This document shows positions 1-64,000 of a stretch of DNA of 64,000 bases, piece after piece. Below the pieces are notes generated by a model. That model ran no database searches. It had not been told where the DNA came from and saw only the letters and a program-made list of their open reading frames with translations. Both the position numbers and the translations under genes were made by a program. The stretch covers positions 3,637 to 67,636 of the forward strand of contig JAKAMI010000001.1 of NCBI GenBank assembly GCA_021812945.1. The letters run 5' to 3'. Numbering within the stretch: the first letter of the stretch is position 1; every line of letters begins with the position of its first letter. This stretch comes from a bacterium. Lineage in GTDB: Bacteria > Patescibacteriota > UBA1384 > XYA2-FULL-43-10 > JAKAMI01.

Positions 1-2137
1 CGTAGCGTTCGTCGTTGGTGATCAGGCCGCGTTGATACTGTTGGTTGATCTGAGCCAGAGATTTTTCGGCTTTGGTAATGATCTCGCCCTTGGCATCCGG
101 GACTTGGATGTCGTCGACCGAGAAGGTGATACCCGAGTAGCCGGCATATTTGAATCCAACGTCCTTCAAGTCATCCACCAGTTGGCTGGTCCGCTCGACT
201 CCGTATTCGCGGAAAACTCGAGCCACCAAAGCCGAAACACCTTTGCGGTCAAAAAGATAATTTTGGAAACCCAATTCCTCCGGAAAAATTCGGTTCAGGA
301 TAATGCGGCCGACCGAGGTTTCAACCATCTCCCCCTCCTGCCGGACCTTGATTTTGGCCTGAATCTTGATAAATCCGAGATTGAAATAGGAATAGGCTTC
401 ATTGAATGAATTAAAAACTTTGCCTTCGCCCCTGAGACCTTCTTTAATGTATGAAAGAAAGTAGCAGCCAAGAACAATGTCTTTCTGGGGGGTGACTACC
501 GGCTCGCCAGAGGCGGGTTTCAGAAGGTTTTTTGAGGAAAGCATGATCTCGCCAGCCTCTTTTTGGGCTTGCTCGGACAGCGGAATATGGACAGCCATCT
601 GGTCGCCGTCAAAGTCGGCATTGAAAGCGGTACAAACCAGCGGGTGTATCTGGATGGCGCGGCCTTCTATCAGTTTCGGTTTGAAAGCCTGGATACCCAG
701 ACGGTGAAGCGTGGGGGCGCGATTCAACAGGACATAATGGTTGTCTGTAATCTGCTCCAAAATATCCCAAACGAAAGATTCGCCTCGCTCGATAAGCCGG
801 GTGGCGTTTTTGACGTTGTGGACATAGCCGTCGGCTATCAGCCGGCCGATAACAAAAGGTTTAAACAGTTCCAGAGCCATTACTTTCGGCAAACCGCATT
901 CGTTGAGCTTGAGATTGGCGCCGACTACAATAACCGAACGACCGGAGTAATCGACTCGTTTACCCAAAAGATTTTGGCGGAAACGCCCTTGTTTGCCGCG
1001 AAGCATATCGGAAAGAGACCGTAATTTTCGGCGATTGCCGGTGGCTTGAGCTACTTTGCCTTGTTTGGCTGAATTATCTATGAGCGAATCGACGGCTTCC
1101 TGCAGCATCCTTTTTTCGTTGCGGCAGATAACTTCCGGTGCGCCTTGATTGACTAATCTTTTCAGTCGGTTGTTGCGGTTTAGGACTCGGCGATAAAGGT
1201 CGTTTAAGTCCGAGGCGGCAAAACGGCCGCCGTCAAGCTGAACCATCGGCCTTAGATCGGGCGGTAAAACCGGCAGCCGTTTCAGGACTAGCCAATCGGG
1301 CTTAATCTCAGCCTTCTTCATATTGGTAAAAATCTTCAAGCGTTTTAGGGCTTTGCGTTTGTTGGCGCCAATGGCTCTTTCGGCTTCCAGCTTGAGGTTT
1401 TCGATTTCTTGGTCAATGTCGATGGTTTTGAGGAGCTCGAAAACCGCCTCGGCGCCGATCCCGACTTTGACTATAGAGCCGTAATTGATGGAAAGATCGT
1501 GGAATTTGGCTTCGGAAAGTATAGTTCGAGGGGCAAGTGATTCCAGCTCAGACTTGGCGGCCTTGTAGGCGGATTCCATCCGAGCGACTCTCAGATCCAG
1601 ACTTCCGGAGGCATCCTTAAGTTCCATCTCGCGCTTTCGATTTTCTTCGTATTGATTCTTGAGTTCCTCCAGAGCCTGCATTTTCAACTCCTCGTCGACT
1701 TTGGTCACGATAAAGGAAGCAAAGTAGATAACCTTCTCAAGCGCTGAAACCGGCAGGTCGAGAATCATCCCCATGACACTGGGCACGCCGCGAACATACC
1801 AGATGTGGGTAACCGGCACGGCCAGGTCGATGTGGCCCATCCGGACACGGCGGACATTGGAGCGGGTGACTTCGACTCCGCACTTATCGCAAACTACGCC
1901 CTTGTAGCGAACTTTGCGATATTTGCCGCAATAACACTCCCAGTCCTTGGTCGGCCCGAAAATGCGTTCGTCAAAAAGACCGTCGCGTTCCGGTTTTTGG
2001 GTGCGATAGTTGATAGTTTCCGGTTTTAGGACCTCACCGTGAGACCAACCCAAGATTGCATCCGGGCTGGCAATAAGCAAACGGATTGCATCGAAATCAG
2101 TCGATGTCACCTGATCTTTTACTTCGACTTTCTCCAT
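1..2137 (-). CDS. rpoC: DNA-directed RNA polymerase subunit beta' (partial, 3' end beyond window)
   Basis: The reverse complement of 1..2137 is one open frame with no stop. It runs off the window, so it is absent from the ORF track. It starts at the ATG ending at 2137, preceded by AAAAGAGGAG. Translation begins MEKVEVKDQV.... It contains the zinc-binding CYCGKYRKVRYKGVVCDKCGVEV and the universal catalytic motif NADFDGDQMAVH, encoded around 590-650. Confidence 0.93.
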   Translation of the reverse strand, partial: MEKVEVKDQVTSTDFDAIRLLIASPDAILGWSHGEVLKPETINYRTQKPERDGLFDERIFGPTKDWECYCGKYRKVRYKGVVCDKCGVEVTRSNVRRVRMGHIDLAVPVTHIWYVRGVPSVMGMILDLPVSALEKVIYFASFIVTKVDEELKMQALEELKNQYEENRKREMELKDASGSLDLRVARMESAYKAAKSELESLAPRTILSEAKFHDLSINYGSIVKVGIGAEAVFELLKTIDIDQEIENLKLEAERAIGANKRKALKRLKIFTNMKKAEIKPDWLVLKRLPVLPPDLRPMVQLDGGRFAASDLNDLYRRVLNRNNRLKRLVNQGAPEVICRNEKRMLQEAVDSLIDNSAKQGKVAQATGNRRKLRSLSDMLRGKQGRFRQNLLGKRVDYSGRSVIVVGANLKLNECGLPKVMALELFKPFVIGRLIADGYVHNVKNATRLIERGESFVWDILEQITDNHYVLLNRAPTLHRLGIQAFKPKLIEGRAIQIHPLVCTAFNADFDGDQMAVHIPLSEQAQKEAGEIMLSSKNLLKPASGEPVVTPQKDIVLGCYFLSYIKEGLRGEGKVFNSFNEAYSYFNLGFIKIQAKIKVRQEGEMVETSVGRIILNRIFPEELGFQNYLFDRKGVSALVARVFREYGVERTSQLVDDLKDVGFKYAGYSGITFSVDDIQVPDAKGEIITKAEKSLAQINQQYQRGLITNDERY

Positions 2138-2162
2138 TATGAACTCCTCTTTTAATGGGAAC

Positions 2163-2265
2163 GGTGACCTCCACTGATCAATTCCACTGATAAGCCACTC
2201 CTGCCTGCAGGCAGGCAGGCAGGGATCCTGTAGCCTAATCTGTGGTGTTAATCTGTGGCGGTCAC
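2163..2265. repeat. Inverted-pair palindromic element, GGTGACC/CCACWGAT family copy A, with central CTGCAG-centred palindrome CCTGCCTGCAGGCAGG
   Basis: Left arm GGTGACCTCCACTGATCAATTCCACTGAT, right arm TAATCTGTGGTGTTAATCTGTGGCGGTCAC. Each arm is a near-reverse-complement of the other and carries two 9-mer direct repeats. It sits in the rpoB-rpoC spacer, directly before the rpoC RBS. Confidence 0.7.
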
Positions 2266-2277
2266 TTCATCAATTTA

Positions 2278-5200
2278 TTAGTCTGCAACCTCGTCCGGAG
2301 CGGCAACGACATCTTCTTCCGGAGCGGTTTGACCGGCAGCGATCTCGGTGATTTCTTCGTCTATCTCCTCGGTTGATTCCTCTTCTTCAAGTCTGGTTTT
2401 TTCTTTAAGCTCAAGTTTCAGCTTGTCCGGACCCTCGGTGCCGACCCCTTCGCCCATAATATCGACCGAAAGACCCAAACTCTGTAACTCCTTAACCATA
2501 ACGTTAAAGGCTTCGGGCAAGTTCGGTTTCTGAATTTTCTCTCCCTTGATAATTGACTCGTAAGCACGGCTGCGACCGATAACATCGTCCGATTTAATGG
2601 TCAGCATTTCCTGTAAAGTGTGGGCGGCGCCATAGGCTTCAAGCGCCCAAACTTCCATTTCGCCGAATCGCTGGCCGCCGAACTGGGCTTTGCCGCCGAG
2701 CGGCTGCTGGGTGATCATGGAGTATGGCCCGACGGAACGGGCATGCATTTTATCTTCGACCAAGTGGTGAAGTTTCATCATATAGATAACCCCGACCACG
2801 GTTTTCTGATCAAACGGTTCGCCGGTGCGGCCGTCGATCAACTGGACTTTGCCGTCTTCGGTTAAGCCGGCCTCTTTCATCATCGGTTTAATGTTGTCAA
2901 AACTGATACTTTCAAAGACCGGCAAAGCTATTCTCTGATTGGTTTCTTTGGCCACCCAACCAAGATGAGTTTCCAAAATCTGGCCGATGTTCATCCGCGA
3001 GACCACGCCAAGCGGATTCAAGACAATGTCGACCGGCCGGCCATCCGGCAGGTATGGCAGGTCATGGACAGGCAAAACCTTGGCGATAACGCCTTTGTTG
3101 CCGTGTCGTCCGGCAAGCTTGTCGCCGACGGAAATCTTTCGAAGCTGAGCCACGGCTACTTCAACCCTTTGGTAAACGCCGCTCGGAAGTTCGTCCTGAT
3201 TTTCTTTGGAAAATATTTTGACTTCAACCACCTTACCCCGTTCGCCGTGTGGCAGACGCAAGCTGGAATCGCGGACATCCTTGGCTTTTTCGCCGAAGAT
3301 GGCGCGAAGCAGTCTTTCCTCGGCCGAAAGTTCGGTTTCACCTTTAGGCGAGATCTTGCCGACCAGAAGGTCTCCGGCAGAAACTTCGGCGCCGATTCGG
3401 ATAATGCCTTCTTCGTCCAGATTGCTCAAAGCCTCTTCTGAAACATTTGGGATATCTCGAGTCAGGATCTCGGGGCCGAGTTTGGTATCGCGAACTTCAA
3501 GCGAATATTTTTCAATATGGACCGAAGAGAGATTGTGTTCTTCGACCAGTTTGTCGGAAATGATGATAGCGTCCTCAAAGTTGGCTCCGCCCCAAGACAT
3601 AAAGGCTACGACCAGATTTTTACCCAGAGCCAACTCACCCTTGTCGGTAGCTGAGCTGTCGGCCAAAAGGTCGCCTTTTTTCACTCGGTCGCCCAAAGTC
3701 ACCCGAGGGGTCTGGTTAATGCAGGTTCCCTGGTTTGAGCGGACAAATTTTTCGAGATAATAGTCGTGTTTCTCGCCGTCTTCGGATTTGACCCGAATCA
3801 GATCGGAGGAAACATGGGTGATTTCGCCTTCGAATTGAGTGGTCAAAATCTGACCGGAGTCGGCGGCAGCTGATTTTTCCATGCCGGTCCCGATCATCGG
3901 AGCTTCCGGTTTGATCAGAGGTACGGCCTGACGTTGCATGTTCGAACCCATGGAAGAACGCGCAGCGTCGTCATGCTCGATGAAAGGGATAAGAGCGGCA
4001 GTAATAGAGACAATTTGCTTCGGAGTAACGTCCATAAAATCGATGTTTTCGACCTCGTAAATAGCCGGATCGCCTTGGTGGCGAGCGATAACTTTGGGTT
4101 CGGTGAAGTGGCCGTCTTTGTCGACTTCAACTGAGGCCGGAGCAATGTAAGCCCGTTCTTCCTGTCCGGCATCCAGATAGACAATCTTGTCGGTGACCCT
4201 AGGGGCTTTGCCTTTGACTTTCTCAACCGTTCGATACGGGGTTTCGATGAAACCGAATTCGTTGATCTTGGCATAGCTGGAAAGATAGCCGACCAAGCCG
4301 ATGTTTTGGCCTTCCGGAGTCTCGATGGGGCAGATCCGGCCGTAGTGCGAGGTGTGAACATCGCGCACTTCGAAGCCGGCGCGGTCGCGGGACAACCCTC
4401 CGGGACCGGTGGCGGACAAAGTCCTTTTGTGTTCCAGCTCAGCCAGCGGGTTGGTCTGATTCATAAACTGCGACATTTGGGACGAGGCGAAAAATTCCTG
4501 GAGAGCGGCGGCGATGGGCCTGGAGTTGACCAGCTGGGCCGGAGTGACAGTCGCCGGTTCGTTGACCGACATGCGATCCTTAACTATTCGTTCGACACGC
4601 AGAAGTCCGATCCTAACCCGTCCCTGAACCAGCTCGCCCACGGTTCGAACTCGGCGGTTTTTGAGATTGTCAGTGTCGTCCGGTTCGGCGTCGGGCGTAT
4701 TATTTAATCGAATGATCTCTTTGACAATGGCCACAAAGTCTTCTTTGCGCAAGACTCGATTTTCGGGAGTGTTCTCGACATTTAGATCCAGTCGTTGATT
4801 CATTTTGTAACGCCCAACCCGACCCAGATCATAACGCTTGGGATTGTAAAACATGGATTCGATGAAGAGTTTGGCGCTTTCGAGCGTGGCCAAATCCCCC
4901 GGGCGGATCTTTTTATAGACCTCGATCAGGCCGGTATTTTGATCTCTGGCGGTATCTTTTTCCAGGGTTTTCTCGATGTATTTAAGATCCGGATTGTCGT
5001 CTACATCAGTGAAAAGCGCTTGAATTTCGTCGTTGAAGTTGTAACCGAGTGAGCGCAAAAAAGTCGTTACCGGAATACGTCTTTTGCGGTCGATTTTGAC
5101 CGAGACTACCCCTTTGGCGTTTGTTTCGAGTTCGAGCCAAGCTCCACGGTTCGGGATAATCTTAGCTCCAAACAGCTTGCGGCCGCCGAATTCTTCGGCG

Positions 5201-5634
5201 GTAAAGAGCACGCCGTAAGACCGGACAATCTGAGAGACAACCACCCGTTCGACTCCATTGATGATGAAAGTGCCTCGGTTAGTCATCACGGGGAAATCGC
5301 CAAGAAAGACTTCGCCTTCTTTGATCTCGTTGGTTTCTTTATTGACCAAAGTGGTCTTGACCTTAAGAGAGGTTTTGTAGGTGAGATTTTTGTGTTTGGC
5401 GGTCTTCTCGTCAATTTTGGGTTTCTCCAGGTAGAAATCGTTAAACGAAAGAGAGAGTGACCGTCCCGAGAAATCCTCTATCGGGGAGATCTCATTCAAA
5501 AGCTCCCTCAGCCCCTCCTTGAAGAACCAATCGTAAGACTTGGTTTGAACTTCAATCAGATTCGGGAGGCTGACATCAGCCGAGGCGTTGCTTTTCGACA
5601 ACACCACCCGAGAAGAATTGTGATTCTCTTTCAT
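2278..5634 (-). CDS. rpoB: DNA-directed RNA polymerase subunit beta
   Basis: 1118-aa ORF with a typical RpoB N-terminus (LPNLIEVQTKSYDWF) and conserved blocks (GEMEVWALEAYGAAHTLQEMLT, NMQRQAVP). Confidence 0.97.
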   Translation of the reverse strand: MKENHNSSRVVLSKSNASADVSLPNLIEVQTKSYDWFFKEGLRELLNEISPIEDFSGRSLSLSFNDFYLEKPKIDEKTAKHKNLTYKTSLKVKTTLVNKETNEIKEGEVFLGDFPVMTNRGTFIINGVERVVVSQIVRSYGVLFTAEEFGGRKLFGAKIIPNRGAWLELETNAKGVVSVKIDRKRRIPVTTFLRSLGYNFNDEIQALFTDVDDNPDLKYIEKTLEKDTARDQNTGLIEVYKKIRPGDLATLESAKLFIESMFYNPKRYDLGRVGRYKMNQRLDLNVENTPENRVLRKEDFVAIVKEIIRLNNTPDAEPDDTDNLKNRRVRTVGELVQGRVRIGLLRVERIVKDRMSVNEPATVTPAQLVNSRPIAAALQEFFASSQMSQFMNQTNPLAELEHKRTLSATGPGGLSRDRAGFEVRDVHTSHYGRICPIETPEGQNIGLVGYLSSYAKINEFGFIETPYRTVEKVKGKAPRVTDKIVYLDAGQEERAYIAPASVEVDKDGHFTEPKVIARHQGDPAIYEVENIDFMDVTPKQIVSITAALIPFIEHDDAARSSMGSNMQRQAVPLIKPEAPMIGTGMEKSAAADSGQILTTQFEGEITHVSSDLIRVKSEDGEKHDYYLEKFVRSNQGTCINQTPRVTLGDRVKKGDLLADSSATDKGELALGKNLVVAFMSWGGANFEDAIIISDKLVEEHNLSSVHIEKYSLEVRDTKLGPEILTRDIPNVSEEALSNLDEEGIIRIGAEVSAGDLLVGKISPKGETELSAEERLLRAIFGEKAKDVRDSSLRLPHGERGKVVEVKIFSKENQDELPSGVYQRVEVAVAQLRKISVGDKLAGRHGNKGVIAKVLPVHDLPYLPDGRPVDIVLNPLGVVSRMNIGQILETHLGWVAKETNQRIALPVFESISFDNIKPMMKEAGLTEDGKVQLIDGRTGEPFDQKTVVGVIYMMKLHHLVEDKMHARSVGPYSMITQQPLGGKAQFGGQRFGEMEVWALEAYGAAHTLQEMLTIKSDDVIGRSRAYESIIKGEKIQKPNLPEAFNVMVKELQSLGLSVDIMGEGVGTEGPDKLKLELKEKTRLEEEESTEEIDEEITEIAAGQTAPEEDVVAAPDEVAD

Positions 5635-5841
5635 AAACCCTCGAAGTTAATTAAGACCTGAAGACCTGAAAATGACCACCTGAAGCGGTCAAATTAAAAG
5701 ATTAATTGAGTACTGCTTAAAGCCAAGGCTGGTTCGCAATTTATCTAATAATGCTTTTATTTTTACAATCTAAACATACCACAGCAAAAGCTGCATGTCA
5801 AGCGCATAAATTTGTCCCCTAAAAAAAGCTCATCACCTACT

Positions 5842-5869
5842 ATTTTAGAGGTTATTAACTTCTTGTCAA
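5842..5869 (-). promoter_or_regulatory. Sigma-70-like promoter for rpoB-rpoC (-35 TTGACA, 16-nt spacer, -10 TAAAAT) with a ~200-nt leader
   Basis: Minus-strand reading TTGACAAGAAGTTAATAACCTCTAAAAT. Motif read by eye. Confidence 0.4.
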
Positions 5870-5880
5870 TAGCCACGCTC

Positions 5881-5940
5881 AAGTCCGAAGGTGTGAAGCT
5901 ATTACACATCCGATGTGTAATAGCTTCACACCTTCGGACA
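5881..5940. terminator. Long perfect hairpin (25-bp arms) downstream of obg, upstream of the rpoB promoter
   Basis: TCCGAAGGTGTGAAGCTATTACACA-TCCGA-TGTGTAATAGCTTCACACCTTCGGA. Confidence 0.55.
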
Positions 5941-5974
5941 TTTTTGAGATTTGAGGCTGAAGGGTTGCTAATAG

Positions 5975-7033
5975 TTAGAGCGATTCAAGGAGCTGTTTGG
6001 TGCCGAGGTGGGTGGAAGCAGAGAGAGCTAATATCATAGAGCCCTTGAGAGCTTTTTGGAGAATGTTCAATTTCTTTCGGAGATCTTTTTCGTCAATAGT
6101 TTCTATCTTACTCAAAACCACTATCTCTCTTTTTGAGGTTAATTTTTTGCTGAATTTTTCCAGTTCCGATCTGATTATTTTATAATCTCGCAACACGTCG
6201 TCGCTACCGGCGTCAATTAAATGAATGAGAGTTTTGGTGCGTTCGATATGGCGTAAAAACTTATCACCAAGACCTTTCCCTTGGTGAGCGCCTTCAATCA
6301 GCCCGGGGATATCGGCGATAACGAATTCTTTTCGGCCAATCTTGGCCACTCCGAGATTGGGCGAGAGAGTGGTAAAAGGATAATCGGCAATCTTCGGTCC
6401 GGCATTAGTAATGACAGACAATAATGTTGATTTTCCGGCGTTTGGCAGGCCGATGATGCCGACATCGGCTATTAATTTTAACTCTAAAAACAATTCCTGC
6501 TTCTCGCCCGGCAAACCCTCTTTGGCCCACTGCGGAGCCTGTTTGATCGAAGTCTTGAAATGCCAGTTACCCCAACCGCCGTTGCCGCCTTTGGCGATGT
6601 TTAATTCTCGATTCTCGGCGGTGAAATCAAATAGTAATACTTTATTGAGTGGATCCCGGGTCAAGCCCGGGATGACAAAAGAAGAGTCAGGGATGACAAA
6701 AGAGGAGTCGAGGGTGGCAAAATGAGAAGATTTTAAATTTTTGATGTATATCTGAGTCCCGACAGGGACTTTGAGAATGAAGTCCTCCCCGTTTTTACCC
6801 TTTTTTCGATCGGTCATGCCGTTTTGACCGTCCTCGGCTTTGAAATAGCCGATTCGGTCTAGGTCGGTCAGAGTGGTGACATCGCGGTGAGACACTAAAA
6901 TTACGTCGCCGCCGCGGCCTCCGTCGCCGCCGTCCGGACCGCCTTTGGGACGATATTTTTCACGCAAAAAAGAAACGGCTCCGTCGCCGCCTTTTCCCGC
7001 CTCCACCTTGATTTTTGTTTGGTCTAAAAACAT
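5975..7033 (-). CDS. obg: GTPase Obg
   Basis: Obg-fold N-terminus (MFLDQTKIKVEAGKGGDGAVSF), G1 GIIGLPNAGKSTLL, G3 DIPGLIEGA. The ORF-track start at 7075 is a read-through extension over the upstream palindromic element. The ATG at 7033 gives the canonical N-terminus. Contains an in-frame 21-bp tandem duplication (DSSFVIP x2). Confidence 0.9.
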   Translation of the reverse strand: MFLDQTKIKVEAGKGGDGAVSFLREKYRPKGGPDGGDGGRGGDVILVSHRDVTTLTDLDRIGYFKAEDGQNGMTDRKKGKNGEDFILKVPVGTQIYIKNLKSSHFATLDSSFVIPDSSFVIPGLTRDPLNKVLLFDFTAENRELNIAKGGNGGWGNWHFKTSIKQAPQWAKEGLPGEKQELFLELKLIADVGIIGLPNAGKSTLLSVITNAGPKIADYPFTTLSPNLGVAKIGRKEFVIADIPGLIEGAHQGKGLGDKFLRHIERTKTLIHLIDAGSDDVLRDYKIIRSELEKFSKKLTSKREIVVLSKIETIDEKDLRKKLNILQKALKGSMILALSASTHLGTKQLLESL

Positions 7034-7043
7034 AATATTGAAC

Positions 7044-7110
7044 GGTGACCGCCACTGATCAATTCCACTGATCATTGGGTTAATCTGCGGTATAGATCTG
7101 CGGAGGTCAC
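7044..7110. repeat. Inverted-pair palindromic element, GGTGACC/CCACWGAT family copy B
   Basis: GGTGACCGCCACTGATCAATTCCACTGATCA ... TAATCTGCGGTATAGATCTGCGGAGGTCAC. Lies between the LysM-CHAP gene stop and the obg start. Confidence 0.7.
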
Positions 7111-7125
7111 TGTTACAATTTTTTA

Positions 7126-8043
7126 TTAGTAAATGAAGCCCTTGACTGCGTATGGTGACATGGTGCGTGAACTCACAATCCCCCAGCCTTCGTAGTTCAT
7201 CTCGGTAGTCGTAAATGATCCGTCCGAGTTCACTCCGGTGACAACCCCGACATGTCCGGCCCAGCTTTCACCCGTGACAAAGACCGCTCCAACCCGAGGC
7301 GTTGTTCCAGTCGACATACCCCGAGCTTGAGCGTTTCTATACCATTGTCCGCCATTTCCCAGCCCACCGGGAACCCCGGCGACTTCGGCGGCATATTCCG
7401 TACAATAACCCGGCGCATAGCCCATGCCTCCAAAACCGAGCCTTCGTCCGTTGTTTGAAACTGTGCTGGCGTCTCGGCTTGAACTCGAGCTTCTGGTGGT
7501 GGTAGCGCGACTAGCCAAGGCCAGTTTCTTGTCTTTTTGGGCTATCTTGCTCTCAGAAACCGTGTAACCTACCGGAGGAACCTTAAGACTTTGGCCGGGT
7601 TGTATAGAGTCAACATCGGTAATATCATTTACATACTTAAGAGAGGCTAGTTCCACTCCGTATTTCCAGCCGATACCGGAGAGAGTATCACCGCTTCCCA
7701 CGGTGTAGTTGATGGTTTTAGAGCTGTTGTCAAGAGCGACAGGCGCGGCAGCGGCCACGGTCCTATCGGTACGGTCGGTAATGTTGGTCAAAACAACCTG
7801 CTGCTTTTCCAAATAACCGTTGCTCAAAGCCAGAGTAGTGTTGGTTTCAGCGTCATAAATAGCGGCATCGTTGCCGATGGGGGTATACTTATCTACTTGG
7901 CCGATAACGGCGCGGGTTGTTTGGGGATCGGACATAGCCAGGCTGAACGAACCATCGGCTTTGGCGGCGGAGATATTGCTAAGTCCCGCCATGAGAGCAA
8001 AAGTTAGAATCCCAGCATGAGGTAAATACTGCCTCTTGGACAA
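7126..8043 (-). CDS. Secreted peptidoglycan hydrolase, LysM domain plus C-terminal CHAP domain
   Basis: Signal peptide, LysM (TVGSGDTLSGIGWKYGVELASLKYVN...QPGQSLKVP), CHAP-like Cys/His (YAPGYCTEYAA ... WAGHVGVV). Apparent TTG start. The in-frame upstream stretch has no ATG/GTG. Confidence 0.75.
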   Translation of the reverse strand: MSKRQYLPHAGILTFALMAGLSNISAAKADGSFSLAMSDPQTTRAVIGQVDKYTPIGNDAAIYDAETNTTLALSNGYLEKQQVVLTNITDRTDRTVAAAAPVALDNSSKTINYTVGSGDTLSGIGWKYGVELASLKYVNDITDVDSIQPGQSLKVPPVGYTVSESKIAQKDKKLALASRATTTRSSSSSRDASTVSNNGRRLGFGGMGYAPGYCTEYAAEVAGVPGGLGNGGQWYRNAQARGMSTGTTPRVGAVFVTGESWAGHVGVVTGVNSDGSFTTTEMNYEGWGIVSSRTMSPYAVKGFIY

Positions 8044-8451
8044 AAGAAAAGTTCGAGTCTTTTGATATTGAGAAACAAGCAGCTCTTTATTTTGTATAAG
8101 ATGATCGACTTGAGCCTGAAAAGCTTTGATCTGGTGACCAATTAGGCTTTTTATATTATTGAATTTATCTTCCAGATTACTATCTTCCGCAGACTGAGGG
8201 CTAGGCTCATCGAGGGCGATAATACTCCTTTCCCTTTCGGGAAACTTAGTTGCAGTCCTCTAAAGACCGCTCATCCACTGACTAGGCGGATGCAAACATT
8301 AACTACAATCGGATACGCGCTCAACCTCAATAAAAAAGGATCCGATCTCCCGCCGCTTAAGCGCAGTCGGGAATCAAGATTCGTAAACTAGTTTACCAAC
8401 CTCCAAAAGGGGTGTCAAGACCTTTAGGCGTGAAATGGTTAGAAATTGAGG

Positions 8452-9666
8452 CTATTTTTGGCCTATAGCAACTGAGAGACTTGAGGGTAGAAACGAAGCC
8501 ACTGTGACTCCGGCTGGAACTTTAAACATTGCGGCGGTAAGATCGACGCCGATACCGCTACTCGTAGATTTATTTGCTAGATCCAAATTTAGAACGACAT
8601 CGGCGGAGGTCAGATTATTCACTAAATTCGCCGGCCCCGAGGCTACGATTTTAACGGCACTCGGGGTATAACCGGTCACCGCAAGACCGGGATTCAGATT
8701 GATCGGATTGATAGTCGCAACAATTTCTTTCGAAGTTGAAGTGCCGCTAAACGAAATTGTTACTTTAACCTTCTGGTTGCTGTCTTTTTGCAAAGTTATT
8801 CCCGCTGGCAAAGATAGGGCGACTGTTTTAACCAGAGTATCGCTTTGGCCGGCAATGTCGACAGGAAGTGTCTCGATATATTGGGTGGTTCTCAAAAGTG
8901 AATCCTGGCCGACAACATCGACCGTCGCCGGGTCCACAACAATGTTCGAAACAAAGAAACCGCTGGCTGCCAGGCCGGTGGTGACCGCCTTAACTCCGAC
9001 CGTTTTATTATTTCCTGCTTTAACTATTGTTACATCCGCCTTAGCCGTGGCTGGATTGATTGTGATCTCGTTTATCGCTTCGTTTTTATCATTTAGTACG
9101 GAAAGGGTAATGTCTCGGCTGAAACCGTCCGACTCGCCGTTTAGTTTGACGATGGCCGAGGCCGCCGTAGCTCCCCCAATCAGGCTTTTGGGGCCGGAAA
9201 TTTCGACTTTATCGGGAGTAAAATCAATGCTACCGATGGTCCGACCGTCGGCAGCCTGGCCGATGATGACTGCCGCCACCGAGACCGTTTTTTTCTCAAC
9301 CGGTTCCAACCGCACCATAATATTGGCCGGATCGACTTCTATGACCGAAACATTTGGCAGGTTCGGATTGACTATTACTTTAAGGTTGTGAGTTCCGGCG
9401 GCCAGACCGTTTAAGTCCACAAAAGCTGAAAAATTGTCGCTCGAAAGCTGTTTCCAGACGCTTGGATCGGCGGCAATCTTTAAGTTCACTTCTTTGGTAT
9501 CGTAAATAGCGGAAAAGTTGGTCGGGACATTGACCGCTTTGACCGGGATGCTTCCCGGGAATTTGGCGACATTGTTCTGAGCCGCGGCTACAAAAACCCA
9601 CAAACCCAGCGCCAGGAGCAGGGCAACTATTTTCATACCCAGATTGTGTGTTACCAGCCTAATCAT
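8452..9666 (-). CDS. cdaR: CdaR/YbbR-like regulator of diadenylate cyclase (repeated YbbR domains, N-terminal TM)
   Basis: 404 aa with an N-terminal TM helix, then repeated beta-rich YbbR-like segments. Immediately downstream of cdaA, as in cdaA-cdaR operons. Confidence 0.7.
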   Translation of the reverse strand: MIRLVTHNLGMKIVALLLALGLWVFVAAAQNNVAKFPGSIPVKAVNVPTNFSAIYDTKEVNLKIAADPSVWKQLSSDNFSAFVDLNGLAAGTHNLKVIVNPNLPNVSVIEVDPANIMVRLEPVEKKTVSVAAVIIGQAADGRTIGSIDFTPDKVEISGPKSLIGGATAASAIVKLNGESDGFSRDITLSVLNDKNEAINEITINPATAKADVTIVKAGNNKTVGVKAVTTGLAASGFFVSNIVVDPATVDVVGQDSLLRTTQYIETLPVDIAGQSDTLVKTVALSLPAGITLQKDSNQKVKVTISFSGTSTSKEIVATINPINLNPGLAVTGYTPSAVKIVASGPANLVNNLTSADVVLNLDLANKSTSSGIGVDLTAAMFKVPAGVTVASFLPSSLSVAIGQK

Positions 9667-9667
9667 C

Positions 9668-10507
9668 TTACTTTTCTTTCTTTAGGTTGCTTCGGAAATG
9701 TCTCGCAAGCTGCGACCTTAGCTCCTCGGAATCTAGTTTTCTTTGGAGTCGGCCTTCAATCGCTAGCGACATGGTCCCGGTTTCTTCCGAGATAACGATG
9801 ATAATGGCGTCTGAGAGCTCGGAAAGGGTCACAGCAGCTTTATGCCGCGTGCCCAGGCCCATATTTTCCAGAGAATCGCCGATAGGCAAAGTGCAACCGG
9901 CGGAGATGATCTGATTGCCGACGATAATGGTTGCTCCGTCGTGAAGCGGTGATTTCGGAAAAAATATCGAAAGCAATAACTCCGCCGAAACTTTCGCCTC
10001 CAAACTGACACCACTTGAAATATACTCTCCCAGAGCCGTTTTTCTCTGGATGACAATGAGAGCGCCGATTTTCTGGTCTGACAAAACTTCGGAGGCAGTC
10101 ACTAGTTCGTTGATTAGTTTTGTCTGTCCGGATCTGGATAATGATGATAGATCGGACAAAAACTTGGCGCGGCCAAGCCGTTCCAGAACCGCCCGAAGTT
10201 CCGGCTGAAAAACTATCGGAATAGCTACGACCAGCATAGTCATAAGATATTTTAGAATCCAGTTGAGTAGTACCAAATCCAGAACCCGGCCGATAATAGC
10301 CAAAATACCCAAAAATAAGAAACCATAGAGAATCCGCATGGCCCGGGTTTCTTTGAGGAATACATAGATCCAGTATATGAAAACCGCTACGATAAGGATG
10401 TCGAGAATCATAAAAGGCGTTATGGCCATCGACAAACTATCCCAGAAATAACTGGCCTTATCAAACGAACCGAGTACTTGTCCAATCTCAACCATTACCC
10501 TCCACAT
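9668..10507 (-). CDS. cdaA: Diadenylate cyclase CdaA (c-di-AMP synthase)
   Basis: Three N-terminal TM helices and a DAC domain with motifs GALIVIQ, PLHDGATII, LGTRHKAA, ISEETG. Confidence 0.88.
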   Translation of the reverse strand: MWRVMVEIGQVLGSFDKASYFWDSLSMAITPFMILDILIVAVFIYWIYVFLKETRAMRILYGFLFLGILAIIGRVLDLVLLNWILKYLMTMLVVAIPIVFQPELRAVLERLGRAKFLSDLSSLSRSGQTKLINELVTASEVLSDQKIGALIVIQRKTALGEYISSGVSLEAKVSAELLLSIFFPKSPLHDGATIIVGNQIISAGCTLPIGDSLENMGLGTRHKAAVTLSELSDAIIIVISEETGTMSLAIEGRLQRKLDSEELRSQLARHFRSNLKKEK

Positions 10508-10712
10508 GATACTCTTGACCTCAAGACTAGTTCTATTTTAGCAAAACGAGTAGCATAAGCAAACTTTTCCAGGGAAATTTCAATAACCAAGACACAATAA
10601 CCAAAACTAGCTTGATTTAATTTTGTTTGAAACAAAAAAATGAGAGACGAATGAGTAGGCTGGCTAGGGCGGCCGGGAGCGCAGACAAAATCCTTAAGAC
10701 GTTAGAGTTAAA

Positions 10713-12590
10713 CTACTCCACAGTCCTTTTGATTTCGTCAATTCGATAAGCGATGAGTTCATCGTCTTTGAGCACGTCGATCATTCCGGCTACCGAGACG
10801 CCGGTTTCGCTGCCGCTTTTGGCCTCAACCACCTCGTCTTTGCCGGATCGAAGAGTCTCTATCTTGCCGCTATAAACTTCTTTTTCTCCGCGCATTATTT
10901 TGATGAGGTCGTTTCGCTTTAGTTCGCCCGACTCGATCATCCCGCCAAAAATGGTGATTTTTCGGTCGAATCGGAAAGTCGCCAAGACTTTGAGCTTGCC
11001 GGTTTCGACAATTCGTCTTTCGGGCGGCAGTATCTCCGACATCCGGGCTTTAACGTCGTCAATAAGATCATATATGACATCGTATGACTTTATCATAACT
11101 TTTTCGAGTTCGGCCAAGCGCTTGGCGGCACCCATTACGGATACACGAAATGCTAAAAGTAACGCTTTTGAGGTTGAGGCCATATTTACGTCCGACTCGG
11201 AAACTGCCCCGATCCCTTCGTGAACTATTTGAAGTTTCAGTTCGGGATGGCTGATAGCGTTCAAGGTTTGCTTGATGGCTTCCAACGAGCCTTTGACGTC
11301 GGCTTTAACCACCAAATTGAATTCATAAACTTTCACGTTTCCTTCACTTTCGCTTGAAACAATCTTTTTGGCTGAGACAAAATCACTGGCCGCTTGTTCG
11401 CGGTATTTTTCGGCTTGATCCTTGGCTTCTTTTTCGGATTTAACCACCAAAAGTCGATCTCCGAATGTCGGTAAACCGTTTAGTCCCGCCATTCGAACCG
11501 AGGTACTTGGCTTAGCTTCCGCAATCGGCCGATCTAATGTATCCGTTAGTATTCGAACCTTACCCCAGTATTTTCCCACAACCACCGACTGACCCTTGCG
11601 GAGCGTACCGTTTTCCACCAGCAAGATCGCCAGCGGTCCTGAGCCTTTATGCATGTGGGACTCGATAACTACGCCGGTGGCTTGCTCGGTTTCGTCGGCC
11701 TGATAATTCTTCAGATCGGCAAAGAGAGCGATGGATTCCAAGAGTTTATCTATCCCCTGTCCGGTCTTGGCCGAGACTTCGACCACTATAGTCTCTCCGC
11801 CCCACTCTTCGGAGGTTAGACCGTGTTCTACGAGTTGCTGTTTAACTTTATTGATATCGGCGCCCGGCTTGTCGACCTTATTGACCGCGACGATGATTGG
11901 AACATTGTTGCTCTTGGCTTGTTCGATAACTTCGACGGTTTGCGGCATGACCCCGTCGTCCGCCGCCACGATAAGGACTACCATATCGGTGATGGCGGTA
12001 CCGTGAGAGCGCATGGTGGTGAAAGCGGCGTGGCCGGGGGTGTCGATGAAGGTAATTTGCCTTTTTTCGTTTTTCTTTAGAGTTACTTCGACCTGAAAGG
12101 CGGAGATGTGTTGGGTGATCCCGCCGGATTCCCCCGCCACCACGTTGGCCCGGCGGATTTTGTCGAGTAGCGAGGTTTTGCCGTGATCGACGTGCCCCAT
12201 TATGGCCACGACCGGTGGTCGGGTGGTTAGTTTCTTGCCGGTTACTTCAATTTTTTGCTGGGCAATATTGGTTTTCTCTTCCTTTTTTTCGACGATCTCA
12301 AAGCCTAGGTCATCACCGATGATCTGGGCGGTCAGAAAATCGATGTTTTCATTTATATTGGCTAGGACTCCGTTTTTCATCAATGCTGAGATAATCGAAG
12401 TTACTGGAAGCGCCATGATATCAGAGAGATCTTTGACCGAAACAACCGCCGGAACTTCTATTTGCTTTTTGACTTTTTTAGGCGCCTCAACCGTCGTTTG
12501 CGTATCAGAAAACCGGCTGACCTGCCCCTCTTGCTTCTTGATCGCCGACGCTTCCTTTTTACTCAGTTTTCGTTTTTGAAACCTTGCCAT
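10713..12590 (-). CDS. infB: Translation initiation factor IF-2
   Basis: GTP-binding VAIMGHVDHGKTSLLD, DTPGHAAF, NKVDK. Domain order typical of IF-2. Confidence 0.95.
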   Translation of the reverse strand: MARFQKRKLSKKEASAIKKQEGQVSRFSDTQTTVEAPKKVKKQIEVPAVVSVKDLSDIMALPVTSIISALMKNGVLANINENIDFLTAQIIGDDLGFEIVEKKEEKTNIAQQKIEVTGKKLTTRPPVVAIMGHVDHGKTSLLDKIRRANVVAGESGGITQHISAFQVEVTLKKNEKRQITFIDTPGHAAFTTMRSHGTAITDMVVLIVAADDGVMPQTVEVIEQAKSNNVPIIVAVNKVDKPGADINKVKQQLVEHGLTSEEWGGETIVVEVSAKTGQGIDKLLESIALFADLKNYQADETEQATGVVIESHMHKGSGPLAILLVENGTLRKGQSVVVGKYWGKVRILTDTLDRPIAEAKPSTSVRMAGLNGLPTFGDRLLVVKSEKEAKDQAEKYREQAASDFVSAKKIVSSESEGNVKVYEFNLVVKADVKGSLEAIKQTLNAISHPELKLQIVHEGIGAVSESDVNMASTSKALLLAFRVSVMGAAKRLAELEKVMIKSYDVIYDLIDDVKARMSEILPPERRIVETGKLKVLATFRFDRKITIFGGMIESGELKRNDLIKIMRGEKEVYSGKIETLRSGKDEVVEAKSGSETGVSVAGMIDVLKDDELIAYRIDEIKRTVE

Positions 12591-12643
12591 AACTTACACA
12601 AATCTTATTCACAAATATCGCACAAATCAAAGACTGAAACAGC

Positions 12644-12718
12644 GACCTCTACAGATCAACTCCACCGATAAATCACTGATCCTGTCCCGATCTGTGGAAT
12701 TAATCTGTGGCGGTCACC
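12644..12718. repeat. Inverted-pair palindromic element, GGTGACC/CCACWGAT family copy C
   Basis: GCGACCTCTACAGATCAACTCCACCGAT ... GATCTGTGGAATTAATCTGTGGCGGTCACC. Lies between the gyrA stop and the infB start. Confidence 0.6.
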
Positions 12719-12814
12719 ATCCATATACTGATTAGAAGCATAGCACAAACCCCCCGTAGCTACAAGCTGGGGCAAAAACTTTCATCTTAGAGTACATCTA
12801 GGGTAATTGACTGA

Positions 12815-12850
12815 TGACTGATGACTGATGACTGATGACTGATGACTTTA
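12815..12850. repeat. Heptamer microsatellite (TGACTGA/GATGACT) x5-6
   Basis: TAATTGACTGATGACTGATGACTGATGACTGATGACTGATGACTTT, downstream of the gyrA stop. Confidence 0.85.
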
Positions 12851-12868
12851 GAACTTTCTACTTTTAGG

Positions 12869-12912
12869 ACATGAGATTGCCACGTCGATGACTCCTCGCA
12901 ATGACGAAGGGA
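12869..12912. repeat. ~40-bp dispersed repeat (GAGATTGCNACGTCGATGACTCCTCGCAATGACGAA), copy 1
   Basis: Near-identical to 54078..54120. Directly 3' of the gyrA stop. Confidence 0.75.
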
Positions 12913-12916
12913 GGGG

Positions 12917-15900
12917 CTATTGTTTTCCCCAATAGTTGGGTTCGTCGAAGAGTTTTTTGGAGGGTTGCTTTGGGGCGGGTTTCTTCTCCTCCTCAACATC
13001 TGCTTTGACTTTAGGATTATAAGTATTTACTTTAAAAATTGAAGGTTGGTTGAGATTCTCAGGCCAGGTCTTACCTTCTTCAGTATCGTCGACTTTATCG
13101 GGCTCAATAATGTCGGCCGGAGTTGTTTCCGATTCGACTGGTTTTGGGGGTTCTTTGTAAGTATTTATTTTGATCTCCGGACTTAGTTTTGGTTCGTTTT
13201 GTTCTTCTGGTTCATCGGTCTGGATTCCTGCCTTCGCAGGAATGACAGAGGGAGAGGCAGAAATGACAGTAGGGGTGGGTTTAGTCGGAATCGGTTTTGC
13301 TTTTAGTTTGGTGTCAGATATCGTCTTTTTGACTAAATCGATTGTTTCCGATTTTTGTTTCGCGACTGGTTCGGATTTTGAAGATTCGGACTGGATTCCT
13401 GCCTCCGCAGGAATGACAGGGTGAGAAGCGGAAATGACAGATGGGGAGGCAGTAATGACAGAAGAAGGGGAATCAACCTTTTTCGTTTTGGGTTTGGCCT
13501 CAATATCGGCCGGTTTGTCATGAGATGTTTTGGGCGGATTGCCTTTCGGGGGCTTGACCTCGCAAACTTGGTCTTCGGGTTTTTCTTCTTCCGGACGGAT
13601 GATGGTGACGGAAGAAACTCGGTCGTCGGTCAGGCGCATCAGAGTCACTCCCTGGGTGTCGCGTCCGAGCCGTTTGATAGTGGAGAGTTTCATCCGGATA
13701 ACTTGGCCGTTTCTGGAGGCTAGAACCACATCACCCAAGTCGTCGTGGATTATGTGCATACCGATAAGATTGCCGGTTTTCGTTGTGCAGTTAGCGGCCT
13801 TGATCCCGACCCCGCCGCGTTTTTGCAGGTGGAAATGCTTGAGCATAGTTCGCTTGCCGTAACCGTTTTCCAGAACCACCAGCATATCAGGAAAGCCGGA
13901 TTTTGGCGCATAGTCGGTAAATGGCGACAGAGCTTTCTCGACTACATCGACCCCCATGACAAAGTCGCCCGGCCGCAGGTTGATGCCGCGGACTCCGGCC
14001 GCCGACCGGCCCATAGCTCGAACATCGGTCTCCGGGTAGCAAATAGCTTGACCCTTGGAGCTGACTTGGACTATGACCGAGTCGCCTTCGGTCAGTTTGA
14101 CCCATTTGAGCTCGTCGGCTTTGTTGAGTTTGATAGCGATAATGCCGGACTTTCGAACGTTTTTATAGGCTAGGACTTGAGTTTTCTTGACCACGCCCTT
14201 TTGGGTCGCCATAAAGAAATACTTTGACTCGTCCAGTGCATTTTTCTTGACCATCAAAAGTGTGGTGACTTTCTCGTTCGGCGCCAGCTGGATAATGTTG
14301 ACCAAAGCCACACCTTTGGCCTGGCGTCCCGAAGCCGGAATCTCGTAGACCTTGGTTCTGAACAATCGCCCCTGATTGGTGAAGAACATCACGTCGTCGT
14401 GAGTCGAAACGCACAGCAGATGCTCGACGGCGTCTTCTTCCTTGGTCGTCATCCCGGTCACGCCCTTGCCGCCGCGAACTTGAGAACGATAAGTGTCGAC
14501 CGGTAAACGTTTAATGTAGCCGCCGGTGGTCAGGGTGACGATGACCTGTTCGTCCGGAATCAAGTCCTCGGCGGTGAATTTGCCGATGGCTTGCTCGACG
14601 ACTTGGGTCCGACGCTTATCGCCGTATTTGGTCTTGATCTCGTTTATTTCGGTTTTAATCAGAGCCAATATTTTGGCTGGATTGTTGAGTAGATCTTCCA
14701 GATAAGCGATCAGCTTGAGTTTTTCTTGGTACTCATCCTCGACCTTTTGCCGCTCTAAGCCGGCCAAAGCCGAGAGTCTCATCTCTAAGATGGCCGAGGC
14801 TTGTTTGCCTGAAAGACCGAAACGAGCCATCAAGTTCTTGTGGGCCGTTTCTTTGGTGGTTGATTTCTTGATGGTCTCGATAATCTCTTCGATGTGGTCA
14901 AGAGCGATCTTCAAGCCTTCGAGAATATGAGCCCGATCCTTGGCTTTCAAAAGATCATACTTTGTACGACGAGTTATGACAACTTGTCGATGGGCAATGA
15001 AAAAGCTAATGATCTCCGGCAGACTCATAAGTTGCGGCTCAAGAGAGGGTGTCAGCGCTAGCATATTGACATGAAAAGCCGTTTGCATCTGAGTCAGCTC
15101 GTAAAGCCGGTTTAGGATTTTGTTGGGATAAGCGTTGGCTTTTATTTCGATGACTACTCGGACACCGTTGCGGTCGGACTCGTCGCGAATATCGTAAATG
15201 CCCTCCAGTTTTTTCTCTTGAACCAGGTCGGCAATCTTAGAGATAAGAGTGGATTTATTGACTTGGTAAGGAATCTCGGTGATAACGATGCGAAAGCCCC
15301 GTTTTTGCTCCTCGATCTCGGCTTTGGCGCGGATAACCACCTTGCCCTTGCCGGTAGCATAGGCCTGTTTTATCTCGCTGATGTCATAAATGATACCGCC
15401 GGTCGGAAAATCAGGTCCTTTGACAAACTCCATCAAGTCTTCGACTGTGGCTTCGGGGTTATCTATTTGATAATTTATCGCGTCGCAAACTTCGGTCAGA
15501 TTATGAGGAGGGATATTGGTCGCCATGCCGACAGCGATACCCATGGAACCGTTGAGCAAAAGTTGAGGCACTTTGGCCGGCAAAACTTTCGGTTCTTTCT
15601 TGGTCGAGTCGTAGTTGTCCTGCCAGTCAACCGTGTCTTTGTCAAGGTCAAAGAGCATCTCTTCGGCCATCTTGGTCATGCGGGCTTCGGTGTATCGCAT
15701 AGCGGCGGCCGAGTCTCCGTCCATAGAACCGAAGTTGCCTTGGCCGTCAACCATCTGGTAACGCATCGAGAAATCTTGAGCCATCCGGACCAAAGTATCG
15801 TAAATGGCCATGTCGCCGTGCGGGTGGTAGTTTCCCATAACTTCACCGACAATGGTGGCGGATTTTCTGTATTTGACGTTTGACCTTAACCCCAGATTAC

Positions 15901-16186
15901 CCATAGCAAAAAGCACCCGGCGGTGGACCGGCTTCAAGCCGTCTCGAACATCGGGCAGGGCGCGCGAGACAATAATGCTCATAGCGTAGTCAAGGTAGGA
16001 CTCTTGCATCTCTCGGACTATGCCGCGGGATTTGATAGTGCCGATGTTGGGGTCGATGATGATCTGATTTTCTTCCACTAAAATAGGTTCCTCGACAATT
16101 TCCGGCAAGGTCTCGTTGTTTTCATCGACCACCGTCTCTTCCGGCTCGATTGGTTCGTTTTCAGTTGTTTGCTTTTCGTCAGCCAT
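12917..16186 (-). CDS. gyrA: DNA gyrase subunit A with ~250-aa low-complexity C-terminal extension
   Basis: Conserved GyrA N-terminal and core (RALPDVRDGLKPVHRRVL, active-site region AAMRYTE), GyrA-box-type beta-pinwheel repeats. The Pro/Ser/Lys-rich tail carries repeated VISASPSVIPAKAGIQ/VITASPSVISASHPVIPAEAGIQ. Confidence 0.93.
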   Translation of the reverse strand: MADEKQTTENEPIEPEETVVDENNETLPEIVEEPILVEENQIIIDPNIGTIKSRGIVREMQESYLDYAMSIIVSRALPDVRDGLKPVHRRVLFAMGNLGLRSNVKYRKSATIVGEVMGNYHPHGDMAIYDTLVRMAQDFSMRYQMVDGQGNFGSMDGDSAAAMRYTEARMTKMAEEMLFDLDKDTVDWQDNYDSTKKEPKVLPAKVPQLLLNGSMGIAVGMATNIPPHNLTEVCDAINYQIDNPEATVEDLMEFVKGPDFPTGGIIYDISEIKQAYATGKGKVVIRAKAEIEEQKRGFRIVITEIPYQVNKSTLISKIADLVQEKKLEGIYDIRDESDRNGVRVVIEIKANAYPNKILNRLYELTQMQTAFHVNMLALTPSLEPQLMSLPEIISFFIAHRQVVITRRTKYDLLKAKDRAHILEGLKIALDHIEEIIETIKKSTTKETAHKNLMARFGLSGKQASAILEMRLSALAGLERQKVEDEYQEKLKLIAYLEDLLNNPAKILALIKTEINEIKTKYGDKRRTQVVEQAIGKFTAEDLIPDEQVIVTLTTGGYIKRLPVDTYRSQVRGGKGVTGMTTKEEDAVEHLLCVSTHDDVMFFTNQGRLFRTKVYEIPASGRQAKGVALVNIIQLAPNEKVTTLLMVKKNALDESKYFFMATQKGVVKKTQVLAYKNVRKSGIIAIKLNKADELKWVKLTEGDSVIVQVSSKGQAICYPETDVRAMGRSAAGVRGINLRPGDFVMGVDVVEKALSPFTDYAPKSGFPDMLVVLENGYGKRTMLKHFHLQKRGGVGIKAANCTTKTGNLIGMHIIHDDLGDVVLASRNGQVIRMKLSTIKRLGRDTQGVTLMRLTDDRVSSVTIIRPEEEKPEDQVCEVKPPKGNPPKTSHDKPADIEAKPKTKKVDSPSSVITASPSVISASHPVIPAEAGIQSESSKSEPVAKQKSETIDLVKKTISDTKLKAKPIPTKPTPTVISASPSVIPAKAGIQTDEPEEQNEPKLSPEIKINTYKEPPKPVESETTPADIIEPDKVDDTEEGKTWPENLNQPSIFKVNTYNPKVKADVEEEKKPAPKQPSKKLFDEPNYWGKQ

Positions 16187-16195
16187 GTTACTACT

Positions 16196-16300
16196 CGTAA
16201 ATATAGATGATAATAGGGTGCTAAACGTAGCTAGACATTGTTAGACATGGGTAGACATCGTCGCGACTATTTCTTTCTATGTCTTGCTACTTCTTTCTAT
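16196..16300. repeat. Short direct repeats in inverted arrays in the gyrB-gyrA spacer (TAGACAT x3 facing CTTTCTATGTCT x2)
   Basis: GCTAGACATTGTTAGACATGGGTAGACATCG...CTTTCTATGTCTTGCTACTTCTTTCTATGTCTA. Confidence 0.6.
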
Positions 16301-16311
16301 GTCTAACGGAT

Positions 16312-18959
16312 CTAGACGTCCAAATTCTTGACCGCCTTGGCATGGGTTTGGATGAAGCGCTTGCGCGGCGGGACTTCGTCGCCCATCAGCATGGTAAATA
16401 TTTCGTCGGCTTTTTCGGCCTCTTCCACCGTCACCTGCAAAAGCACCCGATTGGCCGGATTCATAGTCGTCTGCCAGAGCTGTTCCGGATTCATTTCACC
16501 CAGACCCTTGTAGCGCTGAATACTGATCTTCCCAGGCTTTTTCTTATCCGATTTTGGATCATTGTCTTTTTCTGTGTCTCCCTCGGTTTCTTCAGTTTCT
16601 TCATCAACAATTTCTTCCGGACTTTCGGACTCTTGGACTTCGGACTGTATTTCTTCCGGCTCAAACCCGATTTTCTTTAAATAATCGTCCTTTTCCTGGT
16701 CGTTGTAGCATGGCACCTTTTCTTTGCCGTGGCTAATAATGTAGAGAGGCGGCTGGGCGATATAGATGTGGCCGTTTTCGACAATGTCGGGGAAATTGCG
16801 ATAGAAAAATGTCAAAAGTAGCGTGCGGATGTGAGCGCCGTCAACGTCGGCGTCTGTCATAATGATGATGCGGTGATAGCGAAGTTTCTTGTAGTCAATC
16901 TGGTCGCCGATACCGACTCCGACCGCCACGATTAAGGCTTTGATCTCGTCCGAGGACAACATCCGGTCCAGCCGGGCCCGTTCGACATTTAATATTTTCC
17001 CCCGCAAAGGTAATATAGCTTGAAAATTCCGATCTCGAGCTGATTTGGCACTGTTATGAACAAAAACTCCTGAAGCCAGTGCAAAGTTATGAGTGCTCGG
17101 TACTTCTATATCATAAACATCGATGTTCGTTTTTAATGACTCAATCCGCACCAATTTGAGATTACTGTGATCTATCTCGGATATGTTTGATGAAGTAATA
17201 TCAATATCAAAAGACATTAAACTTGAATCGGTTTTTAAGTCTTTCGCCTGAATAAAAGAACTGTCGCGCAACATGAACTTATGGTCCGGGGTACAAACTA
17301 TTTCTTCCCCATTATCAAGAACTAGTTTAATAACCGAGGCTTTTTTATGAGTCAACCGAGGATTTGTTATTTTTTCAATCCCTATTTTGCCACCTTGCTT
17401 TATCGTGTAACAATAATTTTGTTTCCCTTTTTTGTCTTCCTCAATAAGTTGCTTAAATGATAAATTTCTTCCGTCGGTTAGGGCTACTTTTGCATCACCT
17501 GAAAAACATCCACCGGCACTGTCGCCCTCCACAATATAGATTTCCGATCTGGAGGGATCTTTGCTGGAGCAGTCGGCCAGTTTACCCGGAAGCGTCATAC
17601 CCTCCAAAGCACCCTTGCGGATAATGGTCTCGCGGGCGGCACGAGCGGCGAGTCTGGCTTTGGCCGAAAGCGAACATTTTTCGACTATTCGGCGTCCCTC
17701 CTGTGGATTTTCTTCGAGGTAATAGGCAAAACCCTCGGCGGTGGCCGTCTCGGCGATGGAGCGGACCTCGGCGTTGCCGAGCTTGGCTTTGGTTTGGCCC
17801 TCGAACTGGGGTTCACGGAGTTTGACTGAGATAACGGCGGTTAGACCCTCCCGCACGTCGTCGCCGGAAAGCGCTTCGGAGGCGGATTTGATCCAGCCGT
17901 TTTTCTTGGCATAATCGTTGATAACCCGAGTCAATGCTGAGCGGAAGCCGGTCAGATGAGTCCCGCCGTCGGTGGTGTGAATGTTGTTGGCAAAGGAGTA
18001 AACGTGTTCTTTGAAATCGTCGGTGTAAACTACCGCGATGGTGGTTTGGACATCATCGATAATCTTTTCGTAGTAAAAAGGTTTCTCGTTGATCGGCTGG
18101 CGGTTTTTGGAGAGGCTAACGACGTAAGATTTGATCCCGCCTTCAAAATAAAAATTGTAAATTTTTGGTTTTAGAGACGGCTCTTTGGGCTGGATCGGTC
18201 TCGATTCTTTATTGTCAATATCGTCTTCTTCGATTTTTTCCCCAACAACATCGGTCTCGGTAATCTCTTCCTCGGATTCTATTTGATCGTCAAAATCTTC
18301 TTCTGCCGAATCTGTTACCCCGATCCGCTCGTCGGTTATGGTAATCCAAACTTTTTTCGTTAAATAGGCCTGCTGGCGGAGATGGTCGACGATAGTTTTG
18401 AAAGAAAATCGAATATTTTTGAAAATTTCCGGATCCGGTGAAAAGGTAATGATGGTTCCGGTACCCTCCGCAGTTCCGACCACTTTAATGTCTGAGAGCG
18501 GCTTGCCCTTCTCGTATTCCTGGGCGTAAAGTTTGCCGTCGCGTTTGACCTCGGCTCGAAGTTTGGTCGAAAGCGCATTTACCACTGAGACGCCGACACC
18601 GTGGAGACCGCCGGAGACTTTGTAGCCGCCGTCGCCAAACTTACCTCCGGCGTGGAGGATGGTCAAAACCGTTTCCAGAGCCGATTTGCCAGTCTGGCGC
18701 TGTTTGTCGACCGGAATGCCGCGGCCGTTATCGGTGATGCGTGCCGAACCGTCGGGAAGAAGCGTAACTTCGATCCGATCGCAGTAACCGGCCATCGCCT
18801 CGTCTAGGGAGTTGTCAAAAACTTCCCAGATCAAGTGATGCAGACCTTCCGGACCGGTACCGCCGATATACATTCCCGGACGTTTGCGAACCGGATCAAG
18901 CCCTTCAAGGACAGTGATCTGACTGGCATCGTATGTAGTTTTCTTTTTGTCGTCTGGCA
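16312..18959 (-). CDS. gyrB: DNA gyrase subunit B, interrupted in-frame by a mini-intein
   Basis: GyrB ATPase (HAGGKFGDGGYKVSGGLHGVGVSVVNALS), TOPRIM EGDSAGG / SAKSARDRNFQAILPLRGKILN. The likely start is MPDDKKK at 18959. The ORF-track start at 19053 reads through an upstream REP palindrome. Acidic insertions are also present. Confidence 0.93.
17053..17508 (-). other. Mini-intein (152 aa, no homing-endonuclease domain) inserted in the GyrB TOPRIM motif EGDSAGG^SAK
   Basis: N-terminal CFSGDAKVAL (block A), TxxH block B (IVCTPDHKF), C-terminal GVFVHN followed by +1 Ser. Flanking extein residues restore the conserved GyrB motif. Confidence 0.8.
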
Positions 18960-19022
18960 TATATTGAGATCCTTTCACAAACCTATTGCGCAGATAATAC
19001 CGATTTTGCCTACAAAGACAGT

Positions 19023-19063
19023 CTTTGCAAATGTGTCTAAAGACTGTCATCACTAGCCATCGG
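19023..19063. repeat. REP-like palindrome (AAAGACAGTCTTT family)
   Basis: ACAAAGACAGTCTTTGCAAATGTGTCTAAAGACTGTCATCA, upstream of gyrB. Confidence 0.75.
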
Positions 19064-19267
19064 TGTCGGTCGGTACATTACATTATATGTTAGCAATCAA
19101 GTCAAAAAACAATCACATGCTGGTGATTGCCCCTCACTACCCCCATTGTACCGATTATTTTAAATTCGATCAAGTACGGTGGATTATTGGGGATATCATA
19201 AAAAAAATGCCCGCAATCAAAGGATTTCGGTAATATTTTTAACTATCTAACGATAGGATTTAGGTAC

Positions 19268-19293
19268 GGAGTGGGCATATGCCCACTCCGTGG
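19268..19293. terminator. Perfect 26-bp palindrome downstream of the ankyrin gene
   Basis: ACGGAGTGGGCATATGCCCACTCCGT. Confidence 0.5.
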
Positions 19294-19313
19294 GATGTCA
19301 GGTCGTGTGTTGC

Positions 19314-20279
19314 TCACGCATTCAGAGCCTGCCATTGGACTGCGAACATCTCAGCGACCTCGCGGTGGCCGTGACTGAGGGCATGCTGGCTAGGGGTCAG
19401 CTCATCTTTGTCGGCGAGTGTGGGGTCGGCGCCATGCTCGAGTAGCGTCTTGAAGATCGAACCCATGTCGCCGAAGCGGCCGAGGTAGTGAGTCAGGACA
19501 GTCTGACCCGACTTGTTCTTGATGTTCGGACTGGCGCCAAGATCGAGCAGTCCGGTCACTGCCGCGGACAGGCGAGCTTCCGGCCAGTGCCAGACACTGA
19601 TTCCCTTACCGATGATGTGAAGCGGCGTCAGCCCGTCACTGTCCTGGGCATTGATCTCGGCGCCCAACTCAACCAGCTTGGCTGCCGTCAGGGGCTGACA
19701 CATCTCGGCCGCATTGTGGATAGGCTGGCGCCCTTTCTTGTTTCGAGGGCCGACCTTGGCTCCATGCCTGACCAGGAAAGCGACCTCGTCCGGGCGCGGA
19801 TAAAGCGACGTTGTCAGCTTGTGGAGCGGGGTATCCCCGTCCTGCTCGGTGGCGTTGATGTTGGCGCCCCGCTCTAGCAGAGCCTCGACCCTGTCATGCG
19901 GGATGACGTTCTGCAATGCACACTCGTAGTAGATCCAGAACAACGGAGTGTGCCCCCATGCCGAACGGCAGTCGACTTCACCGCCAGCGGTGATCAGAGC
20001 GTAAAGGTCCTCATTGGTTCCGTGCAACCCAACCCAATGAGGCAGGCAGCTGAGCTGGTCGCGCGCGGCGTTGGGGTCTCCACCCAACTCCAGATATTCA
20101 AGCAGTCTCTCACTACTGTAGTACGGAGGGTTGGTAGCCATCCAGTAAGCGTGGCCGATAACCCTCTCCAGATCTGGCTTATCCATGTCAATGACCTCCC
20201 ATCGGGTTTCAGGGGCTTGGTACCAGTATTTACCCCTGATGTTATCAGATAAGCACAAATTAAACAAAAACTCAACCAT
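19314..20279 (-). CDS. Ankyrin-repeat protein (>=5 ANK repeats), GC-rich relative to surroundings
   Basis: Repeated ANK consensus (DGDTPLHKLT, GRQPIHNAAE, DGLTPLHIIG, SGQTVLTHYL, LLEHGADP). Confidence 0.8.
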   Translation of the reverse strand: MVEFLFNLCLSDNIRGKYWYQAPETRWEVIDMDKPDLERVIGHAYWMATNPPYYSSERLLEYLELGGDPNAARDQLSCLPHWVGLHGTNEDLYALITAGGEVDCRSAWGHTPLFWIYYECALQNVIPHDRVEALLERGANINATEQDGDTPLHKLTTSLYPRPDEVAFLVRHGAKVGPRNKKGRQPIHNAAEMCQPLTAAKLVELGAEINAQDSDGLTPLHIIGKGISVWHWPEARLSAAVTGLLDLGASPNIKNKSGQTVLTHYLGRFGDMGSIFKTLLEHGADPTLADKDELTPSQHALSHGHREVAEMFAVQWQALNA

Positions 20280-20391
20280 TGCAGGTTAAGTTTCACAATT
20301 TTTTCTCTTAAAAATAAAATGGTCACGGGTGTGTGTTCCAAAATGAGAGCATGTGTATACAAAAAATACGGGGCCATAACTGTAAATTTCG

Positions 20392-20781
20392 TGGTGGAGG
20401 TGGCGGGAGTCGCACCCGCGTCCGAAAGGTAAAAACTTAAACTTCTACAGGCTTAGTTCCGATGAATTTTGTTTGAACAAGTGAAAATATCGGAACAAAT
20501 ATCACCTGCTCTATCTAAAGTAAGTCTTAAGGCGAATCGCTTTAGAACCGATAAGCCAGCAATTCGAAGTATGACGTGGTAATACTTTGGTCGAATAGCC
20601 AAAGTAGCCACGGTCGCGGCGATTAGGCTGCGACTGGCGCAAAAGTCATTCCTGCAAGAGCAGTATTGATTTTTGCTGAAAGTGATTTGACACTTAGTTT
20701 TGTCAACGCTTATACGGCGATTGACTCACCGGCCTGCTGCTTAAGTTTTTAATGTCCTTCCGTCGAAGCTAATACACCCCC
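20392..20781 (-). ncRNA. ssrA: tmRNA (ssrA), ~390 nt
   Basis: Minus-strand 3' end UUUCGGACGCGGGUGCGACUCCCGCCACCUCCACCA is nearly identical to the E. coli ssrA 3' end. 5' end GGGGGUGUAUUAGCUUCGACGGAAGG carries the UUCGACGG hallmark. Acceptor pairing GGGGGUG/CACCUCC. Candidate tag ORF GCA AAA AUC ...GUC GCA GCC UAA gives AKINTALAGMTFAPVAA. Confidence 0.88.
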
Positions 20782-20966
20782 GTAGTTTCGCCGTCGATAA
20801 CTCAATATCCAAGAGACAAATTCCAAACCTTGAATCCTAGACGCAAATGAGGATTTTCGAGTCTCTTGATTATACCGAAAATCAGTCTGGCAATCAAGCC
20901 CTGATGACCTTCGAGATCATTTTTGATACAATCGAACCAGCCTTTATTTTTTAGCTTAAAATTACC

Positions 20967-22136
20967 ATGGATCATGGCGAAGAGTCACTCAAACGTCACA
21001 AAAAGCTAAAGGGCAAGATCGGCATTTACTCTAAAATGGGGGTCAATTCTCTGGAAGATCTCTCGGTTTTCTACACCCCGGGAGTGGCGGCGGTATCCAG
21101 AGAGATCGCCAAAGACAAAGACAAGATCTGGGACTATTCAATGCGCAACAACAGCGTGGCCGTGATCACCGACGGCTCGGCGGTTTTGGGTCTCGGGAAT
21201 ATCGGTCCCGAAGCGGCTCAGCCGGTTATGGCCGGCAAGGCTCTGCTTTTCAAGGAATTTGCCGGTATCGATGCCTATCCTCTTTGTCTCGACACGCAAG
21301 AAACCGCTGAAATCATTATGATCTGCCGGTCCCTGGCGCCCTCTTTCGGCGGGATCAACCTGGAGGACATTTCGGCCCCAAGATGTTTCGAGATTGAAAA
21401 TGCTCTGCAGGATCTCGGCATTCCGGTCATGCATGACGATCAGCATGGGACGGCCATAGTGGTTCTGGCAGGACTGATAAATGCCAGTAAAGTTGTCGGT
21501 AAATCGTTGGAAAAATGCAAAATAGTGGTCAACGGTCTGGGAGCCGCGGGCACGGCCACTGCTCGGATGATTAGCGAATTTACCGGTTACAGAGCCAATA
21601 TTTTACTGGTGGACAGTCAAGGGTTAGTTTGTTCCCGCTCGAAAATTAGCGGATATAAGAAACAAATCTGTAAAACAGTCGGGATTAGTAAGCTATCCGG
21701 AGGCTTGGCGGACGCAGTGAGAGGCGCCGATATTTTTATCGGCCTGTCCGCTCCCCACGTGCTGACCAAAGAAATGGTTCGGTCGATGAATAGTAATGCT
21801 ATCGTTTTTGCTATGGCCAATCCCGTTCCGGAGATCGAGCCGGAAGAGGCTCTGGACGCCGGAGCGGCTATAGTCGCCACCGGCCGGAGCGACTTTCCCA
21901 ACCAGGTCAACAATGTCCTGGCTTTTCCGGGAATTTTTCGCGGCGCTTTGGACGCCAAAGCCACCAAAATTACCGAGAAAATGAAACTGGCCGCCACCAT
22001 GGCCTTGGCCGGGGCCACCGGCAAAGCCACGGCGAACCGGATCCTCCCGCAGCCTTTGGAAAAGCAAGTGGTCAAAAAAATCGCTCGGGCCGTCAAGGAC
22101 GCCGCTATTAAAAGCGGTGTTATCAGAAAATGCTAA
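20967..22136 (+). CDS. NAD(P)-dependent malic enzyme (short bacterial form)
   Basis: FYTPGVAAVS, VITDGSAVLGLGNIGP, VVNGLGAAGTA Rossmann motif. Confidence 0.88.
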   Translation: MDHGEESLKRHKKLKGKIGIYSKMGVNSLEDLSVFYTPGVAAVSREIAKDKDKIWDYSMRNNSVAVITDGSAVLGLGNIGPEAAQPVMAGKALLFKEFAGIDAYPLCLDTQETAEIIMICRSLAPSFGGINLEDISAPRCFEIENALQDLGIPVMHDDQHGTAIVVLAGLINASKVVGKSLEKCKIVVNGLGAAGTATARMISEFTGYRANILLVDSQGLVCSRSKISGYKKQICKTVGISKLSGGLADAVRGADIFIGLSAPHVLTKEMVRSMNSNAIVFAMANPVPEIEPEEALDAGAAIVATGRSDFPNQVNNVLAFPGIFRGALDAKATKITEKMKLAATMALAGATGKATANRILPQPLEKQVVKKIARAVKDAAIKSGVIRKC

Positions 22137-22260
22137 AGGAGAACACGGCATTTGCGTTGATCAATAATATCGGATAAACTCTGGTTAAGAATTGAAAATC
22201 GGCGATAGAATAGTTTTGAGCCTGTCTGATACGCAGACTCATAGAGACGGGGAGGTCTCG

Positions 22261-25200
22261 ATGCGGGGAGTTATTCTAAGAGGAATTTTCGGTTTTTTGA
22301 TCCCCTTTTTCGGGGTTTTTTTGTTTTTCAGCCACGCCCAGGCCGATTCGCCCGATTCGTACTTGAAAGGCGATGCCTTCAACTCCGGTATCGCCAGCGG
22401 CCATTTCAACCCCAAAGTCAAGAAACAATGGTCGATCTCCTATTCGAATTCCTTTTACGCTCCGGTGATCAGCGGCAACACCATGATTTACTCCGAATTC
22501 ATTAACACCCAAGTTCATATTAAAGCCGTGAACATTTACACTCGGGAGCTTAGCTGGAAATACGTATCCGCCCCCAACAGTTCTTTATGCTCGCCGACCC
22601 TAAACGGAGGATATGTCTTTGTTTGCGAAGGGCGGATCGCTATCCTGAATATTTCAGACGGGCAGCTGGCCGGTAGCATCGAGAAACCGCGGAGCGACGG
22701 GAGTTTTGTCCGGATCACGGTGACCGAGGACAAAGTTCTGGGTTTTACCGCTCCCAGCCATCGTCTTTATGCCTACCAAATGTCTACTTGGCAACCGCTT
22801 TGGAATCGGGCCGAAGCGGCTACCCCAAGCTCTGCGGTCATTACTTACAAACACCGAGTTTATTACAATGCCAATCCCTATGCCGGCATAACCTACGCCA
22901 TCAACCTTGCCGATGGGACTTCGCTCTGGGAGGTACAACACCTCGGTATGGTTGGGAATCTGGTTTTTTCGGACATTACCAAAATGTTTTACGATCCGAC
23001 ACGGCATTGGGGGATGGATGCGGAGACCGGAGCCAAAAGTGGTGCGTATTTCAACCAAGGTTGGCCGATTTTCGCCGGCGGCAACATCAATGCCTTTAGT
23101 AACGACGGAAACTACATCTTGCACATCCTCTATACTCCTCGGGGAATAACTTACGACGCCCCTTTTGCAGTCAATGAATATATCCGTTCAAACCCTCTAC
23201 TGGTCGACGGTAAAATCTACTTCGTCACCTCTAAACCGAGATTGGTGCAGTTTAACACCTCCGGACGGCTGACCGGATCCTTTGATCTGCCGGGTGTCAC
23301 TGTTTTTGGCGGCGAACTCACAATCGACCATGGGCGGCTGATAATTTACAATTTCGGCGCCAAGGAGCTGGAATACTTCGACGCCGACCGGATCTTGACC
23401 AAAGGTAGCGAAGCTTTCACTCTCCGTTCTCCCTATACCGACTACGGCCAGACTTTCTTGGGACAGTTGCATGCACACTATATTCCTGAAAATCCACTCA
23501 GCTGGGAATATTACATAAAAGATAAATTCTCTCCTAGCTTTACTGAATCAAAATACATGAACGAAGGATACAACTTTATTGCCTTGACCGAACATAATAC
23601 AGTCACCCCCGATCCTCATGTGCCCGGGATAATGCATATTATCAACTCAGAAGAAGACACCCAACCACCAGGTGGAAATCATCTTTTGGCCATCGGGATA
23701 CTAAACGCAATAGATGAAACAAAAAGTGATCAGGAGAGAGTTGACAGTATAACAACTCAAAATGGAATCGCTGTTGTTGCTCACCCTAACGAGAGAAGAT
23801 ATCGGATGTCATGGAGTAGAATATCTGCTCTGAATGGCCTAAATTTGTTCAATATCTACTCAAAAGGGAGTGATAATACTATAGTTACGATTGATTGCAA
23901 ACTGAAAAACTGCTCTAACTCGACAGATAATTGGGACTCAATTCTATCGGGGCGAAGATCTATATTCGGCACCGCTGATGATGACTATACTCCGGGGAAC
24001 ATTGGTTTTGACGGCGGAGCGGTGATGGTCAACGCACCTACGCTCTCCCAAGAAGCGATAATGGAAAACCTGAAAAAAGGCAATTTCTACGCGGTTCAAG
24101 GATCAAAAGCGCCTCGGATCAAAGTCACAAACTCCGCAGACACCGTTTCGGTTTTGTCCGGTAAGCCGGGTAAGATCAAATTCATCGGGCGTTTCGGTAA
24201 ATTGCTGAAAGAGTTTAAAGATGTTTCTTCCGCAAGTTATCAAGTTACCGGTTCCGAGCAATACCTCCGTGTCGAAGTTGAGGCCGATGGCAAAATCTCT
24301 TGGAGTCAGCCGATTTGGGTAGACAAGGTAGTCACCGGCCAGACAGCCTTCGGCCGCCAACACTACGAAAATTCCGACCTGACTCTGGAGACAAATACCA
24401 CGGAAGCGGTAAATATCGCAACTTCTCAAAACCAAAACTGTCCGGCGAGCGGTTGTATCACTCCTGTTTATTCTCTTGGAACTACCGGAGATCAGCTGGA
24501 GAGTCCAAATCTCACTTTTAATTATCCGGATAATCTCCCCGGGAAGCTGGAAAGATACCTATCGATTTTCACTCGTTCCACTGAGGGAAGCTGGCAAAAA
24601 GTTGCATCTTCGATAGATACCTCGCTCAACACAGTTTCAGCAACTCTGCCGCACTTTTCAGACTATGTTTTAAGTCCGGATCTACCGGCGACAGGTACCG
24701 TAGCTCCGGTTGTAGATATTTTATCGCCAACCCCAGACCAAGAACTTGAAGCTTCCCAAACACTAAATCTTCAAGCGCAAATCAGCAACAACCAGGCCGT
24801 CGACTCGGTGTTTTTGTATCTCGACGACCAAGCCATCGATTACCAAAACGATCTCCAGTCTTCGTATAGCTACAAGCTGCAACTGAATAATTTGCCTGAT
24901 GGGATACACAGAATAAAGTTAACGGTAGTCGATCTCTTTGGTAATTCGACCGAGAAAGAAGTAAACTTCAGAGTCATAAACAGTGGCTATTTCCTACCAC
25001 GACTTTCTATCGAAAGCATTGATCGGTCTGGAAATAACCTGAAAGTTTCGGGGTCAATAACAAATCTGCAAAACCTGAAACAAATCGACGTTTACGCCGA
25101 CGGATACTACCTAGAGACCGTCGAAACCGATCATCCCGGTCTGGAGTACAGCTTGGATCTAGCCAATCTCACCAACGCAACCCACAGTTTGGAGTTTAGA

Positions 25201-25593
25201 CTCTTGGCGACAAATGGTGAAGTAAGTCTCACCAGTCAGCAGTTCAAACTTGGACTTTCTGCCGTATCTGCCGCAAACATTGGTGCAATCGTGGACCCGA
25301 CCACAAACCAACAGACACAGATCGGTGTCGCAAAACTAATCGGGGTAGTTACCGAGTCTAATACCAACCTAACCCCCAACAAGGGACCTTTTGGTAGGAG
25401 CTCTGTAGCGTCAACAACAAACGCCCAGTCCCCAGAATCAACTCGTAACAATCTTGAAAAATATGAAGGAACAGGTCAGGTTAAGGGCACCAAGATAAAC
25501 AGGGAATCTGTAATCTCCGTATTAGTACTTGCAATATTAATATGTTTTTTATCGGTTCTAGCTTATCGAAAAAGAAAAAAACAGACAAAGTGA
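22261..25593 (+). CDS. Large secreted surface protein with C-terminal TM anchor plus basic tail
   Basis: Start preceded by GGGGAGG. N-terminal signal peptide, PQQ-like beta-propeller segments, a His-rich PHP-like block (QLHAHY...TEHNT...AHPNE), C-terminal LVLAILICFLSVLAYRKRKKQTK. Confidence 0.6.
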   Translation: MRGVILRGIFGFLIPFFGVFLFFSHAQADSPDSYLKGDAFNSGIASGHFNPKVKKQWSISYSNSFYAPVISGNTMIYSEFINTQVHIKAVNIYTRELSWKYVSAPNSSLCSPTLNGGYVFVCEGRIAILNISDGQLAGSIEKPRSDGSFVRITVTEDKVLGFTAPSHRLYAYQMSTWQPLWNRAEAATPSSAVITYKHRVYYNANPYAGITYAINLADGTSLWEVQHLGMVGNLVFSDITKMFYDPTRHWGMDAETGAKSGAYFNQGWPIFAGGNINAFSNDGNYILHILYTPRGITYDAPFAVNEYIRSNPLLVDGKIYFVTSKPRLVQFNTSGRLTGSFDLPGVTVFGGELTIDHGRLIIYNFGAKELEYFDADRILTKGSEAFTLRSPYTDYGQTFLGQLHAHYIPENPLSWEYYIKDKFSPSFTESKYMNEGYNFIALTEHNTVTPDPHVPGIMHIINSEEDTQPPGGNHLLAIGILNAIDETKSDQERVDSITTQNGIAVVAHPNERRYRMSWSRISALNGLNLFNIYSKGSDNTIVTIDCKLKNCSNSTDNWDSILSGRRSIFGTADDDYTPGNIGFDGGAVMVNAPTLSQEAIMENLKKGNFYAVQGSKAPRIKVTNSADTVSVLSGKPGKIKFIGRFGKLLKEFKDVSSASYQVTGSEQYLRVEVEADGKISWSQPIWVDKVVTGQTAFGRQHYENSDLTLETNTTEAVNIATSQNQNCPASGCITPVYSLGTTGDQLESPNLTFNYPDNLPGKLERYLSIFTRSTEGSWQKVASSIDTSLNTVSATLPHFSDYVLSPDLPATGTVAPVVDILSPTPDQELEASQTLNLQAQISNNQAVDSVFLYLDDQAIDYQNDLQSSYSYKLQLNNLPDGIHRIKLTVVDLFGNSTEKEVNFRVINSGYFLPRLSIESIDRSGNNLKVSGSITNLQNLKQIDVYADGYYLETVETDHPGLEYSLDLANLTNATHSLEFRLLATNGEVSLTSQQFKLGLSAVSAANIGAIVDPTTNQQTQIGVAKLIGVVTESNTNLTPNKGPFGRSSVASTTNAQSPESTRNNLEKYEGTGQVKGTKINRESVISVLVLAILICFLSVLAYRKRKKQTK

Positions 25594-25595
25594 AA

Positions 25596-25928
25596 TTAAA
25601 TAGAGGTGGTTGAGTAAACAATTACATAAGTCCAAAAAAATGCTAACAATGTCTCAAATATTAATAGGATAATGTTCAACTTGCTTCGTTTTATCGAAAT
25701 AATGCTGCAAAATATCGAGGCCAATAAAATTATCAAAATTAATATCTGTAGTGTACTAAACATTTCGGACGAGTAATTAGAAATATTTTCTATCGCAAAC
25801 ACCACAATCCCTGCCCCTAGCAACCCCCAGCTCCAGGCGGCGTAGTTGGGGCGATTTCCCGCACTCATAGTACCCTTTTTCATCTTTCCCTCCCTTAACA
25901 TTAAAAATATCTTATATTTTTCTAGCAA
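25596..25928 (-). CDS. Small hypothetical membrane protein
   Basis: ORF with predicted TM helices. No recognisable motifs. Confidence 0.4.
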   Translation of the reverse strand: MLEKYKIFLMLREGKMKKGTMSAGNRPNYAAWSWGLLGAGIVVFAIENISNYSSEMFSTLQILILIILLASIFCSIISIKRSKLNIILLIFETLLAFFWTYVIVYSTTSI

Positions 25929-25933
25929 ATTTG

Positions 25934-27934
25934 TTACCTAAAATCCGCTTTTAGGATCGTGTCCTGGTCAAGGACAAAGTTGATCGGATTTTTGTACTCC
26001 TCCGACTTTATATATATTTTCTTTCTGGGACTGCTTATTTCGATATTTTGGTTGCTCCCGACCGTCCCCGGTTGCTTCTGAATCAAAAGCTGATAATTGT
26101 CAGGAAAAATTAACTCCGGCGGAAGCTGATAATTGATCTGTAACTCACTCGTCTCCCCGGGCTTGGTATTCAGCCAAAAGGAAAAGACGGTTTTACCTTC
26201 CTCAAGAGAAGTGGCAATTCCTCCCTTGTCCCTGTTATTCCAATCGGAATAAGGAAAATCATCGCCGGAAAGAATCCGGTAATTGATGATCCTCGATCCC
26301 TCGGGGACGATAAGTTTGTTAAATGTTTTGTTGATCCCATCCGGCCAGTTGTAAGTGCCTTGATGAGATCTCTTGATATCGACTGTTTTTGAAACATGGC
26401 CGTCGGTGTCGAGGCTGATCTTCTGGCTCATTGCTTCTTTGACGTTTAAGCTACTCTTTTTGCCCCCGATATTTGAATTGCTGAGCAGTAAGTAATCACC
26501 ACCGAAGCTAGAAATCCTACCGGCATAATTCTGATCTTCGAGATAATTTTGAAGTGAAGTCTCATCGGCATAAAACAAAAGATGCTTACCAAACAAAGAA
26601 TCGTTTATCAAAGCCACTATTTGGGCACGCTTTTCTTTATTGTTTAATCCTGAAAAAGTTTTTTGAATAATCTTCGGCATCATCTCGGATAGTATCTTTT
26701 TGGGGGCATTTTCCGGCCAGTTGGACTTGTCCTTGAAATAGCCGATCTCGACTTGATACTCAATCTCCTGGAGGAAATTGTCGCCGGTCACAATCAGCCC
26801 ATAATCCGGCATCTCGATCGGTCCGATCAGCTTCAGAAGATTCGTTATTAAAGTGGTATCAAGAGCGATGACTCCGGCGGAGTTTTTTCCGGTTTCTTGA
26901 CTGTAAAACCACATCACCTTCTGTGCGGCTGGTTTGAAATCCTGATCGTAATTCGAATCGCGAAGCGCCAGGCTTGGGGTCACATATAAATATTCCGCAG
27001 GCGTAAAAATAGGATTTTTGGCCATATAAGGTTTGTCGATTTTGTAAATGTTGGTTTCAAAATCCAACTGTTTCAGGGCGCTGTCTTGGAATCCGGCCAC
27101 GGCGAAACTTCCCAAAAACCCTCCGGCCGGTCGCAGCTCTGAATTGTTTTGAAAGAGAATCAGATAATTTTTGGTGTCGTCGTGGGCAAATATCTTCGGG
27201 ATCAGATCATAAATATTTACCGCTTCTTTGACCTTGGACCGGATCTCCGGCAGGCTTGTCTTGAGTTGTTTTTTTAAGTCCGAATAATAGCCACCCCCGG
27301 ATGCCCCCAACATTTTGTCGGCATCGGACAATTCGGAATCGCAGATTTCAAGCCGGCCCTTATCGTTTAAGGCTACTTGGGTTAGTTTTTGAGTCATATC
27401 GGAAATTAACTGGATCTGATCGGTGGTTTTGGGGCCATTTCCGGAGGACAAAGCTTCAAGTCCGTTACTCAAAAGACTGACTGATCGGGTCATAGTTGAG
27501 ACGATTTTAATGATTTTCGTCGATTCGTTCAGTTTGGAATCGCTTTGGGGCAGATAAAAAAAATAGGGGATATACTGCCCGGTTTGCTGAAGCTGAACTT
27601 TGAGCGCGGTTAATTTTTTGTCGGCGCTTTTGAAACGGCCGGCAGCGGTTTGATAATCGTTTTCATTGATGCCCTTTAGCCCCTGCTCGATCTCGTCCTG
27701 AATGACACGGCTGTTCATTTCTAAATCATTTTTATAAGCCTGGACTCGGTCGAGGCTGAAAACCGTCCCAAAAGAGACAATCAGGAAAAATAATATGTAG
27801 AGAAGCCCCGGGATGATATTGACGGGTTTTTTGTTTCTTTGTTTTGAAAAATAAAAATCCTCGACAATGGGTTTTTGCCGCACATACCTAGGTCTTTCGA
27901 CGACTTTCTTTTCCAGCCCATCGACACTTTTCAA
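25934..27934 (-). CDS. DUF4012-like membrane-anchored protein (polysaccharide-cluster associated)
   Basis: N-terminal TM, then a large extracytoplasmic domain with LILFQNNSELRPAGGFLGSFA, recalled as the DUF4012 signature. Adjacent to a GT4 and a WbaP-like transferase. Confidence 0.5.
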   Translation of the reverse strand: MKSVDGLEKKVVERPRYVRQKPIVEDFYFSKQRNKKPVNIIPGLLYILFFLIVSFGTVFSLDRVQAYKNDLEMNSRVIQDEIEQGLKGINENDYQTAAGRFKSADKKLTALKVQLQQTGQYIPYFFYLPQSDSKLNESTKIIKIVSTMTRSVSLLSNGLEALSSGNGPKTTDQIQLISDMTQKLTQVALNDKGRLEICDSELSDADKMLGASGGGYYSDLKKQLKTSLPEIRSKVKEAVNIYDLIPKIFAHDDTKNYLILFQNNSELRPAGGFLGSFAVAGFQDSALKQLDFETNIYKIDKPYMAKNPIFTPAEYLYVTPSLALRDSNYDQDFKPAAQKVMWFYSQETGKNSAGVIALDTTLITNLLKLIGPIEMPDYGLIVTGDNFLQEIEYQVEIGYFKDKSNWPENAPKKILSEMMPKIIQKTFSGLNNKEKRAQIVALINDSLFGKHLLFYADETSLQNYLEDQNYAGRISSFGGDYLLLSNSNIGGKKSSLNVKEAMSQKISLDTDGHVSKTVDIKRSHQGTYNWPDGINKTFNKLIVPEGSRIINYRILSGDDFPYSDWNNRDKGGIATSLEEGKTVFSFWLNTKPGETSELQINYQLPPELIFPDNYQLLIQKQPGTVGSNQNIEISSPRKKIYIKSEEYKNPINFVLDQDTILKADFR

Positions 27935-28016
27935 ATTTCCCCTCCAAACATAACGAAGTTATTTTTGCCCCGCGAAGTCCCAAAGCGTCGGAACGAAGTG
28001 GGGCCAGTTAATTTCT

Positions 28017-28057
28017 GCAAAGACAGTCTTTACTGTATTTACAAAGACTGTCTTTAC
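28017..28057. repeat. REP-like palindrome (AAAGACAGTCTTT family)
   Basis: CAAAGACAGTCTTTACTGTATTTACAAAGACTGTCTTTAC. Confidence 0.75.
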
Positions 28058-28132
28058 TCCTCGACCTTGTTTGATTATTTGGATATTGATTATTGATATT
28101 TGTTTGTATCTTGTTTCTTGGTTATTATCCGC

Positions 28133-28187
28133 TAATCTGTGGAATTGATCTGTGGAGGTCACCCGTCGATCAGCGGAGTGGCGGTCC
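28133..28187. repeat. GGTGACC/CCACWGAT family copy D (two tandem right-arm units)
   Basis: TAATCTGTGGAATTGATCTGTGGAGGTCACC followed by CGTCGATCAGCGGAGTGGCGGTCC. Overlaps the 3' end of the GT4 gene. Confidence 0.55.
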
Positions 28188-29270
28188 GTTTTTTTGATAA
28201 TCTTTAACCATTTCGTCCACGGTTTCTTTGAAGCGGTGGCGGAAAATCGCATTGTCGAAATCAAAAGATGTCTGACGAAGCCTCTCCGGGTCGTAACGGT
28301 CGGGATCAAAATTCCGGATGGTATCGATAAGACATTGCGGGGTCTGTTCCTTAAAAAAAGTGCCGTTTATGCCCTCTTTGATCGTCTCAAGCGCTCCGCC
28401 GGAAGCGTAAGCTATCACCGGCCGGCCGGAAGCGAGGGCCTCGATCGGGACAATCCCAAAATCTTCGTCAGCCGGAAAAACAAAAGCCTTGGCCTTGCCG
28501 TAAACTTCAGCCTGTTCTTTGTCCGGCAGGCGACCGAGAAATTTAATATTTGACTTGGCCAAGACCTTAAGTTTCTTTTGCTCGGGGCCGGTACCAACTA
28601 CATAAAGAGGTTTTTTTAGATCGTTAAAGGCTCGAATAACCAGATCAACTTTTTTGTACGGCACCAGTCGACCGACACAAAGGTAGTAGTCTGAGATTTC
28701 GGATCTGTTGTAAGGTTTGAACCTGGAAGTGTCGACCGGCGGGTAAACCACCCTGCTCTCACGGCGGTAATATTTCCAGATTTTTTTCTTAATATTTTCG
28801 GAGTTGGCAATGAAATAATCCGGCCGCAGAGCGGCTAATCTGTCCCAGGTCAGGAGATTGTGGTTTGCCCATTTTTTCAAAGCGCTACCGGAGGCGCGGT
28901 TGTCCAGATGAGATTCCCAAAGATAGCGTGTCGGGGTATGGCAATAACAAATATGAGGCGTTTCGACTTTGGTAATGACCCCCTTGGCGGCGAAAGAGGA
29001 GTTCGATATGACAAGATCATACTTTCCTAAATCCAGGTTTTCAAAGGCATAAGGCATCAGAGGGATCATCAACTGCCTTTTCTTGACGCTTAGAGGAATC
29101 TTTTGCAGAAAACTGCTCCTCAAATTATGGCCCCGAAAGCGCACCAGGTTTTCAGAATCTGTGACTGAGGTGAAAATATCGGCTTTCGGATATATCTCGA
29201 CCAGCTGTTCCAGCACTCGCTCCATGCCGGCAAAGCCGGTCAACCAATCATGAATTATGGCGATATTCAT
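28170..29270 (-). CDS. Glycosyltransferase family 4
   Basis: GT4 C-terminal EDFGIVPIEALASGRPVIA...GINGTFF. Confidence 0.8.
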   Translation of the reverse strand: MNIAIIHDWLTGFAGMERVLEQLVEIYPKADIFTSVTDSENLVRFRGHNLRSSFLQKIPLSVKKRQLMIPLMPYAFENLDLGKYDLVISNSSFAAKGVITKVETPHICYCHTPTRYLWESHLDNRASGSALKKWANHNLLTWDRLAALRPDYFIANSENIKKKIWKYYRRESRVVYPPVDTSRFKPYNRSEISDYYLCVGRLVPYKKVDLVIRAFNDLKKPLYVVGTGPEQKKLKVLAKSNIKFLGRLPDKEQAEVYGKAKAFVFPADEDFGIVPIEALASGRPVIAYASGGALETIKEGINGTFFKEQTPQCLIDTIRNFDPDRYDPERLRQTSFDFDNAIFRHRFKETVDEMVKDYQKNGPPLR

Positions 29271-30690
29271 ATTTGCCCCCCACCATTTCTTTAATTATTA
29301 GAACCACGGTTTTTAGAATTATCTTCATGTCAAACCACAAAGACCAGTTTTCGATGTAAAAGATGTCGTAGCGAACCCGCTCCTGGATAGAGGTGTCGCC
29401 CTTGAGCCCGTTGGCCTGCGCCCAGCCGGTCAGCCCGGACTTGACCCGATGGCGGCGGAAATACTCGGGGATCTCCTTTTGAAACTTTTCGACAAAAGCC
29501 GGCTGCTCCGGACGCGGCCCGACAAAGCTCATATCGCCTTTTAGAACATTGGCAAACTGGGGGATTTCGTCGATATTGGTTTTGCGCAAAAATCTGCCGA
29601 ACGGAGTGATCCGATTGTCGTTTTTCTCGGTCCAGAAACGGCCGTTTTTCTCGGCGTCTTTGTACATGGAGCGAAACTTGATCAAACGGAAAGTCTTACC
29701 GTCGCGACCGACTCTGTCGTGCGTGTAAAATATCGGGCCCTCCGAGGTCAATTTCGTCCCGATGATCGCAATAATGGAAAAAGGCAGACTGACAACCAAA
29801 CCCATAACCGAGATCACAATGTCAAAAACGCGTTTGGCGATGCGTCCCCAGCCATCTAGCGGGGTGCTTCGGATCTCCATCATCGGCAAACCAACCAGCT
29901 CTTTGATGTCGACGTGGGAGGTGATCATGAAAAAGGTGTTCGGAATGAACTTAAAATCGACGTTGTTGTCGGCGCAGACCAGTACCAATGCGTTAATTTG
30001 CGACTCGGGGATTGACATATCTGTCAGAATAACTTCATCGACCTGTCGGCTTTTGATAATACTTTCCAGGTCACCTATCTCGCCGATGATCTTGAGGCCG
30101 TTGTCGTCGTGATTTTTAGCCCCGTTTAAGACCCCGATGACTTTCATTCCCAAAGAAACTTTTTGGTTGGAAAGTGAAATGATTTTCTGAGTGCATTCGT
30201 TGGCGCCGATGCAAATGGTTCGTCGGACACCGATGTCATAGCGAAAAAGTAGGGTGCGGATTTGGTCGATGATTACCCGACCGAAGAATACTAAAATAAT
30301 GGAGAGGGCCCAGGTGTAAACTAAGATTAATCTTGAAAAAAAGCTGACCTTGCCTAAGAAAATATAGACGATGAGGAGTAAGATCGCGGCCGAGGAGGAG
30401 ATGAATATTTTGTAAAGTTTGTTCGGCAGGTTGCGCTGGCGGCTGACATTGTAAAGTCCGGCAAGAGCAAAAAAGACCAGCCAGACTGGCAAAAGGTAGA
30501 CACCCGACCACAAGTAATCCTTCAGAAGCACGTTGGTGTAGGCGGGAATAATGTCGGTTTTGACTCGCAGCTGGTAGGCCAGCAGGAACGAGAAAAAAAT
30601 GGCGGCGGCATCAACCGGCAAGTGCAAAAAAGAAAAGAAAAGTTCGCTTCTTTTCATGACTTTATAGTAGCAAAGAACACTGATCTTCAC
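29248..30690 (-). CDS. Polyprenyl-phosphate sugar phosphotransferase (WbaP/bacterial sugar transferase family)
   Basis: TM N-terminus, C-terminal sugar-transferase domain (KRVFDIVISVMGLVVSLP, RDGKTFRLIKFRSM, DEIPQFANVLKGDMSFVGPRPE). Confidence 0.88.
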   Translation of the reverse strand: MKISVLCYYKVMKRSELFFSFLHLPVDAAAIFFSFLLAYQLRVKTDIIPAYTNVLLKDYLWSGVYLLPVWLVFFALAGLYNVSRQRNLPNKLYKIFISSSAAILLLIVYIFLGKVSFFSRLILVYTWALSIILVFFGRVIIDQIRTLLFRYDIGVRRTICIGANECTQKIISLSNQKVSLGMKVIGVLNGAKNHDDNGLKIIGEIGDLESIIKSRQVDEVILTDMSIPESQINALVLVCADNNVDFKFIPNTFFMITSHVDIKELVGLPMMEIRSTPLDGWGRIAKRVFDIVISVMGLVVSLPFSIIAIIGTKLTSEGPIFYTHDRVGRDGKTFRLIKFRSMYKDAEKNGRFWTEKNDNRITPFGRFLRKTNIDEIPQFANVLKGDMSFVGPRPEQPAFVEKFQKEIPEYFRRHRVKSGLTGWAQANGLKGDTSIQERVRYDIFYIENWSLWFDMKIILKTVVLIIKEMVGGKYEYRHNS

Positions 30691-30807
30691 AATATGCCAC
30701 TAACACTTCCTCACAAAAGTACAAAAATACGGATAATTATCTGACAAGGCAATCATCGCCTTATATTACCCTGCACAAGTTACTCGCTTTTCTGTCACCT
30801 CGGTCTA

Positions 30808-30900
30808 ATTTCAGTCATCCTGAGCTTGCGAAGGATCTACCGAAGCGGATTTGTCCGGATGATGACAGTCTTTGCAAATGCCTTTAAAGACTGTCATCAT
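30808..30900. repeat. Degenerate MITE-hairpin copy (TCATCCTGAGCTTGCGAAGGATC) fused to a REP-like palindrome
   Basis: GTCATCCTGAGCTTGCGAAGGATCTACCGAAGCGGATTTGTCCGGATGATGACAGTCTTTGCAAATGCCTTTAAAGACTGTCATCAT in a divergent intergenic region. Confidence 0.7.
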
Positions 30901-30962
30901 CCTATAGAATTTTTCAAGCGGTTTTGGCAGAGTCGGACTTATTGTGATAATATAACCGTAAG

Positions 30963-31493
30963 ATGGTACAGATAATCTTTGAAGCTCACGGCACGACTTT
31001 TGACAACGAGGCTAAGCGAGCCTCGGGGCACTTTGATGTTGATTTGTCCCCCTTGGGCGAAAAACAAGCCGAGGAGCTCGGAGAACGACGGGGCGATGAT
31101 AACTTTGATGCTATCTTTTGCTCAGACCTGAAGCGCTCTTTTCACACTGCCGAAATCGCTTTCGATGGAAAGACCCCGATCTTTCGAGACGACCGGCTAC
31201 GGGAGTGCGATTATGGAGACATGACTCTGAAGTCGAGCGATATTGTTGAAAAAGAAAAAGGCCAAAGAATCTCAAAACCCTTCCCCGGAGGAGAAAGTTA
31301 CGAACAAACGACTGAAAGGATGAAAGAATTTCTGACCAGTCTAAAAAGACATTATACCGGTAAAAAAGTCCTCGTGATTGGCCATCGCGCCACCCAGTAC
31401 GCTCTGGAGAATCTGATAAACAAAGTGCCCCTGGAAAAAGCGGTCACTGCCCCTTGGTCCTGGCAGCCGGGCTGGGAGTACAAATTATCATAA
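30963..31493 (+). CDS. Histidine phosphatase (phosphoglycerate-mutase-like) family protein
   Basis: N-terminal IIFEAHGTTFDN (RHG-like motif with Arg replaced by Ala), later GHRATQYAL. Confidence 0.65.
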   Translation: MVQIIFEAHGTTFDNEAKRASGHFDVDLSPLGEKQAEELGERRGDDNFDAIFCSDLKRSFHTAEIAFDGKTPIFRDDRLRECDYGDMTLKSSDIVEKEKGQRISKPFPGGESYEQTTERMKEFLTSLKRHYTGKKVLVIGHRATQYALENLINKVPLEKAVTAPWSWQPGWEYKLS

Positions 31494-31549
31494 TTTAGAT
31501 CCGATTTAGACTCCGAATTTAGACCCCAAAAAACTTTTGAAGCTATATT

Positions 31550-31599
31550 ATAAAATATGACATTATTTTCGTCATGACGAAAATAATGTCATATTTTAT
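31550..31599. terminator. Perfect 24-bp-arm palindrome, likely terminator
   Basis: TAAAATATGACATTATTTTCGTCA|TGACGAAAATAATGTCATATTTTA, followed by a T-rich run. Confidence 0.5.
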
Positions 31600-31693
31600 T
31601 ATCAACGCTCATCTGGTGTCCGGTGAATAAATTCTTAAATAAATTCTGGGTTAAAGTGTTAAAATATGTTAGTATCGGCTTAAGGAGAAATAA

Positions 31694-33064
31694 ATGGCGA
31701 AATTAAAGTCAATAAATCCGGCAAATGGTGAAGTAAATGGGGAGGTGAAGATCTCGATATCAACTGAGATCACGTCCAAAGTCGCGGCGGCTAGAAAAGC
31801 TTACGCCACTTGGCGAGAAGTTGGGCTAAAAGATAGGCTAAAATTTATCAAATCTATCAGAAACGAAGTTGCCAAGAATAAATCTGAAATAGCCAAATTG
31901 ACCACCATGGAGATGGGAAAGCCGGTTTCAGAAGCCAGACCGAGCGTCGAGTCGAACCTGAGGGCAATCGACTGGCTGCTTGATAACAGCGAAAGGATAT
32001 TGAAACCCGAAACGACCATCTCCAGCCCGTCCGAAATCCACCAGATTTTTTACGAACCGCTAGGGGTGGTCGCGGCTATCGCTCCATGGAATTTTCCCTC
32101 CGGCAATATGTTTATTCCTGTGTTAACTAATCTAATTGTCGGCAACACGGTGGTTTTCAAACATTCCGAGCTTTGCCCGTTGACTGGAGAATATTTGGCC
32201 AAAATATTTACTAAAATACTGCCAAAGGGCGTATTCAACCTAGTTAACGGAGACGGCAAGGTCGGCGAAGAACTGGCAAACCAGGACGTCGATTTGATCT
32301 ATTTCACCGGAAGCCAACCGGTCGGTCATAAACTTTACGAAACTGCCGCCAAAAAGTTCATTCGGGCATTTCTAGAACTTGGCGGTTCGGCTCCAGGCGT
32401 GGTTTTCGCGGATGCAGATCTTGGGCAATTAACTAAAAGTATCTTTGACCAAAGGTTTCACAACAACGGGCAAGTTTGTACCTCACTCAAGCGGTTAATA
32501 GTGGAAAAGTCGATCGCCGACGATCTGATCGACCGACTTTCCAAAATGTTATCCGCAAAGAAGATTGGTGATCCCCTGAAGAAAGAGACTGATTTCGGCC
32601 CATTGGCCAGCGAAAAACAGGTCGGACGCGCCAAAGTTCAACTGGAAGACGCTTTGAGCAAAGGCGCAAAGATCGTGGCCAAATTGGAATTACCGGAAAA
32701 TCTAAAAGGCGCCTTTTTCGCGCCGGTGATTTTGAAAAATATTCGGAAAAATATGAAGGTCTGGACCGAGGAAGTTTTTGCCCCCATATTGCCGATGGTA
32801 ACATTTAATTCTGAAAAAGAAGCCTTGGAGCTTGCCAACGAGACGCCTTTTGGCCTCGGAGGTTATGTTTATTCTTCCGACAAGAAAAAAGCCGAGCGAG
32901 TTGCCAGACAGATAGTAACCGGCAACGTCAGCATCAACGGACCCGAGTACTATCGACATCAAAATCCTTTCGGCGGGGCCAAAATCTCCGGCATCGGCCG
33001 CCAAAACGGCTCTCTAGGACTCCATAATCTTTGCAATATCAAAGTCATCGCCCACAAAAGATAG
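31694..33064 (+). CDS. NAD(P)-dependent aldehyde dehydrogenase
   Basis: RBS TAAGGAG. ALDH motifs ELGGSAP, catalytic Cys in NNGQVCTSLKRL, EEVFAPILPMVTF. Confidence 0.88.
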   Translation: MAKLKSINPANGEVNGEVKISISTEITSKVAAARKAYATWREVGLKDRLKFIKSIRNEVAKNKSEIAKLTTMEMGKPVSEARPSVESNLRAIDWLLDNSERILKPETTISSPSEIHQIFYEPLGVVAAIAPWNFPSGNMFIPVLTNLIVGNTVVFKHSELCPLTGEYLAKIFTKILPKGVFNLVNGDGKVGEELANQDVDLIYFTGSQPVGHKLYETAAKKFIRAFLELGGSAPGVVFADADLGQLTKSIFDQRFHNNGQVCTSLKRLIVEKSIADDLIDRLSKMLSAKKIGDPLKKETDFGPLASEKQVGRAKVQLEDALSKGAKIVAKLELPENLKGAFFAPVILKNIRKNMKVWTEEVFAPILPMVTFNSEKEALELANETPFGLGGYVYSSDKKKAERVARQIVTGNVSINGPEYYRHQNPFGGAKISGIGRQNGSLGLHNLCNIKVIAHKR

Positions 33065-33066
33065 AA

Positions 33067-33804
33067 CTATTGCCACAAAGGGCAGATGGTGCGAAAGTCA
33101 CACCAGATGCACTTTGGATTCTTTTTCGGTTTGAACTCTTTGGTCTTCTGGATATTTTCCGCGATCCCAAGAACTTTTTCTCGGGTTTTTTTGAACTCGC
33201 CGCTTGAGCAGGCAACTTCAACGAAGCGATTGTCGTAAAGATAATAGTACGATTTCTGGTGAATCGGGATCTCGGGAAATTTGATGAAAGCCGCAAGCGC
33301 ATAGAGATCCAGCTGGAGCGGATCCGGTTCGTCTTCAATATATTTGCCGGTTTTGTAATCGATAATTTTGAGGCCCTTAGCCGAGGTATCAAACCGGTCA
33401 ATCTTCGCCCAAAGCTCTACTCCGCCCAAATCGGTTTTGATGTTTTCCTCAGTGGCTACATAAGGGACAATCTCTGACAGCGGACTCTCCAGAAAATTAG
33501 TAAACTCCCGACCGGCCGTCTGAGCGTACCCCGTTACTGTCTTTCGATCCTTGAAAACGGCGTCGTGCTTGGCCTTATTAGCCTTATATTTTTGCTTAAA
33601 CAAAGCAATCATTTTCTCTTTGGTGCGTTCGGATTTTTCGAGATTTTTATAATAATCGTTTAGCACCGCGTGCATGATCGAACCGAAAATCAAAGGCGGA
33701 GTATCCTGATGGTACTTGTTGTAGACGCTTTTGTCGATATACCAGGCATACTCCTGCGGACAGCGCAAAAACTTCTCGATTTTCGTAAAACTCAGCTGAA
33801 ACAT
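33067..33804 (-). CDS. PD-(D/E)XK nuclease with Cas4/AddB-type Fe-S cysteines
   Basis: N-terminal Cys (RCPQEY), D...IDYKTGK nuclease core, C-terminal CIWCDFRTIC. Confidence 0.6.
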   Translation of the reverse strand: MFQLSFTKIEKFLRCPQEYAWYIDKSVYNKYHQDTPPLIFGSIMHAVLNDYYKNLEKSERTKEKMIALFKQKYKANKAKHDAVFKDRKTVTGYAQTAGREFTNFLESPLSEIVPYVATEENIKTDLGGVELWAKIDRFDTSAKGLKIIDYKTGKYIEDEPDPLQLDLYALAAFIKFPEIPIHQKSYYYLYDNRFVEVACSSGEFKKTREKVLGIAENIQKTKEFKPKKNPKCIWCDFRTICPLWQ

Positions 33805-33817
33805 AATTGCACTCGTT

Positions 33818-33866
33818 TATGCCTAAAGACAGTCTTCACACGCCTAGCAAGACTGTCTTTAGGCAT
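33818..33866. repeat. REP palindrome flanking the RAYT gene (3' side)
   Basis: TATGCCTAAAGACAGTCTTCACACGCCTAGCAAGACTGTCTTTAGGCAT. Confidence 0.85.
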
Positions 33867-34435
33867 TAATCTACATCAAATACATCTGCAGGGAATATCT
33901 GACTGGCATTTTCCATCATTTCGAGAAATGTTCTTTTATTTAATCCCAAAGGGGCCAATAATTTACGATCGCAGTATCTATGTCGAGCGGTATTTGTATG
34001 CTCTCTATAGCTGGAGTACGGATAATCCTCAGGTTGCTTACAAAGATTTTCTTTCACCGGGTTTAGGTGTATGTAATCAACCAGATAATGAAGATATTCA
34101 TCGACAGTTACAATTTTTTGTTTGTACCGATCTTGGAATAAATGACCAATCGAATTATATTTCTTATTAAAAGATTTAGAATAGCTTGTGGTTAAAGGGG
34201 ACATAATTTTGCTTGGGGGATTTTCCAACAGTTGCTTTACCAGTAGATGAAAATGGTTAGGCATCAAACAGTATGCGATGATCGAAAAATCATATTTGTC
34301 GCAATTTTCTTTCAGTCGTTTTAGAAAATATAAATAATCGTAGAAGTCCACAAAAATGTTCCTCTTTTGATTCCCGCGATTGTATAGGTGGTACAGACAA
34401 TTCGGGGCGGATTCCTTATACTTAGAGACACCCAT
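33866..34435 (-). CDS. IS200/IS605-family HuH tyrosine transposase (REP-associated tyrosine transposase, RAYT-like)
   Basis: HuH motif CLMPNHFHLL, catalytic Tyr in GHLFQDRY, N-terminal YHLYNRGN. Flanked on both sides by inverted REP palindromes. Confidence 0.82.
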   Translation of the reverse strand: MGVSKYKESAPNCLYHLYNRGNQKRNIFVDFYDYLYFLKRLKENCDKYDFSIIAYCLMPNHFHLLVKQLLENPPSKIMSPLTTSYSKSFNKKYNSIGHLFQDRYKQKIVTVDEYLHYLVDYIHLNPVKENLCKQPEDYPYSSYREHTNTARHRYCDRKLLAPLGLNKRTFLEMMENASQIFPADVFDVD

Positions 34436-34505
34436 TTTGACCCTCCATATGTGTATATATGTGTATTATACCACTTATACCACCTGTATTCCAGATTGAC
34501 AGCTT

Positions 34506-34554
34506 TATGCCTAAAGACAGTCTTGCTAGGCGTGTGAAGACTGTCTTTAGGCGT
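34506..34554. repeat. REP palindrome flanking the RAYT gene (5' side, inverted orientation)
   Basis: TATGCCTAAAGACAGTCTTGCTAGGCGTGTGAAGACTGTCTTTAGGCGT. Confidence 0.85.
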
Positions 34555-34636
34555 GAATGGCATCGGGTGCGGATAAGAAAAATCCCTGCATTGCTGCGGG
34601 ATTTTTCTTTTGATCAAAAACAAAAATTAAATCAGA

Positions 34637-34780
34637 CTATTCGGCTTTGCCGATACGATACATTCCGGTCCCGCAGTCCGGGCAAACGCCCTTGGTGGCC
34701 GGTTTGCCGTTTTTCATTTTGATCTGCTGAGGATTCTGCATCTCTTTCTTCGAGCGGCACTTTACACAATAAGCTTGCAT
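34637..34780 (-). CDS. Small zinc-ribbon protein (47 aa), below the ORF-track length cutoff
   Basis: RBS GGAGGTG. Translation MQAYCVKCRSKKEMQNPQQIKMKNGKPATKGVCPDCGTGMYRIGKAE with CxxC...CxxC. Confidence 0.5.
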   Translation of the reverse strand: MQAYCVKCRSKKEMQNPQQIKMKNGKPATKGVCPDCGTGMYRIGKAE

Positions 34781-34869
34781 GTCTATCACCTCCTCTCGGG
34801 TGGATTTTGTCTAATGACGTTTAAACCTAAACGTACATTAACATTGTATTAGCCTCGAGCTAGCTTTGT

Positions 34870-35040
34870 CAAGAGCGTGGCGTCAAGTTATAAAGTTGAA
34901 AGTAGAAAGTAGAAAGTTATTGAATTAGTATTTATTCAGTCTAGTAATGGTATAATAGCTTTTTTAGACGTGATTTACTTTACGAACTTTATTAACTTTA
35001 CAACTTTATAAACTTTACAAACTTTATAATTTTAAGTAGA
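34870..35040. repeat. Iteron-like inverted arrays of TAAAGTT-type nonamers
   Basis: AGTTATAAAGTTGAAAGTAGAAAGTAGAAAGTTA ... TTTACTTTACGAACTTTATTAACTTTACAACTTTATAAACTTTACAAACTTTATAAT. Confidence 0.6.
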
Positions 35041-35092
35041 TCCTTCGACTCGTTGACTCGCTCAGGACGACAATAAATGTCGCTTTATGAAC

Positions 35093-35545
35093 TTATCCCC
35101 CGAAGCCGGAAAGTTGAGCCAATTGGCTTAAAGTCTGCGTCCCGGAGACTTTTTGACCGTTGATCGTCCAAGTGGGATAACCCTCGACTCCGGCCGCCGT
35201 GCATTTATCCGGTTGGGCATTTTCGCCTTTTGGATCGCATTCGACATAAGTGATGTATTGCATGGCATCCCCAAAAAGTTTCTTTTGGTCCTGGCAATGA
35301 GGGCACCAATACGCTCCGTAAAAAACCGCCCCTTTTGAGGTTAGAAACTTAGCCAGCGCTACCGGATCGATTCCCGAGGTATCGGTGCTGGCGCCTTTGA
35401 CTTTGCCGGAAGTTACGGATCCAGCGACAGTCGAGTTGGCGGCTTGGTTGTTGCCCGGATTGTTATTTTTATTCGCTTTGATTCCGATAATGACGATAGC
35501 GGCTACTACCACCACAAAAACCACCATAGGTAAAAACTTCTTCAT
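35093..35545 (-). CDS. Secreted thioredoxin-fold thiol-disulfide oxidoreductase (DsbA/VKOR-associated type)
   Basis: Start MKKFLPMVV with RBS GAGGAG. Signal/TM, then WCPHC active site. The ORF-track start at 35677 is an upstream extension. Confidence 0.7.
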   Translation of the reverse strand: MKKFLPMVVFVVVVAAIVIIGIKANKNNNPGNNQAANSTVAGSVTSGKVKGASTDTSGIDPVALAKFLTSKGAVFYGAYWCPHCQDQKKLFGDAMQYITYVECDPKGENAQPDKCTAAGVEGYPTWTINGQKVSGTQTLSQLAQLSGFGG

Positions 35546-35734
35546 CTGACTCCTCTGATTGTAACCGCTCACTGTATTGTCATTCTTAAACCTTAAGTCT
35601 TCCGAAAGATGAGAAATCTCCTGACCTGAAAATATTCTGCAGGGGATTTCTCGCTCGACATGACAGTAAGAGGTCACTTCTAATTTTAAATTGCCACCCC
35701 GCCGACTCTTAACCTCGCGCTGATAGCAAAAAGA

Positions 35735-36391
35735 TTATTTTATCCCTCCGGCGCGGCTATCCGGCTGATTTTCCTCATTTGCCAAAGCTTTACTCTCTCC
35801 GGAAAATTCGAAGAGGCCATTTTTTAAAACATATTTATCGACTAAGTAATTTTTGAGCGGATCATGGTCATAGTCTCTGTTATAGACTAAAATGTCAAGA
35901 CCGTTTTGATCTTGCTGGAAGTCAAATTTCGGTAAATCCGAGACGATACTCCCCGTAGTCGTGCCGTCTTTTTGAAATACCGCTCCCGCCATTCCGTTTG
36001 AGGTTACCTTGACCGCCTCCAGATTTCGCGAATGGGCGCCTACATCCCCTAAAAAAAACAGATAGTCCGTACCGTCAATCAAATAATGATCTTCCAGAGA
36101 GCAAATCTGTTCAAATCCGCTTAGCTCGAGACGCTCTTTCGCTCCGATCAGGTTATATTTCACCAATTCAAACGCGCGGTCTTTGGCATTTTTCTCTTTT
36201 GTCGAGAGGACAAATCTTGTCTTGAACCGATTGTCGTTTAGCTTCAAGTAGTAGGTATCTCGACCGATGGCACCCTTTTCCACCCCGAACGTATCGGCAA
36301 ATACCGAACCGTGGTCATAGATAAAATAAGCTATCACCAGGATCGGCACCATAATCAAACAGCAGATTAATAACTTTCTGGAGAGACTCAT
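35735..36391 (-). CDS. Hypothetical membrane-anchored protein
   Basis: N-terminal TM. No recognisable domain. Confidence 0.4.
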   Translation of the reverse strand: MSLSRKLLICCLIMVPILVIAYFIYDHGSVFADTFGVEKGAIGRDTYYLKLNDNRFKTRFVLSTKEKNAKDRAFELVKYNLIGAKERLELSGFEQICSLEDHYLIDGTDYLFFLGDVGAHSRNLEAVKVTSNGMAGAVFQKDGTTTGSIVSDLPKFDFQQDQNGLDILVYNRDYDHDPLKNYLVDKYVLKNGLFEFSGESKALANEENQPDSRAGGIK

Positions 36392-36528
36392 TATTTACCA
36401 CCGATCGGTAAGTTATAAAGTTCATAAAGTCGTAAAGTTTGTAAAGTTCGTGAAGTTGTAAGGTTCGTGAAGTGACACAACTTTCAACTTTATAACTTTT
36501 TACTTTATAACTTTACAAACTTTATAAC
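36392..36528. repeat. Iteron-like inverted arrays of GTAAAGTT/AACTTTAT nonamers
   Basis: CATAAAGTCGTAAAGTTTGTAAAGTTCGTGAAGTTGTAAGGTTCGTGAAGTG-ACACAAC-TTTCAACTTTATAACTTTTTACTTTATAACTTTACAAACTTTATAACT. Confidence 0.65.
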
Positions 36529-39500
36529 TCATTGTCCCCTCATTTTGGTCAAAAACCTCGGCACCCAGGAGAAAGAACCGGTAATGGCGTCCATAATCAT
36601 CTGGAAGAGCTGTTTCTGCTTGGGCGGAGTGATCAGCGAAAAATCATCGGAAAAAGACTGATTGGCAGACCGATCCTTTGAGGTGACTCTGGCGTGGTAA
36701 GCCGAGTTTGCCTTGAGATCGTTCAGGATAATGACGTGAGTTTGGTTGAGAGACAAGTCCTCCTTTGTTTTCGAATCGTATGTTCCGGAAACCCCTTGGC
36801 CGTATTCGACCTGGCTTGTTGCCGACTCGTCGGTCTCCCAAGAGATGATGGCCTGATATTTGATGGCATTACCCGAACCGCTGGAGGTAATCTCGCTCTT
36901 CAGATTGGAAATGACCGGCGGAGTGGTATCGGCAGTGGTGGTGAAACTTATCTGACCGGAAACCGCGGTGTTGCCGAACTTATCCGTGCCTCTGGCAGTC
37001 GCGGTGTAGCCTTGCTTGGCCACCAAGCCGATGATAGTCACCGAGTGAATGGTGGTAGAATCGGATTTGCCCTGCTGACCCTGCTGGATGGCGGTTGGCG
37101 CATTTTGATCGACAGCCCGGCCTTCAACTTGAATAGCGGCGACGGGGGAGGTGGAAGCAAATTCAACATTGGAATCGGTATTGACGTTGGTATTCCAGGC
37201 GAGGGTGGCCGAGTTGGCCGAAGTCTCAGTAGCTTTGAAATCGGAGATTATCGGCTGCGCCGGAGTGGAAAAGACATAATCGTCCGAGGTGGTAATGTTG
37301 CCGTCCGTGTCTGTGGCTTTGATGCGGAGGTGATAAATGGCGCCGTCTTTAAGCTTGTCAAGCTTAAACTTGTGCTCGGTATTTAAGGTGGTGTCGATCA
37401 GGGTTGCGCCATAGCCGGTGGAATCGCCATAGTCCAAGCTAGTGATCGAGAGTTTGGAGGTGGACCAGGAGACCAGCGCTCCGGTCTGGGTAATGTCGGA
37501 GATAGTGGTGCCGGAAATCAGAAGCAGGATCCGCTCCGGTGTGGTGAAATCCAGCACATCGGAGTAACCAGCAATCTGAATCTCGTTCTTGGAGATAACC
37601 TTAAAGTAGTATTTAGCGGCCGGATCAAGATTGTAAAGCCAGATCTCGTGATTTAGAGTCATCTTCGGATCGCCGGCGATCTTAACGACCCCGCCATTAT
37701 CCGCAGTCATATCATCTTTGGCGTGGATTGAACTGGTCGAATAGGCCACCGAGGAGTCAGCGTTCTGATCGGTATCCCAGCTGATCTTGGCGCGAACTCC
37801 TTGGTCTTGTTTCCAGCCGAAGAGCTCGACCTTGGGTTTGGCCGTGACATCGGGTGCCGAACCGGGTTGAGATGAGAGCGGGCCGGCCGGAATAGAGAGG
37901 TTGCCGGCAGTGTCTTCGGCCTGAACCTTGTAGGCGTAAGTAATGCTGGAGGAGAGGTTAATATCCAGAAAGCCGTTTTTGGTGGTGGTGTCGACCTGAG
38001 AGTAAGTTGCGCCGTCGGTCGAACGGAAAACATGATAAGTCTTGGGTACCGGCACCACGTCATCCCAGACCAACGTCAAACGATACTTATTTGTCGCTAT
38101 GGTTGACCCATCCTTGATGGCAAAGTTGGCCGGCGTGCCATACAGAGTTTTGGAGGTCTGGGTTAAATTGTTCTCAAGATCCCTAAACTTGAAGTAGATA
38201 ATGTTTTTGTTTTGCAAATCAAAGTTATTCTTTGACGTTGCGTAACTCTCCCAGGAACCGCCGGCAAAGCCGGAGTCCATCGAGATCATCATCTGGATCG
38301 GATTTGAGTCATCGGTGACGTTTAAGACCAAGTTGACCGAGCCTCCGGCCGAGGCATCGCTAACAATCGAGTTGACCAACGGGTTCTTGGAGTCCAGAGT
38401 CAACAAGCTGGAATCGGCATAAGCATTTGAGCCTTGAGCGGTGACTTTGACCCGCATCTTGAAGGTGTTGTTCAAGAATTGGCCGTCAAAATCGACTTTG
38501 GGATCAAAGTAGGCGGTGTATTGCGGCAGGCTGGCGTCACCGTTGAAGCTGCCGTTGGTCTGTCCGGATTGAGCAGGGGCCGAAGCATTGGCCCAGGAGT
38601 TGCCGCCGGAGTTAAAGTAAGCGAGACTGACTTGGCTCGGCCAACGCAGTTTATACATCACCTTGACCTTGCCCGGATTGGCCGGATCGGTGCGGTCGAG
38701 CTGGACCGCCGTTACCTCTCTGGGGGCAATGTCGGCCGGCACGGCGTCTAAGGTGATACTCTTGTCGGTTTCAAGGTAAGAGTTGTCCTGTTTTTTGTAG
38801 GCATAAGAAACTTTGTAGTAGTAGTGGTTGCCGTTGGTCAGACCGGTGTCGGTGTAGTCAGTGCGCGTGCCGGCAGTTACCGCCAGCGGGTTGGGAGTGG
38901 TAACGATCTTGCTGTAGTTGGTCGGAAAGGCGGAACAGTCGGTGGTCGGGCTTAAAACGGGGCCTGCGGCGCAACGATAAATATAGGCCTGCGGCGTCAA
39001 GCCAGTGTCGGCCGGTATGTCAAAAGGATTGGTCCAAGTCAGGGTGACTTGCTGATAACCCGGGGCGGCTTCGATCAGATCGTTGACAAGGCCGGTGTGG
39101 TCGGTGGCGGTGTGGCGCGAGCCGGGAATATGAGTGGTAACGTAGACTTTGCTCGGATTGTTGGTCGAGGCCGGAAAGATACCGGTCGAGGCCGGATTTT
39201 TCGAAGGATCGGCCGGTTCAAGCCGCGGATCGGTTTTTTTGGTTGAAGGATCGGTAGCATAAGTCGAAGTTGGATCGACACATTCTGAGGCCGAAAGACT
39301 TTGGTAGCCGCCGGTTTGGAACTTGAAGTAATTTGTCGGGGTGTTTTGCGGAGTAAAGGTATGTGCCCCGAGATCGCCGGCCGGAAACTGGAAACAGCCG
39401 GAAGAGTCGGTCGAAACGGTCTTAGTGTAAGGCAAAACCGCTTGGGCATCGGAAGAATAAAAGTAAACCATACCGGCCTTAGAAGTCGGATCGTAGCCGT

Positions 39501-42500
39501 AGTCGGTTTTGACATTGCCGAAAGCGTCGAAGGCCGTCAGGGTGACATTTTCGCTAAAAGTAGTGTCGACTTGTTTTTCGTAATTGACCGAATTTCGAGA
39601 AATGATCGGGGTGGTGGTAATGCCGAAATGGTCGATCGACTGCGGTTTGACCGTGATGGTAAAGTCGGAAAACTTGTTGCCGTTATCCGAGGTCTTGACC
39701 CGAAAACGCAGATCTGTGCCGGAAGTCACCACGTTGAAACCGCTGCCGGCAAACTGATGAACACCGTTGTCGGCGCCGGTGCCCGAAGTAAAAGTATAAT
39801 GGGTGAGATAATCGTTGGCAAAGGTAAAATTGGCCGTGGAGCTTGCCGGATTGCCCGGGGTATCCGAGCCGCGATAAAGCTCAAACCAGACTTGACCGGT
39901 AAAGTTGTCTTTGACGTTGTTGTAGGCGTCGTAGGCGGTGACGTTGGGATTGTAGGGAGCGGCGGAGAAGCCGGGGGTATCCCAGGTGAAGTTACTCATA
40001 GCAAATCTTTGGGAGGCCGTTTGCGGGTAGGAAGCTAAGCCGAAATGGTCGGTTGAAGCGGCCGTGACGAAAATATTACCAATAGCATCGTATCTACTAC
40101 CTTCGGAGTTGTGCACCACAATTGACTGATTATCCTTGGTCTTTAGAACAAAGCCGGTGCCGGGGAAAGTATGAGCCCCGTTGTCCCCTCCGGCGCCGGT
40201 CGTGAAGGTGTATTTTACAACGTCCGTATAGGGAAAAGTCGCCTGCGAGTCGGAGGAGTAAAACCAGATTTGGCCGGTCCAGTCGTTTTTGGTATTGCCG
40301 TAAACGTCTTTGACCGTGACCACGATGTCATTGGCCGGCGAGGTAAAGGGAGTGCCGGCCACGATGTTAGTCGGATAACCGGAAAGCTGGAAGGAGCCGA
40401 AACCGGCCGGCTTGACGGTGATGCCTTGCGTCGCGTCTGTCCAGCCCAGCGACGGCGTCTCGGAAACAGTGATGGTATAGGGCACGCCCACCGGATTGGG
40501 CGAGGTGTCCTTGTAAAAGAAATTGGCGGAGTTTGAACCGACGCCGATTGTCAGGGTGTTGCTCGGAACCGTGGTCAAGCAACCGCCATCAGAGTAAAAA
40601 TGGCCGGTGGCGGAGTTGGTTTGCAGCACAAAGTTTTTCGCTCCCTCGGTGGCGGTTAAGGCGACGTCCTCGTTAATGACGTTTCGAATGCGATACTCCA
40701 TAATCGCCGAGCAGAAGGTGACGGTAATGTTTTGGGCGGCGGTGGTAAAAGCGGTGTGATCGATCGGAGCCACGGTAAAGGAACGGGCGGCCGAGGCGGC
40801 AGACCAGTGCTTGGAGCCGTCAAAGGAGTCCACACCCTCGGGGTCGTAAGCATAAGCGCGATAGTAAAAGGTGTCGCCCTGATGAAGTGCGGTAGCCAAA
40901 GTCAGCACGGCATCGCGGCCCGAGGAGTAGCCGCTGGTGCCGGCGACTTTGCCGGTAGCCATATCCTGATTGGAGAAATTGGCCGTGCGGTTGCCGTCGT
41001 TTGGCGTTTGCGACACGGTCTCGTCGAAAGTCGAGACATTCTGGCTAAAGCTGGCATCGGTCGCCAGCTGCAACTTATATTGAATCCAGTCACCATCCGG
41101 ATCGGTCGAATTAAAGTGAAAAGCGATAAGTTGAGATTGGTTGATGGCGCCATCAGTCGAGGGCGCGGTAATGGTCGGAGCGCTCGGCGAGTGCTGAACT
41201 TGAATAGTGCCGTTGCCGCCGGCCGCGCCGCCACCAACACCGCAAGTACCGCCGGTGGCAGTCTTGGCGCCGGTATATGTATCAGTAGCCGGATAAATAG
41301 CTATTCGCCCTCCGCCTCCGCCGCCGCCAAAAGAGGCGCTGTTGCCGCCGTTGGCGGTAATGGTTGCGCCGGTGGTGCCGGACAATGTGCCCGAGACAAC
41401 CACTTGCACCGAGCCGCCCGAGCCGCCGCCAAAACCGGCCCCGCCATCGGTACCGTTGGCGGTGATCTTGCCGGTTGCGCCCATCGCCAAGTTGCCGGTG
41501 ACGTTCATCTTGACCATGCCACCGCCGGAGCCGGCGTTACCGGCCCCCGACTGGCCGGCGTGCCCGCCGCCCGAGCCAAGATAATTGTTGTTTGTCTGGC
41601 TGCCGTAGGCCGCGCCGCCAACTGAGCCGCCGGAAGAGTTGCCGCCGGCTCCGCCGTAACCGCCGCCCGAGCCATAGGCCCAGTTGGCCACCACGCTCCC
41701 GTGCCCGGGTCCGGCGTCTTGAGCAAAGCCGTTGCCGTCGGCCGAAACCGTCCCCGAAAGAGTCAGATTGCCCCCGACATTCAAAGTCGGCCAAGCACCC
41801 TGCGTGGGCGTGCCGGAGTTGTCCGAGAGCATCGTGAGGGAAGAATTGGAAGCTATCGTAACCGCCCCGGTAGTGGTGACGATTTGGTTTTTTGAAAGAG
41901 CAAAATTACCCTTGTTGAGGATTGAAATAGAATCAAAAGCGTATGTTGCAGTATCTGTAGATGTTTTGAGAAAAGTATACCCGGGACCAGTGTTACCGTT
42001 ATTGTTAACAATGAGTCTACCATTTGCTTCACCTGGATGTATCTCAAAAACCGTCCCTGCTGATGCATAGAAACCATTATAGGAACCAAGACTATAAGCT
42101 GAGTCAACTCCGTTATATGTCCATGAAGAATTTGCAGAAATCTTGACCCGACCACCACTTCCGGCACCGCAACCAGTCGAGTACCCATTAGCCGATATGG
42201 CCCCATTTCCCGCAAAGTTAACCGTTGTAATATTTATAGAACCACCAGCTGCACTTTGATTGTTTCCCCCATTCGCCAAAATACTATTGGTCGAGTTGGC
42301 GCTTACTGTTCCGGTGGCATTTATTGCCGCTACACCACCACCACCGGTAGAATAGCCACAAACAGCAGTCCCTCCAAGTAACGAAGGATTCGAGTAGTCA
42401 CCAAAAGCATCGCCCTGCGGGTACCCCTGGCCGCCATAACTATAATTACCAGTACCTAATAATCCTTGGGTTGAAACATCTATTTTACCGCCATTCTGCA

Positions 42501-45500
42501 GAGTCAAATTAACAAGGTTAAGTATAAGTTTGTAGCTCTCAGACGTCGTATTTGCTACATGTGACACAACACCACCAGTATCAACAGTCATATTAAAGAG
42601 CGCTCCTCCGCTAGAATCTGTAATTTTACCAGTAATACTCCCCCCACTCGGTGCCTGATACCAGCCTGTATCGCAAAGCGTCGTGCCGTCGGCTTTTTTG
42701 CAGGTCGTACCCATCTCGAGGGTGTAATTCGAAACCGTCCAGCCAGTCGCCGGAACTTTCAGAGTACCATAAACGTCAAGCACACCGCTGGTCGCGCTGC
42801 CTGTAAAAGGAGTATTGGCCGAAATATCTAGTGTTTGGCCCGTAAAGATTGCTAATCGGCCCTGGTTCTTGACAGTTATCACATCAAACACGTACGATCC
42901 ACTGTCGCTTGAGGTTTTAAGGGCTGTGTTTTGAGAAGTCGCTTGGTTCGAGTTATCAATAATAATTTCACCGTTTGCTTCCCCGGGTTTTCTGACAAAA
43001 ACCGTTCCAGCAGCCCCCACATTGCCTCCGCCCCAATTACCACCATAGGCAACAGCTGAACTAACCGAATATGTCCCGGTGGCCTCCAAAGCGATTCTTC
43101 CACCCGATCCTCCGGGGTAAGCACTGCCGTCGCTCGCAGAAACAGTACCGGTACTTGTCAGGTTTGTGGTCTTTAGCCATATGCTACCGCCGGCGCCGTT
43201 TGAGGGCGCATTGGATAAGATACTGCCACTATTTGTCACGCTGGTTGCTATAATTTTGGCTACACCTCCTCCGGCTTGGCCGCCATAGTACTGAGTACCG
43301 CCGCTACCCAAGCGGTTGGGGGAATCATAACTGCCGTATTGGCTATTGGTATATCCATAACCATCACCGCCATATGAGCCACCCCTAGAGTTCAAAGCGC
43401 CGCCGGCCGGTCCCTGAATATATCCCATACCAGAGACGTCTACTTTACCCCCAGTTTGAATAGTTAAAGATCTCAAATTAACAATAAGTTTGTACTGTTC
43501 GGTGCTTGTATTCTGAACTAAATTGTAGGCTTGGGATAATGCTCCACCACTGGCTATCGTCAGATCCACAACATTACCACCAGTCGGATCGGTTATCTTG
43601 CCATAGAGGGTTGTATTGGCCGTAGTGTCGTCCCAACCGGGATCGCATCCGCCCCCGGCATTTTTGACACAACTGGTGCCGACGCCTAGAGTATAATTGG
43701 ATACCGTATAACTGGTCGGGACTTTGATCGTACCAAAAGTAGTTAGAGACCCAGTGCCATCCCCGCCGATAGTGGTGCCCGAAGTAATATCGAAAACCTT
43801 AGAGGTTCCGTTAATATCAAGTTTTCCGCCGGAATTGAGAGTAATGGCCGTAAAAGTGCTTCCGCCCGTGGAATTTTGAACGCTGTTCGACGAGGCTCCG
43901 TTATCAACGAGTCTGAAGCCGGAAATTGTTGGCGAATCTTTGAGCTTTATTACTCCGGTAGCCTTGATAAGCCCGGTACAATAGTAGCCGATAGCGTCAG
44001 CGCCACCGCCGTAAGTATTGCAGGCGCCACCGCCGGTAATGTCAAAAGCTGAGGCGTTTACGGTTTGGCCGGAAACAATTTCCAGCCGGCTTCCCTTATT
44101 GACTGTGATTGCATCAAACGTATATACCCCTGTGTCAGTCTCTCCCATCAGGGTTGCGCCAAGATCTGAGCCGTTGTCGAGACCGGCGTTATCCAAAACT
44201 AATCGCCCATTGGTGTCCCCAGGCCGTTTCTCATAAACCGTGCCGTTACCCCCGGCATCATTCCAGCCATCAACTACCTTGCTTGCCGACTCAGTTCCGC
44301 TAAAAGACCAAACGCCCGTTGCATAAATCGCTAATCGTCCACCACCGCCCGATGACGGAGCACAACAGCCATTTGAACCGCTCCTAGTCACGACTGAACC
44401 GTTACCCGAAAAGGACGCCGAGGTTATCCAAATACTACCTCCCGAGCCTCCGCCAGAACCTGTACCCGATGCCGACATTGTTCCGTTAACCGCCACTGAA
44501 CCGGTTGAGGTGATTTTGATCGCCCCACCAGAATTACCGCCACTGCCCAAGCTTACCGGTTGTGAATAACTCCCATAAGTAGCGTGGGTAGAATTATTAG
44601 CTGATCTGCCTCCATACTCACTGGTCGTTTTTAAGCCGGGGCCGTTTGATTTGCCTTTTGCGTCAGCGTTCATATTACCGTTGGTACCAATAACAAGACT
44701 GCCTACGGCATATTCATTCCCCCGCCCGTCAGCCAAACTACCATGCAATACAGTCGTGTCTCCGTCCGAGGTCACTATACCAGAATTGATAATAAATTCG
44801 CCGGTAATATTAATCTTATACGGGTCAACGTTCTGCGACGGCTTATTTTGAAAATTAATCGTGCCGGAGTAACCGGTCTCCACATATAGGCCGCCGAGAC
44901 CATCGACAATACCGTTGCCGGAGGTGAAAGTTGTTACCGTGCAATTTTGGACCGAAGATGGGTCAAAGACAACGATGTCGCCAGCCGCCGGCGCCCCTGA
45001 AGGCGTCCAGTTGGCTGCGGTTTCCCAGTTTCCGGCTGCCGCGGCGGTCCAGCGTTTGACACTCGGGGCGTAGTTTAAATTGTAAGGGCTGGCCGTACCG
45101 GAGACAAAGACCACCGGAGAATAGGAGTTAATGCCGCTGTTTCTGTTTGTAAATATTTTCGCGGATGCGGCCACCCAAGCGAACGAACCACTTAACGTCG
45201 CATTGTGCCCACCGCTAGAGGAATCGGCAGCTAATGTTCCAGATCCTTCATCAAAATGCCACAACCCAACGGTATTGCCGTCGGTTGTAAACTGATTTAT
45301 TGGGGGGGGAAAACTAGATGTATAACGCGCGATGTTTGAGATTCTAAGTTCGTCGATTGTTCCAAAATTTTGCCCTCCATAGGCCATACTGTTGCCAAGC
45401 ACAGTAATATCATCTGTCAGCTGCATATTTGCCGTCCCAACAAGCAAGCCGTCAATATACATTTTCGTCGTCCCGGAACTGCCAACCCCAGTAAGATAAT

Positions 45501-48210
45501 GCCACCCTGAAGTTAAACTAGTTACATTATAATTCGACGTGTAGAAGTTCCCGTTATAAACCCCCAACTGGCCATCTCTTTCAACAACAATATGCTGGTT
45601 ACTTATGGTGCCCTTTACAAGTGTCCGACGACCGTCACCGGTTGTTGGCAAAGGAAATTGCACCCACGCCTCCACTGTCCAAGTGCTACCAATTACAACA
45701 TTTGATACAGTGCCAGAACCAGAACTTGGGGAATTAAAGTTTATTGCTGCATTACTGGATCCCGTTTGCGTAACAGGTGTCGGCTTCAGTGCTGCCTGGG
45801 CGATCAGGTTGTTGCCGTTATCGGTGGTGACGGCCACGGCCACGCCGAAAGTGCCGGCAGAGCCGATTTTTTCCGCATACTTGATATTGTAAGAATTGAC
45901 CCCGACGTATTCCGAGTAGTAAAGGTAGATGGCATCGTTTAAGCCCAGGCCGAGACTGGGATTTTTGTCATTGGCGTGGCTGGCGCCGGTGGTGACGGCG
46001 GTTGAGGCGGCGTCCCAGCTGGCGGCGGCGTTGGCACATTTGCGGTATTTGATCCCGACCGAGTTGTCTTTCCAGGCCAGATGGAGGTAGTGATCGCTGG
46101 TTTCCTGCCCGATCGAGAACTCTTGGTTTAGGGCGGTTCCGACATCGGAGGCGATGGTCTCGTTGGCCCAGCCGGCCGTTTGGAAAGTGCCGGCAGTGGC
46201 GTAGTTCCACCTGAGAGAAGCATTGGCGAAGTTGTAGATAACAGCCGGATTATCATTCCAGAGAGTGAGGGCGGGGTAAGTGGCGGCATTGGTGTTGACG
46301 GCGGCCGATAATGTTGACGCCGCACCCCAAGTCGAGCCGTCGGCGGCAGTTGAGGCTTTGGCTTTGATAGTGTAGTTGGTGGCATCATAATACCGATAAG
46401 CGACAAAGATGGTGCCGGAAGATGTGACCGCAACGGCGGGGAAAGCCTGGGAAGTGCCGGCGCTCTCGACGGTTCTTTCGGTGCCGGTGGAGGTGATGGC
46501 GTGGGTAGCGGTGTCATAGGTCATCTGGCGGTAGAAGATGTAAGAGTTGGTGCCATTGTTGGAGTAGGCCAGATGGATCTTGTTGTCGGCGGTAATCCAA
46601 GAAGAGAAGCCGTAGTCATCGGTTAGAGTCGAGGCAAAGATTTGGGTGCCGGTGGCGCTCCAGGTGTTGCCGTGGTCGGAAGAGATTTTATATGAGAGGC
46701 CGTTACCGTCGGAGTAGATGTTGACCATATCCCCGTTGGTCGCCTCCAGTAGCGTCCGGTCTTTGGAGAAGGAGTTGGGGTTGGTGGTGGTGGAGGTAGC
46801 GACGGTGACGGTGGGGTCAATGGTTAGAGGATACTCAGGCGAGCCAAGACAGTCTTTCGGGGCATTGGCAAAGACTGTCTGGTTGCCGCTGCCTGAAAGA
46901 CTGTTGTCGCTGCCCGGAGACGACAGTCTTTGCCGGTAACAGGCATTGGTTTGAGCCAGCCAGTTTGGATCGATCTCATAGCGAGCTAGGTTGGCGCTTT
47001 GGTCTAGGGTTAGTTTAATCTTGTCGTCGAAATGATTGCCGGTTTTATCGGTTAAGGTCGCTTTGAGTAGGGTGAAGAGTCCCTCCTGAGTTTGTTGGTC
47101 TTTTAGCACATAGGAGCTGTCCGGGTTAGAGATGATACTTAAGTTGCTTAAATTACTTAAGTTAAAATCAATGGATGAAATGCTTCCAAGAGCTTTGGGT
47201 GAGTTTAGAACAAGGTCTTCTTTGAGCTTACCCGGGCTGACTTGGTAGTTGGCGGTAATCTCGGGGTTGATCTCGAGGGAGTACTTTTGCTTGGCTCCGT
47301 CGTTTTCGCGGATCTTGACACCGGAGGCAACCTCTTTCTTGGTTTTGACGTCATCCGATGTAACAGCTTTTGGCACATTGGGAGTATTTGTCTCGTTGGT
47401 CAGATTAGTCCCGTTGGTCGGGTTGGAACTGTCCGATGGAACATCAGCGGCTTGAGCAGTTTCAGCGAAGACAGCTTCAGCCAAGACAGTCTTTTTAGCT
47501 TCAGCAAAGACAGTCTTGTTGCTCCCCGAAAGACTGTTATCACTGCCCGAAGATGACAGTCTTTGCCGGTTTAAGGCAACCTGATCTTTGGGGACTAGAA
47601 GATCGAAACCGACTTTTCTAACCTCACCGTCTTTGTTCTGGGTAGCCACCGAGACCGAGGCATTTCTGGTTGTACGATCGGAGAGGTTGACCGTTAGCTG
47701 GTCGGAAGAACCGGTGATCGCGGCCGAGTCGTCAACTTTACCTTTGGCTTTTTCCTGAACATTGGGAATGTCCGCTCGCGAGCCGACAACAGCCACCGAA
47801 ACCGATTTAAGTCCGGAGAAAGGCTGATTGGCTTTTGTCTCCGAAAACGAGGAGGCATACAAGCTCAGCCCGAACACAAAAGACAGGCAGACCAAAGCCA
47901 AAGCTGAAATGTTTATCTTGGAGGCGTTGGGGTTTAAGTGCCAGAGGTAGTACCACCGCCACTTCATCCTGAGATTGTTGTGGACCGGGATAAAGAATCG
48001 AAAGCTAGTGCGAGTCGAGTTTTGAATGGACATCAACTGATTATTGAGCTTGGATTCGACATCCTGGCCACTGAACGATTCCGGTAATTTACCGGAAAGT
48101 TTGGCTGACCGGATAATTTTTTGCACCAGAAAAACGGCCGCCCCTTTAGGGAAAGTCAGAATTTTATGGATGATGTACCGGATTTTTAACATATAACCAC
48201 TAATAATCAC
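36529..48210 (-). CDS. Giant (3,893 aa) surface/adhesin-like protein. N-terminal membrane anchor, LamG-like lectin, BNR/Asp-box, long Gly/Ser-rich parallel beta-helix repeats, multiple FN3-like domains.
   Basis: Single uninterrupted ORF. BNR motif SDHGNTWS, LamG-like [19 protein letters not shown], extensive GGSGG/SGGSGGRI repeats, FN3-like C-terminal modules. Contains two in-frame REP-derived segments. Confidence 0.8.
46848..46935. repeat. REP-derived segment embedded in-frame in the giant protein gene
   Basis: CAAGACAGTCTTTCGGGGCATTGGCAAAGACTGTCTGG...GAAAGACTGTTGTCGCTGCCCGGAGACGACAGTCTTTGCC. Encodes [29 protein letters not shown]. Confidence 0.65.
47465..47575. repeat. REP-derived segment embedded in-frame in the giant protein gene (second copy)
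   Basis: GAAGACAGCTTCAGCCAAGACAGTCTTTTTAGCTTCAGCAAAGACAGTCTTG...GAAAGACTGTTATCACTGCCCGAAGATGACAGTCTTTGCC. Encodes [36 protein letters not shown]. Confidence 0.65.
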
Positions 48211-48221
48211 TAAAACTCAGT

Positions 48222-48260
48222 GATAACAGTCATTTTAAATGCAGTAATGACTGTCATCTT
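48222..48260. repeat. REP-like palindrome variant (AACAGTCATTTT...TAATGACTGTCAT) upstream of the giant gene
   Basis: GTGATAACAGTCATTTTAAATGCAGTAATGACTGTCATC. Confidence 0.6.
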
Positions 48261-48859
48261 TTTTGAATATATTTTTTGAGCAAATCAGCCAAATCGGAAG
48301 CCGAGGGCACCGCCGAGACCCCTTGCCGCAAAATCTCGATCGCCCGATCGGTCTTATTATCATTGTAATACATCACCGCCAGATTCATATACGAATAGGT
48401 TAGATGCGGATCGAGTCCGATGGCTTGTTTGTAGGCTGATTCGGCTTTTTCGGTTTGATTCTGATCCCGATAGATGTTGCCAAGATTGTTATAAATCATT
48501 GCGATTGACGACTTATTGGCTTTAGGGGACTGGGAAGCGATCGCGTAATACTTTTCGGAGCCGGCATAATCTTTTAAGCCGTAGTAGGCCATGGCTAGGC
48601 TGTAAACGGTGTTGTAATCGTTTGGTCTGAGCTCGTTTGCCTGCAACAATTTATCGACGCTTTCCTGATAGTTGCGGTTTGAAAGCGCTTCCTGGCCTTG
48701 GTTGAATAATTCGGTCGCCCGCTTGTTCCGCTTCTCGTCAGAATTTTTCTTCGATTTGGGCAACAGAATAAACAGCAGGACCAAAACAACCGCCAAAACA
48801 ATCAGCGCAATCAAAAGTTTGAACCAGCGTTTTTTTCTAATGTTTTTTGGATTGGTCAT
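48254..48859 (-). CDS. TPR-repeat protein with N-terminal TM anchor
   Basis: Three or more TPR units (YSLAMAYYGLKDYAGSEKYY, NLGNIYRDQNQTEKAESAYKQAI, MNLAVMYYNDNKTDRAIEIL). Confidence 0.75.
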   Translation of the reverse strand: MTNPKNIRKKRWFKLLIALIVLAVVLVLLFILLPKSKKNSDEKRNKRATELFNQGQEALSNRNYQESVDKLLQANELRPNDYNTVYSLAMAYYGLKDYAGSEKYYAIASQSPKANKSSIAMIYNNLGNIYRDQNQTEKAESAYKQAIGLDPHLTYSYMNLAVMYYNDNKTDRAIEILRQGVSAVPSASDLADLLKKYIQKR

Positions 48860-48906
48860 AGGTTAATCCCCATTTGCCCAATTGGACAAATTAGTCCAAT
48901 TGGTTT

Positions 48907-49086
48907 TTACCGGACAATACCGGCCAGCATTCTCACTACGAAAATGGCCATAGCGAAGCCGAAAACGGCACACAAGAAATAAATCAGAAAAGTAACCACA
49001 TACCAGCTTGACTGGCGCGTGATCACCAGCTTGGCCAGATCTTCTTCCGACACCGTGTATTTATGATTTTGAACGGTAGCAACCAT
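48907..49086 (-). CDS. Small hypothetical membrane protein (~59 aa), below the ORF-track cutoff
   Basis: MVATVQNHKYTVSEEDLAKLVITRQSSWYVVTFLIYFLCAVFGFAMAIFVVRMLAGIVR. Confidence 0.35.
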   Translation of the reverse strand: MVATVQNHKYTVSEEDLAKLVITRQSSWYVVTFLIYFLCAVFGFAMAIFVVRMLAGIVR

Positions 49087-49089
49087 AGA

Positions 49090-49235
49090 TTCCTAAAATT
49101 CTAAACTCTAAATTCTAAATCCTAATGAAATTCAAAGCTTCAAATTCAAAAACCCTAAACTTTTTTGAGTTTTGAATTTCAAAATTTTGAATTTTTTTAG
49201 AGTTTAGAGTTTCGGATTTAGAGTTTTTAGACATC
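49090..49235. repeat. Large nested palindrome built from TCTAAA(T/C) heptamer arrays and TTTGAATTT inverted core
   Basis: CCTAAAATTCTAAACTCTAAATTCTAAATCCTAA ... ATTCAAAGCTTCAAATTCAAAAA/TTTGAGTTTTGAATTTCAAAATTTTGAATTT ... TTTAGAGTTTAGAGTTTCGGATTTAGAGTTTTTAG. Confidence 0.7.
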
Positions 49236-49263
49236 GGTCCCAAGTAATTAATTTAGTTTGCTA

Positions 49264-50448
49264 TCATTCATATCTTAAAGCGTCTAGCGGATTCAGTTTA
49301 CTGGCTCTTTTGGATGGATAAAAACCGGTTGAAAACCCCACCAGCACCGAAAAAGCGATGATCCCGGCCGCCAGCCACCAAGGCGTGTAAAAAAGAGTCT
49401 GCGCCTCTCCTCCGACACTTTTGGCCAGAAGATTGATGATGATGTTGATGGCATAGCCGGTGACCAGACCGACCACCGTGCCCATAATACCGCCGAGCGT
49501 CGCGATCATTGTAGACTCCGACAGAAATATTTTTGCCACATCGATATTGTAAACCCCGATAGCTTTCATAATCCCGATGTCGCGGGTTCTTTCCAAAAGG
49601 GCGATGGTCATGGTGTTAAACATCCCGATAGCCGCTACGATCAAAGCGATGACCCCGAAAAGGGCCAAAACTATTTGAATGATTTTGAAGATTTGATCGA
49701 CTTGAGAGATCGTATCGGCTATAGAGGTGACCGTAAATCCGAGATCTTCAATGCTTTTTCTGGCCTCGGGAATCTTAGTCTGATCGGTAACTTTGGCTTT
49801 GATCGAATTGAACACGGTGGTATCCAAAACCCTGTCGGTATAGTTCTTCAGTGGGGCGTAAGCAAAACTGGTTGAATCATCGGCGACAATTCCCGATACC
49901 TTGTAATCCGTTTTTTGCTCTTCCGGCTGACCCTTGGCATTGGCAAAAACCAAGTTCAGGGTAACGGTTTGACCGATCATATTTTGCAGGTCTGCTCCCA
50001 ACGCTTTGGCTAGAGCGCTTGAGACTACTATCTCTTTACCCGAGTCGGTAAATAAACTGCCGAGTGAAGTTTTGGTGCCGTCGAGAGCAAAAAAGTTTTC
50101 ATCGACCAGATTGGCGACTAAGTCGGTTTTCTTACCGCTCAAGTCTATTTTTGACCCCACCATCATCACCGGCGACACTTTCTCGATACCGGGAAATGTT
50201 TTTATTTTTTCTGCGGTTTTTTTGTCAAGCTTGTTGAGATCCGATTTGCCGGCCGCCACGTCCAAAGTATTGATAGCCTCGATAGAGGCAATTTTTTTGA
50301 CCGATAGATTTTGCAAGCCGTAGCCCAAAGAGACCAAAAAAACAATAGCTCCGATGCCCACGGAGATACCGGCGACTGTCAAAATAGTCCTCATTTTATT
50401 GGACTTAAGATTTGACAGTGAGATTCTTAGGACCTGGCTAAACTTCAT
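49264..50448 (-). CDS. ABC transporter permease, FtsX/MacB-like
   Basis: N-terminal TM, large periplasmic loop, C-terminal FtsX-type four-helix region. Confidence 0.8.
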   Translation of the reverse strand: MKFSQVLRISLSNLKSNKMRTILTVAGISVGIGAIVFLVSLGYGLQNLSVKKIASIEAINTLDVAAGKSDLNKLDKKTAEKIKTFPGIEKVSPVMMVGSKIDLSGKKTDLVANLVDENFFALDGTKTSLGSLFTDSGKEIVVSSALAKALGADLQNMIGQTVTLNLVFANAKGQPEEQKTDYKVSGIVADDSTSFAYAPLKNYTDRVLDTTVFNSIKAKVTDQTKIPEARKSIEDLGFTVTSIADTISQVDQIFKIIQIVLALFGVIALIVAAIGMFNTMTIALLERTRDIGIMKAIGVYNIDVAKIFLSESTMIATLGGIMGTVVGLVTGYAINIIINLLAKSVGGEAQTLFYTPWWLAAGIIAFSVLVGFSTGFYPSKRASKLNPLDALRYE

Positions 50449-50576
50449 ACTTTCCTTAAATTACCAATAATCAACGATCAATGATCAATTAATTATCAAT
50501 GGACAAGGGGGAAATGAAAATTAATACTTGATTATTAAATGATAATTGAAAATTGATATTTGAAAATTGAATCCGG
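50449..50576. repeat. Solo copy of the AT-rich core found in the three rnpB insertions (TGATCAA-rich half plus TTGAAAATTGATATTTGAAA half), lacking the terminal hairpins
   Basis: CAATAATCAACGATCAATGATCAATTAATTATCAATGG...TTGAAAATTGATATTTGAAAATTGAAT matches the rnpB insertion cores. Confidence 0.6.
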
Positions 50577-51332
50577 CTACTGTCCGATGACGTGCTCTGA
50601 CGGCTTGAAACCGCCAACGTCTTTGATCGGTACCCGAGCGTGATTCTTATCTATCTTGTCTATCAACCCGTCTTTGAGGCGGATTACCCGATTAGCGTAT
50701 TTGAGATAATCCGGGTTGTGGGTGACCATAATGATCGTCTTTTTTGATTTTTGATTTAGGGTATTGAAAATACCCATAACCTCGCCAGCGGATTTCGAAT
50801 CCAGATTGCCGGTCGGTTCGTCGCAAATCAGAATCCAAGGGTTGGTGGCTAGCGCTCTAGCCATGGCCACTCGTTGCTGCTGGCCTCCGGAAAGCTCGGT
50901 CGGAATATTTTTTAAGTGGTCTTTGAGCCCGAACATTACCAAAAGATCCTCGGCGCGGTTCAAGGACTTGTAATAATCTCCTCCGGAGGACAAAAGCGGC
51001 AAGGCCACGTTTTCCTGAACCGTCATGGATTTTAGAAGGTTAAAGGACTGGAAGACTATGCCGATCTTGCTCTGGCGGAACTTGGCCATCTGGTTCGGGT
51101 CGTAATTGGCCAGCTCCTCGCCGCGAATTTTCAGGCTGCCTTCCGAGACGTTTTCCAGACCGGAGACGATATTGAGCAGAGTCGATTTACCGCAACCGGA
51201 AGGGCCGAAGATGATAATGAATTCGCCCGATTCGATATCAAAAGACACCCCTTTGATGACTTCGATCACGTTCGCCCCGAGATCAAATTTTTTCTTGATG
51301 TTTTTGGCTTCGATAACCTTAGTTTTCGCCAC
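50577..51332 (-). CDS. ABC transporter ATP-binding protein (MacB/LolD-like)
   Basis: Walker [10 protein letters not shown], signature [15 protein letters not shown], Walker [13 protein letters not shown]. Confidence 0.9.
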
Positions 51333-51389
51333 CTTATCCCCTCCGCCTTAGAACTTAAGTCTGTAGCGTTTTCAACTAAGATATGTCAT

Positions 51390-51475
51390 CCTGAGCTAAT
51401 TTCTGTCATCCTGAGCCTGCGAAGGATCTATTCCATAGACAAAGATTCTTCACTGCATTCAGAATGACAGTCTAA
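51390..51475. repeat. Degenerate MITE-hairpin copy (left boundary of GC-rich islet)
   Basis: ATGTCATCCTGAGCTAATTTCTGTCATCCTGAGCCTGCGAAGGATCTATTCCATAGACAAAGATTCTTCACTGCATTCAGAATGACAGTCT. Confidence 0.65.
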
Positions 51476-51669
51476 GTTGAAATGTGCAACAGCAGTATTT
51501 ATATACATCATAGCAGGAATGAGAAAACATCGTCAACGGTATTTACATCAAGATAATTATCTGATAAAAATGAATTGATGACTAAGCCAATCTGCCAAAA
51601 CATAATTAGCAATATCGTTACCCCAACCTCATAGGCGGTGGTGTTGTTTAGCTGGCCAAAAGATGATTA

Positions 51670-51695
51670 ACCCCGCCGCAGACGGGGTTTTTGTT
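51670..51695 (+). terminator. Intrinsic terminator-like hairpin plus T-run
   Basis: AACCCCGCCGCAGACGGGGTTTTTGTTTT. Confidence 0.5.
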
Positions 51696-51770
51696 TTATG
51701 CTTGGGCTGAAGGGACTTTTCTTCGGCCGAAGATGTGAGACAAAAACGCGAGAGATGGAGGTTAGAGACG

Positions 51771-52058
51771 ATGCCAATGTCGCATAAGCAAGCAGAGTCG
51801 TTGGTGAGAAAAGTTCGAGCCCAGATCAGACAGGAGGCAAACGCGAGAATTACAGCCATCAGGGCTGAGTCCGCCCGGGCGCAAGGACTTGTCGCCGTCC
51901 TTGACGAAGATAATGATTCGACCATTACGATCGGGGGGATTCACTGCTTCAACGAGATGGCTACCTACCAATCAGATAGCCAGATCATCAACAACTTGGT
52001 TGAGAAGGCCCAGCAGAAAGCAGCTACGCGGGCTCTTACACCCGCGACTTCTACCTGA
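51771..52058 (+). CDS. Hypothetical protein (95 aa) in GC-rich islet
   Basis: RBS GGAGG 8 nt upstream. GC-rich codon usage unlike neighbours. Translation MPMSHKQAESLVRKVRAQIRQEANARITAIRAE... Followed by the GC palindrome GGCCCCGGGGCCGACCGGCCCCGGGCC. Confidence 0.45.
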   Translation: MPMSHKQAESLVRKVRAQIRQEANARITAIRAESARAQGLVAVLDEDNDSTITIGGIHCFNEMATYQSDSQIINNLVEKAQQKAATRALTPATST

Positions 52059-52146
52059 AGCCGCGACGGTCAAGACACAAGCAGGCCCCGGGGCCGACCG
52101 GCCCCGGGCCCAACTGCTCCTGACATTGTTTGCTTGGTTTGATAAT

Positions 52147-52288
52147 ATTAGTTTGTAGCAAAATGTGGCTTGTTCCGTCATCCTTAAGCTGATGTCTGTG
52201 ATCCTTAAGCTTGTTCTGTCATCCTGAGCTTGCGAAGGATCTCTACTTATGGAATAGATCCTTCGCAAGCTCAGGATGACAAAATACG
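52147..52288. repeat. MITE-like element with perfect 24-bp hairpin arms (right boundary of GC-rich islet)
   Basis: ATTAGTTTGTAGCAAAATGTGGCTTGTTC...GTCATCCTGAGCTTGCGAAGGATC-TCTACTTATGGAATA-GATCCTTCGCAAGCTCAGGATGAC. Near-identical to 56385..56485. Confidence 0.85.
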
Positions 52289-52319
52289 ACGATAGACTCT
52301 AATTATTCACATCTGGTCT

Positions 52320-54086
52320 ATGAAATTGCTGGGAGGTAAATTTCTATGGCTCGGATTTTCTGTTCTGGTCGTCTTTTTATTGTTCCCGAATCAGGCTAAA
52401 GCCACCTCCGATCACTTGGTTATCAACGAACTCCTTCCTAACCCAAACACCGACGAAAAAGAATGGGTGGAAATCTATAACCCGACGGCCGCTTCCGTCG
52501 ATTTTGGCAACTACGTACTTATGGATGGAAGTAAAACCAAAAAAACCTTGTCTGGGTTTGTTGATCCGGACAGTTATTTTGTTTTATCCGTCTCAAGCGG
52601 TTGGCTAAACAATGACGGCGAGATTCTATTCTTGCTTCAGGAAAACAACAGTTTGATTATCGATCAAGCCGCATACGGTAATTGGTCGGACAAGGTGCTG
52701 GACGCTAATCTTGATTTTGACGGCACAAGCAATTTCAAACCGGCCCCGGCCAAAGGCCAATCGATCTCCAGAATTCCAAACGGACAAGATACCGATGTCG
52801 ATAAAAACGATTTTCGGATTGTGGCATCGACTCCGGGGACAAAGAATGTATTGCCGGTTTATCCCGACTCGATTAAGATCAACGAGGTCTTGCCGGCGCC
52901 GGCTAACGGCCAAGAAGAATTTGTCGAATTATATAATACGGGAGACCAAATAGTCGATCTCTCCGGCTGGCAACTGGACGATGCCGGGGACGGTAGCTCT
53001 CCTTACCCGATTCCGGACGGGACAACAGTTGATGCCGGCGGATATTTGATAATTAACCATGCCCAATCTAAAATATATTTCAACGACAGCGGCGACAGCG
53101 TTCGGCTATTCGATCCAAACGGGGATTTGAAAGATATGCTGGTATACGATAAAGCCAAAACCGGTTTTTCTTTCGCCAATGTTGGAGGCGCTTGGCAATG
53201 GACTAACCAACCTACGCCTTATTCTAAAAATCAATCTTCGATTTTGGAAGCGGGATCGGATTCTCCGAATTATCCGCAACTCTCTATCGACCAGGCCAAA
53301 GAACTGAAAATCGGCTCTTATGTTAAAGTCAGGGGTAAGATCAGTGTCAAAAACGGAGTTTTATCCAAGCATTATTTCTATCTGGAGGATAACACCGGCG
53401 GCCTGCAGATTTACAGCTACGACGCGGCTTTCCCCGAGCTGGTCGACGGACAGCCGGTCGAGGCCAAAGGAGAGTTATCGTCTTATCACGATGAGTTGAG
53501 ATTAAAAGTCTCTCCAGTAAGCGATATCTTAGTCATTCAGCCATCCAAAAATCCTCCGCCGGCGATCGCGCCGGTCACTCCGAAACCGATCACCGGCCAA
53601 CCCCTCCTAGTAACCGACGTCGGCCGTTTGGTTAGCCTAAAAGGCAAAGTCATAAAAAATAGCGGCCAGGACATTTATTTATCTCATCAAGACGGACCAG
53701 TAAAGGTTTATTTGATTGATTTGACCGGTATCAAAAAACCAAGACTAAAAACCGGCCGCGAGCTTGAAGTTACCGGCATTTTAAGTTACTATGATGACTA
53801 CTTCCGCCTTCTGCCACGCTATCAATCCGATATCAAAGTGCTCGAGACTTTACCAAATTCCGGAAGCGGACTATTCTTTCCCCTATTATTTGCGAGTCTA
53901 ACAACATTTTTGATTTATCTACTAACAGATCATCACGAAATACGACGAGCGTACTACTTCTACAAAAGACAACGTTTCTATCGAACGGAAAGTTCGAGGC
54001 GAGCTTTTGCTGAATTTCGACGGTTTAGAAGTGCTTTGAGACAACGATCTCAAAGAGCGCCTAGAAATTCAGCGAAGGCGAGCTGA
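52320..54086 (+). CDS. Surface protein with two lamin-tail (LTD) domains and two OB-fold modules, C-terminal TM anchor plus basic tail
   Basis: Signal peptide. LTD signatures (LVINELLPNPNTDEKEWVEIYNPT..., IKINEVLPAPANGQEEFVELYNTGD...LSGWQLDD). OB-fold-like beta segments. C-terminal LFFPLLFASLTTFLIYLL then an Arg-rich tail. Confidence 0.6.
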   Translation: MKLLGGKFLWLGFSVLVVFLLFPNQAKATSDHLVINELLPNPNTDEKEWVEIYNPTAASVDFGNYVLMDGSKTKKTLSGFVDPDSYFVLSVSSGWLNNDGEILFLLQENNSLIIDQAAYGNWSDKVLDANLDFDGTSNFKPAPAKGQSISRIPNGQDTDVDKNDFRIVASTPGTKNVLPVYPDSIKINEVLPAPANGQEEFVELYNTGDQIVDLSGWQLDDAGDGSSPYPIPDGTTVDAGGYLIINHAQSKIYFNDSGDSVRLFDPNGDLKDMLVYDKAKTGFSFANVGGAWQWTNQPTPYSKNQSSILEAGSDSPNYPQLSIDQAKELKIGSYVKVRGKISVKNGVLSKHYFYLEDNTGGLQIYSYDAAFPELVDGQPVEAKGELSSYHDELRLKVSPVSDILVIQPSKNPPPAIAPVTPKPITGQPLLVTDVGRLVSLKGKVIKNSGQDIYLSHQDGPVKVYLIDLTGIKKPRLKTGRELEVTGILSYYDDYFRLLPRYQSDIKVLETLPNSGSGLFFPLLFASLTTFLIYLLTDHHEIRRAYYFYKRQRFYRTESSRRAFAEFRRFRSALRQRSQRAPRNSAKAS

Positions 54087-54120
54087 GATTGCTACGTCGA
54101 TGACTCCTCGCAATGACGAA
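54078..54120. repeat. ~40-bp dispersed repeat, copy 2
   Basis: GAGATTGCTACGTCGATGACTCCTCGCAATGACGAAAGAG matches 12869..12912. Confidence 0.75.
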
Positions 54121-54553
54121 AGAGAAAATGGAAAAGATTCTCCACAACTTGGCTGATGCCCGAAGATTGGCATCCAAGATCGCCGGCAGGGTCAAATCCG
54201 GTCAGGTTTTTGCTTTTTACGGTGATCTAGGCGCCGGCAAAACCACCCTGATTCAGCAGATCGCTCTCAAGCTGGGAGTTGAGGAACCGGTCACCAGCCC
54301 GACTTTTGTCATCCAAAAAAAATACGCCACAAACAAAGGTTTCGATCTGATCCACATCGATTGCTATAGATTCCATAATGCCGTCGAGGCGCAAGATATC
54401 GGACTATTTGAGCTAATGAACCCTAGTAATGTCTGCTTTGTCGAATGGGCTGATAAGATAGAGCCGCTTCTGCCGAAAGATACCGTGAGGATTTTTTTGG
54501 CATATCTGAGCGAGACCGATCGCAAGGTCAGAATCGAGGGATTAGATGTATAG
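54113..54553 (+). CDS. tsaE: tRNA t6A37 biosynthesis protein TsaE (YjeE ATPase)
   Basis: Walker A GDLGAGKTTL, TsaE-type SPTFVIQKKY...HIDCYRF. The functional start may be MEKILHN at 54128. Confidence 0.8.
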   Translation: MTKEKMEKILHNLADARRLASKIAGRVKSGQVFAFYGDLGAGKTTLIQQIALKLGVEEPVTSPTFVIQKKYATNKGFDLIHIDCYRFHNAVEAQDIGLFELMNPSNVCFVEWADKIEPLLPKDTVRIFLAYLSETDRKVRIEGLDV

Positions 54554-54938
54554 CCTGTATCTTGACACCACAACCAAAGAAATCCGCATTTTATTGATCA
54601 AGAACGATAATATTGTGTCCGAGAAACAGTTTGCTTCAAATGATAATTCTGAGAACCAATTTATCGGCCAGATTGATAAATTGCTCAAAGAAAATAAGTT
54701 GGGGATTGATGATATTGATAATCTGATTGTCAATGTTGGCCCCGGCGGTTTTACCGGCACCCGAATCAGCGTGGCGTTTGCCAATGCCTTAAAACTCGCT
54801 CGACCCGAACTTAAGCTTTTTGGGATCAGTAACCCCGAATCACCGAAAGAAATTTTCGATATTCTTAAAGGTCGGCAAGTCGATATCCTGTCTGCAACTT
54901 ATTATTCAGGGCCATCTATCACCCGCCCCAACAGATAG
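54546..54938 (+). CDS. tsaB: tRNA t6A37 biosynthesis protein TsaB (YeaZ), short form
   Basis: N-terminal Kae1/YeaZ fold motif VNVGPGGFTGTRISVAFANAL. Only 130 aa, so C-terminally short relative to typical TsaB. Confidence 0.65.
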   Translation: MYSLYLDTTTKEIRILLIKNDNIVSEKQFASNDNSENQFIGQIDKLLKENKLGIDDIDNLIVNVGPGGFTGTRISVAFANALKLARPELKLFGISNPESPKEIFDILKGRQVDILSATYYSGPSITRPNR

Positions 54939-55021
54939 CAACCCTTTGACCATTGACTCGCATTATCGAAATTCGCTAGAATAGGTAGGTCCTTACTTCG
55001 CGGTAGGGGCAACCGAAAAGA

Positions 55022-55080
55022 AGATCCAAACGGTCTTTTTTTGTTCGACGAAAGACGCTGCATGACTTGCGGCGTTTTTT
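55022..55080 (+). terminator. Tandem intrinsic terminators after tsaB
   Basis: AAGATCCAAACGGTCTTTTTTT and ACGCTGCATGACTTGCGGCGTTTTTT. Confidence 0.55.
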
Positions 55081-55092
55081 GCTTTCAGACTC

Positions 55093-55115
55093 TTGACATT
55101 TTGTGGTATAATACG
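55093..55115 (+). promoter_or_regulatory. Extended -10 promoter (TGgTATAAT) for the DUF378 gene
   Basis: CTCTTGACATTTTGTGGTATAATACGG. Confidence 0.4.
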
Positions 55116-55147
55116 GATAGATTAGTATTAACATTTGGGAGGTCCAA

Positions 55148-55363
55148 ATGAAAAAGATGGGAACCGTCTCATGGATCGCGATGATCCTGGTCCTTATTGG
55201 AGGATTGAATTGGGGCTTGGTCGGCTTTTTTAGCTGGGACTTGGTCGCTAAAATCTTTGGCGATATGGCCACCGTCTCCCGCATAGTTTACGCCCTAGTT
55301 GGCCTCAGCGCTCTGTATCTTGTACTCTCAATGTTCGGTAGCGGCGGGGAAAAGTCCGAATAG
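55148..55363 (+). CDS. DUF378-family small membrane protein
   Basis: RBS GGGAGG. Sequence LIGGLNWGLVGFFSWDLVAKIFG, typical of DUF378. Confidence 0.65.
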   Translation: MKKMGTVSWIAMILVLIGGLNWGLVGFFSWDLVAKIFGDMATVSRIVYALVGLSALYLVLSMFGSGGEKSE

Positions 55364-55373
55364 TTGAAACAAT

Positions 55374-55441
55374 CTTGTCAACACAAAAACCACCCATGAT
55401 GGCGGTTTTTGTGTTGACAATCCGCTATAAATAGCTATAAT
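55374..55441 (+). promoter_or_regulatory. Terminator hairpin (20-bp arms) overlapping the rnpB promoter: -35 TTGACA 55414-55419, -10 TATAAT 55436-55441
   Basis: TTGTCAACACAAAAACCACC-CATGAT-GGCGGTTTTTGTGTTGACAA, then ATCCGCTATAAATAGC and TATAAT. The predicted start lands on the P1 5' strand. Confidence 0.5.
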
Positions 55442-55474
55442 TAAACTGCTTAAGTGAACCGGGTAATAGCCCTA

Positions 55475-55641
55475 CCGTGTAAAGCACGGAATGATCAAAA
55501 TAATATTCAATGATCAAGGATCAGTTAATGTTCAATTATCAATGATCAAGCAAGTACTTGAAAGTTGAAACTTGATATTTAATTGAAAATTGATATTTGA
55601 AACTTGAAAATTAATCTTTGATACTTCCGCGCTTTGCGCGG
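55475..55641 (+). repeat. rnpB insertion 1 (167 bp) at the P3 position
   Basis: Begins CCGTGTAAAGCACGG, AT-rich TGATCAA/TTGAAA core, ends CCGCGCTTTGCGCGG. The two termini are imperfect inverted repeats (14/15 pairs as RNA). Confidence 0.85.
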
Positions 55642-55738
55642 CTGGGGAGGAAAGTCCGGGCACCAAAGAGTATGGCACCAATGAAAGTTGGCTGGCGTAA
55701 TGCCACGGGAATAGTGCAACAGAAAACATACCGCCGAA

Positions 55739-55912
55739 CCGTGTAAAGCACGGAATGATCAAAATAATATTCAATGGTCAATGATCAATGATCAGTTAAT
55801 ATCCAATTATCAATAATCAATTTAACTATTGAAAATTGAGAATTGATACTTAATTGAAAATTGACACTTGAAACTTGAAAATTAATCTTTGATACTTCCG
55901 CGCTTTGCGCGG
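55739..55912 (+). repeat. rnpB insertion 2 (174 bp) at the P9 position
   Basis: Same termini and core as insertion 1. Replaces the P9 hairpin between ...ACCGCCGAAC and UGGUAAGG. Confidence 0.85.
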
Positions 55913-56076
55913 TGGTAAGGTTGAAATCGTAGTGTAAGAGACTACGCGTTTGATGGGAAACTATCAACTGTGAAAACCCTGCCTGGTGCAAGTTGGGTGG
56001 GCCCTTTATCATCATTTGCGGCTTCTCGTCGCGATGACCTCGGGTCCCAACGCTTAGATAGATTATTGCCGCCGCG

Positions 56077-56250
56077 CCGTGTAAAGCACGGAATGATCAA
56101 AACAATGTTCAAGGATCAATGGTCAATGATCAGTTAATATCCAATTATCAATGATCAAGCGAGTACTTGAAAATTGAGACTTGATATTTAATTGAAAATT
56201 GATATTTGAAACTTGAAAATTTATCTTTGATACTTCCGCGCTTTGCGCGG
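56077..56250 (+). repeat. rnpB insertion 3 (174 bp) in the linker between the P2 and P4 3' strands
   Basis: Same termini and core. Flanked by ...UUAUUGCCGCCGCG and CGAGGUACAGAACCCGG. Confidence 0.85.
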
Positions 56251-56345
56251 CGAGGTACAGAACCCGGCTTATAGGTTCGTTTAAGCACAGAGCTACATTT
56301 AGGCCTCCGTAACTTTATGGCCTGTCCCCTTCGGGGGAATGTGGC

Positions 56346-56380
56346 GACACCCCTACTAGCGTGGGGGTGTTTTAATTTTC
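56346..56380 (+). terminator. Intrinsic terminator downstream of rnpB
   Basis: ACACCCCTACTAGCGTGGGGGTGTTTTAATTTT, preceded by a UUCG-loop hairpin CCCCTTCGGGGG. Confidence 0.6.
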
Positions 56381-56384
56381 TAAA

Positions 56385-56485
56385 ATTAGTTTGTAGCGAA
56401 ATGTAGCTTGTTCTGTCATCCTGAGCTTGCGAAGGATCTATTCTATAGGTAGAGATCCTTCGCAAGCTCAGGATGACAAAATATC
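56385..56485. repeat. MITE-like element with perfect 24-bp hairpin arms (second full copy)
   Basis: ATTAGTTTGTAGCGAAATGTAGCTTGTTCTGTCATCCTGAGCTTGCGAAGGATC-TATTCTATAGGTAGA-GATCCTTCGCAAGCTCAGGATGAC. Confidence 0.85.
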
Positions 56486-56496
56486 AATCGGAGAGC

Positions 56497-57459
56497 TCAA
56501 TCATTAGTAATTTTCTTTACCTCTCCCTCCTTTAGCTCAACCCCATCGGACTTTTTAACCTCCTCCAGATATTGGTCGATTTTATCAAGACCCGCATCGA
56601 CATTCGTCTCCGGTTTTCCCGGTTCTTCAAGCCCTTGTTCATCGCTGATCCCGCGATCGGAGTTTTGCTCGTTCATCACCCCATCTCCTAATAACGACTG
56701 GGGAGGCTGCTGATATTGTTCAAAACTTGGTTCGGACTCATCATTCGCGCCACTAAAGTTATCACCTGTACGGTTTTCGGACAGGCTAGGATTCTCTGAA
56801 TTGTTCCGATCCAGCATCGGCAAACTCTCGATATATCTCGGATCGGCCGGGTTATTTTGTAATTCCTGAGCGGGCGGTTGAATCCTGGTTATGACCCCTT
56901 GCTCAATATTTTGCTCGGTTAGAATCCGATCCCGTTCGATCTGACTCTCGTGCAAATCGGCAATTTTTTTAGAGACTCGGTAGGGATGAGGGACGGAATA
57001 AAAAACAAAGTTCTCTCGCTCTCCAGCGGTCTGGATATGAACGTCTCCGTAGTGGAACATGGTCGGGAAGAAACCTTCGACTTTGGCGCTGACATCTTGA
57101 ACCTCTCTTAAGTGCAGTTCGGCGATTTCACGCCTAAAAAAACCGATTTGGCGGATATCGACTATTCTTTCGTCGGTAATTATGTAAACGTCGAGATAAT
57201 AATCGACAAAACCGTAAAGCAAAAGTCCGATGATAAAGAGCAGGTAGGCCGATCCGCCCAGAGTCAATAAGCTGTTCACAAGTTCGCTGCTGAACGTATC
57301 CGGAGAATGAATATAGAGAGCAACCAGTATGGCCAGGGGAATCATCATTATCATAGCTATGACTAAAAATGAGATGTAAGTGATCACGTCTCTTCTTAGA
57401 ACCAGAAAAATTCTTTCACTGGGCGCTTGACCCGGAAAATATCGACCCTCGATAGCCAT
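56497..57459 (-). CDS. Membrane protein with bacterial PH (bPH_2/YdbT-like) domain and acidic C-terminal tail
   Basis: Two TM helices, then a PH-like core (IITDERIVDIRQIGFFRREIAELHLREVQDVS...GDVHIQTAG). Low-complexity Asp/Glu/Gln-rich C-terminus. Confidence 0.55.
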   Translation of the reverse strand: MAIEGRYFPGQAPSERIFLVLRRDVITYISFLVIAMIMMIPLAILVALYIHSPDTFSSELVNSLLTLGGSAYLLFIIGLLLYGFVDYYLDVYIITDERIVDIRQIGFFRREIAELHLREVQDVSAKVEGFFPTMFHYGDVHIQTAGERENFVFYSVPHPYRVSKKIADLHESQIERDRILTEQNIEQGVITRIQPPAQELQNNPADPRYIESLPMLDRNNSENPSLSENRTGDNFSGANDESEPSFEQYQQPPQSLLGDGVMNEQNSDRGISDEQGLEEPGKPETNVDAGLDKIDQYLEEVKKSDGVELKEGEVKKITND

Positions 57460-57480
57460 AAATATCCTTTGATGATTCGA

Positions 57481-57708
57481 TTATGTTGCCGGCAAACCCA
57501 TAGTCCAAGAATGAGTCAGGATTAGAACAATAGAGGCAACAATTATAAGACTGGCAATAATAACGTATACCACCATCACCGGTTTGGTCAGATCGCCGAC
57601 ATAACCGAATCGCCAAAGATGGTACAAGCCGGCAATACTGAAAAGCGCAAAGCCGATCAGATAAACGATGTAAATGAGTAAAAAATAGATCATAATTACT
57701 TTTAGCAC
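57481..57708 (-). CDS. Small hypothetical membrane protein (75 aa)
   Basis: Two predicted TM helices. Confidence 0.4.
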   Translation of the reverse strand: MLKVIMIYFLLIYIVYLIGFALFSIAGLYHLWRFGYVGDLTKPVMVVYVIIASLIIVASIVLILTHSWTMGLPAT

Positions 57709-57755
57709 AAATCGGGGCGATGATTCAAGACTGGGGGCAATTCGACATCATTATT

Positions 57756-58769
57756 CTAAATCAGCTTAGCCTGGCCACCGGCTGATTTCCGGCCAAGGTG
57801 TTCATATCCTCCCGGAGTGACGATCCGTCCCTGACGGGTACGATCGATGAAACCAATCTGCAACAGGTAAGGTTCTATAACATCCTCAACCGTGTCCCGA
57901 TCTTCGGAAATGGCAGTGGCGATGGTGTCGATACCGACCGGTCCGCCGGAAAATTTATCGATAATGCACTCCAAGTAGCATCTATCATTTTTATCTAGCC
58001 CTAGACTATCTATTTTCAGTTGGTCAAGCGCTTTCTTGGCAATTTCCGCCGTGATTTTGCCTTGATGCAAAACTTCGGCATAGTCGCGGATACGTTTCAG
58101 CAACCGGTTGGCAATCCGCGGAGTTTTGCGAGCTCGTTTGGCGATCTCCTCAAGTCCCCCTTTATCTATCTCAACTTTTAATATTTTGGCTGCTCGTTTG
58201 ATGATTTGTTCCAGCTCTTCCTCAGAGTAAAATTCCAACCGCATGACATGACCGAAACGATCGCGCAGGGGAGAGGAAAGAGCGCCAACTTTGGTAGTGG
58301 CACCGACCAAGGTAAATTTGGGCAAATCTATCCGCATGGTCCGGGCCGAAGGACCCTTGCCTAGAACTAAGTCGATGGCGTAGTCTTCCATCGCCGGATA
58401 CAAAACTTCCTCAATGTTGCGGTTGAGACGATGAATTTCATCGACAAATAAAATGTCACCGTCGGTTAGATTGGTTAAAATCGACGCCAAATCGCCCGCC
58501 CGTTCAATGGCCGGTCCGGAGGTAACGCGAATACCGGTCTGCATCTCGTTGGCGATGATATGCGCCAGGGTGGTTTTGCCGAGCCCCGGCGGACCATATA
58601 ATATTAAATGTTCGAGCGGCTCCTGCCGCTTCTTGGCCGCTTGCAGACTGATCAGTAAGTTCTCCCGTATCGCTTCTTGACCGATATATTCGTCCAATTT
58701 TCGCGGTCGCAAAGTCACTAAGATTTCTTCCTCGACCTGCTCCTTGGGATCTTTAATATCGTCTTCCAT
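57756..58769 (-). CDS. ruvB: Holliday junction branch-migration helicase RuvB
   Basis: Walker [18 protein letters not shown], Walker [11 protein letters not shown], sensor motifs. Confidence 0.95.
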
Positions 58770-58800
58770 AACTTTATAACTTTACAAACTTTATAACTTT
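58770..58800. repeat. TAAAGTT-nonamer repeat filling the entire ruvA-ruvB spacer
   Basis: AACTTTATAACTTTACAAACTTTATAACTTT. Shared with 36490-36528 and 34990-35030. Confidence 0.7.
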
Positions 58801-59385
58801 CTACTTGCTTAGGTTCTTAAGCAGCCATCTTATTTTTCCCTCCGAATCGCCAATCTCTGCCGGCACCTTCGGAATCATCTTGACGATCTCGGCTCGTTTA
58901 TAGCCGAGTGATTCCAGCGCCTCCACCACCTCGTCGGCCTCTATGGTCTGGCCGATGACGCCACTGCCGTCCATCCCGCTTATCTTTGATTTTAGATCCA
59001 AAATAATCTTGGCCGCCACTTTCTTGCCGATGCCGGAAATGGCGGTAAAAAATCCCAGATCTTCGTTGACGATTGAGGCGATGATCCGGTCTGAAGACGC
59101 TGAGGCCATTATCAACATTCCCGCCTTTGGTCCGACCCCGTTGACCGAGATCAATTTTTCGAAAAGTTCTAACTCTTCAAACGTCCTAAAGCCATAAAAA
59201 TCATCCGCATCCTCCCGAATGTTCTCATAAATGAACAACTCTATAATTCCGGATTCTTCCTTTATTTTGAGATTTGAGATCTGAACTTTGAGATCTGTAA
59301 AAACTTTGTACCCGACCCCGCCGACATCCAGCACCACAAATCCCGGTTTCTCCAATATTATTTTTCCGCGCAAAAATGAAATCAT
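58801..59385 (-). CDS. ruvA: Holliday junction DNA-binding protein RuvA
   Basis: N-terminal OB domain (MISFLRGKIILEKPGFVVLDVGGVGYKV), HhH motifs (LISVNGVGPKAG, ISGIGKKVAAKI). Confidence 0.92.
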   Translation of the reverse strand: MISFLRGKIILEKPGFVVLDVGGVGYKVFTDLKVQISNLKIKEESGIIELFIYENIREDADDFYGFRTFEELELFEKLISVNGVGPKAGMLIMASASSDRIIASIVNEDLGFFTAISGIGKKVAAKIILDLKSKISGMDGSGVIGQTIEADEVVEALESLGYKRAEIVKMIPKVPAEIGDSEGKIRWLLKNLSK

Positions 59386-60719
59386 TTAACAATGCTTAAT
59401 AATTTTTCTTTCTCTCGTTTGAGAATTTCTTGGCTCTTGGCCTCCATGTTTAGTTTTACTACCGGCTCGGTGTTTGAGCCTCGAAGGTTGAAACGAAACT
59501 CTGGCGACTCCACCGTCAGCCCGTCAAGCTCATTTTGGGAGAATTCTCGATAATTCTCCTTAACGGTTTTAATCATTTCGGCTGGATCTTCGACCTGAAA
59601 TTTGATTTCTTCGCTCAAAGCATGACCGGCTTGATATTTTGAGAGTAGCTGGGAAAGTTTCTGACCGCTTTCTGAAATTATCTGCCAAACCAGTAAAAAT
59701 GGTATTATACCGTTGTCGCAGTAATGGTTTTCTTTAAAGAAATAATGAGCAGTCATTTCAGCTCCAAACTCGGCTCCCTCTTTTAACATTTTTTCCTTAA
59801 GAAAACGATAACCGGCTTTTGTTGAGAAAAATTGACCGTCGTTTTCGGTGACTGCTTTTTCGATTGGCCAAATAATTCTGGCATCGCCAACGACTTTCAG
59901 TTTAGGATATTTTTTGGAAAGCTGTTCGCACAATAAGGCTGTAATATACGGGGCGTCGATAAAATTGCCCGCTTCGTCGAGAAAGAAACACCGATCTCCA
60001 TCGCCATCCCAGATAACCCCGAATTCAGCACCAGATTTTTTGAATTTTTCAACAGATCCCCCTCTAACCTGGCTGTTTAAGGGGTTCGGTTCGGACAAAC
60101 CACCAAAATTTTGATCCGGGTCAGCGTTATTGTACACCGGTTCGACCGGCAATTCGTTCAAGAGGTCTTTAATGATTAAGCCCACAGAACCATAGAGTGG
60201 ATCAAAAAAGATTTTTGTTTTCTTTAGCTTGCTAATATTTACAAACTTTAATAAAAACTTAATATAATCTTTGTTTATATTCACTTCAGTGGCTGAACCC
60301 TTGTCTCCAAGAGAATCGAAGTTGCCTTCGATCACCCCGGACTTCAACTCGGTATCTTCGCCCGGGATAGAGACTGCGCCCTTACTCATCATTTTAATCC
60401 CACCGTAGCCGACCGGATTATGAGAAGCGGAGGCTATGATCCCGCCATCGTAAGCGTAAAACCAAGTGGCAAAACCAATCATCGGATTGGTCATTCGGCC
60501 AGCTAAAAAAACATCTACACCCTGATCGATTAGCCCTTCGACGATCTGGTCGTAAATTTCATCCGAAGCTTGCCGCATATCTTTGCCGACAATAACCTGC
60601 TTTGGTTTGATTTTTTTAGCGTAGGAAACTGCAATTTTATAAGCAATTTCTCCGTTTAGTTGATCCGGATAAATCCCCCGTACATCGTAAGCCTTAAAAA
60701 TCTTCTCGTTAATCTCCAT
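59382..60719 (-). CDS. Phosphohexomutase (phosphomannomutase/phosphoglucomutase family)
   Basis: Active-site phosphoserine loop ASASHNPVGYGGIK, metal-binding DGDGDR. Confidence 0.85.
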   Translation of the reverse strand: MEINEKIFKAYDVRGIYPDQLNGEIAYKIAVSYAKKIKPKQVIVGKDMRQASDEIYDQIVEGLIDQGVDVFLAGRMTNPMIGFATWFYAYDGGIIASASHNPVGYGGIKMMSKGAVSIPGEDTELKSGVIEGNFDSLGDKGSATEVNINKDYIKFLLKFVNISKLKKTKIFFDPLYGSVGLIIKDLLNELPVEPVYNNADPDQNFGGLSEPNPLNSQVRGGSVEKFKKSGAEFGVIWDGDGDRCFFLDEAGNFIDAPYITALLCEQLSKKYPKLKVVGDARIIWPIEKAVTENDGQFFSTKAGYRFLKEKMLKEGAEFGAEMTAHYFFKENHYCDNGIIPFLLVWQIISESGQKLSQLLSKYQAGHALSEEIKFQVEDPAEMIKTVKENYREFSQNELDGLTVESPEFRFNLRGSNTEPVVKLNMEAKSQEILKREKEKLLSIVK

Positions 60720-60755
60720 CTTGTCTCCTGAACACTAAATTGATTAAATGATTTA

Positions 60756-61757
60756 TTATTTCGTCTTGATAATCGCCTCAAACGACTCTCCGGCCGCTTT
60801 CAGATATCGTACCCAGATGTGATTATTTCTATTTTCATTGTCAGGCAACCTGTCAAACCATTCTGAGTTGGTAGTGACCGTCCTAATCACCACCGCTCGG
60901 AATAGATCCTTATCCTCCTTTGTTTTTATTTTTCGATCAACTAAATATTTTTGCCAATCTGGTAACCTCCATAAAAATAACCAGAGATAAGTAAGATCAC
61001 TCAGTCTATTGTCTAAACAAAAAAGCTCCAAGTCCGAAAACCTTACTCCAAAATTTTTGTCGATAATAATATTTGAAGGAAGAAGATCTCCGACACTAGC
61101 AGTCGTGTTGTCCTTCGACAAAAGTAGAGTTTTTATTCCAAAGAAAAATTCTACTTGGTTTGAAAGCGAAAATTGAAATTGACGCTCCAGATCAGTGACC
61201 GGATGATTTGTAACAGCTAACGGGAATCTTGGCTTGACTTGATTCCGGCTTAGACCGGCCAGTTCAATGAATTTGCCATCGATAAGTTGAAGACTATCGA
61301 GATAGTTTAATATCTGATCTAGTATCTTCTCTTTTGAATAAACAAATTTTTCTTGTACCAAATCGTGGTTAAAAAGAGCATTCAGATCTTTAAGTTTCCC
61401 TCTTGGATCAGCCAAACTCGAGCCATTATAGTATCTTCTAATAAGCCAAACGAATTCTCCGGCTTCGCCTTTTTGGATAACGTCAGTTTTTAAAATCTTA
61501 CTATCCGGATGTTTTGAGTTGAAACGGTCTAACATTCTGTCGACTGTAAACTCCTTATCAACCCTCTCCAAGATTTCTGGGTTTTTGTGATAGATTTTTA
61601 TTAAGGAAGGATCTCCCCGAAAAGTTCCCTTTATCAGAAGACGGCCTTTATCAGCTTCCTCTATTACAAACTCGGAAAAATTAAATCCTAGTTCATTCAA
61701 AATCTCTTGATAGTGTTGTTTGAGACCAATCATATATTTATAGTTAATTCTTGCCAA
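60756..61757 (-). CDS. Hypothetical protein, possibly kinase-like (APH/ChoK-type) phosphotransferase fold
   Basis: Segment LLPSNIIIDKNFGVRFSDLELF resembles the catalytic-loop/DFE region of small-molecule kinases. Confidence 0.3.
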   Translation of the reverse strand: MARINYKYMIGLKQHYQEILNELGFNFSEFVIEEADKGRLLIKGTFRGDPSLIKIYHKNPEILERVDKEFTVDRMLDRFNSKHPDSKILKTDVIQKGEAGEFVWLIRRYYNGSSLADPRGKLKDLNALFNHDLVQEKFVYSKEKILDQILNYLDSLQLIDGKFIELAGLSRNQVKPRFPLAVTNHPVTDLERQFQFSLSNQVEFFFGIKTLLLSKDNTTASVGDLLPSNIIIDKNFGVRFSDLELFCLDNRLSDLTYLWLFLWRLPDWQKYLVDRKIKTKEDKDLFRAVVIRTVTTNSEWFDRLPDNENRNNHIWVRYLKAAGESFEAIIKTK

Positions 61758-61770
61758 ATCTTGTTTTGAT

Positions 61771-62787
61771 TCAGTTGACCAGTTTTTCGTATACTTTTAG
61801 GTAATCATCCACCATCCGCTTCACCGAAAAATTATCTTCGACAAATTTACGGCAATCTTTACGACTGATTGTCTCGATTTTCTTTAAAGCTTCCTCTGCT
61901 CCTTCGATCGAATTATCAGTCAAAAATCCATTTACCCCATCTTTAACCAACTCAGGGAAAGCACCTCTCGGATTAACTATTACCGGAGTGCCGCAAGCGT
62001 TGGCCTCCGGCACTACCAATCCAAAAGGTTCCTCCCAGTTGATAAGTGACACCAAGGCTTTGGCACCTTTGAGTAATTTAAGCTTTTCGTCAAAACCCAC
62101 TTCACCCACATACACGATCTGTTCTCCATCGATTTCCGGTTTGACAAATTCTTCATAGTACTTTTCGTCTTCGATCCTTGCCGCGAGCAGTAATCGATGA
62201 TTTGTTCTTTTAGCCAAATCTATTGCTTCTTTGGCTCCTTTTACAGCGTCGAATCTTCCCAAGAAAAAGAGGTAGTCTTCGGACTTATCGTTAAAATCAT
62301 AATCATCGACAGGGATTCCATTGTAAACCGTTGCTGCATAATTCAGCGCCTCAAACCCGACTCTCTGATTATTTGAAATAGAAATTAGGTGAAAATTCTC
62401 GACTGATTGATATAAAACGGTCTTTTCTGGATTGGTTGGGACATGAAGCGTTGAAATGACCGGTTTGTTAGTTAATTTCGCTAGAAGTGTTCCAAGCGGA
62501 CCAAGATGGTCGTGGATCAGGTCATATTTGGCCGAATTTTTAGCTATTTTATACATCATCCTCAGCTGATCCGGCAAGGATGAGGTTTTACCTGTTTTTG
62601 ACCAACTACCTTTTTCGATGATTGGTATAAGATTGCCTGACGTTTCGGAGTCTGCAGTAGAGTACAAATCAACTTGATGGCCTCGCCTGACCAGTTCTTC
62701 CGTAAGATAGTAGATCACGAACTCCGATCCACCGTACTTGTCCGGAGGAACTTTGATGGCTAAAGGTGTAACCATAGCTATTTTCAT
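61771..62787 (-). CDS. Glycosyltransferase family 4
   Basis: GT4 C-terminal EEPFGLVVPEANACGTPVIVNPRGAFPELVKDGVNGFL. Confidence 0.82.
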   Translation of the reverse strand: MKIAMVTPLAIKVPPDKYGGSEFVIYYLTEELVRRGHQVDLYSTADSETSGNLIPIIEKGSWSKTGKTSSLPDQLRMMYKIAKNSAKYDLIHDHLGPLGTLLAKLTNKPVISTLHVPTNPEKTVLYQSVENFHLISISNNQRVGFEALNYAATVYNGIPVDDYDFNDKSEDYLFFLGRFDAVKGAKEAIDLAKRTNHRLLLAARIEDEKYYEEFVKPEIDGEQIVYVGEVGFDEKLKLLKGAKALVSLINWEEPFGLVVPEANACGTPVIVNPRGAFPELVKDGVNGFLTDNSIEGAEEALKKIETISRKDCRKFVEDNFSVKRMVDDYLKVYEKLVN

Positions 62788-63842
62788 TTCAACCTCCTTA
62801 AAATATCTCCTAGCATATTTTCCTCACCGACAATGTGATGGCCTTTTTGGAAGTTGATCATTTCCTCTCTTTTTTCATAGAATAAAAGTTGTTCAATCGA
62901 TTTCAACACTTCTGCGATATCATCACTATAATAATGCATTTTACATAACCCGGCTTTTTCAAAAGGTTTAACTTCCCATGCGTGAGTATGAATTTTTTCT
63001 CCGGGTTTCATAACTGAGACGTTAGAAACAGCCGGAACCATTGAGGAAATTGCTTGTTCCAGAGTGCCCAATCCTTGGTGTTGAAAAACCAGGTCTGAAG
63101 ATGCCAAATACTCATAAAAAGTTTGACTATCAACATTCCCACCAGTTTTTACTACCCAAGGTTTTTTGGGTTCTTCTCCACTGAGATATATGACCTTGAT
63201 ATCCTTGTGCCGACTATGGAGCCTATCGAATATTTGAACAAAACGTTGAAAATAATCATCACGAAAAGTTACTCCGCTTCCAATGTAAGTAAAGATTAAC
63301 TTTTCTGATTGTAGGACTCCGAGTTTCTTTCTTATTTTTGTTTTCATACGATGACTTAGAGGTGAATATGAAGGTATGAGACCCACTGTAGTAATAATAT
63401 TTTTTATTTTATCCGGGATAATATAGGCGCCTCCCTTTTCAACTAGTCCATACATAAAAACATCTTTTGGGAAATTCAAATATATTCGATCCAACCAGTT
63501 AATAAATGGAAACCTTTCAGCTTGGTTAAACAACCAGTTCGAGTCAAGCGATACGCAGAATGGTTTTTTTTCGGGAGGAATATTTTGAAAATCAGGTTCC
63601 ACTCCAAACATTTTGGAGTTGCAAAATACTACCGCATCATACTTTTCCGAAGCGATATGTCTTTTTACATCAGTACCGTTTTTGAACATAACTTTAGAAC
63701 AACTCATCCTTTTCAAAAAGTGTAAGTTTTCTTCGAGAAGCAATCCAAAAGTGACTTTGTGGTGTGCTTTGATCATGTATTTACCCAAAGCCGCACCCTG
63801 GGATGTCTCCCCCGGACCCATGGTTATTACCAAGAATCTCAT
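62784..63842 (-). CDS. Putative GT-B fold glycosyltransferase (GT1/GT28-like)
   Basis: C-terminal nucleotide-sugar-binding-like block YIGSGVT...VFQHQGLGTLEQAISSMVP. Overlaps the upstream GT4 gene by 4 nt. Confidence 0.45.
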   Translation of the reverse strand: MRFLVITMGPGETSQGAALGKYMIKAHHKVTFGLLLEENLHFLKRMSCSKVMFKNGTDVKRHIASEKYDAVVFCNSKMFGVEPDFQNIPPEKKPFCVSLDSNWLFNQAERFPFINWLDRIYLNFPKDVFMYGLVEKGGAYIIPDKIKNIITTVGLIPSYSPLSHRMKTKIRKKLGVLQSEKLIFTYIGSGVTFRDDYFQRFVQIFDRLHSRHKDIKVIYLSGEEPKKPWVVKTGGNVDSQTFYEYLASSDLVFQHQGLGTLEQAISSMVPAVSNVSVMKPGEKIHTHAWEVKPFEKAGLCKMHYYSDDIAEVLKSIEQLLFYEKREEMINFQKGHHIVGEENMLGDILRRLK

Positions 63843-63844
63843 TT

Positions 63845-64000
63845 TTAAACCTCGATTAATTGCGTGATATAATTCGCAAGCCTCCTGGCTCCTTGTCCGT
63901 CGACTATTTTGGCTTGAGCTCGTTTCATCTTATTCGTATTTTTTGGCTCTAAGACTTTATTTATTAAAGGTTTGATTTTACTCGACCAACCGGTTTGATT
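63845..64000 (-). CDS. Hypothetical protein, C-terminal fragment (start beyond window)
   Basis: Open frame from the right edge to TAA at 63845-63847. Translation ends ...MKRAQAKIVDGQGARRLANYITQLIEV. Confidence 0.35.
   Translation of the reverse strand, partial: NQTGWSSKIKPLINKVLEPKNTNKMKRAQAKIVDGQGARRLANYITQLIEV

Follow-up and report, generated by a model that had tools for sequence, protein, structure and literature searches.

A dispersed inverted-repeat family with hairpin-forming potential in the spacers of informational genes of a Patescibacteria genome, and its presence and absence among relatives

Small palindromic repeats are common in well-studied bacteria, and the genomes of Patescibacteria (CPR bacteria) are small and tightly packed; a literature search found no description of small palindromic repeats for this group. 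The ERIC (IRU) elements of enterobacteria are imperfect palindromes of ~70-127 bp in the transcribed intergenic regions of operons, and by folding within the mRNA they can influence how stable the flanking cistrons are. Both orientations are found, and the elements are broadly conserved within a family of bacteria. The attenuator and cut site of the E. coli RNA polymerase operon is located between rplL and rpoB. The window analysed here, a stretch of 64,000 nucleotides, harbors an inverted-repeat family, the CCACWGAT family, which resembles ERIC in its imperfect palindrome, its location in putatively transcribed operon spacers and its predicted folding in mRNA, but has no sequence similarity to ERIC and is restricted to two or a few species that are close relatives of each other.

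The Correia repeat enclosed elements (CREE or nemis) of Neisseria, of which the mRNA hairpins are bound or cut by RNase III (PMC2649163), are ~70-155 bp in length. Like the CCACWGAT family they are non-coding, with terminal inverted repeats around a core, form discrete internal-deletion length classes alongside solo repeats, are often located just 5′ of genes and sometimes touch the ATG, and differ in presence or absence between relatives (PMC2649163). In contrast to Correia elements, with which it shares no sequence similarity, the CCACWGAT family offers only a hint of a TA duplication and no promoter-like hexamers at the element ends, its host belongs to a Patescibacteria (CPR) lineage, and five full copies have so far been located, versus 100-250 per Neisseria genome. 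REPIN/REP elements likewise comprise two conserved inverted units and a variable spacer, are predicted to form a long hairpin in ssDNA or mRNA, are extragenic and leave singlets as decayed remnants (PMC3116915), and a RAYT gene of the type associated with them is present in the window. However, REP units are short imperfect palindromes with a conserved 5′ tetranucleotide, whereas the arms described here consist of two direct 8-mers, the RAYT gene is flanked by another repeat family, and the CCACWGAT copies are clustered rather than randomly spread through extragenic space.

[quoted passage not shown] 1980, as cited in PMC13001810 and PMC5371410). An earlier reading of the window, made from the sequence alone (hereafter the sequence-only reading), had equated the rpoB-rpoC copy with this attenuator site, which is mistaken, as the E. 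coli site separates rplJL from rpoBC. Both represent a potentially processed RNA hairpin inside an RNA polymerase operon, but the known site is a single conserved locus while the element is a dispersed repeat at rpoB|rpoC, a spacer that is plain and 21-57 nt long in relatives of this organism. The TIGR arrays of TIGR-Tas systems, which are common in CPR bacteria, are built of tandem units of an edge repeat, a variable 9-nt spacer, a loop repeat and a second variable 9-nt spacer, beside or within a tas (Nop-domain) gene (PMC12045711), and resemble the element in their short 8-12-nt repeats of regular period and, in some variants, their stem-loops (PMC12045711; bioRxiv 10.64898/2026.09.09.750476). 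A TIGR array, or a target of one, was nevertheless rejected, since the elements contain conserved 5-nt linkers and no variable spacers, occur as single dispersed copies with rpoB/C, obg, infB and gyrA as neighbours, and no tas gene was seen near them. The CCACWGAT family appears to be a functional analogue of the Correia/nemis, REPIN and ERIC elements with no sequence in common with them.

Structure and copies of the element

A full copy consists of two ~40-nt arms, inverted around a centre that occurs in long, medium and short forms (Table 1). In the three full elements of the window the left arm has the sequence GGTGACC-N-CCACWGAT-YAAYT-CCACWGAT, and its reverse complement forms the right arm; in its general form, an arm comprises an AT-rich end, GYGACC, one variable base, CCACWGAT, five bases and CCACWGAT. 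The 8-mers are direct repeats with a fixed 13-nt period, two per arm or three in the relatives L012 and L005, and the arms with two of them have no internal dyad. The 28-nt arm pattern ATCTGTGGNNTTAATCTGTGGNGGTCAC, with at most three mismatches allowed, matches five arms in the window versus none in 100 shuffles, and a repeat search of the window recovered both arm families (D9 and D13). The ~30-bp arm of the sequence-only reading is therefore real, although an alignment of seven full copies extends the inverted repeat by ~10 nt beyond GGTGACC on both sides (roughly AATWTTGAAC). The two direct repeats that it placed in each arm hold as CCACWGAT, but its single 9-mer, AATCTGTGG, is not enriched in the window (14 matches with at most one mismatch vs 12.7 expected), and the composite arm is the only non-random unit.

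In the same seven-copy alignment the long (~102 nt), medium (~75 nt) and short (~65 nt) forms differ by internal deletions, and the centre holds the conserved blocks ACAGGATC...AGTGGYTTATC. The central CCTGCCTGCAGGCAGG palindrome reported for the rpoB-rpoC copy is present there at 2200-2223, but is not special to it, being a feature of the long form that also occurs in the fusA copy of the same species. The cores span 65-105 bp, far too short for protein coding, with arms of ~30-40 nt that are 95% complementary across the seven copies and with ~8 to 47 nt between the inner half-sites of opposite arms in the alignment.

Table 1. Location of CCACWGAT elements, their remnants and other features in the window, the same species and related contigs
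Feature	Location	Strand	Basis or remark
Full element, long form, rpoB|rpoC spacer	2151..2280, core 2163-2265	-	Sequence; covariance model 95.4 bits
Full element, short form, CHAP-LysM|obg	7032..7125, core 7044-7110	-	Sequence; covariance model 86.2 bits
Full element, medium form, gyrA|infB	12629..12732, core 12642-12718	-	Sequence; covariance model 102.6 bits
Solo arm TAATCTGTGGAATTGATCTGTGGAGGTCACC, no inverted partner	28133..28163	+	1 mismatch to 28-mer arm pattern
Internally deleted arm remnant ATCAGCGG..AGTGGCGGTCC (tentative, weak resemblance)	28169..28187	+	Read from sequence
Full copy, rpsL|rpsG spacer	L014 17841-17905		Same species, outside window
Full copy, fusA leader	L014 19224-19316		Same species, outside window
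Full copy, fusA leader	L012
Degenerate three-repeat copy, fusA|tuf	L012		Covariance model 30 bits
Solo arm, three direct repeats, rpsL|rpsG	L012
One arm, then foreign DNA	L002, after rpmA
Full copy before small ORF	L004		Beside frameshifted integrase-like ORF
Solo arm, three repeats	L005
RAYT gene	33866-34435	-	NF047646 80.4 bits vs cutoff 80; PF01797 1.4e-16
Inverted 57-nt AAAGACAGTCTTT-type palindromes flanking RAYT	33816-33872, 34501-34557
AAGACWGTCTT matches	19015, 28020/28044, 33826/33849, 34514/34537, 46846, 47483/47507
Third palindromic family (GTCATCCTGAGCTTGCGAAGGATCT ... AGATCCTTCGCAAGCTCAGGATGAC)	52214-52284, 56411-56481, 51401-51451, 30810-30860
Perfect 28+28-nt palindrome GTCCGAAGGTGTGAAGCTATTACACATC/complement	5883-5939
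Short-period tandem repeats, intergenic spacers	~12795-12830, 34978-35031, 36502-36529, 58771-58798
RNase P RNA region	55460-56287		RF00010, 124 bits
gyrB with intein	16312-19053		PF14890 (gene call for L006)
ORF of 3893 aa (11.7 kb)	36529-48210

Pfam matches bear out the flanking genes given in the sequence-only reading, namely RpoB then RpoC, CHAP/LysM then Obg, and GyrA then IF-2, all on the minus strand; the IF-2 protein is short (625 aa). The rpoB|rpoC element begins 12 nt past the rpoB stop codon, with its core 25 nt from the rpoC ATG (2137), and the CHAP-LysM|obg element occupies the entire spacer, with its core 10 nt from the obg ATG (7033). The distance of 10-25 nt to the ATG claimed for every copy thus fits these two but not the third, which lies inside a 326-nt spacer, 51 nt from the infB ATG (12590). 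The three full loci are inverted pairs upstream of essential genes, as had been read. The fourth locus, 28133-28187, is not: it combines an intact arm, located directly downstream of the stop codon of a GT4 glycosyltransferase gene (28170-29270, minus), with a tentative remnant in direct orientation to it, which overlaps the last codons and stop of that gene. It was not scored as a full element by the covariance model, and the next start codon, 198 nt away, belongs to a gene for a DUF4012 protein that is not known to be essential. Obg was called as a 366-aa protein from an ATG at 7075, inside the element, while both the Pfam GTP1_OBG match and the sequences of relatives indicate 7033 as the true start, giving 352 aa. 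The 14 additional codons derive from the element, a caution for annotation, as gene callers run Obg this far into it.

Further assemblies of the same species were sampled through exact IF-2 and RpoB matches, namely the MAGs GCA_021842745.1 and GCA_027460745.1 and several ENA/Logan assemblies. Past the left edge of the window, two more full copies occupy the rpsL|rpsG spacer and the fusA leader. A covariance model built from the seven aligned full copies scores 79-103 bits for these copies, which occupy unrelated loci, and recovered no other copy in the rest of the window or in the 9 kb past its right end. Across ~79 kb of the source species there are five full copies and one solo arm, with all five full copies inside one 22-kb block containing gyrA, infB, obg, rpoB, rpoC, rpsL, rpsG and fusA. 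The copies are identical among eight assemblies of the species except for one SNP, and no clear empty-versus-filled allele was found among these eight. Six of the seven full copies share the same orientation relative to the mRNA. A protein search with the 137-aa N-terminus of EF-G yielded fragments only and did not reach the S10 operon of the source species, while a full-length EF-G search showed that the EF-G contig of the source species ends inside fusA. Several independent assemblies of the species likewise end within or just before fusA, beside the leader element (L014 end, L015 end, P0245), and the repeats may cause these contig ends.

Presence and absence among relatives

The named RpoB homologues belong to Patescibacteria/Candidatus Berkelbacteria, and syntenic loci were taken from the closest RpoB and EF-G relatives. 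L012, with an RpoB 86% identical to that of the source species, carries copies at fusA, fusA|tuf and rpsL|rpsG, the positions at fusA and rpsL|rpsG being common to both species. In six relatives (L010/L011, L013, L022, L024, L025 and L026) the family is absent from every syntenic spacer covered by contigs, and scans of L010, L013, L022, L024 and L025 with the covariance model and a regular expression returned zero copies. The rpoB|rpoC spacers of L010, L012, L013, L022, L024 and L026, to which the range of 21-57 nt given above refers, contain no element. The CHAP|obg junction is TAG-ATG in L010 and TAA-T-ATG in L013 (0-1 nt), the rpsL|rpsG gap is 3 nt in both L010 and L025, and the 171-nt gyrA|infB spacer of L010 is likewise without an element. 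As the junctions of 0-3 nt in these relatives lack the element, the elements are insertions relative to those genomes, and the absence at the same spots in other relatives gives the family the look of a mobile repeat rather than of a conserved regulatory site. The expectation of the sequence-only reading that the motif would recur in the orthologous spacers of relatives is thereby largely contradicted, with a single relative sharing two positions, while the small MITE that it listed among the options fits best.

The fusA copies of the two species share a rare terminus, GTAACC...GGTYGC, while their inner parts are opposite in orientation, which fits recombination between the arms. The simplest account of this pair would be one ancestral insertion and a later inversion via arm recombination. 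Solo arms are found in the window (28133-28163), in L002, in L005 and at rpsL|rpsG of L012. A metagenome scan with the arm pattern yielded three true relatives (L002, L004 and L005), all on short contigs, and L003, a chance match inside a coding sequence. The same holds for L001, the only match to the 28-mer arm pattern in a GTDB collection that excludes the source genome, which lies by chance inside a Rhodobacteraceae coding sequence. Neither a scan of a viral collection with the arm pattern nor blastn of the element against phage and plasmid collections gave a match.

Several of these contigs show further peculiarities. The 4-kb contig L004 is a near-perfect palindrome, in which 1250-1500 is the reverse complement of 2540-2800; it is probably an assembly artefact, and its two element matches would therefore represent one locus. 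In L002 (1415-1961), the solo arm after rpmA and the start of the centre are followed by 540 nt of GC-richer foreign DNA that extends to the contig end and includes a 61-aa Cys-rich ORF; this DNA may have inserted into the loop of the element, be carried by a larger element as cargo, or belong to a chimeric contig. The more distant Berkelbacteria MAG L022 carries CACGGAT/ATCCGTG heptamer inverted repeats (TAAGCCCACRGATTTTGACAC...) at 11575-11680 and 13375-13470, directly after the fusA and rpsJ stop codons, in an architecture analogous to that of the CCACWGAT family but with a different sequence. In one assembly of the source species, ACGGAT runs follow rpsG (L015 18395-18450).

Flanks of the form TA...TA can be drawn for w1, w2, s5 and L012-fusA, and a TA target duplication would fit three junctions; these flanks are, however, rich in A and T, and the ends of the element lack an independent definition. 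The predicted empty sites match L013 (TAA-T-ATG) and L024 (TTTTTATG), a match that carries little weight given the AT-rich flanks. The TA target would be formed by the T plus the A of the T-ATG junction, and its duplication would explain how both the stop and the start codon survived insertion into a 1-nt spacer. No transposase bounded by the ends of the element was found in the window or the fetched loci.

Folding, expression context and other repeats

RNAalifold predicts a 24-pair stem with four 1x1 internal loops at fixed columns, two of which are unpaired in all seven copies despite their differing bases; in the hairpin, the W in the middle of an 8-mer is mismatched in most cases. The potential to form the stem is real, as pairing falls to 22-54% when the partners are slid against each other. 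On the alpha-first strand (the alignment orientation) 95.2% of cells are paired, as opposed to 88.7% on the other strand, with 17 G-U cells versus 6 C-A cells. The fold is more stable in the mRNA sense for six of eight copies, with one tie and one copy, the flipped fusA copy, for which it is worse. Minimum free energies are -55.0 kcal/mol (sense) vs -49.2 (antisense) for the rpoB|rpoC core, which with flanks has a z-score of -6.35, -30.1 vs -25.2 for the CHAP-LysM|obg element, and -38.4 vs -27.2 for the gyrA|infB element with flanks. The flipped fusA copy prefers the antisense fold (-28.9 vs -22.8 in sense), and the strand asymmetry therefore travels with the element rather than with the transcript. 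The RNA hairpin suggested in the sequence-only reading is thus predicted, and somewhat better on the mRNA-sense strand, but it gains no support from covariation: the score of 0.121 compares with a shuffled mean of 0.134, 423 of 500 shuffles score at least as high, and only one base pair has changed on both sides. As such, selection on the structure is not supported.

Both rpoB and the CHAP gene are preceded by promoter-like sites of good quality (5869-5842 and 8418-8390, respectively), whereas no promoter-like or terminator-like site coincides with any element, which places the elements within operons. At fusA, a promoter-like TTTACA box and the leader motif AAGGGG-N-TTTTTT are common to the source species, L012, L024 and L025, and the leader element lies downstream of this motif. 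We infer from this arrangement that the copies are transcribed within operons or leaders. At the gathering score, Rfam models detect only tmRNA and RNase P in the whole window, and with E up to 1 nothing in region 1-13500 overlaps the elements. The perfect GTCCGAAGGTGTGAAGCTATTACACATC palindrome lies directly upstream of the best rpoB promoter-like site (TTGACA-16-TAAAAT).

Other palindromic repeat families are also carried by the genome. The REP-associated tyrosine transposase (RAYT) gene is flanked by inverted palindromes of a family distinct from CCACWGAT, whose AAGACWGTCTT motif occurs 10 times in the window versus 0.01 expected, with some of the matches inside a giant ORF (Table 1). The gene and its flanking palindromes look like a REPtron in a CPR genome. 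The RAYT gene shows that the genome supports REP-type elements, although movement of the CCACWGAT family is not thereby shown. A third palindromic family includes two 71-nt copies that are 94% complementary to each other, and GTCATTSC...GAATGAC motifs related to this family are present in L002, in L023 and at 13215-13449, within the called gyrA ORF. The RNase P RNA spans 681 nt for a 367-nt model as a result of two AT-rich ~150-nt insertions, both of the same ~180-nt repeat unit, which is also found just upstream of the gene (55460-55641); every unit terminates in a CUUCCGCGCUUUGCGCGG hairpin that resembles the hairpin at the 5′ terminus of the RNase P gene. The short-period tandem repeats in intergenic spacers include a (TGACTGA)n heptamer run in the gyrA|infB spacer and arrays of ACTTTAYAA with a 9-nt period, among them two identical 28-mers located 22 kb apart, each just upstream of a gene start. 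Similar low-complexity spacers occur in the relatives L022, L023 and L024. The gyrB gene carries an intein, and the 3893-aa giant ORF contains internal repeats and swings in GC skew.

Explanations for the family

We suggest that the CCACWGAT family probably represents a miniature mobile element of the MITE/REPIN/Correia kind, a dispersed and non-coding palindromic repeat specific to the lineage. The multiple copies at unrelated loci, the deletion-derived length classes, the solo remnants and the arm-mediated flip at fusA all argue for a mobile repeat. In the ancestor of the source species and one relative, copies would have entered the very short gaps between genes in the gyrA-infB, obg, rpoBC and rpsLG-fusA block, and later decay would have reduced some of them to solo arms and flipped the inner part of one. 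Because they lie inside transcription units, the copies would be transcribed as parts of mRNAs, in which each may fold into an imperfect hairpin of ~24-30 bp; an effect on the host, if any, would most plausibly be exerted on the mRNA, through processing, stability or translational coupling, as for Correia elements. Against a plain mobile element, the clustering in one 22-kb informational block is unlike random intergenic insertion, with copies of L012 also located in the str operon and that of L002 after rpmA, and plain mobility leaves unexplained why the copies at fusA and rpsL|rpsG have persisted after the divergence of the two species. The clustering, the locations in L012 and L002 and the bias in orientation (6/7) together suggest a target preference or selection for function.

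It is possible, although rather unlikely, that the hairpins are primarily functional cis-acting RNA modules and that their repeat nature is secondary, with intercistronic or 5′-UTR double-stranded RNA recruited to co-ordinate IF-2, Obg, EF-G, the RNA polymerase beta' subunit and S7 through RNase III-type processing, mRNA stabilisation or translational (un)coupling. The ~24-pair stem with its 1x1 loops at fixed positions, the strand bias in pairing and in G-U over C-A cells, the better sense fold of most copies and the co-orientation of six of seven full copies with transcription are consistent with such modules, as are the confinement of all copies to operons or leaders of informational genes in two species and the two positions that these species share. 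Precedents exist in Correia mRNA, a substrate of RNase III (PMC2649163), and in the RNase III cut of E. coli rplJL-rpoBC (PMC13001810). These points are countered by a covariation score no higher than that of most shuffles, by a strand asymmetry that is inherited from the master copy and follows the element in the flipped fusA copy, by the six relatives with the same gene order that manage without the element, and by the solo arms, for which a hairpin is impossible. Persisting solo arms, unexplained by any hairpin role, would instead suit arms that serve as double-stranded DNA operators, with four CCACWGAT sites through which a dimeric or tetrameric transcription factor, or else a nucleoid or partition protein, would control the essential genes next to them. 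The iterated direct 8-mers with a 13-nt period also resemble protein-binding sites, and the mismatched central W is as expected if the duplex site matters rather than arm pairing. Such operators are nevertheless very unlikely: the inner-site spacing of ~8 to 47 nt is incompatible with a fixed multimer across the dyad, a period of 13 bp does not match the helical repeat of DNA, promoter-like hexamers are missing both at the intercistronic copies and immediately downstream of them, six relatives lack the sites in their orthologous spacers, and the isolated 9-mer is unenriched in the window. The operator option of the sequence-only reading is accordingly disfavoured by the spacing, the solo arms, the lack of orthologous conservation and the intra-operonic sites.

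With regard to how a mobile repeat of this kind would have moved, it is unlikely that the element is a true REPIN, mobilised as ssDNA by a RAYT (HUH Y1 transposase) such as that of the window. The presence of this gene, the match of the doublet-plus-spacer hairpin and decayed singlets to the REPIN description (PMC3116915) and a G-T-tolerant strand asymmetry that would suit a single-stranded intermediate all point to this mechanism, but the RAYT is flanked by the AAAGACAGTCTTT family instead, the arms are direct 8-mers rather than short palindromes preceded by a conserved tetranucleotide, and the TA-flank pattern points to a DDE-type, TA-duplicating mechanism. Distinctly improbable, in our estimate, is a domesticated "intercistronic cassette", in which TA insertion at T-ATG and a shared dsRNA hairpin would have created a post-transcriptional regulon, specific to this lineage, that unites translational GTPases, RNA polymerase and ribosomal proteins in a CPR bacterium with a reduced genome. 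Here the duplication would restore the stop codon context and the start codon, the coupled pairs (CHAP-obg and rpsL-rpsG) and the leaders (fusA, rpoC and infB) would become hairpin-separated units, and one RNase or RNA-binding protein would recognise the common hairpin.

Other candidates were considered and rejected. DnaA boxes have only TCCACA in common with the element, and the W variant breaks the likeness. A chromosomal parS or centromere is at odds with the scatter of the copies over operon spacers, and GC skew gave no information on this point. Shine-Dalgarno mimicry was dismissed because 15-33 nt separate the GGAGGU of the 3′ arm from the ATG, and because GGCGG takes its place in two copies. 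No hexamers qualify as a Correia-type outward promoter, and autoregulation by S7 at rpsL|rpsG does not account for the same element at unrelated genes.

If the CCACWGAT family is simply mobile, as we consider probable, even stop-start junctions of 0-3 nt in the essential operons of a small, reduced genome would tolerate insertions of 90-130 bp, and the family may help explain the assembly breaks near fusA in this lineage. There is, furthermore, a modest chance of a more interesting role of the element at the RNA level: if it has been recruited for RNA processing, it would represent a mobile hairpin linking the expression of IF-2, Obg, EF-G, the RNA polymerase beta' subunit and S7.

Follow-up and report, generated by a model that had tools for sequence, protein, structure and literature searches.

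A natural mini-intein, predicted to splice itself, at the known gyrB intein site of a bacterial DNA gyrase subunit B

The stretch of DNA analyzed here (64 kb, hereafter the window) contains a gyrB gene that is interrupted by a segment of 152 codons. At the sequence level, this segment, 17053-17508 on the minus strand, is in every respect a class-1 intein, more specifically a mini-intein of the gyrB allele. Very probably, this class-1 mini-intein of the gyrB (Ssp GyrB) allele splices itself from an 882-aa precursor, lacks an endonuclease and was acquired horizontally. Both the gyrB intein allele and natural GyrB mini-inteins have already been described, and the window element, judged by its sequence, is a new, uncharacterised member of this known allele of the Ssp GyrB type.

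The gyrB locus

The enclosing ORF spans 16312-19053 on the minus strand (913 codons in the ORF list). The likely start codon of gyrB is the ATG at position 18960, giving a product of 882 aa. Public assemblies already contain an identical protein (database entry P0036), for which an Intein_splicing match has been precomputed. The whole protein matches the gyrB equivalog TIGR01059 (916 bits, above cut-off), and the Pfam domains in the precursor are HATPase_c, DNA_gyraseB, Intein_splicing, Toprim and DNA_gyraseB_C. It also carries other, acidic insertions that are lineage-specific. The intein and both exteins are encoded in one uninterrupted ORF, and not in separate genes as in naturally split inteins. 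The order gyrB-gyrA is also found in relatives, and no second gyrB is present within the 64 kb window.

An earlier note on this DNA had placed a mini-intein of 152 aa, running from CFSGDAKVAL to GVFVHN, at 17053-17508, without naming the strand. Translation of the reverse complement reproduces this length and these ends exactly, with CFSGDAKVALTDGRN as first and HNFALASGVFVHN as last residues. The plus strand of the same interval reads as nonsense with stop codons throughout, and the feature is thus located on the minus strand. In this frame, the flanks read ...IYIVEGDSAGG/CFSGD...VFVHN/SAKSARDRNFQAILPLRGKIL, with SEIYIVEGDSAGG directly abutting Cys1 on the N-terminal side. The organization of the locus is given in Table 1.

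Table 1. Features of the gyrB locus in the window, with the evidence or remark for each.
Feature	Position	Strand	Evidence or remark
gyrB precursor gene	16312..18960	-	882 aa plus stop codon: 484-aa N-extein, 152-aa intein, 246-aa C-extein
N-extein coding part, ending in ...IYIVEGDSAGG (Gly-1)	17509..18960	-	aligns with E. coli GyrB up to Gly430
Mini-intein, 152 aa, C1 to N152	17053..17508	-	profiles, fold model, family HMM
Cys1 codon, block A nucleophile	17506..17508	-	Cys1 in 77/77 same-site inteins extracted
Block B, T73-P-D-H76	17281..17292	-	T73, P74 and H76 kept in at least 90% of 78 aligned inteins
Putative linker remnant, residues ~99-118, SFDIDITSSNISEIDHSN...	17155..17214	-	low pLDDT; alignment with the P0037 intein; no match in Pfam search
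Blocks F and G, VYDIEVPSTHNFALASGVFVHN: D133, H140, H151, N152	17053..17118	-	TIGR01443 covers residues 130-152
Ser+1 codon, C-extein residue 1, predicted transesterification nucleophile	17050..17052	-	SAK after the intein in 77/77 relatives extracted
C-extein coding part (remaining TOPRIM and GyrB C-terminal domain) with stop codon	16312..17052	-	Pfam, E. coli alignment
gyrA, directly downstream of gyrB, not part of the intein	12917..16186	-	ORF list

Sequence hallmarks and predicted fold

Three profiles recognize the segment as an intein, all above their cut-offs: Pfam Intein_splicing (E 5.6e-17, 62.4 bits; cut-off 35.8), NCBIfam intein_Nterm TIGR01445 (47 bits; cut-off 24.5) and NCBIfam intein_Cterm TIGR01443 (29.7 bits; cut-off 15.6). 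A sequence search of the PDB with the intein returned inteins or related Hint/BIL domains (CDC21, DnaE, NrdJ-1, RadA, DnaB and others). We built a family HMM from 77 inteins at the same insertion site (see below) and the window's own sequence; run against all six reading frames of the window, it finds the gyrB ORF (E 7.6e-72) and gives no second match, so that no further inteins of this family are encoded in the 64 kb.

When the 152 residues are removed, the extein-only sequence aligns without gaps to residues 378-535 of E. coli GyrB across the restored EGDSAGGSAK. Residue E49 of the query then aligns with the catalytic Glu424 of the TOPRIM domain (E. coli numbering), and the insertion point falls between Gly430 and Ser431 of E. 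coli GyrB, six residues past Glu424. The insertion is in frame with codon-exact junctions. The intein-less orthologue P0038 reads YIVEGDSAGGSAKQARD at this site. The profile search and the extein-only alignment had both been proposed as checks in the earlier note, and its central reading, an EGDSAGGSAK motif split within the TOPRIM domain of GyrB, is borne out by them. The parts that it had named are likewise all there, i.e., block A with Cys1, block B (TPDH, residues 73-76), the terminal HN (residues 151-152) and Ser+1, together with block F. The class-1 catalytic set is complete (C1, T73-x-x-H76, D133, H140, H151-N152 and Ser+1). At only two places does the window intein depart from family columns that are conserved at 90% or more, namely T6A and G83S, neither of which is catalytic. 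The motifs around the linker diverge from the family as well (SLMPLY to SLMSFD and NHKI to NLKL).

An AlphaFold2 model of the intein, built from 18 aligned sequences, has a mean pLDDT of 88.4 and a pTM of 0.80 and is all-beta with one short helix. Low model confidence is confined to residues ~99-120, with block-mean pLDDT values of 54-68. The intein is thus predicted to have a single-domain HINT fold with a short disordered linker. In a Foldseek comparison with the PDB, the top match is the Npu DnaE intein (E 1.5e-10, TM 0.79/0.86). Next in rank are the Ssp DnaB, Ssp DnaE, NrdJ-1 and Mtu RecA mini-inteins, and TM scores of the top matches range between 0.75 and 0.86. The Npu DnaE, Ssp DnaB, NrdJ-1 and Mtu RecA mini-inteins share the HINT fold and the catalytic layout with the window intein at 18-26% identity, but reside in other host proteins at other insertion sites. 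In addition, the DnaE and NrdJ-1 inteins are naturally split, whereas the window intein is contiguous.

The same comparison bears on the reading of the segment as a lineage-specific GyrB insertion or a bacterial intein-like (BIL) or other Hint domain rather than a true intein. BIL and hedgehog Hint domains are indeed found among the weaker Foldseek matches (ranks 26-42), and the window GyrB has other lineage-specific acidic insertions, as mentioned above. The best fold matches, however, are bona fide inteins; the models specific for intein N- and C-termini both score above their cut-offs; the segment occupies a conserved site of an essential enzyme and combines a terminal HN with Ser+1, which is not the pattern of BIL domains; and orthologues with an empty site exist. 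We therefore regard this reading as refuted and assign it virtually no probability.

Relatives at the same insertion site

When the intein was used as the sole query, the matches were fragments of GyrB from metagenomes, with identical junctions, and one GyrA intein. We then scanned one genome per prokaryotic species for block F/G patterns, which yielded at least 599 stretches; among these, tblastn confirmed a relative of the intein in at least 586 bacterial and archaeal genomes, each standing for one species. Of the 80 top-ranking loci, 77 have a clean intein, 140-202 aa in length, that occupies precisely the same site (...E(G)DSAGG/C...VHN/SAK..., with the first glycine in brackets), although these best 80 loci are skewed to short inteins because the query itself is short. 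The twelve closest same-site inteins have a core identity of 62-73%.

The archaeal hosts belong to DPANN, Methanosarcinales, Methanomassiliicoccales and Thermoplasmata. Patescibacteria are represented by Saccharibacteria, Nomurabacteria, Magasanikbacteria and Paceibacterota, and the other bacterial hosts are Cyanobacteria, Chloroflexota, Planctomycetes, Omnitrophota, Acidobacteriota and Gemmatimonadota. The cyanobacterial loci among the same-site relatives are L005, L019, L041, L044, L048, L057 and L059-L061. We also encountered proteins of ~250 aa composed of a C-terminal intein part and the C-extein, which resemble possible split GyrB inteins. The gene at L088 is in many pieces, which is typical of an error-prone assembly. 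In another such protein (L087), stops or frameshifts break the reading frame where the endonuclease insert ends.

The earlier note had also suggested a comparison of insertion sites, in which the junctions now prove identical at the 77 loci, cyanobacterial ones included. It had further named two observations that would speak against an intein. The first, a lack of conservation of Cys1 and the terminal Asn in relatives, is contradicted by the extracted inteins, all 77 of which have Cys1, VHN and Ser+1. The second, an alignment of the segment to a lineage-specific insertion without intein blocks, is at odds with the intein-less orthologues described in the following section.

Empty sites and full-length inteins among close GyrB relatives

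In a search with the spliced GyrB sequence, the nearest relative after P0036 is P0037, a protein of 1164 aa in which the intein is present (84% identity overall, 92% in the flanks). It is followed by P0038-P0041, which have ~74% identity to the spliced GyrB, a length of 708-747 aa and no intein domain. Further intein-less GyrBs are found at 62-66% identity, some of which are named Patescibacteria group or Candidatus Berkelbacteria. Judged by these names, which belong to matches of 62-65% identity, the host would be a bacterium of Patescibacteria/Berkelbacteria-like affinity. Besides P0036 and P0037, only P0129 and P0154 have an intein among the top 120 GyrB relatives. Since intein-bearing GyrBs are so few among these 120, the intein is sporadic in the host's own clade. 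The same-site inteins of P0037 and P0129 are 432-433 aa long and that of P0154 141 aa.

The intein of P0037 (locus L084) shares the insertion site and a 73% identical splicing core with the window intein, and its GC content is similarly low (0.356). It differs in size, with 432 aa compared to 152 aa, due to an extra ~290 residues between SLMPL and NYNHKI. At the corresponding position, the window intein has ~20 unrelated, poorly predicted residues. The excised P0037 insert matches Pfam HNH_3 at HHIDYNKLNNNPDN with an E-value of 0.029, below the cut-off, and the whole P0037 intein matches no endonuclease family in Pfam. The insert may weakly be called 'HNH-like' and given no firmer assignment. 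The claim of the earlier note that the window intein is too short for a homing endonuclease stands: no endonuclease domain is detected by Pfam in its 152 aa, where the sole other match is PT-HINT, weak and below the cut-off, and its ~20-residue linker takes the place of a ~290-aa insert. A short linker at the insert position of full-length relatives fits an origin by endonuclease loss.

Composition, selection and origin of the intein

The intein differs markedly in composition from the exteins, with a GC content of 0.353 versus 0.504 and a GC3 of 0.316 versus 0.587. Of 203 segments of equal size taken from long ORFs across the window, only one is as low as the intein. Over the 77 same-site loci, GC3 of the intein tracks that of the host (r = 0.94) and is below it in 71 loci, with a mean gap of 0.11. 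The gap of 0.27 for the window intein is among the largest.

A sharp break in GC3 of this kind might be taken as the mark of an assembly chimera, in which the assembly fused gyrB with AT-rich intein DNA from a different member of the metagenome. Yet both junctions are in frame and codon-exact, and an identical 882-aa protein is encoded on nine contigs (those listed stem from the NCBI assemblies GCA_021842745.1 and GCA_027426595.1 and one ENA assembly). In addition, a GC content of the intein below that of the host gene is a general property of this family (75 of 77 loci). An assembly artifact is hence hardly credible.

Compared with the P0037 intein, the window intein has a pN of 0.155 and a pS of 0.84 (saturated), resulting in a pN/pS of ~0.18, while the flanking exteins have a pN of 0.05-0.08 in the same comparison. 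These values point to purifying selection on the splicing core that would be less strict than on the flanking exteins.

We calculated splicing-core identity over the N-terminal 98 and C-terminal 30 residues. Core identity to the window intein is 73.4% for P0037, 72.7% for both L004 (a Planctomycetia MAG) and P0154, 71.9% for P0129, and 71.1% for L010 (a Saccharibacteria MAG) and L008 (a Pacearchaeota genome). Over 300 flanking extein residues, in contrast, identity drops from 91.7% (P0037) to 73.6% (P0129), 69.1% (P0154), 61.9% (L010), 55.0% (L004) and 51.7% (L008). In distant hosts, the intein is thus more similar to the window intein than the extein flanks are to those of the window, while in the sister lineage, represented by P0037, it is much less similar than the flanks. 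Such a decoupling of intein similarity from host relatedness fits a horizontally moving element.

A derivation of the window intein from the P0037 intein by direct deletion, as we had expected, gains no particular support from 73.4% core identity compared to 71-73% for inteins of unrelated hosts. As to the origin of the element in this lineage, vertical descent with deletion and separate acquisition would fit the core identities alike, because these identities are nearly flat and P0037 is no closer than the others. The strong AT shift is hard to square with a long vertical residence, since synonymous sites between both lineages are saturated. The foreign composition would point in the same direction as the similarity pattern, and both fit a horizontal arrival. 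Most probably, the window intein is an endonuclease-less descendant of an HNH-like gyrB intein that arrived horizontally from an AT-rich donor. Though unlikely, a recent cross-phylum transfer of an already endonuclease-less intein by recombination alone would also agree with the extreme AT shift and the host-independent similarity.

Proposed splicing mechanism

Inteins excise themselves by an established chemistry, which the window intein would follow with the residues found here. The gyrB gene would be translated as a whole into the 882-aa precursor, in which the 152-residue HINT domain would fold and then excise itself. In the first step, Cys1 would attack the carbonyl of Gly(-1) in an N-S acyl shift, with T73 and H76 of block B straining the scissile bond. 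The N-extein thioester would then be transferred to the side chain of Ser+1 by transesterification. Subsequently, Asn152 would cyclize to a succinimide, helped by His151 and by D133 and H140 of block F, and set the 17-kDa intein free. Finally, an O-N shift would restore the peptide bond, leaving a GyrB of 730 aa with an intact EGDSAGGSAK. The ligated extein junction is expected to read IVEGDSAGGSAK, and the tryptic peptide of spliced GyrB across the junction would be IYIVEGDSAGGSAK.

In type IIA topoisomerases, an insertion in the acidic metal-binding loop of TOPRIM is expected to be inactivating. Unspliced GyrB is accordingly expected to be inactive, because the insertion splits this loop six residues after E424. 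With the loop interrupted and both the ORF and the residues intact, we argue that the intein is probably active. We infer protein splicing of the GyrB precursor from the intact residues, the purifying selection and the interruption of an essential catalytic loop.

A rival reading is a dead intein remnant. Such a remnant would have kept the HINT fold without splicing, with either this gyrB copy non-functional or the insertion permanent and gyrase supplied from elsewhere. It would agree with the degenerate linker of low model confidence, the substitutions T6A and G83S at columns conserved at 90% or more, and the absence of an endonuclease. However, no catalytic residue is lost, the native -1/+1 context is kept, the ORF is open, an identical protein occurs in three independent assemblies and pN/pS is ~0.18. 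Moreover, the gene forms a normal gyrB-gyrA pair as the only gyrB in 64 kb, and its TOPRIM domain is expected to be inactive when unspliced, as follows from established knowledge of type IIA topoisomerases. A remnant is therefore very improbable.

It is also unlikely, though not to the same degree, that the mini-intein serves as a conditional switch on gyrase maturation, e.g., in response to redox or stress. At least 90% of the 78 same-site inteins keep C33 and C72, two cysteines outside the catalytic set, of which C72 lies just before block B. Disulfide trapping of the catalytic cysteine has been reported for some other inteins, and by analogy C33 or C72 could trap Cys1 in a disulfide. The conserved cysteines leave room for conditional splicing and do not indicate it. 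For the self-splicing mini-intein that we prefer, persistence would simply reflect that precise loss is rare and that splicing leaves the element nearly harmless. It is no longer able to home alone, because it has no homing endonuclease.

Relation to known GyrB inteins and implications

At ~435 aa, the Ssp GyrB intein is of full length and includes an HNH-type endonuclease; minimised versions of this intein have been engineered. As founding member of the allele, it is an experimentally splicing class-1 intein in the same host protein, whereas the window intein is a mini-intein of 152 aa by nature. That both belong to the same allele is deduced via the cyanobacterial same-site relatives and the literature, in which the gyrB inteins of cyanobacteria, other bacteria and archaea count as a single allele (PMC4071816). 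Split forms of the Ssp GyrB intein, which comes from Synechocystis PCC 6803, have found use in protein engineering (PMC3443213; PMC7765530).

GyrB inteins have been recorded repeatedly. In a survey of Halobacteria, one gyrB allele was common to Halobacteria, 19 bacteria and another euryarchaeon, and the survey takes this allele to be old, with transfer between domains (PMC4071816). Bacterial GyrB inteins numbered 33 in a genomic census (PMC4760082), and 61 intein-bearing archaeal GyrB sequences were taken out of a gyrase phylogeny (PMC9348778). Natural mini-inteins are generally viewed as products of endonuclease loss (PMC7765530). A natural GyrB mini-intein of 123 aa has been described in Desulfonema ishimotonii, with kin in candidate phyla, archaea and cyanobacteria, and is considered horizontally acquired (PMC6390638). 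Like the window intein, it is natural, endonuclease-less and located in GyrB, but it resides in a different host phylum and is shorter; we liken the two by description only.

The practical value of the finding is small, and it leaves the current understanding unchallenged. Before gyrB serves as a phylogenetic marker or in quality control by gene length, the precursor should be spliced in silico, as an unrecognised intein adds 456 bp to the gene and introduces a foreign signal. Protein engineering may also draw on the same-site set for short, natural inteins of the GyrB type. For the biology of the family, the set comprises 77 natural mini-inteins of 140-202 aa at one site in bacteria and archaea, together with relatives of 432 aa and unoccupied sites from the same clade, and would thus be of modest use as compact data on the cycle of intein gain, decay and loss and on transfer across domains.

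Extein Insertions and Gene Calls of gyrB

Beyond the intein, GyrB contains two acidic low-complexity insertions. The first, of about 55 aa, follows the ATPase domain (DSAEEDFDDQIESEEE...), and the second, of about 45 aa, precedes the C-terminal domain (EPEEIQSEVQESESPEE...). Both are common to P0037, the nearest GyrB relative, and to P0038, an intein-less relative, and they are therefore clade-specific extein features rather than mobile elements.

In some relatives the intein-bearing gyrB is annotated as two or more genes (loci L087 and L088). In L087, an 831-aa gene (N-extein, N-terminal intein part and endonuclease) is separated by a gap of 43 nt from a 255-aa gene (C-terminal intein part and C-extein), and stops occur in two frames where the endonuclease insert ends. 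The multi-gene organization at both loci could reflect decay of the endonuclease or long-read errors; alternatively, the L087 gene could encode a genuinely split GyrB intein.

Positions of gyrase-associated, neighboring and RNase P RNA features (in the window unless a relative's locus is named)
Feature	Position	Strand	Remark
GyrB acidic insertion, first	18090-18260	-	approximate
GyrB acidic insertion, second	16480-16610	-	approximate
L087 gyrB	2462-5768		ENA contig_1, 1.15 Mb
L088 gyrB	3953-7237		gene in many pieces
GyrA C-terminal extension	12917-13800	-	3' part of gyrA
64-nt repeat, copy 1	13215-13278		in GyrA extension
64-nt repeat, copy 2	13386-13449		in GyrA extension
Ankyrin-repeat protein gene	19314-20279	-	321 aa; immediately upstream of gyrB
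tmRNA gene	20392-20781	-	after ankyrin gene; RF00023, 127.6 bits
Giant ORF	36529-48210	-	3893 aa; sole Pfam match, purple-acid-phosphatase N-terminal (fibronectin-like) domain
RNase P RNA region	55507-56287	+	RF00010, 124 bits
136-nt repeat	55507-55642		overlaps 5' end of RNase P RNA
136-nt repeat	55778-55913		inside RNase P RNA
136-nt repeat	56116-56251		inside RNase P RNA
136-nt repeat, fourth, weaker copy	50465-50573		74% identical

Gene Neighborhood of gyrB

The ankyrin gene adjoins gyrB in other assemblies of the same organism as well; in the intein-less relative L085 it is not beside gyrB. The neighborhood may be rearranged between the window and L085, since in this relative the position directly upstream of gyrB is occupied by a 3887-aa gene, whereas the giant ORF of the window is located about 17 kb from gyrB.

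RNase P RNA Gene

The RNase P RNA match is 681 nt long compared to a model of 367 positions; two insertions, each about 150 nt long, account for the excess. The region contains three copies (89-100% identity) of an AT-rich repeat of 136 nt, with a GC hairpin (CCGCGC-TTT-GCGCGG) at the repeat end. This repeat has the appearance of a small element, mobile or structured, that became inserted in the ribozyme gene.

GyrA Tail and a Related GyrA Intein

About 290 aa of low-complexity sequence extend GyrA at its C-terminus; in this extension, two copies of a 64-nt repeat (86% identical) are accompanied by 21-nt sub-repeats. Within the coding tail, the 64-nt repeat constitutes a palindromic element: it includes the palindrome ATTCCTGC...GCAGGAAT and reads in frame as VIPAEAGIQ/VIPAKAGIQ.

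The metagenomic protein fragment P0008 contains a GyrA intein, inserted after ...GQGNFG (followed by CFTGETEVKLADGR), with 57% identity to the N-terminal part of the window's intein. Closely related splicing domains are thus present in both gyrase subunits in environmental genomes.

Follow-up and report, generated by a model that had tools for sequence, protein, structure and literature searches.

The RAYT-like Y1 HUH nuclease gene at positions 33866–34435 (minus strand) of the window, i.e. the whole 64,000 nt stretch of DNA that was analyzed, together with the palindromes found on both sides of it, probably represents a REPtron/TIRtron. This would consist of a single-copy, vertically inherited class 2 Y1 HUH ssDNA nuclease (subclass 2.1/Group 1/‘TIRYT’) and its cognate palindromes. 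The RAYT/REP locus is real and is essentially a known kind of system; no new system type is represented. RAYT/REP systems have been characterized almost entirely in Proteobacteria, Cyanobacteria and Bacteroidetes. A search of a literature library revealed no paper that links RAYT/REP systems to Patescibacteria. With respect to nomenclature, TIRYT/TIRtron (Di Nocera 2013, PMC3733652), TnpA-Y1 subclass 2.1 (Quentin 2018, PMC6006769) and RAYT Group 1 (Bertels 2017, PMC5581495) are names for the same group.

The nuclease gene and its protein

The 33866–34435 open reading frame encodes a predicted protein of 189 aa that carries the subclass 2.1/Group 1 signature. It displays the sequences YHLYNRGN, CLMPNHFHLL and GHLFQDRY, by which an earlier sequence-only reading of this DNA had singled it out, and all three are present. 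The Pfam Y1_Tnp profile (PF01797) matches the protein over profile positions 3–119 of 121 (61.1 bits, cut-off 23, E-value = 1.4e-16), and the NCBIfam REP_Tyr_transpos equivalog NF047646 gives 80.4 bits, a marginal pass of its cut-off of 80. Both profiles thus bear out the family that had been proposed for the protein. The IS200 equivalog profile gives 22.9 bits, which is below the cut-off of 55. The top PDB match by sequence is 4ER8, the E. coli TnpA_REP bound to a REP hairpin. An AF2 model of the nuclease has a pLDDT of 90.7, and a fold search with this model also returns 4ER8 first, followed by IS200/IS608/ISDra2 (top matches 4ER8, 2F4F and 2VJV). The protein is established as a Y1 HUH nuclease by sequence and by fold, and its catalytic motifs are intact.

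The motif residues are H61-F62-H63 (HUH), F100-Q101 (the ‘W’ motif), Y121 with N125-P126, and S141-S142 in the tail. H61, H63, F100, Q101, Y121, N125, P126, S141 and S142 are invariant in 26/26 homologues. The catalytic tyrosine had previously been assigned to GHLFQDRY, however this residue, Y104, is replaced by Phe in 11 of the 26 homologues and in E. coli TnpA_REP. The catalytic Tyr of the E. coli protein, Y115 (Messing 2012, PMC3479197), aligns with Y121 in the nuclease sequence VDYIHLNPV. By alignment, the catalytic residue is Y121 (YIHLNP) and not Y104. The tyrosine motif, Y121-I-H-L-N125-P126, has the form Y---NP, which defines class 2 (PMC6006769), and not the Y---Q form of IS200.

The signature of subclass 2.1 is NH[YF]H, FQ (or W[EQ]), Y[IV]HLNP and an SS tail (PMC6006769, Table 1), and the nuclease shows the same signature, i.e. 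NHFH, F100-Q101, YIHLNP and S141-S142. The nuclease is assigned by motifs only to subclass 2.1/Group 1/‘TIRYT’, and it is not a classical Proteobacterial GTAG-REP RAYT. The REP/RAYT organization suggested by the sequence-only reading is accordingly upheld by the profiles, the 4ER8 match and the flanking palindromes, but in this different branch.

A C-terminal HTH-like domain (Bac_DnaA_C, HTH_23 or HTH_28) was not found in the 189 aa protein, where Pfam gives Y1_Tnp only; its C-terminal tail of 45 aa is helical in the AF2 model. The chain is short compared with TIRYT proteins, which have a median length of 238 aa. Homologues of ~300 aa carry PF08299 (Bac_DnaA_C), and longer homologues with this domain are also known in the TIRYT family.

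There is one copy of the nuclease gene within the window, and the contigs that contain the exact protein all represent one locus in near-identical strains. The neighbors of the gene are PDDEXK and DUF5679 genes; there is no tnpB. This gene content bears on an alternative, in which the palindrome-gene-palindrome unit is an autonomous IS200/IS605-type insertion sequence that moves as a whole, the solo palindromes described below being relics or MITE-like derivatives. Certainly the protein is a Y1 transposase homologue, it has the fold and HUH/Tyr chemistry of the IS200/IS605 TnpA proteins (IS608, ISDra2), and hairpin-forming DNA adjoins the gene in both cases. In addition, gene neighborhoods differ in more distant relatives, and among RAYT groups it is Group 1 that resembles insertion sequences most closely (PMC5581495). 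Nevertheless the Y---NP motif, the sub-threshold IS200 score, the lack of tnpB, the single copy in the window and the single locus on all exact-protein contigs all point away from an insertion sequence. The ends are identical inverted palindromes and not asymmetric subterminal hairpins on one strand, and one syntenic site is occupied in three species whose proteins show 59%–61% identity. An autonomous insertion sequence is therefore very unlikely.

The flanking palindromes

The palindrome downstream of the gene (positions 33819–33866) has an 18 bp stem and a 12 nt loop, CACACGCCTAGC, and contains the unit AAGACWGTCTT twice. One of its nucleotides is shared with the RAYT stop codon, and it is located 14 nt upstream of the start of the PDDEXK gene (33804). 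As ssDNA its predicted fold is −18.2 kcal/mol (z −8.9). The upstream palindrome (34507–34554) is an inverted copy of this sequence that lies 72 nt upstream of the RAYT ATG; it likewise has an 18 bp stem and a 12 nt loop, GCTAGGCGTGTG, with a fold of −16.5 kcal/mol (z −7.9). In the leader, a 10 nt duplication at 34447–34466 is polymorphic. The two are identical at 46/46 nt in inverted orientation and their loops are reverse-complementary. Such a pair of inverted palindromes with reverse-complementary loops had been described from the sequence, and correctly so except that the length is 48 nt and not 49.

Inverted repeats flank the gene in TIRYT systems as well, and there they may be wholly self-complementary or ‘double palindromic’. 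The motif GGGGWSAS, which occurs in many TIRYT TIRs, is not present in the flanking inverted repeats of this locus; other TIRYT TIRs are also unrelated to the motif and may be self-complementary (PMC3733652). Compared with E. coli REPs, the palindromes have neither the 5′ GT[AG]G tetranucleotide nor a bulged stem, and the recognition unit appears to be a short odd palindrome. The feet are TTTATGCC.../...GGCAT, and no GTAG or GTGG adjoins any copy. Since the guide tetranucleotide is absent, the way in which E. coli TnpA_REP recognizes and cleaves its DNA may not apply to this enzyme. No Rfam family matches the palindromes.

Dispersed and intragenic copies

The 12-mer AAAGACAGTCTT is found 15 times in the window when one mismatch or less is allowed, compared with 0.49 expected, and the full hairpin pattern is found five times compared with 0.00 expected. 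The copy census spans ~73 kb of the genome, the stretch on which density was judged, and includes two flanking, four solo and two composite sites. There are thus ~8 palindrome sites in 73 kb, each of them ≤17 kb from the nuclease gene. The 9 kb extension at the right end contains no further copies.

Solo copy A (19014–19051), AAAGACAGTCTTT-GCAAATGTGTCT-AAAGACTGTCATC, is intergenic between two minus-strand genes and has a fold z of −4.0. It had been placed ~10 nt further to the right, at 19023–19063, but is a real copy. Solo copy B (28019–28055) lies between glycosyltransferase and DUF4012 genes. It has perfect 13-mers, AAAGACAGTCTTT and AAAGACTGTCTTT, with an 11 nt loop (fold z −6.4), and this loop resembles that of the RAYT-flanking copy at the homologous locus L005. 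Solo copy C (30857–30902), which is between divergent genes and 61 nt upstream of the gene that starts at 30963, displays a 17 bp perfect stem, GGATGATGACAGTCTTT/AAAGACTGTCATCATCC, with a fold of −17.9 kcal/mol (z −9.1). Copies B and C correspond to the palindromes first noted at 28017–28057 and 30861–30900. The diverged solo copy F (48222–48260), AACAGTCATT...AATGACTGT, which had been listed as a variant at the same positions, is also real; it has a compensatory arm change, CATT/AATG. Copy F extends over the stop codon of the preceding gene and is 12 nt upstream of the start of a giant gene. A partial copy had been reported at 51455–51475, and here only the isolated half-site ATGACAGTCT (51464–51473) is present; the partner arm is absent and the half-site is a weak or doubtful member of the family. 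The hairpin stability of the palindromes in ssDNA is in the range of z −4 to −9, with a weaker value in copy F (z −2.7). The intergenic copies are upstream of gene starts, as had been stated, however all except the 30857 copy are also downstream of a co-directional gene.

The giant open reading frame, 36529–48210 (minus strand), encodes a 3,893 aa surface protein and hosts two composite sites in-frame, which agrees with the earlier report of two copies inside a giant adhesin gene. Intragenic composite 1 (46846–46934) has four cores ~25 nt apart that give two adjacent hairpins, i.e. a REPIN/BIME-like doublet. Composite 2 (about 47468–47567) is ~80% identical to composite 1, which it matches in orientation and frame. 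Translation passes through the intragenic motif in three different frames, thus the repetition is at the level of the DNA and not of the protein. To ask whether the composites are insertions, a homologue search was performed with the N-terminal 467 aa of the giant protein; it gave no matches. With regard to REPINs (Bertels and Rainey, 2011, PMC3116915), the composites are adjacent hairpin pairs of ~100 nt, which is in the size range of REP doublets. They are 80% identical to each other, but complementarity between the long-range arms of the composite halves reaches only 75% across 28 nt, and the solo copies are singlets.

The loop sequence is common to the solo copies and the gene-flanking copy of L005. 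Solo and gene-flanking copies of this genome share only the 10–13 nt arms and the spacing; their loops differ. Copy B and composite 1 have perfect 12–13 nt arms that are identical to the flanking units, with the same 24–25 nt unit spacing. Outer stems vary among the copies yet remain paired. By these sequence comparisons the dispersed copies exist and are homologous to each other. There are no differences in palindrome presence or absence among the available assemblies of this organism, all of which are ≥99.86% identical.

The solo and intragenic hairpins might instead constitute a separate family that shares the GACWGTC core by coincidence and is perhaps tied to a second palindrome family, GTCATCCTGAGC...GAAGGATC. 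Their loops and outer stems are indeed unlike those of the flanking copies. The 8-mer CTGTCATC, with which copies A, C and F terminate, is also found in the second family, and two of these three copies adjoin half-copies of that family. Similar hairpins, TGACAGTCTT...AAGACTGTCA, are present in other genomes with no Y1 gene nearby. A scan of a genome collection with GACAGTCTT-N11-15-AAGACTGTC gave at least 85 loci, almost all of them single generic hairpins (e.g. a conserved Collinsella site), and among the matches listed a RAYT homologue adjoins the match in L067 only. Such matches are however at the chance level for an 18-base pattern in 596 Gb, whereas the chance expectation in the window is ~0. 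The arms and unit spacing that copy B and composite 1 have in common with the flanking units, and the likeness of the solo loops to the gene-flanking loop of L005, also argue against a separate origin, which we consider highly improbable. A search for RAYT homologues linked to the second family was negative. A match of mir-2300 (Rfam) to the second family is sub-threshold and was rejected as a hairpin artefact.

Homologous loci and vertical retention

By their source names, on which the taxonomic placement rests, the RuvB and RAYT homologues come from Patescibacteria and Ca. Berkelbacteria. Seven relatives of the nuclease with 47%–55% identity (L005, L007, L009, L095, L099, L102 and L067) have an AAG[G/A]ACWGT[C/T]CTT core on both flanks of the gene, and the GACWGTC core is common to the nearest clade. 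The genes of these seven relatives are found in differing, unrelated neighborhoods. In a larger set of 76 homologue loci, 61 (80%) show inverted matches between the upstream and downstream regions above the 99th percentile of the null. An inverted-match score of 16 or more is found at 45/76 loci and in none of 380 shuffles or 122 displaced controls. The unit sequence is specific to each locus, whereas the design of two odd palindromes is common to all. The palindromes therefore follow the gene and not orthologous operator positions, in keeping with the original REP interpretation. On the evidence of these comparisons, the association of gene and palindromes and their co-variation across homologues are established. 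In the survey by Quentin et al. (PMC6006769), REP-like structures were not seen in the vicinity of subclass 2.1 genes, which differs from the flanking palindromes seen here at 80% of the 76 loci. Thus a group reported to be REP-less or merely TIR-flanked includes, in this clade, a regular cognate element of co-varying sequence.

In three species (L095, L099 and L102) the gene and its palindromes are kept between pilin and PilD genes. Identities among these are 59%–61% for the RAYT, ~90% for NusG and ~76% for PilD. As judged from synteny, vertical retention of the gene with its palindromes is established, and gene and element can persist at one chromosomal site across species. Copies located >300 nt from the gene were absent in 19 of the 24 homologue loci examined, thus dispersal is the exception among homologues. 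At L123 the element has similarly expanded locally, as arrays. Proliferation of the element is sporadic, with dispersed copies in a few genomes only, this one among them. Relatives identified through RuvB (82%–93% identity) show no copies of either palindrome family on their contigs, which end before the copy-bearing region.

The homologous loci also bear on the question of whether the palindromes serve the host in regulation or structure, e.g. as dimer operators, mRNA-stabilizing or attenuating hairpins, or nucleoid-protein sites, with the RAYT-adjacent copies merely controlling RAYT expression. The upstream element of many relatives is 0–40 nt away from the start codon, a position in which an RNA hairpin might block the RBS. 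Short odd palindromes like the conserved unit are typical of operators bound by dimers, and in L095 a single unit per side is sufficient. In the window, the solo copies are all intergenic and near gene starts, and copy C abuts a promoter-like site at 30924–30951. On the other hand, the element 3′ of the stop codon is equally conserved, unit sequence and enzyme change together across the loci, and in-frame copies are present inside a coding region, where the doublets are read in three frames. Intrinsic terminator prediction calls none of the copies, and the compensatory change in the outer stems indicates a hairpin and not a fixed operator sequence. A purely host function is unlikely.

Relation to known systems and possible function

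The REPtron/TIRtron reading has its nearest parallels in the TIRYT systems and in E. coli. As with TIRYT, the copy number is low, and moderately abundant repeat families are confined to some of the genomes, where they frequently form dimers or clusters. The host, a member of the Patescibacteria, is outside the coverage of the TIRYT surveys. E. coli TnpA_REP (subclass 2.2, Group 2; 4ER8) is the closest solved relative by both sequence and fold, at ~18%–25% identity. Both enzymes have the HUH and Y---NP active site, with N125 equivalent to N119 of the E. coli protein. Like the E. coli REPtron, this locus has a single-copy gene between inverted hairpin repeats that are found elsewhere in the genome, and in-frame intragenic copies are also known for REPs. 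However the E. coli REPs number in the hundreds genome-wide, unlike the few sites that are clustered here around the gene.

Related to possible function, the cognate element is proposed to be a nested palindrome in which two 11–13 nt odd palindromes, AAGAC(A/T)GTCTT, are ~24 nt apart. In ssDNA it would fold into a hairpin of ~18 bp, and the two copies bracket the gene as inverted repeats. If the enzyme acts like E. coli TnpA_REP and the IS200/IS605 transposases, as is likely, it would bind this hairpin in single-stranded DNA, e.g. the lagging-strand template. H61, H63 and N125 would coordinate a divalent metal, and a cut near the hairpin would proceed via a 5′-phosphotyrosine link to Y121 and be followed by re-ligation. 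Palindromes may occasionally have been copied or moved in trans, and this would have produced the small local family of four intergenic solo copies and two ~100 nt doublets tolerated in-frame in the 3,893 aa surface protein. A further probable effect of the flanking hairpins is to dampen expression of the nuclease gene. Binding, cleavage and mobilization by the enzyme, a strand bias and any regulatory role are inferred. The 48 nt hairpin with its 11 nt units offers a compact substrate for probing non-canonical RAYT DNA recognition that operates without the GTAG guide. In-frame palindrome insertions could also contribute to variation in the giant surface proteins of CPR bacteria.

More tentatively, the CPR-rich clade to which this gene belongs could be a distinct REPtron class within TnpA-Y1 subclass 2.1, although we think this rather doubtful at present. 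Its recognition module would be paired 11–15 nt odd palindromes with the central base as their sole difference, present on both sides of the gene, with long vertical descent and co-evolution with the enzyme. The system would be active or recently active in this organism, where it would have seeded copies within 17 kb and the in-frame ~100 nt doublets in the giant surface protein. If so, it would generate surface-protein variation in a symbiont whose genome is reduced.

An intact nuclease with RAYT subclass 2.1 motifs

The open reading frame at positions 33866–34435 (minus strand) encodes a 189 amino acid protein whose translation displays YHLYNRGN, CLMPNHFHLL and GHLFQDRY, as an earlier sequence-only reading had stated. 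Checked against Y1_Tnp and RAYT profiles, as that reading proposed, the protein matches both (Pfam Y1_Tnp, E = 1.4e-16; NCBIfam REP-associated tyrosine transposase, 80.4 bits, cut-off 80). The score with the NCBIfam IS200 equivalog is only 22.9 bits (cut-off 55). The gene is single copy in the window. E. coli TnpA_REP (4ER8) is the closest solved relative by sequence, and an AlphaFold model with 26 homologues as input (pLDDT 90.7) also has 4ER8 as its top match among PDB folds, followed by the IS200, IS608 and ISDra2 transposases.

In E. coli TnpA_REP the catalytic residue is Y115, the HUH pair is H59/H61 and N119 is a metal ligand (Messing 2012, PMC3479197); these align with Y121, H61/H63 and N125 of the window protein. 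Residues invariant in the 26-sequence alignment include H61, H63, F100, Q101, Y121, N125, P126, S141 and S142. The tyrosine of GHLFQDRY (Y104), previously taken as catalytic, is Phe in 11 of the 26 homologues and in E. coli. By the alignment, GHLFQDRY is the "W/FQ" motif of the family and the nucleophile is elsewhere. By motifs and model, the HUH/Tyr nuclease is intact, with a predicted fold resembling that of TnpA_REP.

At positions 34447–34466, between the RAYT ribosome-binding site and the likely -10 box, the 10-nt sequence ATATGTGTAT is perfectly duplicated in tandem. The strain of assembly GCA_021842745.1 (locus L003) has ATATGTGTAT only once; no other indel near the system separates the strains compared.

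In Table 1 of Quentin et al. 2018 (PMC6006769), subclass 2.1 has the motifs NH[YF]H, FQ and Y[IV]HLNP together with an SS tail. The window protein has NHFH, FQ, YIHLNP and SS, and by this exact signature the gene is on a non-canonical branch of the RAYT family. A Pfam search of the short window protein shows no Bac_DnaA_C domain, a trait of the subclass that the homologue search finds in longer members. Subclass 2.1 is Group 1 of Bertels and probably the TIRYT of Di Nocera 2013 (PMC6006769). TIRYT genes have terminal inverted repeats on their flanks, not GTAG-tagged REPs; some repeats are self-complementary or "double palindromic", and moderately abundant repeat families occur in few genomes only, often as dimers or clusters (PMC3733652).

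Inverted palindromes at the gene and its homologues

Two palindromes, each with an 18-bp stem closed by a 12-nt loop, are located downstream (33819–33866) and upstream (34507–34554) of the gene. In gene orientation the upstream copy matches the downstream one in reverse complement at 46 of 46 nt, in agreement with the proposed bracketing of the ORF by two inverted palindromes with reverse-complemented loops. Single-stranded DNA folding gives -18.2 and -16.5 kcal/mol (z = -8.9 and -7.9), downstream copy first. A window scan shows 15 occurrences of the 12-mer AAAGACAGTCTT with at most one mismatch (0.49 expected) and five of the full-hairpin pattern (0.00 expected). None of the palindrome copies of the window has an adjoining GT[AG]G tetranucleotide, the tag of canonical REPs, thus the elements are not canonical REPs. 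Intrinsic terminator prediction calls none of the copies. The interval from the DUF5679 gene to the upstream palindrome contains a bidirectional terminator-like hairpin (34585–34600) with three strain SNPs.

Exact-protein look-ups gave only near-identical strains, therefore homologues at 47–55% identity were taken with their flanks. Their neighborhoods differ: beside DnaJ, beside a glycosyltransferase, or within type IV pilus operons. The core AAG[G/A]AC[A/T]GT[C/T]CTT is found directly on both gene sides in all six loci (L005, L007, L009, L095, L099, L102), and L067, a locus found via the DNA pattern alone, has a homologue at 55% identity between two sets of cores. There is one unit per side in L095, three in L007 and two in most; thus the constant part is an 11–13-nt odd palindrome and not the large hairpin.

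A further 80 loci at 34–50% identity came from a metagenome scan, and the 76 with enough flank were analyzed. The upstream/downstream inverted match exceeds the 99th percentile of the shuffle null in 61 of the 76; scores of at least 16 occur in 45 of the 76, in 0 of 380 shuffles and in 0 of 122 displaced controls. By these sequence comparisons the palindrome is tied to the gene. The units are locus-specific, e.g. AGGTGCGACGCACCT/AGGTGCGTCGCACCT, AGAAGTTCAACTTCT/...G... and AAAGGTCTGACCTTT/...A..., and share a design of two odd palindromes differing at the central base, situated 0–40 nt from the start codon and 0–16 nt from the stop. Each locus having its own unit on a common design, the comparisons show the element co-varying with the enzyme across homologues. 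The "two odd palindromes" module is regular clade-wide, though the subclass was published as REP-less, and offers a small, well-defined substrate suited to biochemistry.

One extra core, AAAGGACWGTCCTTT, is found within the 3′ end of the RAYT homologue coding sequence in L005 (10493–10506) and L009 (2220–2233), where it is read as K-G-L/Q-S-F. The KG[LQ]SF motif is present in at least seven homologues; the window gene has a degenerate trace only.

Vertical retention and host

Loci L095, L099 and L102 represent three species (NusG ~90%, PilD ~76% and T2SSF 76–82% identity). In each, gene and palindromes are kept between the pilin and prepilin-peptidase genes, with RAYT-like protein identity of only 59–61%. 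This syntenic retention is at odds with insertion-sequence behavior, and is the same single-locus vertical behavior described for RAYTs (PMC5581495). By synteny, the flanking element is shown to be retained vertically with the gene. The RAYT-like gene is inside a type IV pilus cluster in four lineages (these three and L007).

The window RuvB is 71–74% identical to proteins source-named Patescibacteria group bacterium or Candidatus Berkelbacteria, and the nearest named RAYT homologues are likewise Patescibacteria; the suggested CPR-like host is therefore supported. A library search for RAYT/REP linked to Patescibacteria found no paper. Profiles, fold, inverted flanking palindromes and homologous copies support the REP/RAYT interpretation, but for the non-canonical branch: the system is a real REPtron/TIRtron, a type already described, here in an under-surveyed phylum.

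Copies away from the gene

Solo palindromes with the GACWGTC core are found at 19014–19051 (copy A), 28019–28055 (B), 30857–30902 (C, perfect 17-bp stem) and 48222–48260 (F, diverged, with a compensatory CATT/AATG change). All four had been proposed as intergenic copies and are real, although A had been placed about 10 nt off. The motif is also present in the partial copy claimed at 51455–51475, but merely as a half-site (51464–51473). The loop TTTGYAAATGC.AGTAAAG is common to A, B (reverse complement), C and F and is similar to that of the gene-flanking element in L005. Outer stems vary, yet pairing is kept in C, D/E and L005. The arms of B and of composite 1, a cluster within the giant gene, are identical to the flanking units, and unit spacing is also the same (24–25 nt). 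Dispersed copies therefore appear homologous to the RAYT-associated element.

The giant ORF (36529–48210, minus strand, 3,893 aa) contains two composites of the ~100-nt class, at 46846–46934 and ~47468–47567, which account for the two occurrences reported within it. They are 80% identical, with 4–5 cores apiece at ~25 nt spacing. The core is read in three frames (QRLS, DNSLS, QTVF, KDCL), which rules out a protein repeat; the composites are therefore DNA repeats tolerated in-frame. They are apparent in-frame insertions within a giant surface protein. Sequence comparison shows a small family of homologous element copies in the genome, in-frame doublets included.

No GACWGTC-element copy (19014–51473) is farther than 17.2 kb from the RAYT gene, and none is found at 1–19 kb, 52–64 kb or in the 9 kb past the right end of the window. 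The clustering may reflect local spread, although counts are low and the test was post hoc. In only 5 of the 24 loci with a defined unit (the window, L123, L162, L130 and L151) are copies present at distances above 300 nt from the gene; thus proliferation is sporadic, as reported for TIRtrons. L123, whose unit AGAAGTTSAACTTCT is unlike that of the window, displays a BIME-like intergenic array in which four nested palindromes follow in tandem with a period of 46 nt, and additional doublets to either side of the gene (array and doublets at 6709–6880, 9405–9545 and 10566–10660).

By analogy with TnpA_REP and IS608, the enzyme would bind the hairpin in single-stranded DNA and cleave it in a metal-dependent manner through Y121; the cut ends would be re-ligated or strand-transferred, with occasional copying of the element in trans. 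The flanking hairpins may also control expression.

Other repeats and RNA genes

A second palindrome family, TTCTGTCATCCTGAGCTTGCGAAGGATCT...AGATCCTTCGCAAGCTCAGGATGACAAAA, is present at 52214–52284 and 56411–56481 with 29-nt arms (97% complementary) and is unrelated to the GACWGTC element. Half copies at 30810–30838 and 51380–51430 are each 20–35 nt left of a GACWGTC element, and the 8-mer CTGTCATC is common to this family and solo copies A, C and F. The family was not found beside RAYT homologues in the fetched loci. Further palindromes are located at 5883–5939 (perfect 28-nt arms) and 55375–55420 (20-nt arms), and a tmRNA gene at 20392–20781 (minus strand, 127.6 bits).

The RNase P RNA gene (Rfam RF00010, 124 bits), within 55475–56287, is 681 nt long for a 367-position model and has two ~150-nt insertions that repeat its own 5′ segment. 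Direct repeats of ~175 nt with ~90% identity occur at three places there, 55475–55642, 55731–55915 and 56069–56251.

Follow-up and report, generated by a model that had tools for sequence, protein, structure and literature searches.

A giant tail-bearing surface protein linked to a MacB-type ABC pair and a TPR protein in Berkelbacteria-like CPR bacteria

Introduction

How bacteria of the CPR (Patescibacteria) attach to other cells is little known beyond a few cultured Saccharibacteria, in which there are indications for a part played by type IV pili, a T4SS and unnamed adhesins. Among the regular candidates for such a role are giant surface proteins; they have been treated as isolated orphans and are hard to compare between genomes. 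The 64,000-nt stretch of contig JAKAMI010000001.1 analyzed here (the window) encodes a giant of this kind directly downstream of genes for a TPR protein, a small membrane protein and an ABC transporter pair, and raises the question of whether the giant is an orphan or one member of a set, and of what its neighbors might do to it. Judged from its sequence, the source genome is CPR-like and, more narrowly, Berkelbacteria-like, since the nearest named relatives of the permease (71% and 57% identity) belong to Candidatus Berkelbacteria.

Results

An intact giant gene with a conserved C-terminal module

The giant gene (36529..48210; all features described here lie on the minus strand, in window coordinates) is a single ORF of 3,893 codons plus a stop, with no internal stops, and starts at either GTG 48210 or ATG 48192. 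The first-pass annotation had described an uninterrupted 11.7-kb frame and named frameshifts or internal stops as the marks of a pseudogene. None was found, and the DNA from 39264 to 54000 recurs at 100% identity in GCA_021842785.1, GCA_021842565.1, GCA_027460745.1, ERZ27237563 and ERZ27237541, and with two mismatches in ERZ27237587. Because the same DNA is present in these further, independent assemblies, all six of which represent one strain, the ORF is neither a frameshifted pseudogene nor an artefact of a single assembly.

Orthologous giants include P0135 (3,989 aa), P0138 (3,174 aa), P0139 (3,903 aa) and those of loci L019-L022, L031 and L034. Their N-terminal halves are mosaic. Residues 2336-3855 (36646..41205) are 39-57% identical to every orthologous giant over ~1,300-1,570 aa and make up an all-beta family module in which three Ig-like repeats of ~125 aa each (residues 2592-2952) are found together with a Pro/Thr linker and at least four FN3 domains. 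The latter correspond to at least four Pfam matches to fn3 or Pur_ac_phosph_N in residues ~3470-3860, so that the several FN3-like modules noted previously are indeed present. The AlphaFold2 (AF2) model of the module is of low confidence and has a beta-sandwich-like strand pattern. The conserved ~1,550 aa would be of Ig/FN3 type, an assignment that for residues 2336-3330 rests on models of moderate or low confidence.

N-terminal to this module, residues ~1060-2335 (41206..45033) consist of four Gly-rich repeats of ~310-420 aa each, delimited by self-comparison, rung motifs and AF2. The repeats are 31-43% identical to one another, and each carries three GGxIxI rungs spaced ~30 aa apart. AF2 predicts residues ~1050-1390 to be all-beta, with pLDDT mostly between 70 and 88 and a few 10-residue blocks down to 36-56. 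External homologues numbered four, all weak, one of them with a match to Pfam PF10162. No Pfam beta-helix profile matched the giant, and no beta-helix fold match was obtained for the repeats, the fold-search lists being filled with propeller matches. The periodic rungs and the all-beta model are consistent with the parallel beta-helix type proposed earlier for the Gly/Ser-rich repeats; as modeled, the repeats probably form a beta-solenoid shaft. Structure prediction, suggested as a check at that time, was of mostly moderate confidence for the first part of the repeats, poor for the LamG part (see below) and of low confidence for the conserved module.

A C-terminal tail motif found in ABC neighborhoods

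The giant ends in a conserved tail (residues 3856-3893; 36532..36645). The family consensus is TP-x-K-x-x-S-h-h-Q-h-I ... F-[SG]-W-h-x-K, with h standing for any hydrophobic residue. The ~30-aa tail is an amphipathic helix whose helical hydrophobic moment (0.42-0.54) ranks among the highest 1% of all windows of the giant, and its mean hydrophobicity falls short of that of a TM helix. When the HMM was run on 80 metagenome loci comprising ~1.2 Mb of flanking DNA, it matched 33 ORFs of 107 to ~4,000 aa, some of them cut by contig ends. Every match occupies the last ~35 residues of an ORF on the permease strand. Nearly all of these ORFs adjoin an ATPase-permease pair, with one weak match lying 4.4 kb away; no matches were obtained in unrelated loci L007-L015 or in the rest of the window. 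Neither Pfam nor NCBIfam has a model for the tail, and a scan of the tails with the curated NCBIfam/TIGRFAM sorting-domain models (LPXTG, PEP-CTERM, MYXO-CTERM, T9SS CTD and others) at E<=10 yielded no sorting-domain match, its sole result being a sub-threshold match of the FN3 region to the MXAN_2561 family model. Distant family members have ordinary signal peptides in place of the N-terminal anchor of the giant (see below), and the tail is therefore the universal feature. The tail motif and the ~1,550-aa module, neither of which figured in the first-pass annotation, hold most of the information in this protein.

The accessory genes

Pfam and ORF analysis bear out the order of genes described upstream of the giant on the same strand. 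The TPR protein (48254..48859; 201 aa; Pfam TPR_2/1/8, E=1e-15 to 1e-18) has a short basic N-terminus, one TM helix and ~150 aa of TPR repeats which, from the inferred topology, are probably extracytoplasmic. At least 20 cassette loci have an orthologue built in this way. It is preceded by a 59-aa protein (48907..49086) with one C-terminal TM helix and no Pfam or NCBIfam match. Orthologues of 55-63 aa follow the permease in L016, L017, L018, L019, L027 and L028, with a conserved helix pattern, WY..T..Y..C..GF..A; from this position and conservation, the 59-aa protein is taken to be an accessory subunit of the cassette.

The permease (49264..50448; 394 aa) is of the MacB, or type VII ABC, type. 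It matches Pfam MacB_PCD (E=2.5e-25; 90 bits against a cut-off of 27) and FtsX (E=7.8e-20; 72 bits against 25.5), with TM1 followed by a ~215-aa extracytoplasmic MacB_PCD domain and three FtsX-type TM helices. Among solved structures, MacB 5gko is the nearest to it (E=2.5e-32, full-length alignment), followed by YtrF, Spr0695, LolF, LolE and LolC. The cognate ATPase (50577..51332; 251 aa; Pfam ABC_tran, E=6e-37) is of the LolD/MacB-NBD type and adjoins the permease in related loci with enough upstream sequence. Its Walker A motif, the signature LSGGQQQR and the Walker B ILICDEP can be read in the translation and are intact. Its best NCBIfam matches, all under cut-offs, are LolD, MacB and FtsE-type NBDs. 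Upstream of the ATPase gene, a gene-free stretch of ~990 nt (51333-52319) contains the best sigma-70-like promoter match (51507..51536; 10 of 12 positions, extended -10), a candidate cassette promoter from a consensus scan only.

Identity with a known member of this class was considered in three cases. A MacAB-TolC tripartite pump was rejected, as neither a MacA/HlyD-family adaptor nor TolC/OEP gave a Pfam match in the window cassette or in the ten neighborhoods with gene tables (L016-L025). LolCDE was rejected on scores (TIGR02212, 92.7 bits against a cut-off of 362; LolD TIGR02211, 212 against 308), and no LolA-like gene was seen in the neighborhoods. FtsEX was rejected likewise (FtsX models, 34-42 bits against cut-offs of 225-255; FtsE, 203 against 265); moreover, the permease is not FtsX proper because it has a full MacB_PCD domain as opposed to the short ECD of FtsX.

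Linkage across genomes

Within the close-locus class, defined as permease relatives with at least 47% identity, a homologous giant lies directly beside the ATPase-permease pair in 13 of the 14 informative distinct loci. At least three gene orders are found (ATPase-permease-small-TPR-giant; TPR-giant-ATPase-permease; giant-ATPase-permease, with or without a following TPR gene), and the intergenic gaps are often just 1-10 nt. In the synteny comparison proposed at the outset, giant, ABC and TPR genes were thus found together in many divergent genomes, with varying gene order; on genomic evidence, the TPR and ABC genes are not accidental neighbors of the giant. MAG GCA_002070055.1 carries two cassettes, and in each the permease and the giant are closest to those of the same foreign cassette. 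The more two loci diverge in the permease, the more they tend to diverge in the C-terminal part of the giant (Mantel r=0.79, p<=0.0005), a correlation that may largely mirror shared species phylogeny. Conserved synteny of this sort is a sign of functional association, not of physical contact.

It could be argued that the ABC pair, the TPR protein and the small protein make up a system for general envelope or housekeeping tasks, for instance antimicrobial-peptide or lipid efflux or FtsEX-like control of a wall hydrolase, which shares transcription or regulation with the giant but does not act on it directly. L016, the closest relative of the cassette (71% permease identity), retains the ATPase-permease-small-TPR set with no giant within 10 kb; hence, the partners can occur with no giant beside them. 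Many permease relatives have no large neighbor, an example being that of L023, which sits beside a ribosomal/SecY cluster; among more distant permease loci, roughly one in two of those with good flanking sequence is without a tail-bearing ORF, and the NCBIfam matches are all generic and sub-threshold (LolD, MacB, FtsE, DevA). This explanation seems unlikely, however, in view of a linkage that is near-complete among the close loci, persists through repeated rearrangement of gene order, has been duplicated as a unit in one MAG and tracks a C-terminal motif found nowhere else in the flanking DNA surveyed. Furthermore, tail-coupled permeases form distinct clades, and in one clade none of the 18 loci has a tail-bearing neighbor; the segregation of tail-less permeases into separate clades suggests, from sequence relationships, that these are housekeeping paralogues.

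Anchor and variable modules of the N-terminal half

The domain architecture outlined in the first-pass annotation stands up to Pfam, hydropathy and repeat analysis. Residues 1-121 (47848..48210) comprise a basic cytoplasmic N-tail, a W-Y-x-x-W-H-x-N-P motif and the single hydrophobic helix detected in the giant by a hydropathy scan (residues 99-121), in agreement with the N-terminal membrane anchor proposed. The motif and the K/E/R-rich tail are kept in P0135, P0138, P0139, L017, L018, L019, L031, L073 and L091. Because this conserved basic segment of ~100 aa and the motif stand before the helix, the N-terminus reads as a type II signal-anchor rather than a cleaved signal peptide. There follows a Ser/Thr/Asn-rich spacer (residues 122-479; 46774..47847) that matches nothing in Pfam; in it, self-comparison revealed two copies of a ~40-aa motif (residues 212-251 and 423-463).

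Residues ~480-800 (45811..46773) are assigned to a six-bladed, sialidase-fold (BNR_2-like) beta-propeller. Of the BNR/Asp-box claim made earlier, one perfect copy of S-x-D-x-G-x-T-W (SSDHGNTW) is present and homologues of residues ~446-810 match Pfam BNR_2; the giant itself gives no direct Pfam BNR match. Next to the propeller lies a LamG/concanavalin A-like lectin module (residues ~834-962; 45325..45711), recognized as such from the start, which matches Pfam Laminin_G_3 with E=9.2e-11 (42.5 bits against a gathering score of 27.6) and for which an exhaustive homologue search returned thousands of LamG matches. Both modules are absent or swapped among orthologues: the propeller is missing from L019, L020 and L022, and in L022 DUF2341 takes its place. 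Such swapping suggests that, as far as sequence can tell, they serve as interchangeable binding heads and not as an enzymatic core.

The six-bladed fold with Asp-boxes is that of exo-alpha-sialidases (GH33). A FRIP (F/Y-R-I-P) motif is lacking, and the conserved arginines, R485, R561 and R606, are all located in the first blades, with none of the three invariant in a 9-sequence alignment. The giant is not classed here as a sialidase. More broadly, the giant might be an enzymatic or predatory surface protein acting on host glycans or wall polymers, or else a structural, S-layer-like fiber, with the ABC and TPR proteins serving its assembly. In its enzymatic version, this alternative rests on the sialidase-fold propeller and on a lyase-like beta-helix. 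Right-handed beta-helices are common among polysaccharide lyases and hydrolases, and the propeller family has invariant acidic, His and Tyr residues (E578, E582, H710, D748, Y768, Y778). Cell-wall degradation has also been proposed for giant proteins elsewhere among ultra-small or predatory bacteria (bioRxiv 10.1101/2023.11.21.568195). Yet no catalytic domain was detected in the giant by Pfam or NCBIfam, the propeller has no canonically placed Arg triad, Foldseek ranks carbohydrate-binding lectin propellers first, and the propeller and LamG are the modules that orthologues lack or swap; we regard an enzymatic or purely structural role as improbable.

Discussion

The linkage of giant, ABC pair and TPR protein is new; no description of this cassette was found in the literature. 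The reading we lean towards, if only by a little, is that of a five-gene surface-fiber cassette conserved in Berkelbacteria-like CPR bacteria, in which a Sec-inserted fiber, probably for glycan-directed attachment, is acted upon at its tail, outside the membrane, by the ABC pair and the TPR protein. The giant would be inserted by the general Sec/YidC route via its own signal-anchor, leaving ~100 aa in the cytoplasm and ~3,770 aa outside; the external part would consist, in order, of the spacer, the propeller and LamG lectin-type modules, the beta-solenoid shaft, the ~1,550-aa Ig/FN3 chain and the ~30-aa amphipathic helix. Type VII ABC systems (MacB, LolCDE, FtsEX, YbbAP) are mechanotransmission machines whose substrates are extracytoplasmic or lie in the outer leaflet. 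Reviews and papers on the class include PMC5985334, PMC8333309 and PMC12646458. The ATPase and the permease would constitute such a machine, without adaptor or outer-membrane duct, which would not carry the giant across the membrane; together with the TPR and 59-aa proteins, it would couple ATP hydrolysis in the cytoplasm to an action on the tail at the outer face. It is conceivable that the tail is docked or anchored, extracted from the membrane surface, or put through a conformational or assembly step, the nearest analogies being LolCDE acting on lipoprotein anchors and FtsEX acting on extracytoplasmic partners. The tail may thus be the element recognized by the ABC/TPR machinery. The likely function of the fiber would be glycan-directed attachment to another cell or surface, and an adhesin for host attachment is plausible from the modules present; such a role fits the lectin-type modules and what has been reported for large CPR surface proteins (PMC13059738). 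Besides the giant-less L016 locus and the distant permeases that have no tail-bearing neighbor, two features of the giant count against this reading. An N-terminal TM anchor together with a membrane-held tail would tether the fiber at both ends, which is unusual for an adhesin; and the variable lectin-like modules lie near the anchor with the conserved module distal, the reverse of most adhesins.

That the MacB-like ABC pair might instead export the giant, with the tail as secretion signal, in the way a T1SS exports RTX adhesins, is very improbable: although the tail is strictly C-terminal and T1SS substrates too combine a conserved C-terminal signal with an ABC system of their own encoded nearby, the permease is a member of the MacB_PCD/FtsX family and does not have the T1SS exporter fold, type VII ABC proteins have, to our knowledge, no transmembrane substrate channel, the signal-anchor of the giant and the signal peptides of its distant relatives imply Sec, no adaptor or TolC gene appears in the window cassette or in the ten neighborhoods with gene tables, and CPR cells are thought to have no outer membrane. 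The resemblance to adhesin-plus-export modules noted in the first-pass annotation is not supported in that form. An RTX type 1 secretion system was rejected as well, no T1SS exporter, HlyD, TolC or RTX nonapeptide repeats having been detected.

The cassette shares with MacB, LolCDE, FtsEX and YbbAP the TM1, MacB_PCD and three-helix layout and a separate LolD/FtsE-like ATPase with intact motifs, and it is by analogy with this class that ATP-driven work on a partner outside the membrane is proposed. It differs in lacking a MacA-type adaptor, TolC, a LolA carrier and an EnvC/PcsB-type partner, in having as partner a tail-bearing surface protein of 1,100-4,000 aa with a TPR protein and a ~60-aa TM protein, and in NCBIfam equivalog scores far under cut-offs. 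Giant adhesins of the RTX/Bap and LPXTG types (LapA, MpIBP, FrhA, Embp, SprB) likewise combine a beta-rich repetitive stalk and lectin-type modules with an accessory system nearby. The giant, by contrast, showed no repeats of the RTX, BIg or Cadherin type; it is anchored through a TM helix at its N-terminus, with variable modules close to that helix and the conserved one distal, and its partner is of another kind than a T1SS, T9SS or sortase.

The nanohaloarchaeal SPEARE proteins are among the large surface proteins proposed as host-interaction factors. The same has been proposed for those of other ultra-small, host-dependent CPR/DPANN lineages, such as the Absconditicoccaceae proteins of >1,500 aa, which resemble the giant in size, in membrane or signal-peptide targeting, and in FN3 and concanavalin A/LamG-type modules (PMC13059738). 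The giant differs from them in having no detectable protease, nuclease or toxin module, and a literature search found neither a MacB-type ABC/TPR partner nor a shared C-terminal motif for these proteins. The family is now defined by the ~1,550-aa module and the ~30-aa C-terminal signature, and its partner set by the type VII ABC pair, the TPR protein and the small TM protein, so that cassettes of this kind can be located in any genome by a profile search; a specific protein-protein interaction is predicted as well.

Recognition of the tail by the ABC/TPR machinery, if true, would mean a new type of C-terminal sorting signal and a new job for the MacB/Lol/FtsEX class, the handling of giant surface fibers in monoderm-like ultra-small bacteria. 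Known sorting systems (LPXTG/sortase, PEP-CTERM/exosortase, T9SS CTD, T1SS signal) similarly pair a short C-terminal element on diverse surface proteins with a dedicated membrane machine. They differ in that the tail of the giant does not have the layout of motif, TM helix and basic cluster, in that no sortase, exosortase or rhombosortase gene adjoins the cassette, the partner being a type VII ABC pair with a TPR protein, and in that there is apparently one substrate per cassette. More tentatively, the tail, the MFP-less MacB-type pair, the TPR protein and the ~60-aa protein might represent an undescribed, ATP-powered system of CPR bacteria for sorting, anchoring or actuating surface proteins, which would resemble sortase/LPXTG or Lol in its logic and have a type VII ABC machine as its engine; through it, a giant host-contact fiber could be held, deployed or mechanically worked from the cytoplasmic side.

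As a separate observation, locus L020 contains a sortase gene ~5.5 kb from the permease.

A giant surface protein beside a MacB-type ABC pair

The gene for the giant surface protein is one open reading frame of 3,893 codons without internal stops (36529-48210, minus strand). Upstream of it, on the same strand, lie genes for a TPR-repeat protein of 201 aa with a single TM helix (48254-48859), a 59-aa protein that also has a single TM helix (48907-49086), a 394-aa permease of the MacB_PCD plus FtsX type (49264-50448) and an ABC ATPase of 251 aa whose motifs are intact (50577-51332), confirming the layout described in the first-pass annotation. Looking up the exact protein sequence recovered this locus from six independent assemblies, which represent one strain; the DNA from 39264 to 54000 is 100% identical in five of these and shows 2 mismatches in the sixth. 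Such near-identity indicates that the giant ORF is no frameshift artefact, and a pseudogene or an assembly artefact was rejected on the same grounds. The window is ordinary chromosome, with genes for RpoB, GyrA, GyrB, IF-2, tmRNA, RNase P RNA and RuvAB. Since the closest named relatives of the permease (71% and 57% identity) belong to Candidatus Berkelbacteria, the genome was taken to be that of a Berkelbacteria-like CPR/Patescibacteria member, a placement drawn from the relatives' names and not from phylogeny.

Domain architecture of the giant protein

The giant opens with a basic cytoplasmic tail (aa 1-98) that ends in a W-Y-x-x-W-H-x-N-P motif. Tail and motif are both conserved among orthologues, and in some of these the cytoplasmic tail is longer and K/E/R-rich. 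The TM helix that follows (aa 99-121) is the sole hydrophobic helix in the protein, which makes the N-terminus a type II signal-anchor and not a cleaved signal peptide. Beyond a Ser/Thr/Asn-rich spacer (aa 122-479), in which a motif of ~40 aa is present twice, come a beta-propeller (aa ~480-800) and a LamG domain (aa ~834-962; Laminin_G_3, E=9e-11). The propeller has no direct Pfam match in the giant itself; homologues of this stretch retrieved by exhaustive HMMER search match Pfam BNR_2. It contains one perfect Asp-box but no evident FRIP motif, nor an evident Arg triad at the canonical place, and it could be an enzyme. Four Gly-rich repeats of ~310-420 aa (aa ~1060-2335), each containing three GGxIxI rungs at a spacing of ~30 aa, likely form a beta-solenoid, a prediction with no confirming fold match; the AF2 model of the first repeat is all-beta, with pLDDT mostly 70-88. 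The beta-rich module (aa 2336-3855) appears to comprise three Ig-like repeats of ~125 aa, a Pro/Thr linker and at least four FN3 domains; the Ig/FN3 assignment of aa 2336-3330, like that of the beta-solenoid, is drawn from weak models. The C-terminal tail (aa 3856-3893) is too polar for a TM helix despite a strong helical hydrophobic moment. The scan thus recovered the anchor, LamG, Asp-box, Gly-rich and FN3 elements initially proposed for this protein. A polymorphic toxin or contact-dependent inhibition protein was rejected, as domain searches of the giant gave no toxin, protease or nuclease match and its C-terminus is a conserved tail, not a variable toxin tip.

Used as queries in word-indexed searches, aa 441-1060 gave 1 weak match and aa 1461-1900 gave 4, and orthologues of the giant came only from the exhaustive HMMER search. 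Scanning the contigs of GTDB species representatives with the N-terminal 1,019 aa yielded weak LamG matches only and no orthologue, and PDB sequence searches with three segments gave no significant match. The AF2 model of the conserved C-module (aa 2336-3535, from a 4-sequence alignment) had a mean pLDDT of 51.6, hence was too poor for a fold search. For aa 440-1639, the propeller and part of the Gly-rich repeats were modelled, LamG was not, and fold searches were dominated by propeller matches.

Linkage between the giant and the ABC pair

Contigs encoding permease relatives at 44-71% identity were examined for gene order. One locus (L019) reads TPR-ATPase-permease-small-giant (3,440 aa), "small" being the orthologue of the 59-aa TM protein. 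The order is giant-ATPase-permease in L020 and L021 (giants of 3,557 and 3,186 aa) and also in L022 (3,058 aa), where a TPR gene occurs further along. Two other contigs (L017 and L018) carry ATPase-permease-small-TPR followed by an ORF truncated at the contig end, whose N-terminus displays the giant's basic tail and W..W motif. Starting from giant orthologues, two more arrangements were found: TPR-giant (3,903 aa)-ATPase-permease, the genes being 1-8 nt apart (L025), and TPR-giant (3,989 aa), after which the contig stops (L024). The neighbouring giants are homologous to the present one over aa ~2336-3893 (39-57% identity across ~1,300-1,570 residues). Their N-terminal halves are mosaics in which the propeller is present or absent, LamG occurs once or twice and the number of Gly-rich repeats varies; the giant of L022 carries a DUF2341.

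A metagenome scan with the permease alignment added 80 further loci. A giant homologue lies beside the ATPase-permease pair in 13 of 14 informative distinct loci (permease identity to the present one of at least 47%). The sole exception is the closest relative (L016), which keeps ATPase-permease-small-TPR and has no giant within 10 kb, so the accessory genes may be retained even where no giant adjoins them. Among the permease loci that are more distant, about half lack a tail-bearing neighbour. TM-anchored TPR orthologues are present in at least 20 cassette loci, and the ~60-aa TM protein is found in the closer ones. Divergence of the giant C-terminal region correlates with that of the permease (Mantel r=0.79, p<=0.0005), a relationship that may partly reflect species phylogeny, and in one MAG with two cassettes each pairs with matching foreign relatives. 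Synteny is no proof of contact between the giant and the ABC pair.

In many related loci the cassette ATPase far exceeds 251 aa: 337 aa in L018 (8985-9998), with an RNA_pol_A_CTD/HHH_5-like C-terminal extension, 587 aa in L023 (7957-9720), and ~445-500 aa in L044, L048, L068, L086, L092 and L098. These lengths suggest extra cytoplasmic domains on the motor subunit.

A conserved C-terminal tail marks the family

In distant loci, with permeases of 40-44% identity, large ORFs that stop a short way upstream of the ATPase share the tail motif, with the consensus TP-x-K-x-x-S-h-h-Q-h-I...F-[SG]-W-h-x-K (h, any hydrophobic residue). A profile HMM built from 15 tails was run on all ORFs of at least 50 aa in the window and in all fetched loci. 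It matched 33 ORFs, always in the last ~35 residues and always on the permease strand, and gave no match in nine unrelated loci (L007-L015) or elsewhere in the window. Nearly all tail-bearing ORFs directly adjoin the ABC pair, usually ending 5-350 nt upstream of the ATPase gene and sometimes lying just downstream of the permease gene; one weak match (in L096) is 4.4 kb downstream. The carriers range from ~1,100 to ~4,000 aa. As the distant members begin with ordinary signal peptides or other N-termini, the tail, and not the N-terminal anchor, is the universal feature of the family. In a neighbour-joining tree of the permeases, tail-coupled loci group in particular clades, and one clade of 18 loci, including one beside a ribosomal/SecY cluster (L023), never has a tail-bearing neighbour. 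No model in Pfam or NCBIfam covers the tail.

Just upstream of the TPR-ATPase-permease genes of L019 is a 124-aa ORF (8117-8512) in which a K/E-rich giant-type N-tail runs straight into the last half-FN3, with a tail motif that scores highly. It resembles a remnant left by internal deletion or a mini-version of a giant.

Possible function of the cassette

The permease is a MacB/Lol-like protein, and the closest solved structure to it is MacB (5gko, E=2.5e-32), followed by YtrF, Spr0695, LolF, LolE and LolC. Type VII ABC systems, of which MacAB-TolC, LolCDE, FtsEX and YbbAP-TesA are studied examples, use mechanotransmission to act on partners that are already beyond the membrane. The ten neighbourhoods with gene tables contain neither an HlyD-type adaptor nor a TolC gene. 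The locus had first been likened to an adhesin-plus-export module; that reading is partly supported, in that the adhesin-like module is borne out and host attachment is a candidate role, but MacB is unlikely to export the giant in view of the permease class, the lack of HlyD and TolC genes and the giant's own signal-anchor. The same three features favour a scheme in which Sec/YidC would insert the giant, and the ABC pair, the TPR protein and the small TM protein would then act on its tail at the outer face, possibly by docking or anchoring it, by pulling it off the membrane surface, or by driving assembly or a conformational change. The scheme would place the TPR domain at the outer face and make the tail the recognised element. 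Since TPR domains commonly bind C-terminal peptides, the TPR protein would be a natural candidate receptor.

Given the lectin-type modules of the giant, glycan-directed attachment would be the most likely role of the fibre. A comparable attachment role has been proposed for other large CPR surface proteins (PMC13059738), and giant ones have already been discussed as candidate host-interaction factors. Tethering at both ends, with the variable modules closer to the N-terminal anchor, would be an unusual layout for an adhesin. The components are of known kinds, namely a type VII ABC pair, a TPR protein and LamG, BNR and FN3 modules. The cassette and its C-terminal signature were not found described in Pfam, NCBIfam or the searchable literature, and no account of a giant-MacB-TPR link was found there either; literature coverage was incomplete, and the missing description is therefore absence of evidence only. 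We file the giant as an adhesin-like protein with a dedicated accessory machine. That the cassette is a novel kind of ATP-powered machine for C-terminal sorting or anchoring is a tentative idea that we are inclined to doubt.

Flanking DNA and other features of the window

Two minus-strand genes (35093-35677 and 35735-36391) lie directly downstream of the giant. One encodes a TM-anchored thioredoxin-like protein of 194 aa that has a WCPHC motif and may be an extracytoplasmic disulfide oxidoreductase, and the other a 218-aa TM protein with no assigned role; both were rejected as cassette members, having no counterparts in other cassette loci. The giant contains several paired cysteines, and a DsbA-like gene adjoins the TPR gene in L022. 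An IS200-like Y1 transposase (33866-34435, minus strand) and a PD-(D/E)XK/Cas4-like nuclease (33067-33804, minus strand) are encoded ~2 kb downstream of the giant gene.

The ~990 nt upstream of the cassette (51333-52319) contain no convincing ORF and no Rfam match. Within them, 51669-51689 is a strong bidirectional terminator-like hairpin and 51536-51507 the best promoter-like match. A near-perfect hairpin repeat of ~80 nt (TGTCATCCTGAGCTTGCGAAGGATC...GATCCTTCGCAAGCTCAGGATGACA) is intergenic and present in at least two copies (52208-52286 and 56405-56483). A half copy at 51401-51451 precedes the start codon of the ATPase gene by ~70 nt. The repeat is possibly a REP/MITE-like element, or else a terminator. 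Divergent from the cassette, and kept in this position in the strain's other assemblies, is the gene for a 588-aa protein with two Lamin Tail Domains and OB-fold (tRNA_anti-codon/BOF-like) regions (52320-54086, plus strand).

A second large putative surface protein (22192-25593, plus strand; 1,133 aa) has a PQQ_2/BamB-like propeller and a Big_7 Ig domain and is without the tail motif. GyrB (16312-19053, minus strand) contains an intein (Pfam Intein_splicing, aa 525-667) between its GyrB and Toprim domains. The RNase P RNA gene (55607-56287, plus strand) measures 681 nt against the 367 positions of the Rfam model and has two large insertions of ~170 and ~155 nt. In each insertion lies one copy of a unit of 182 nt (found repeated at 55460-55641, 55731-55912 and 56069-56250) that contains the gene's own 5' P1-P3-like segment (...AAUUAAUCUUUGAUACUUCCGCGCUUUGCGCGG...), an unusual self-repeating pattern for a ribozyme gene.
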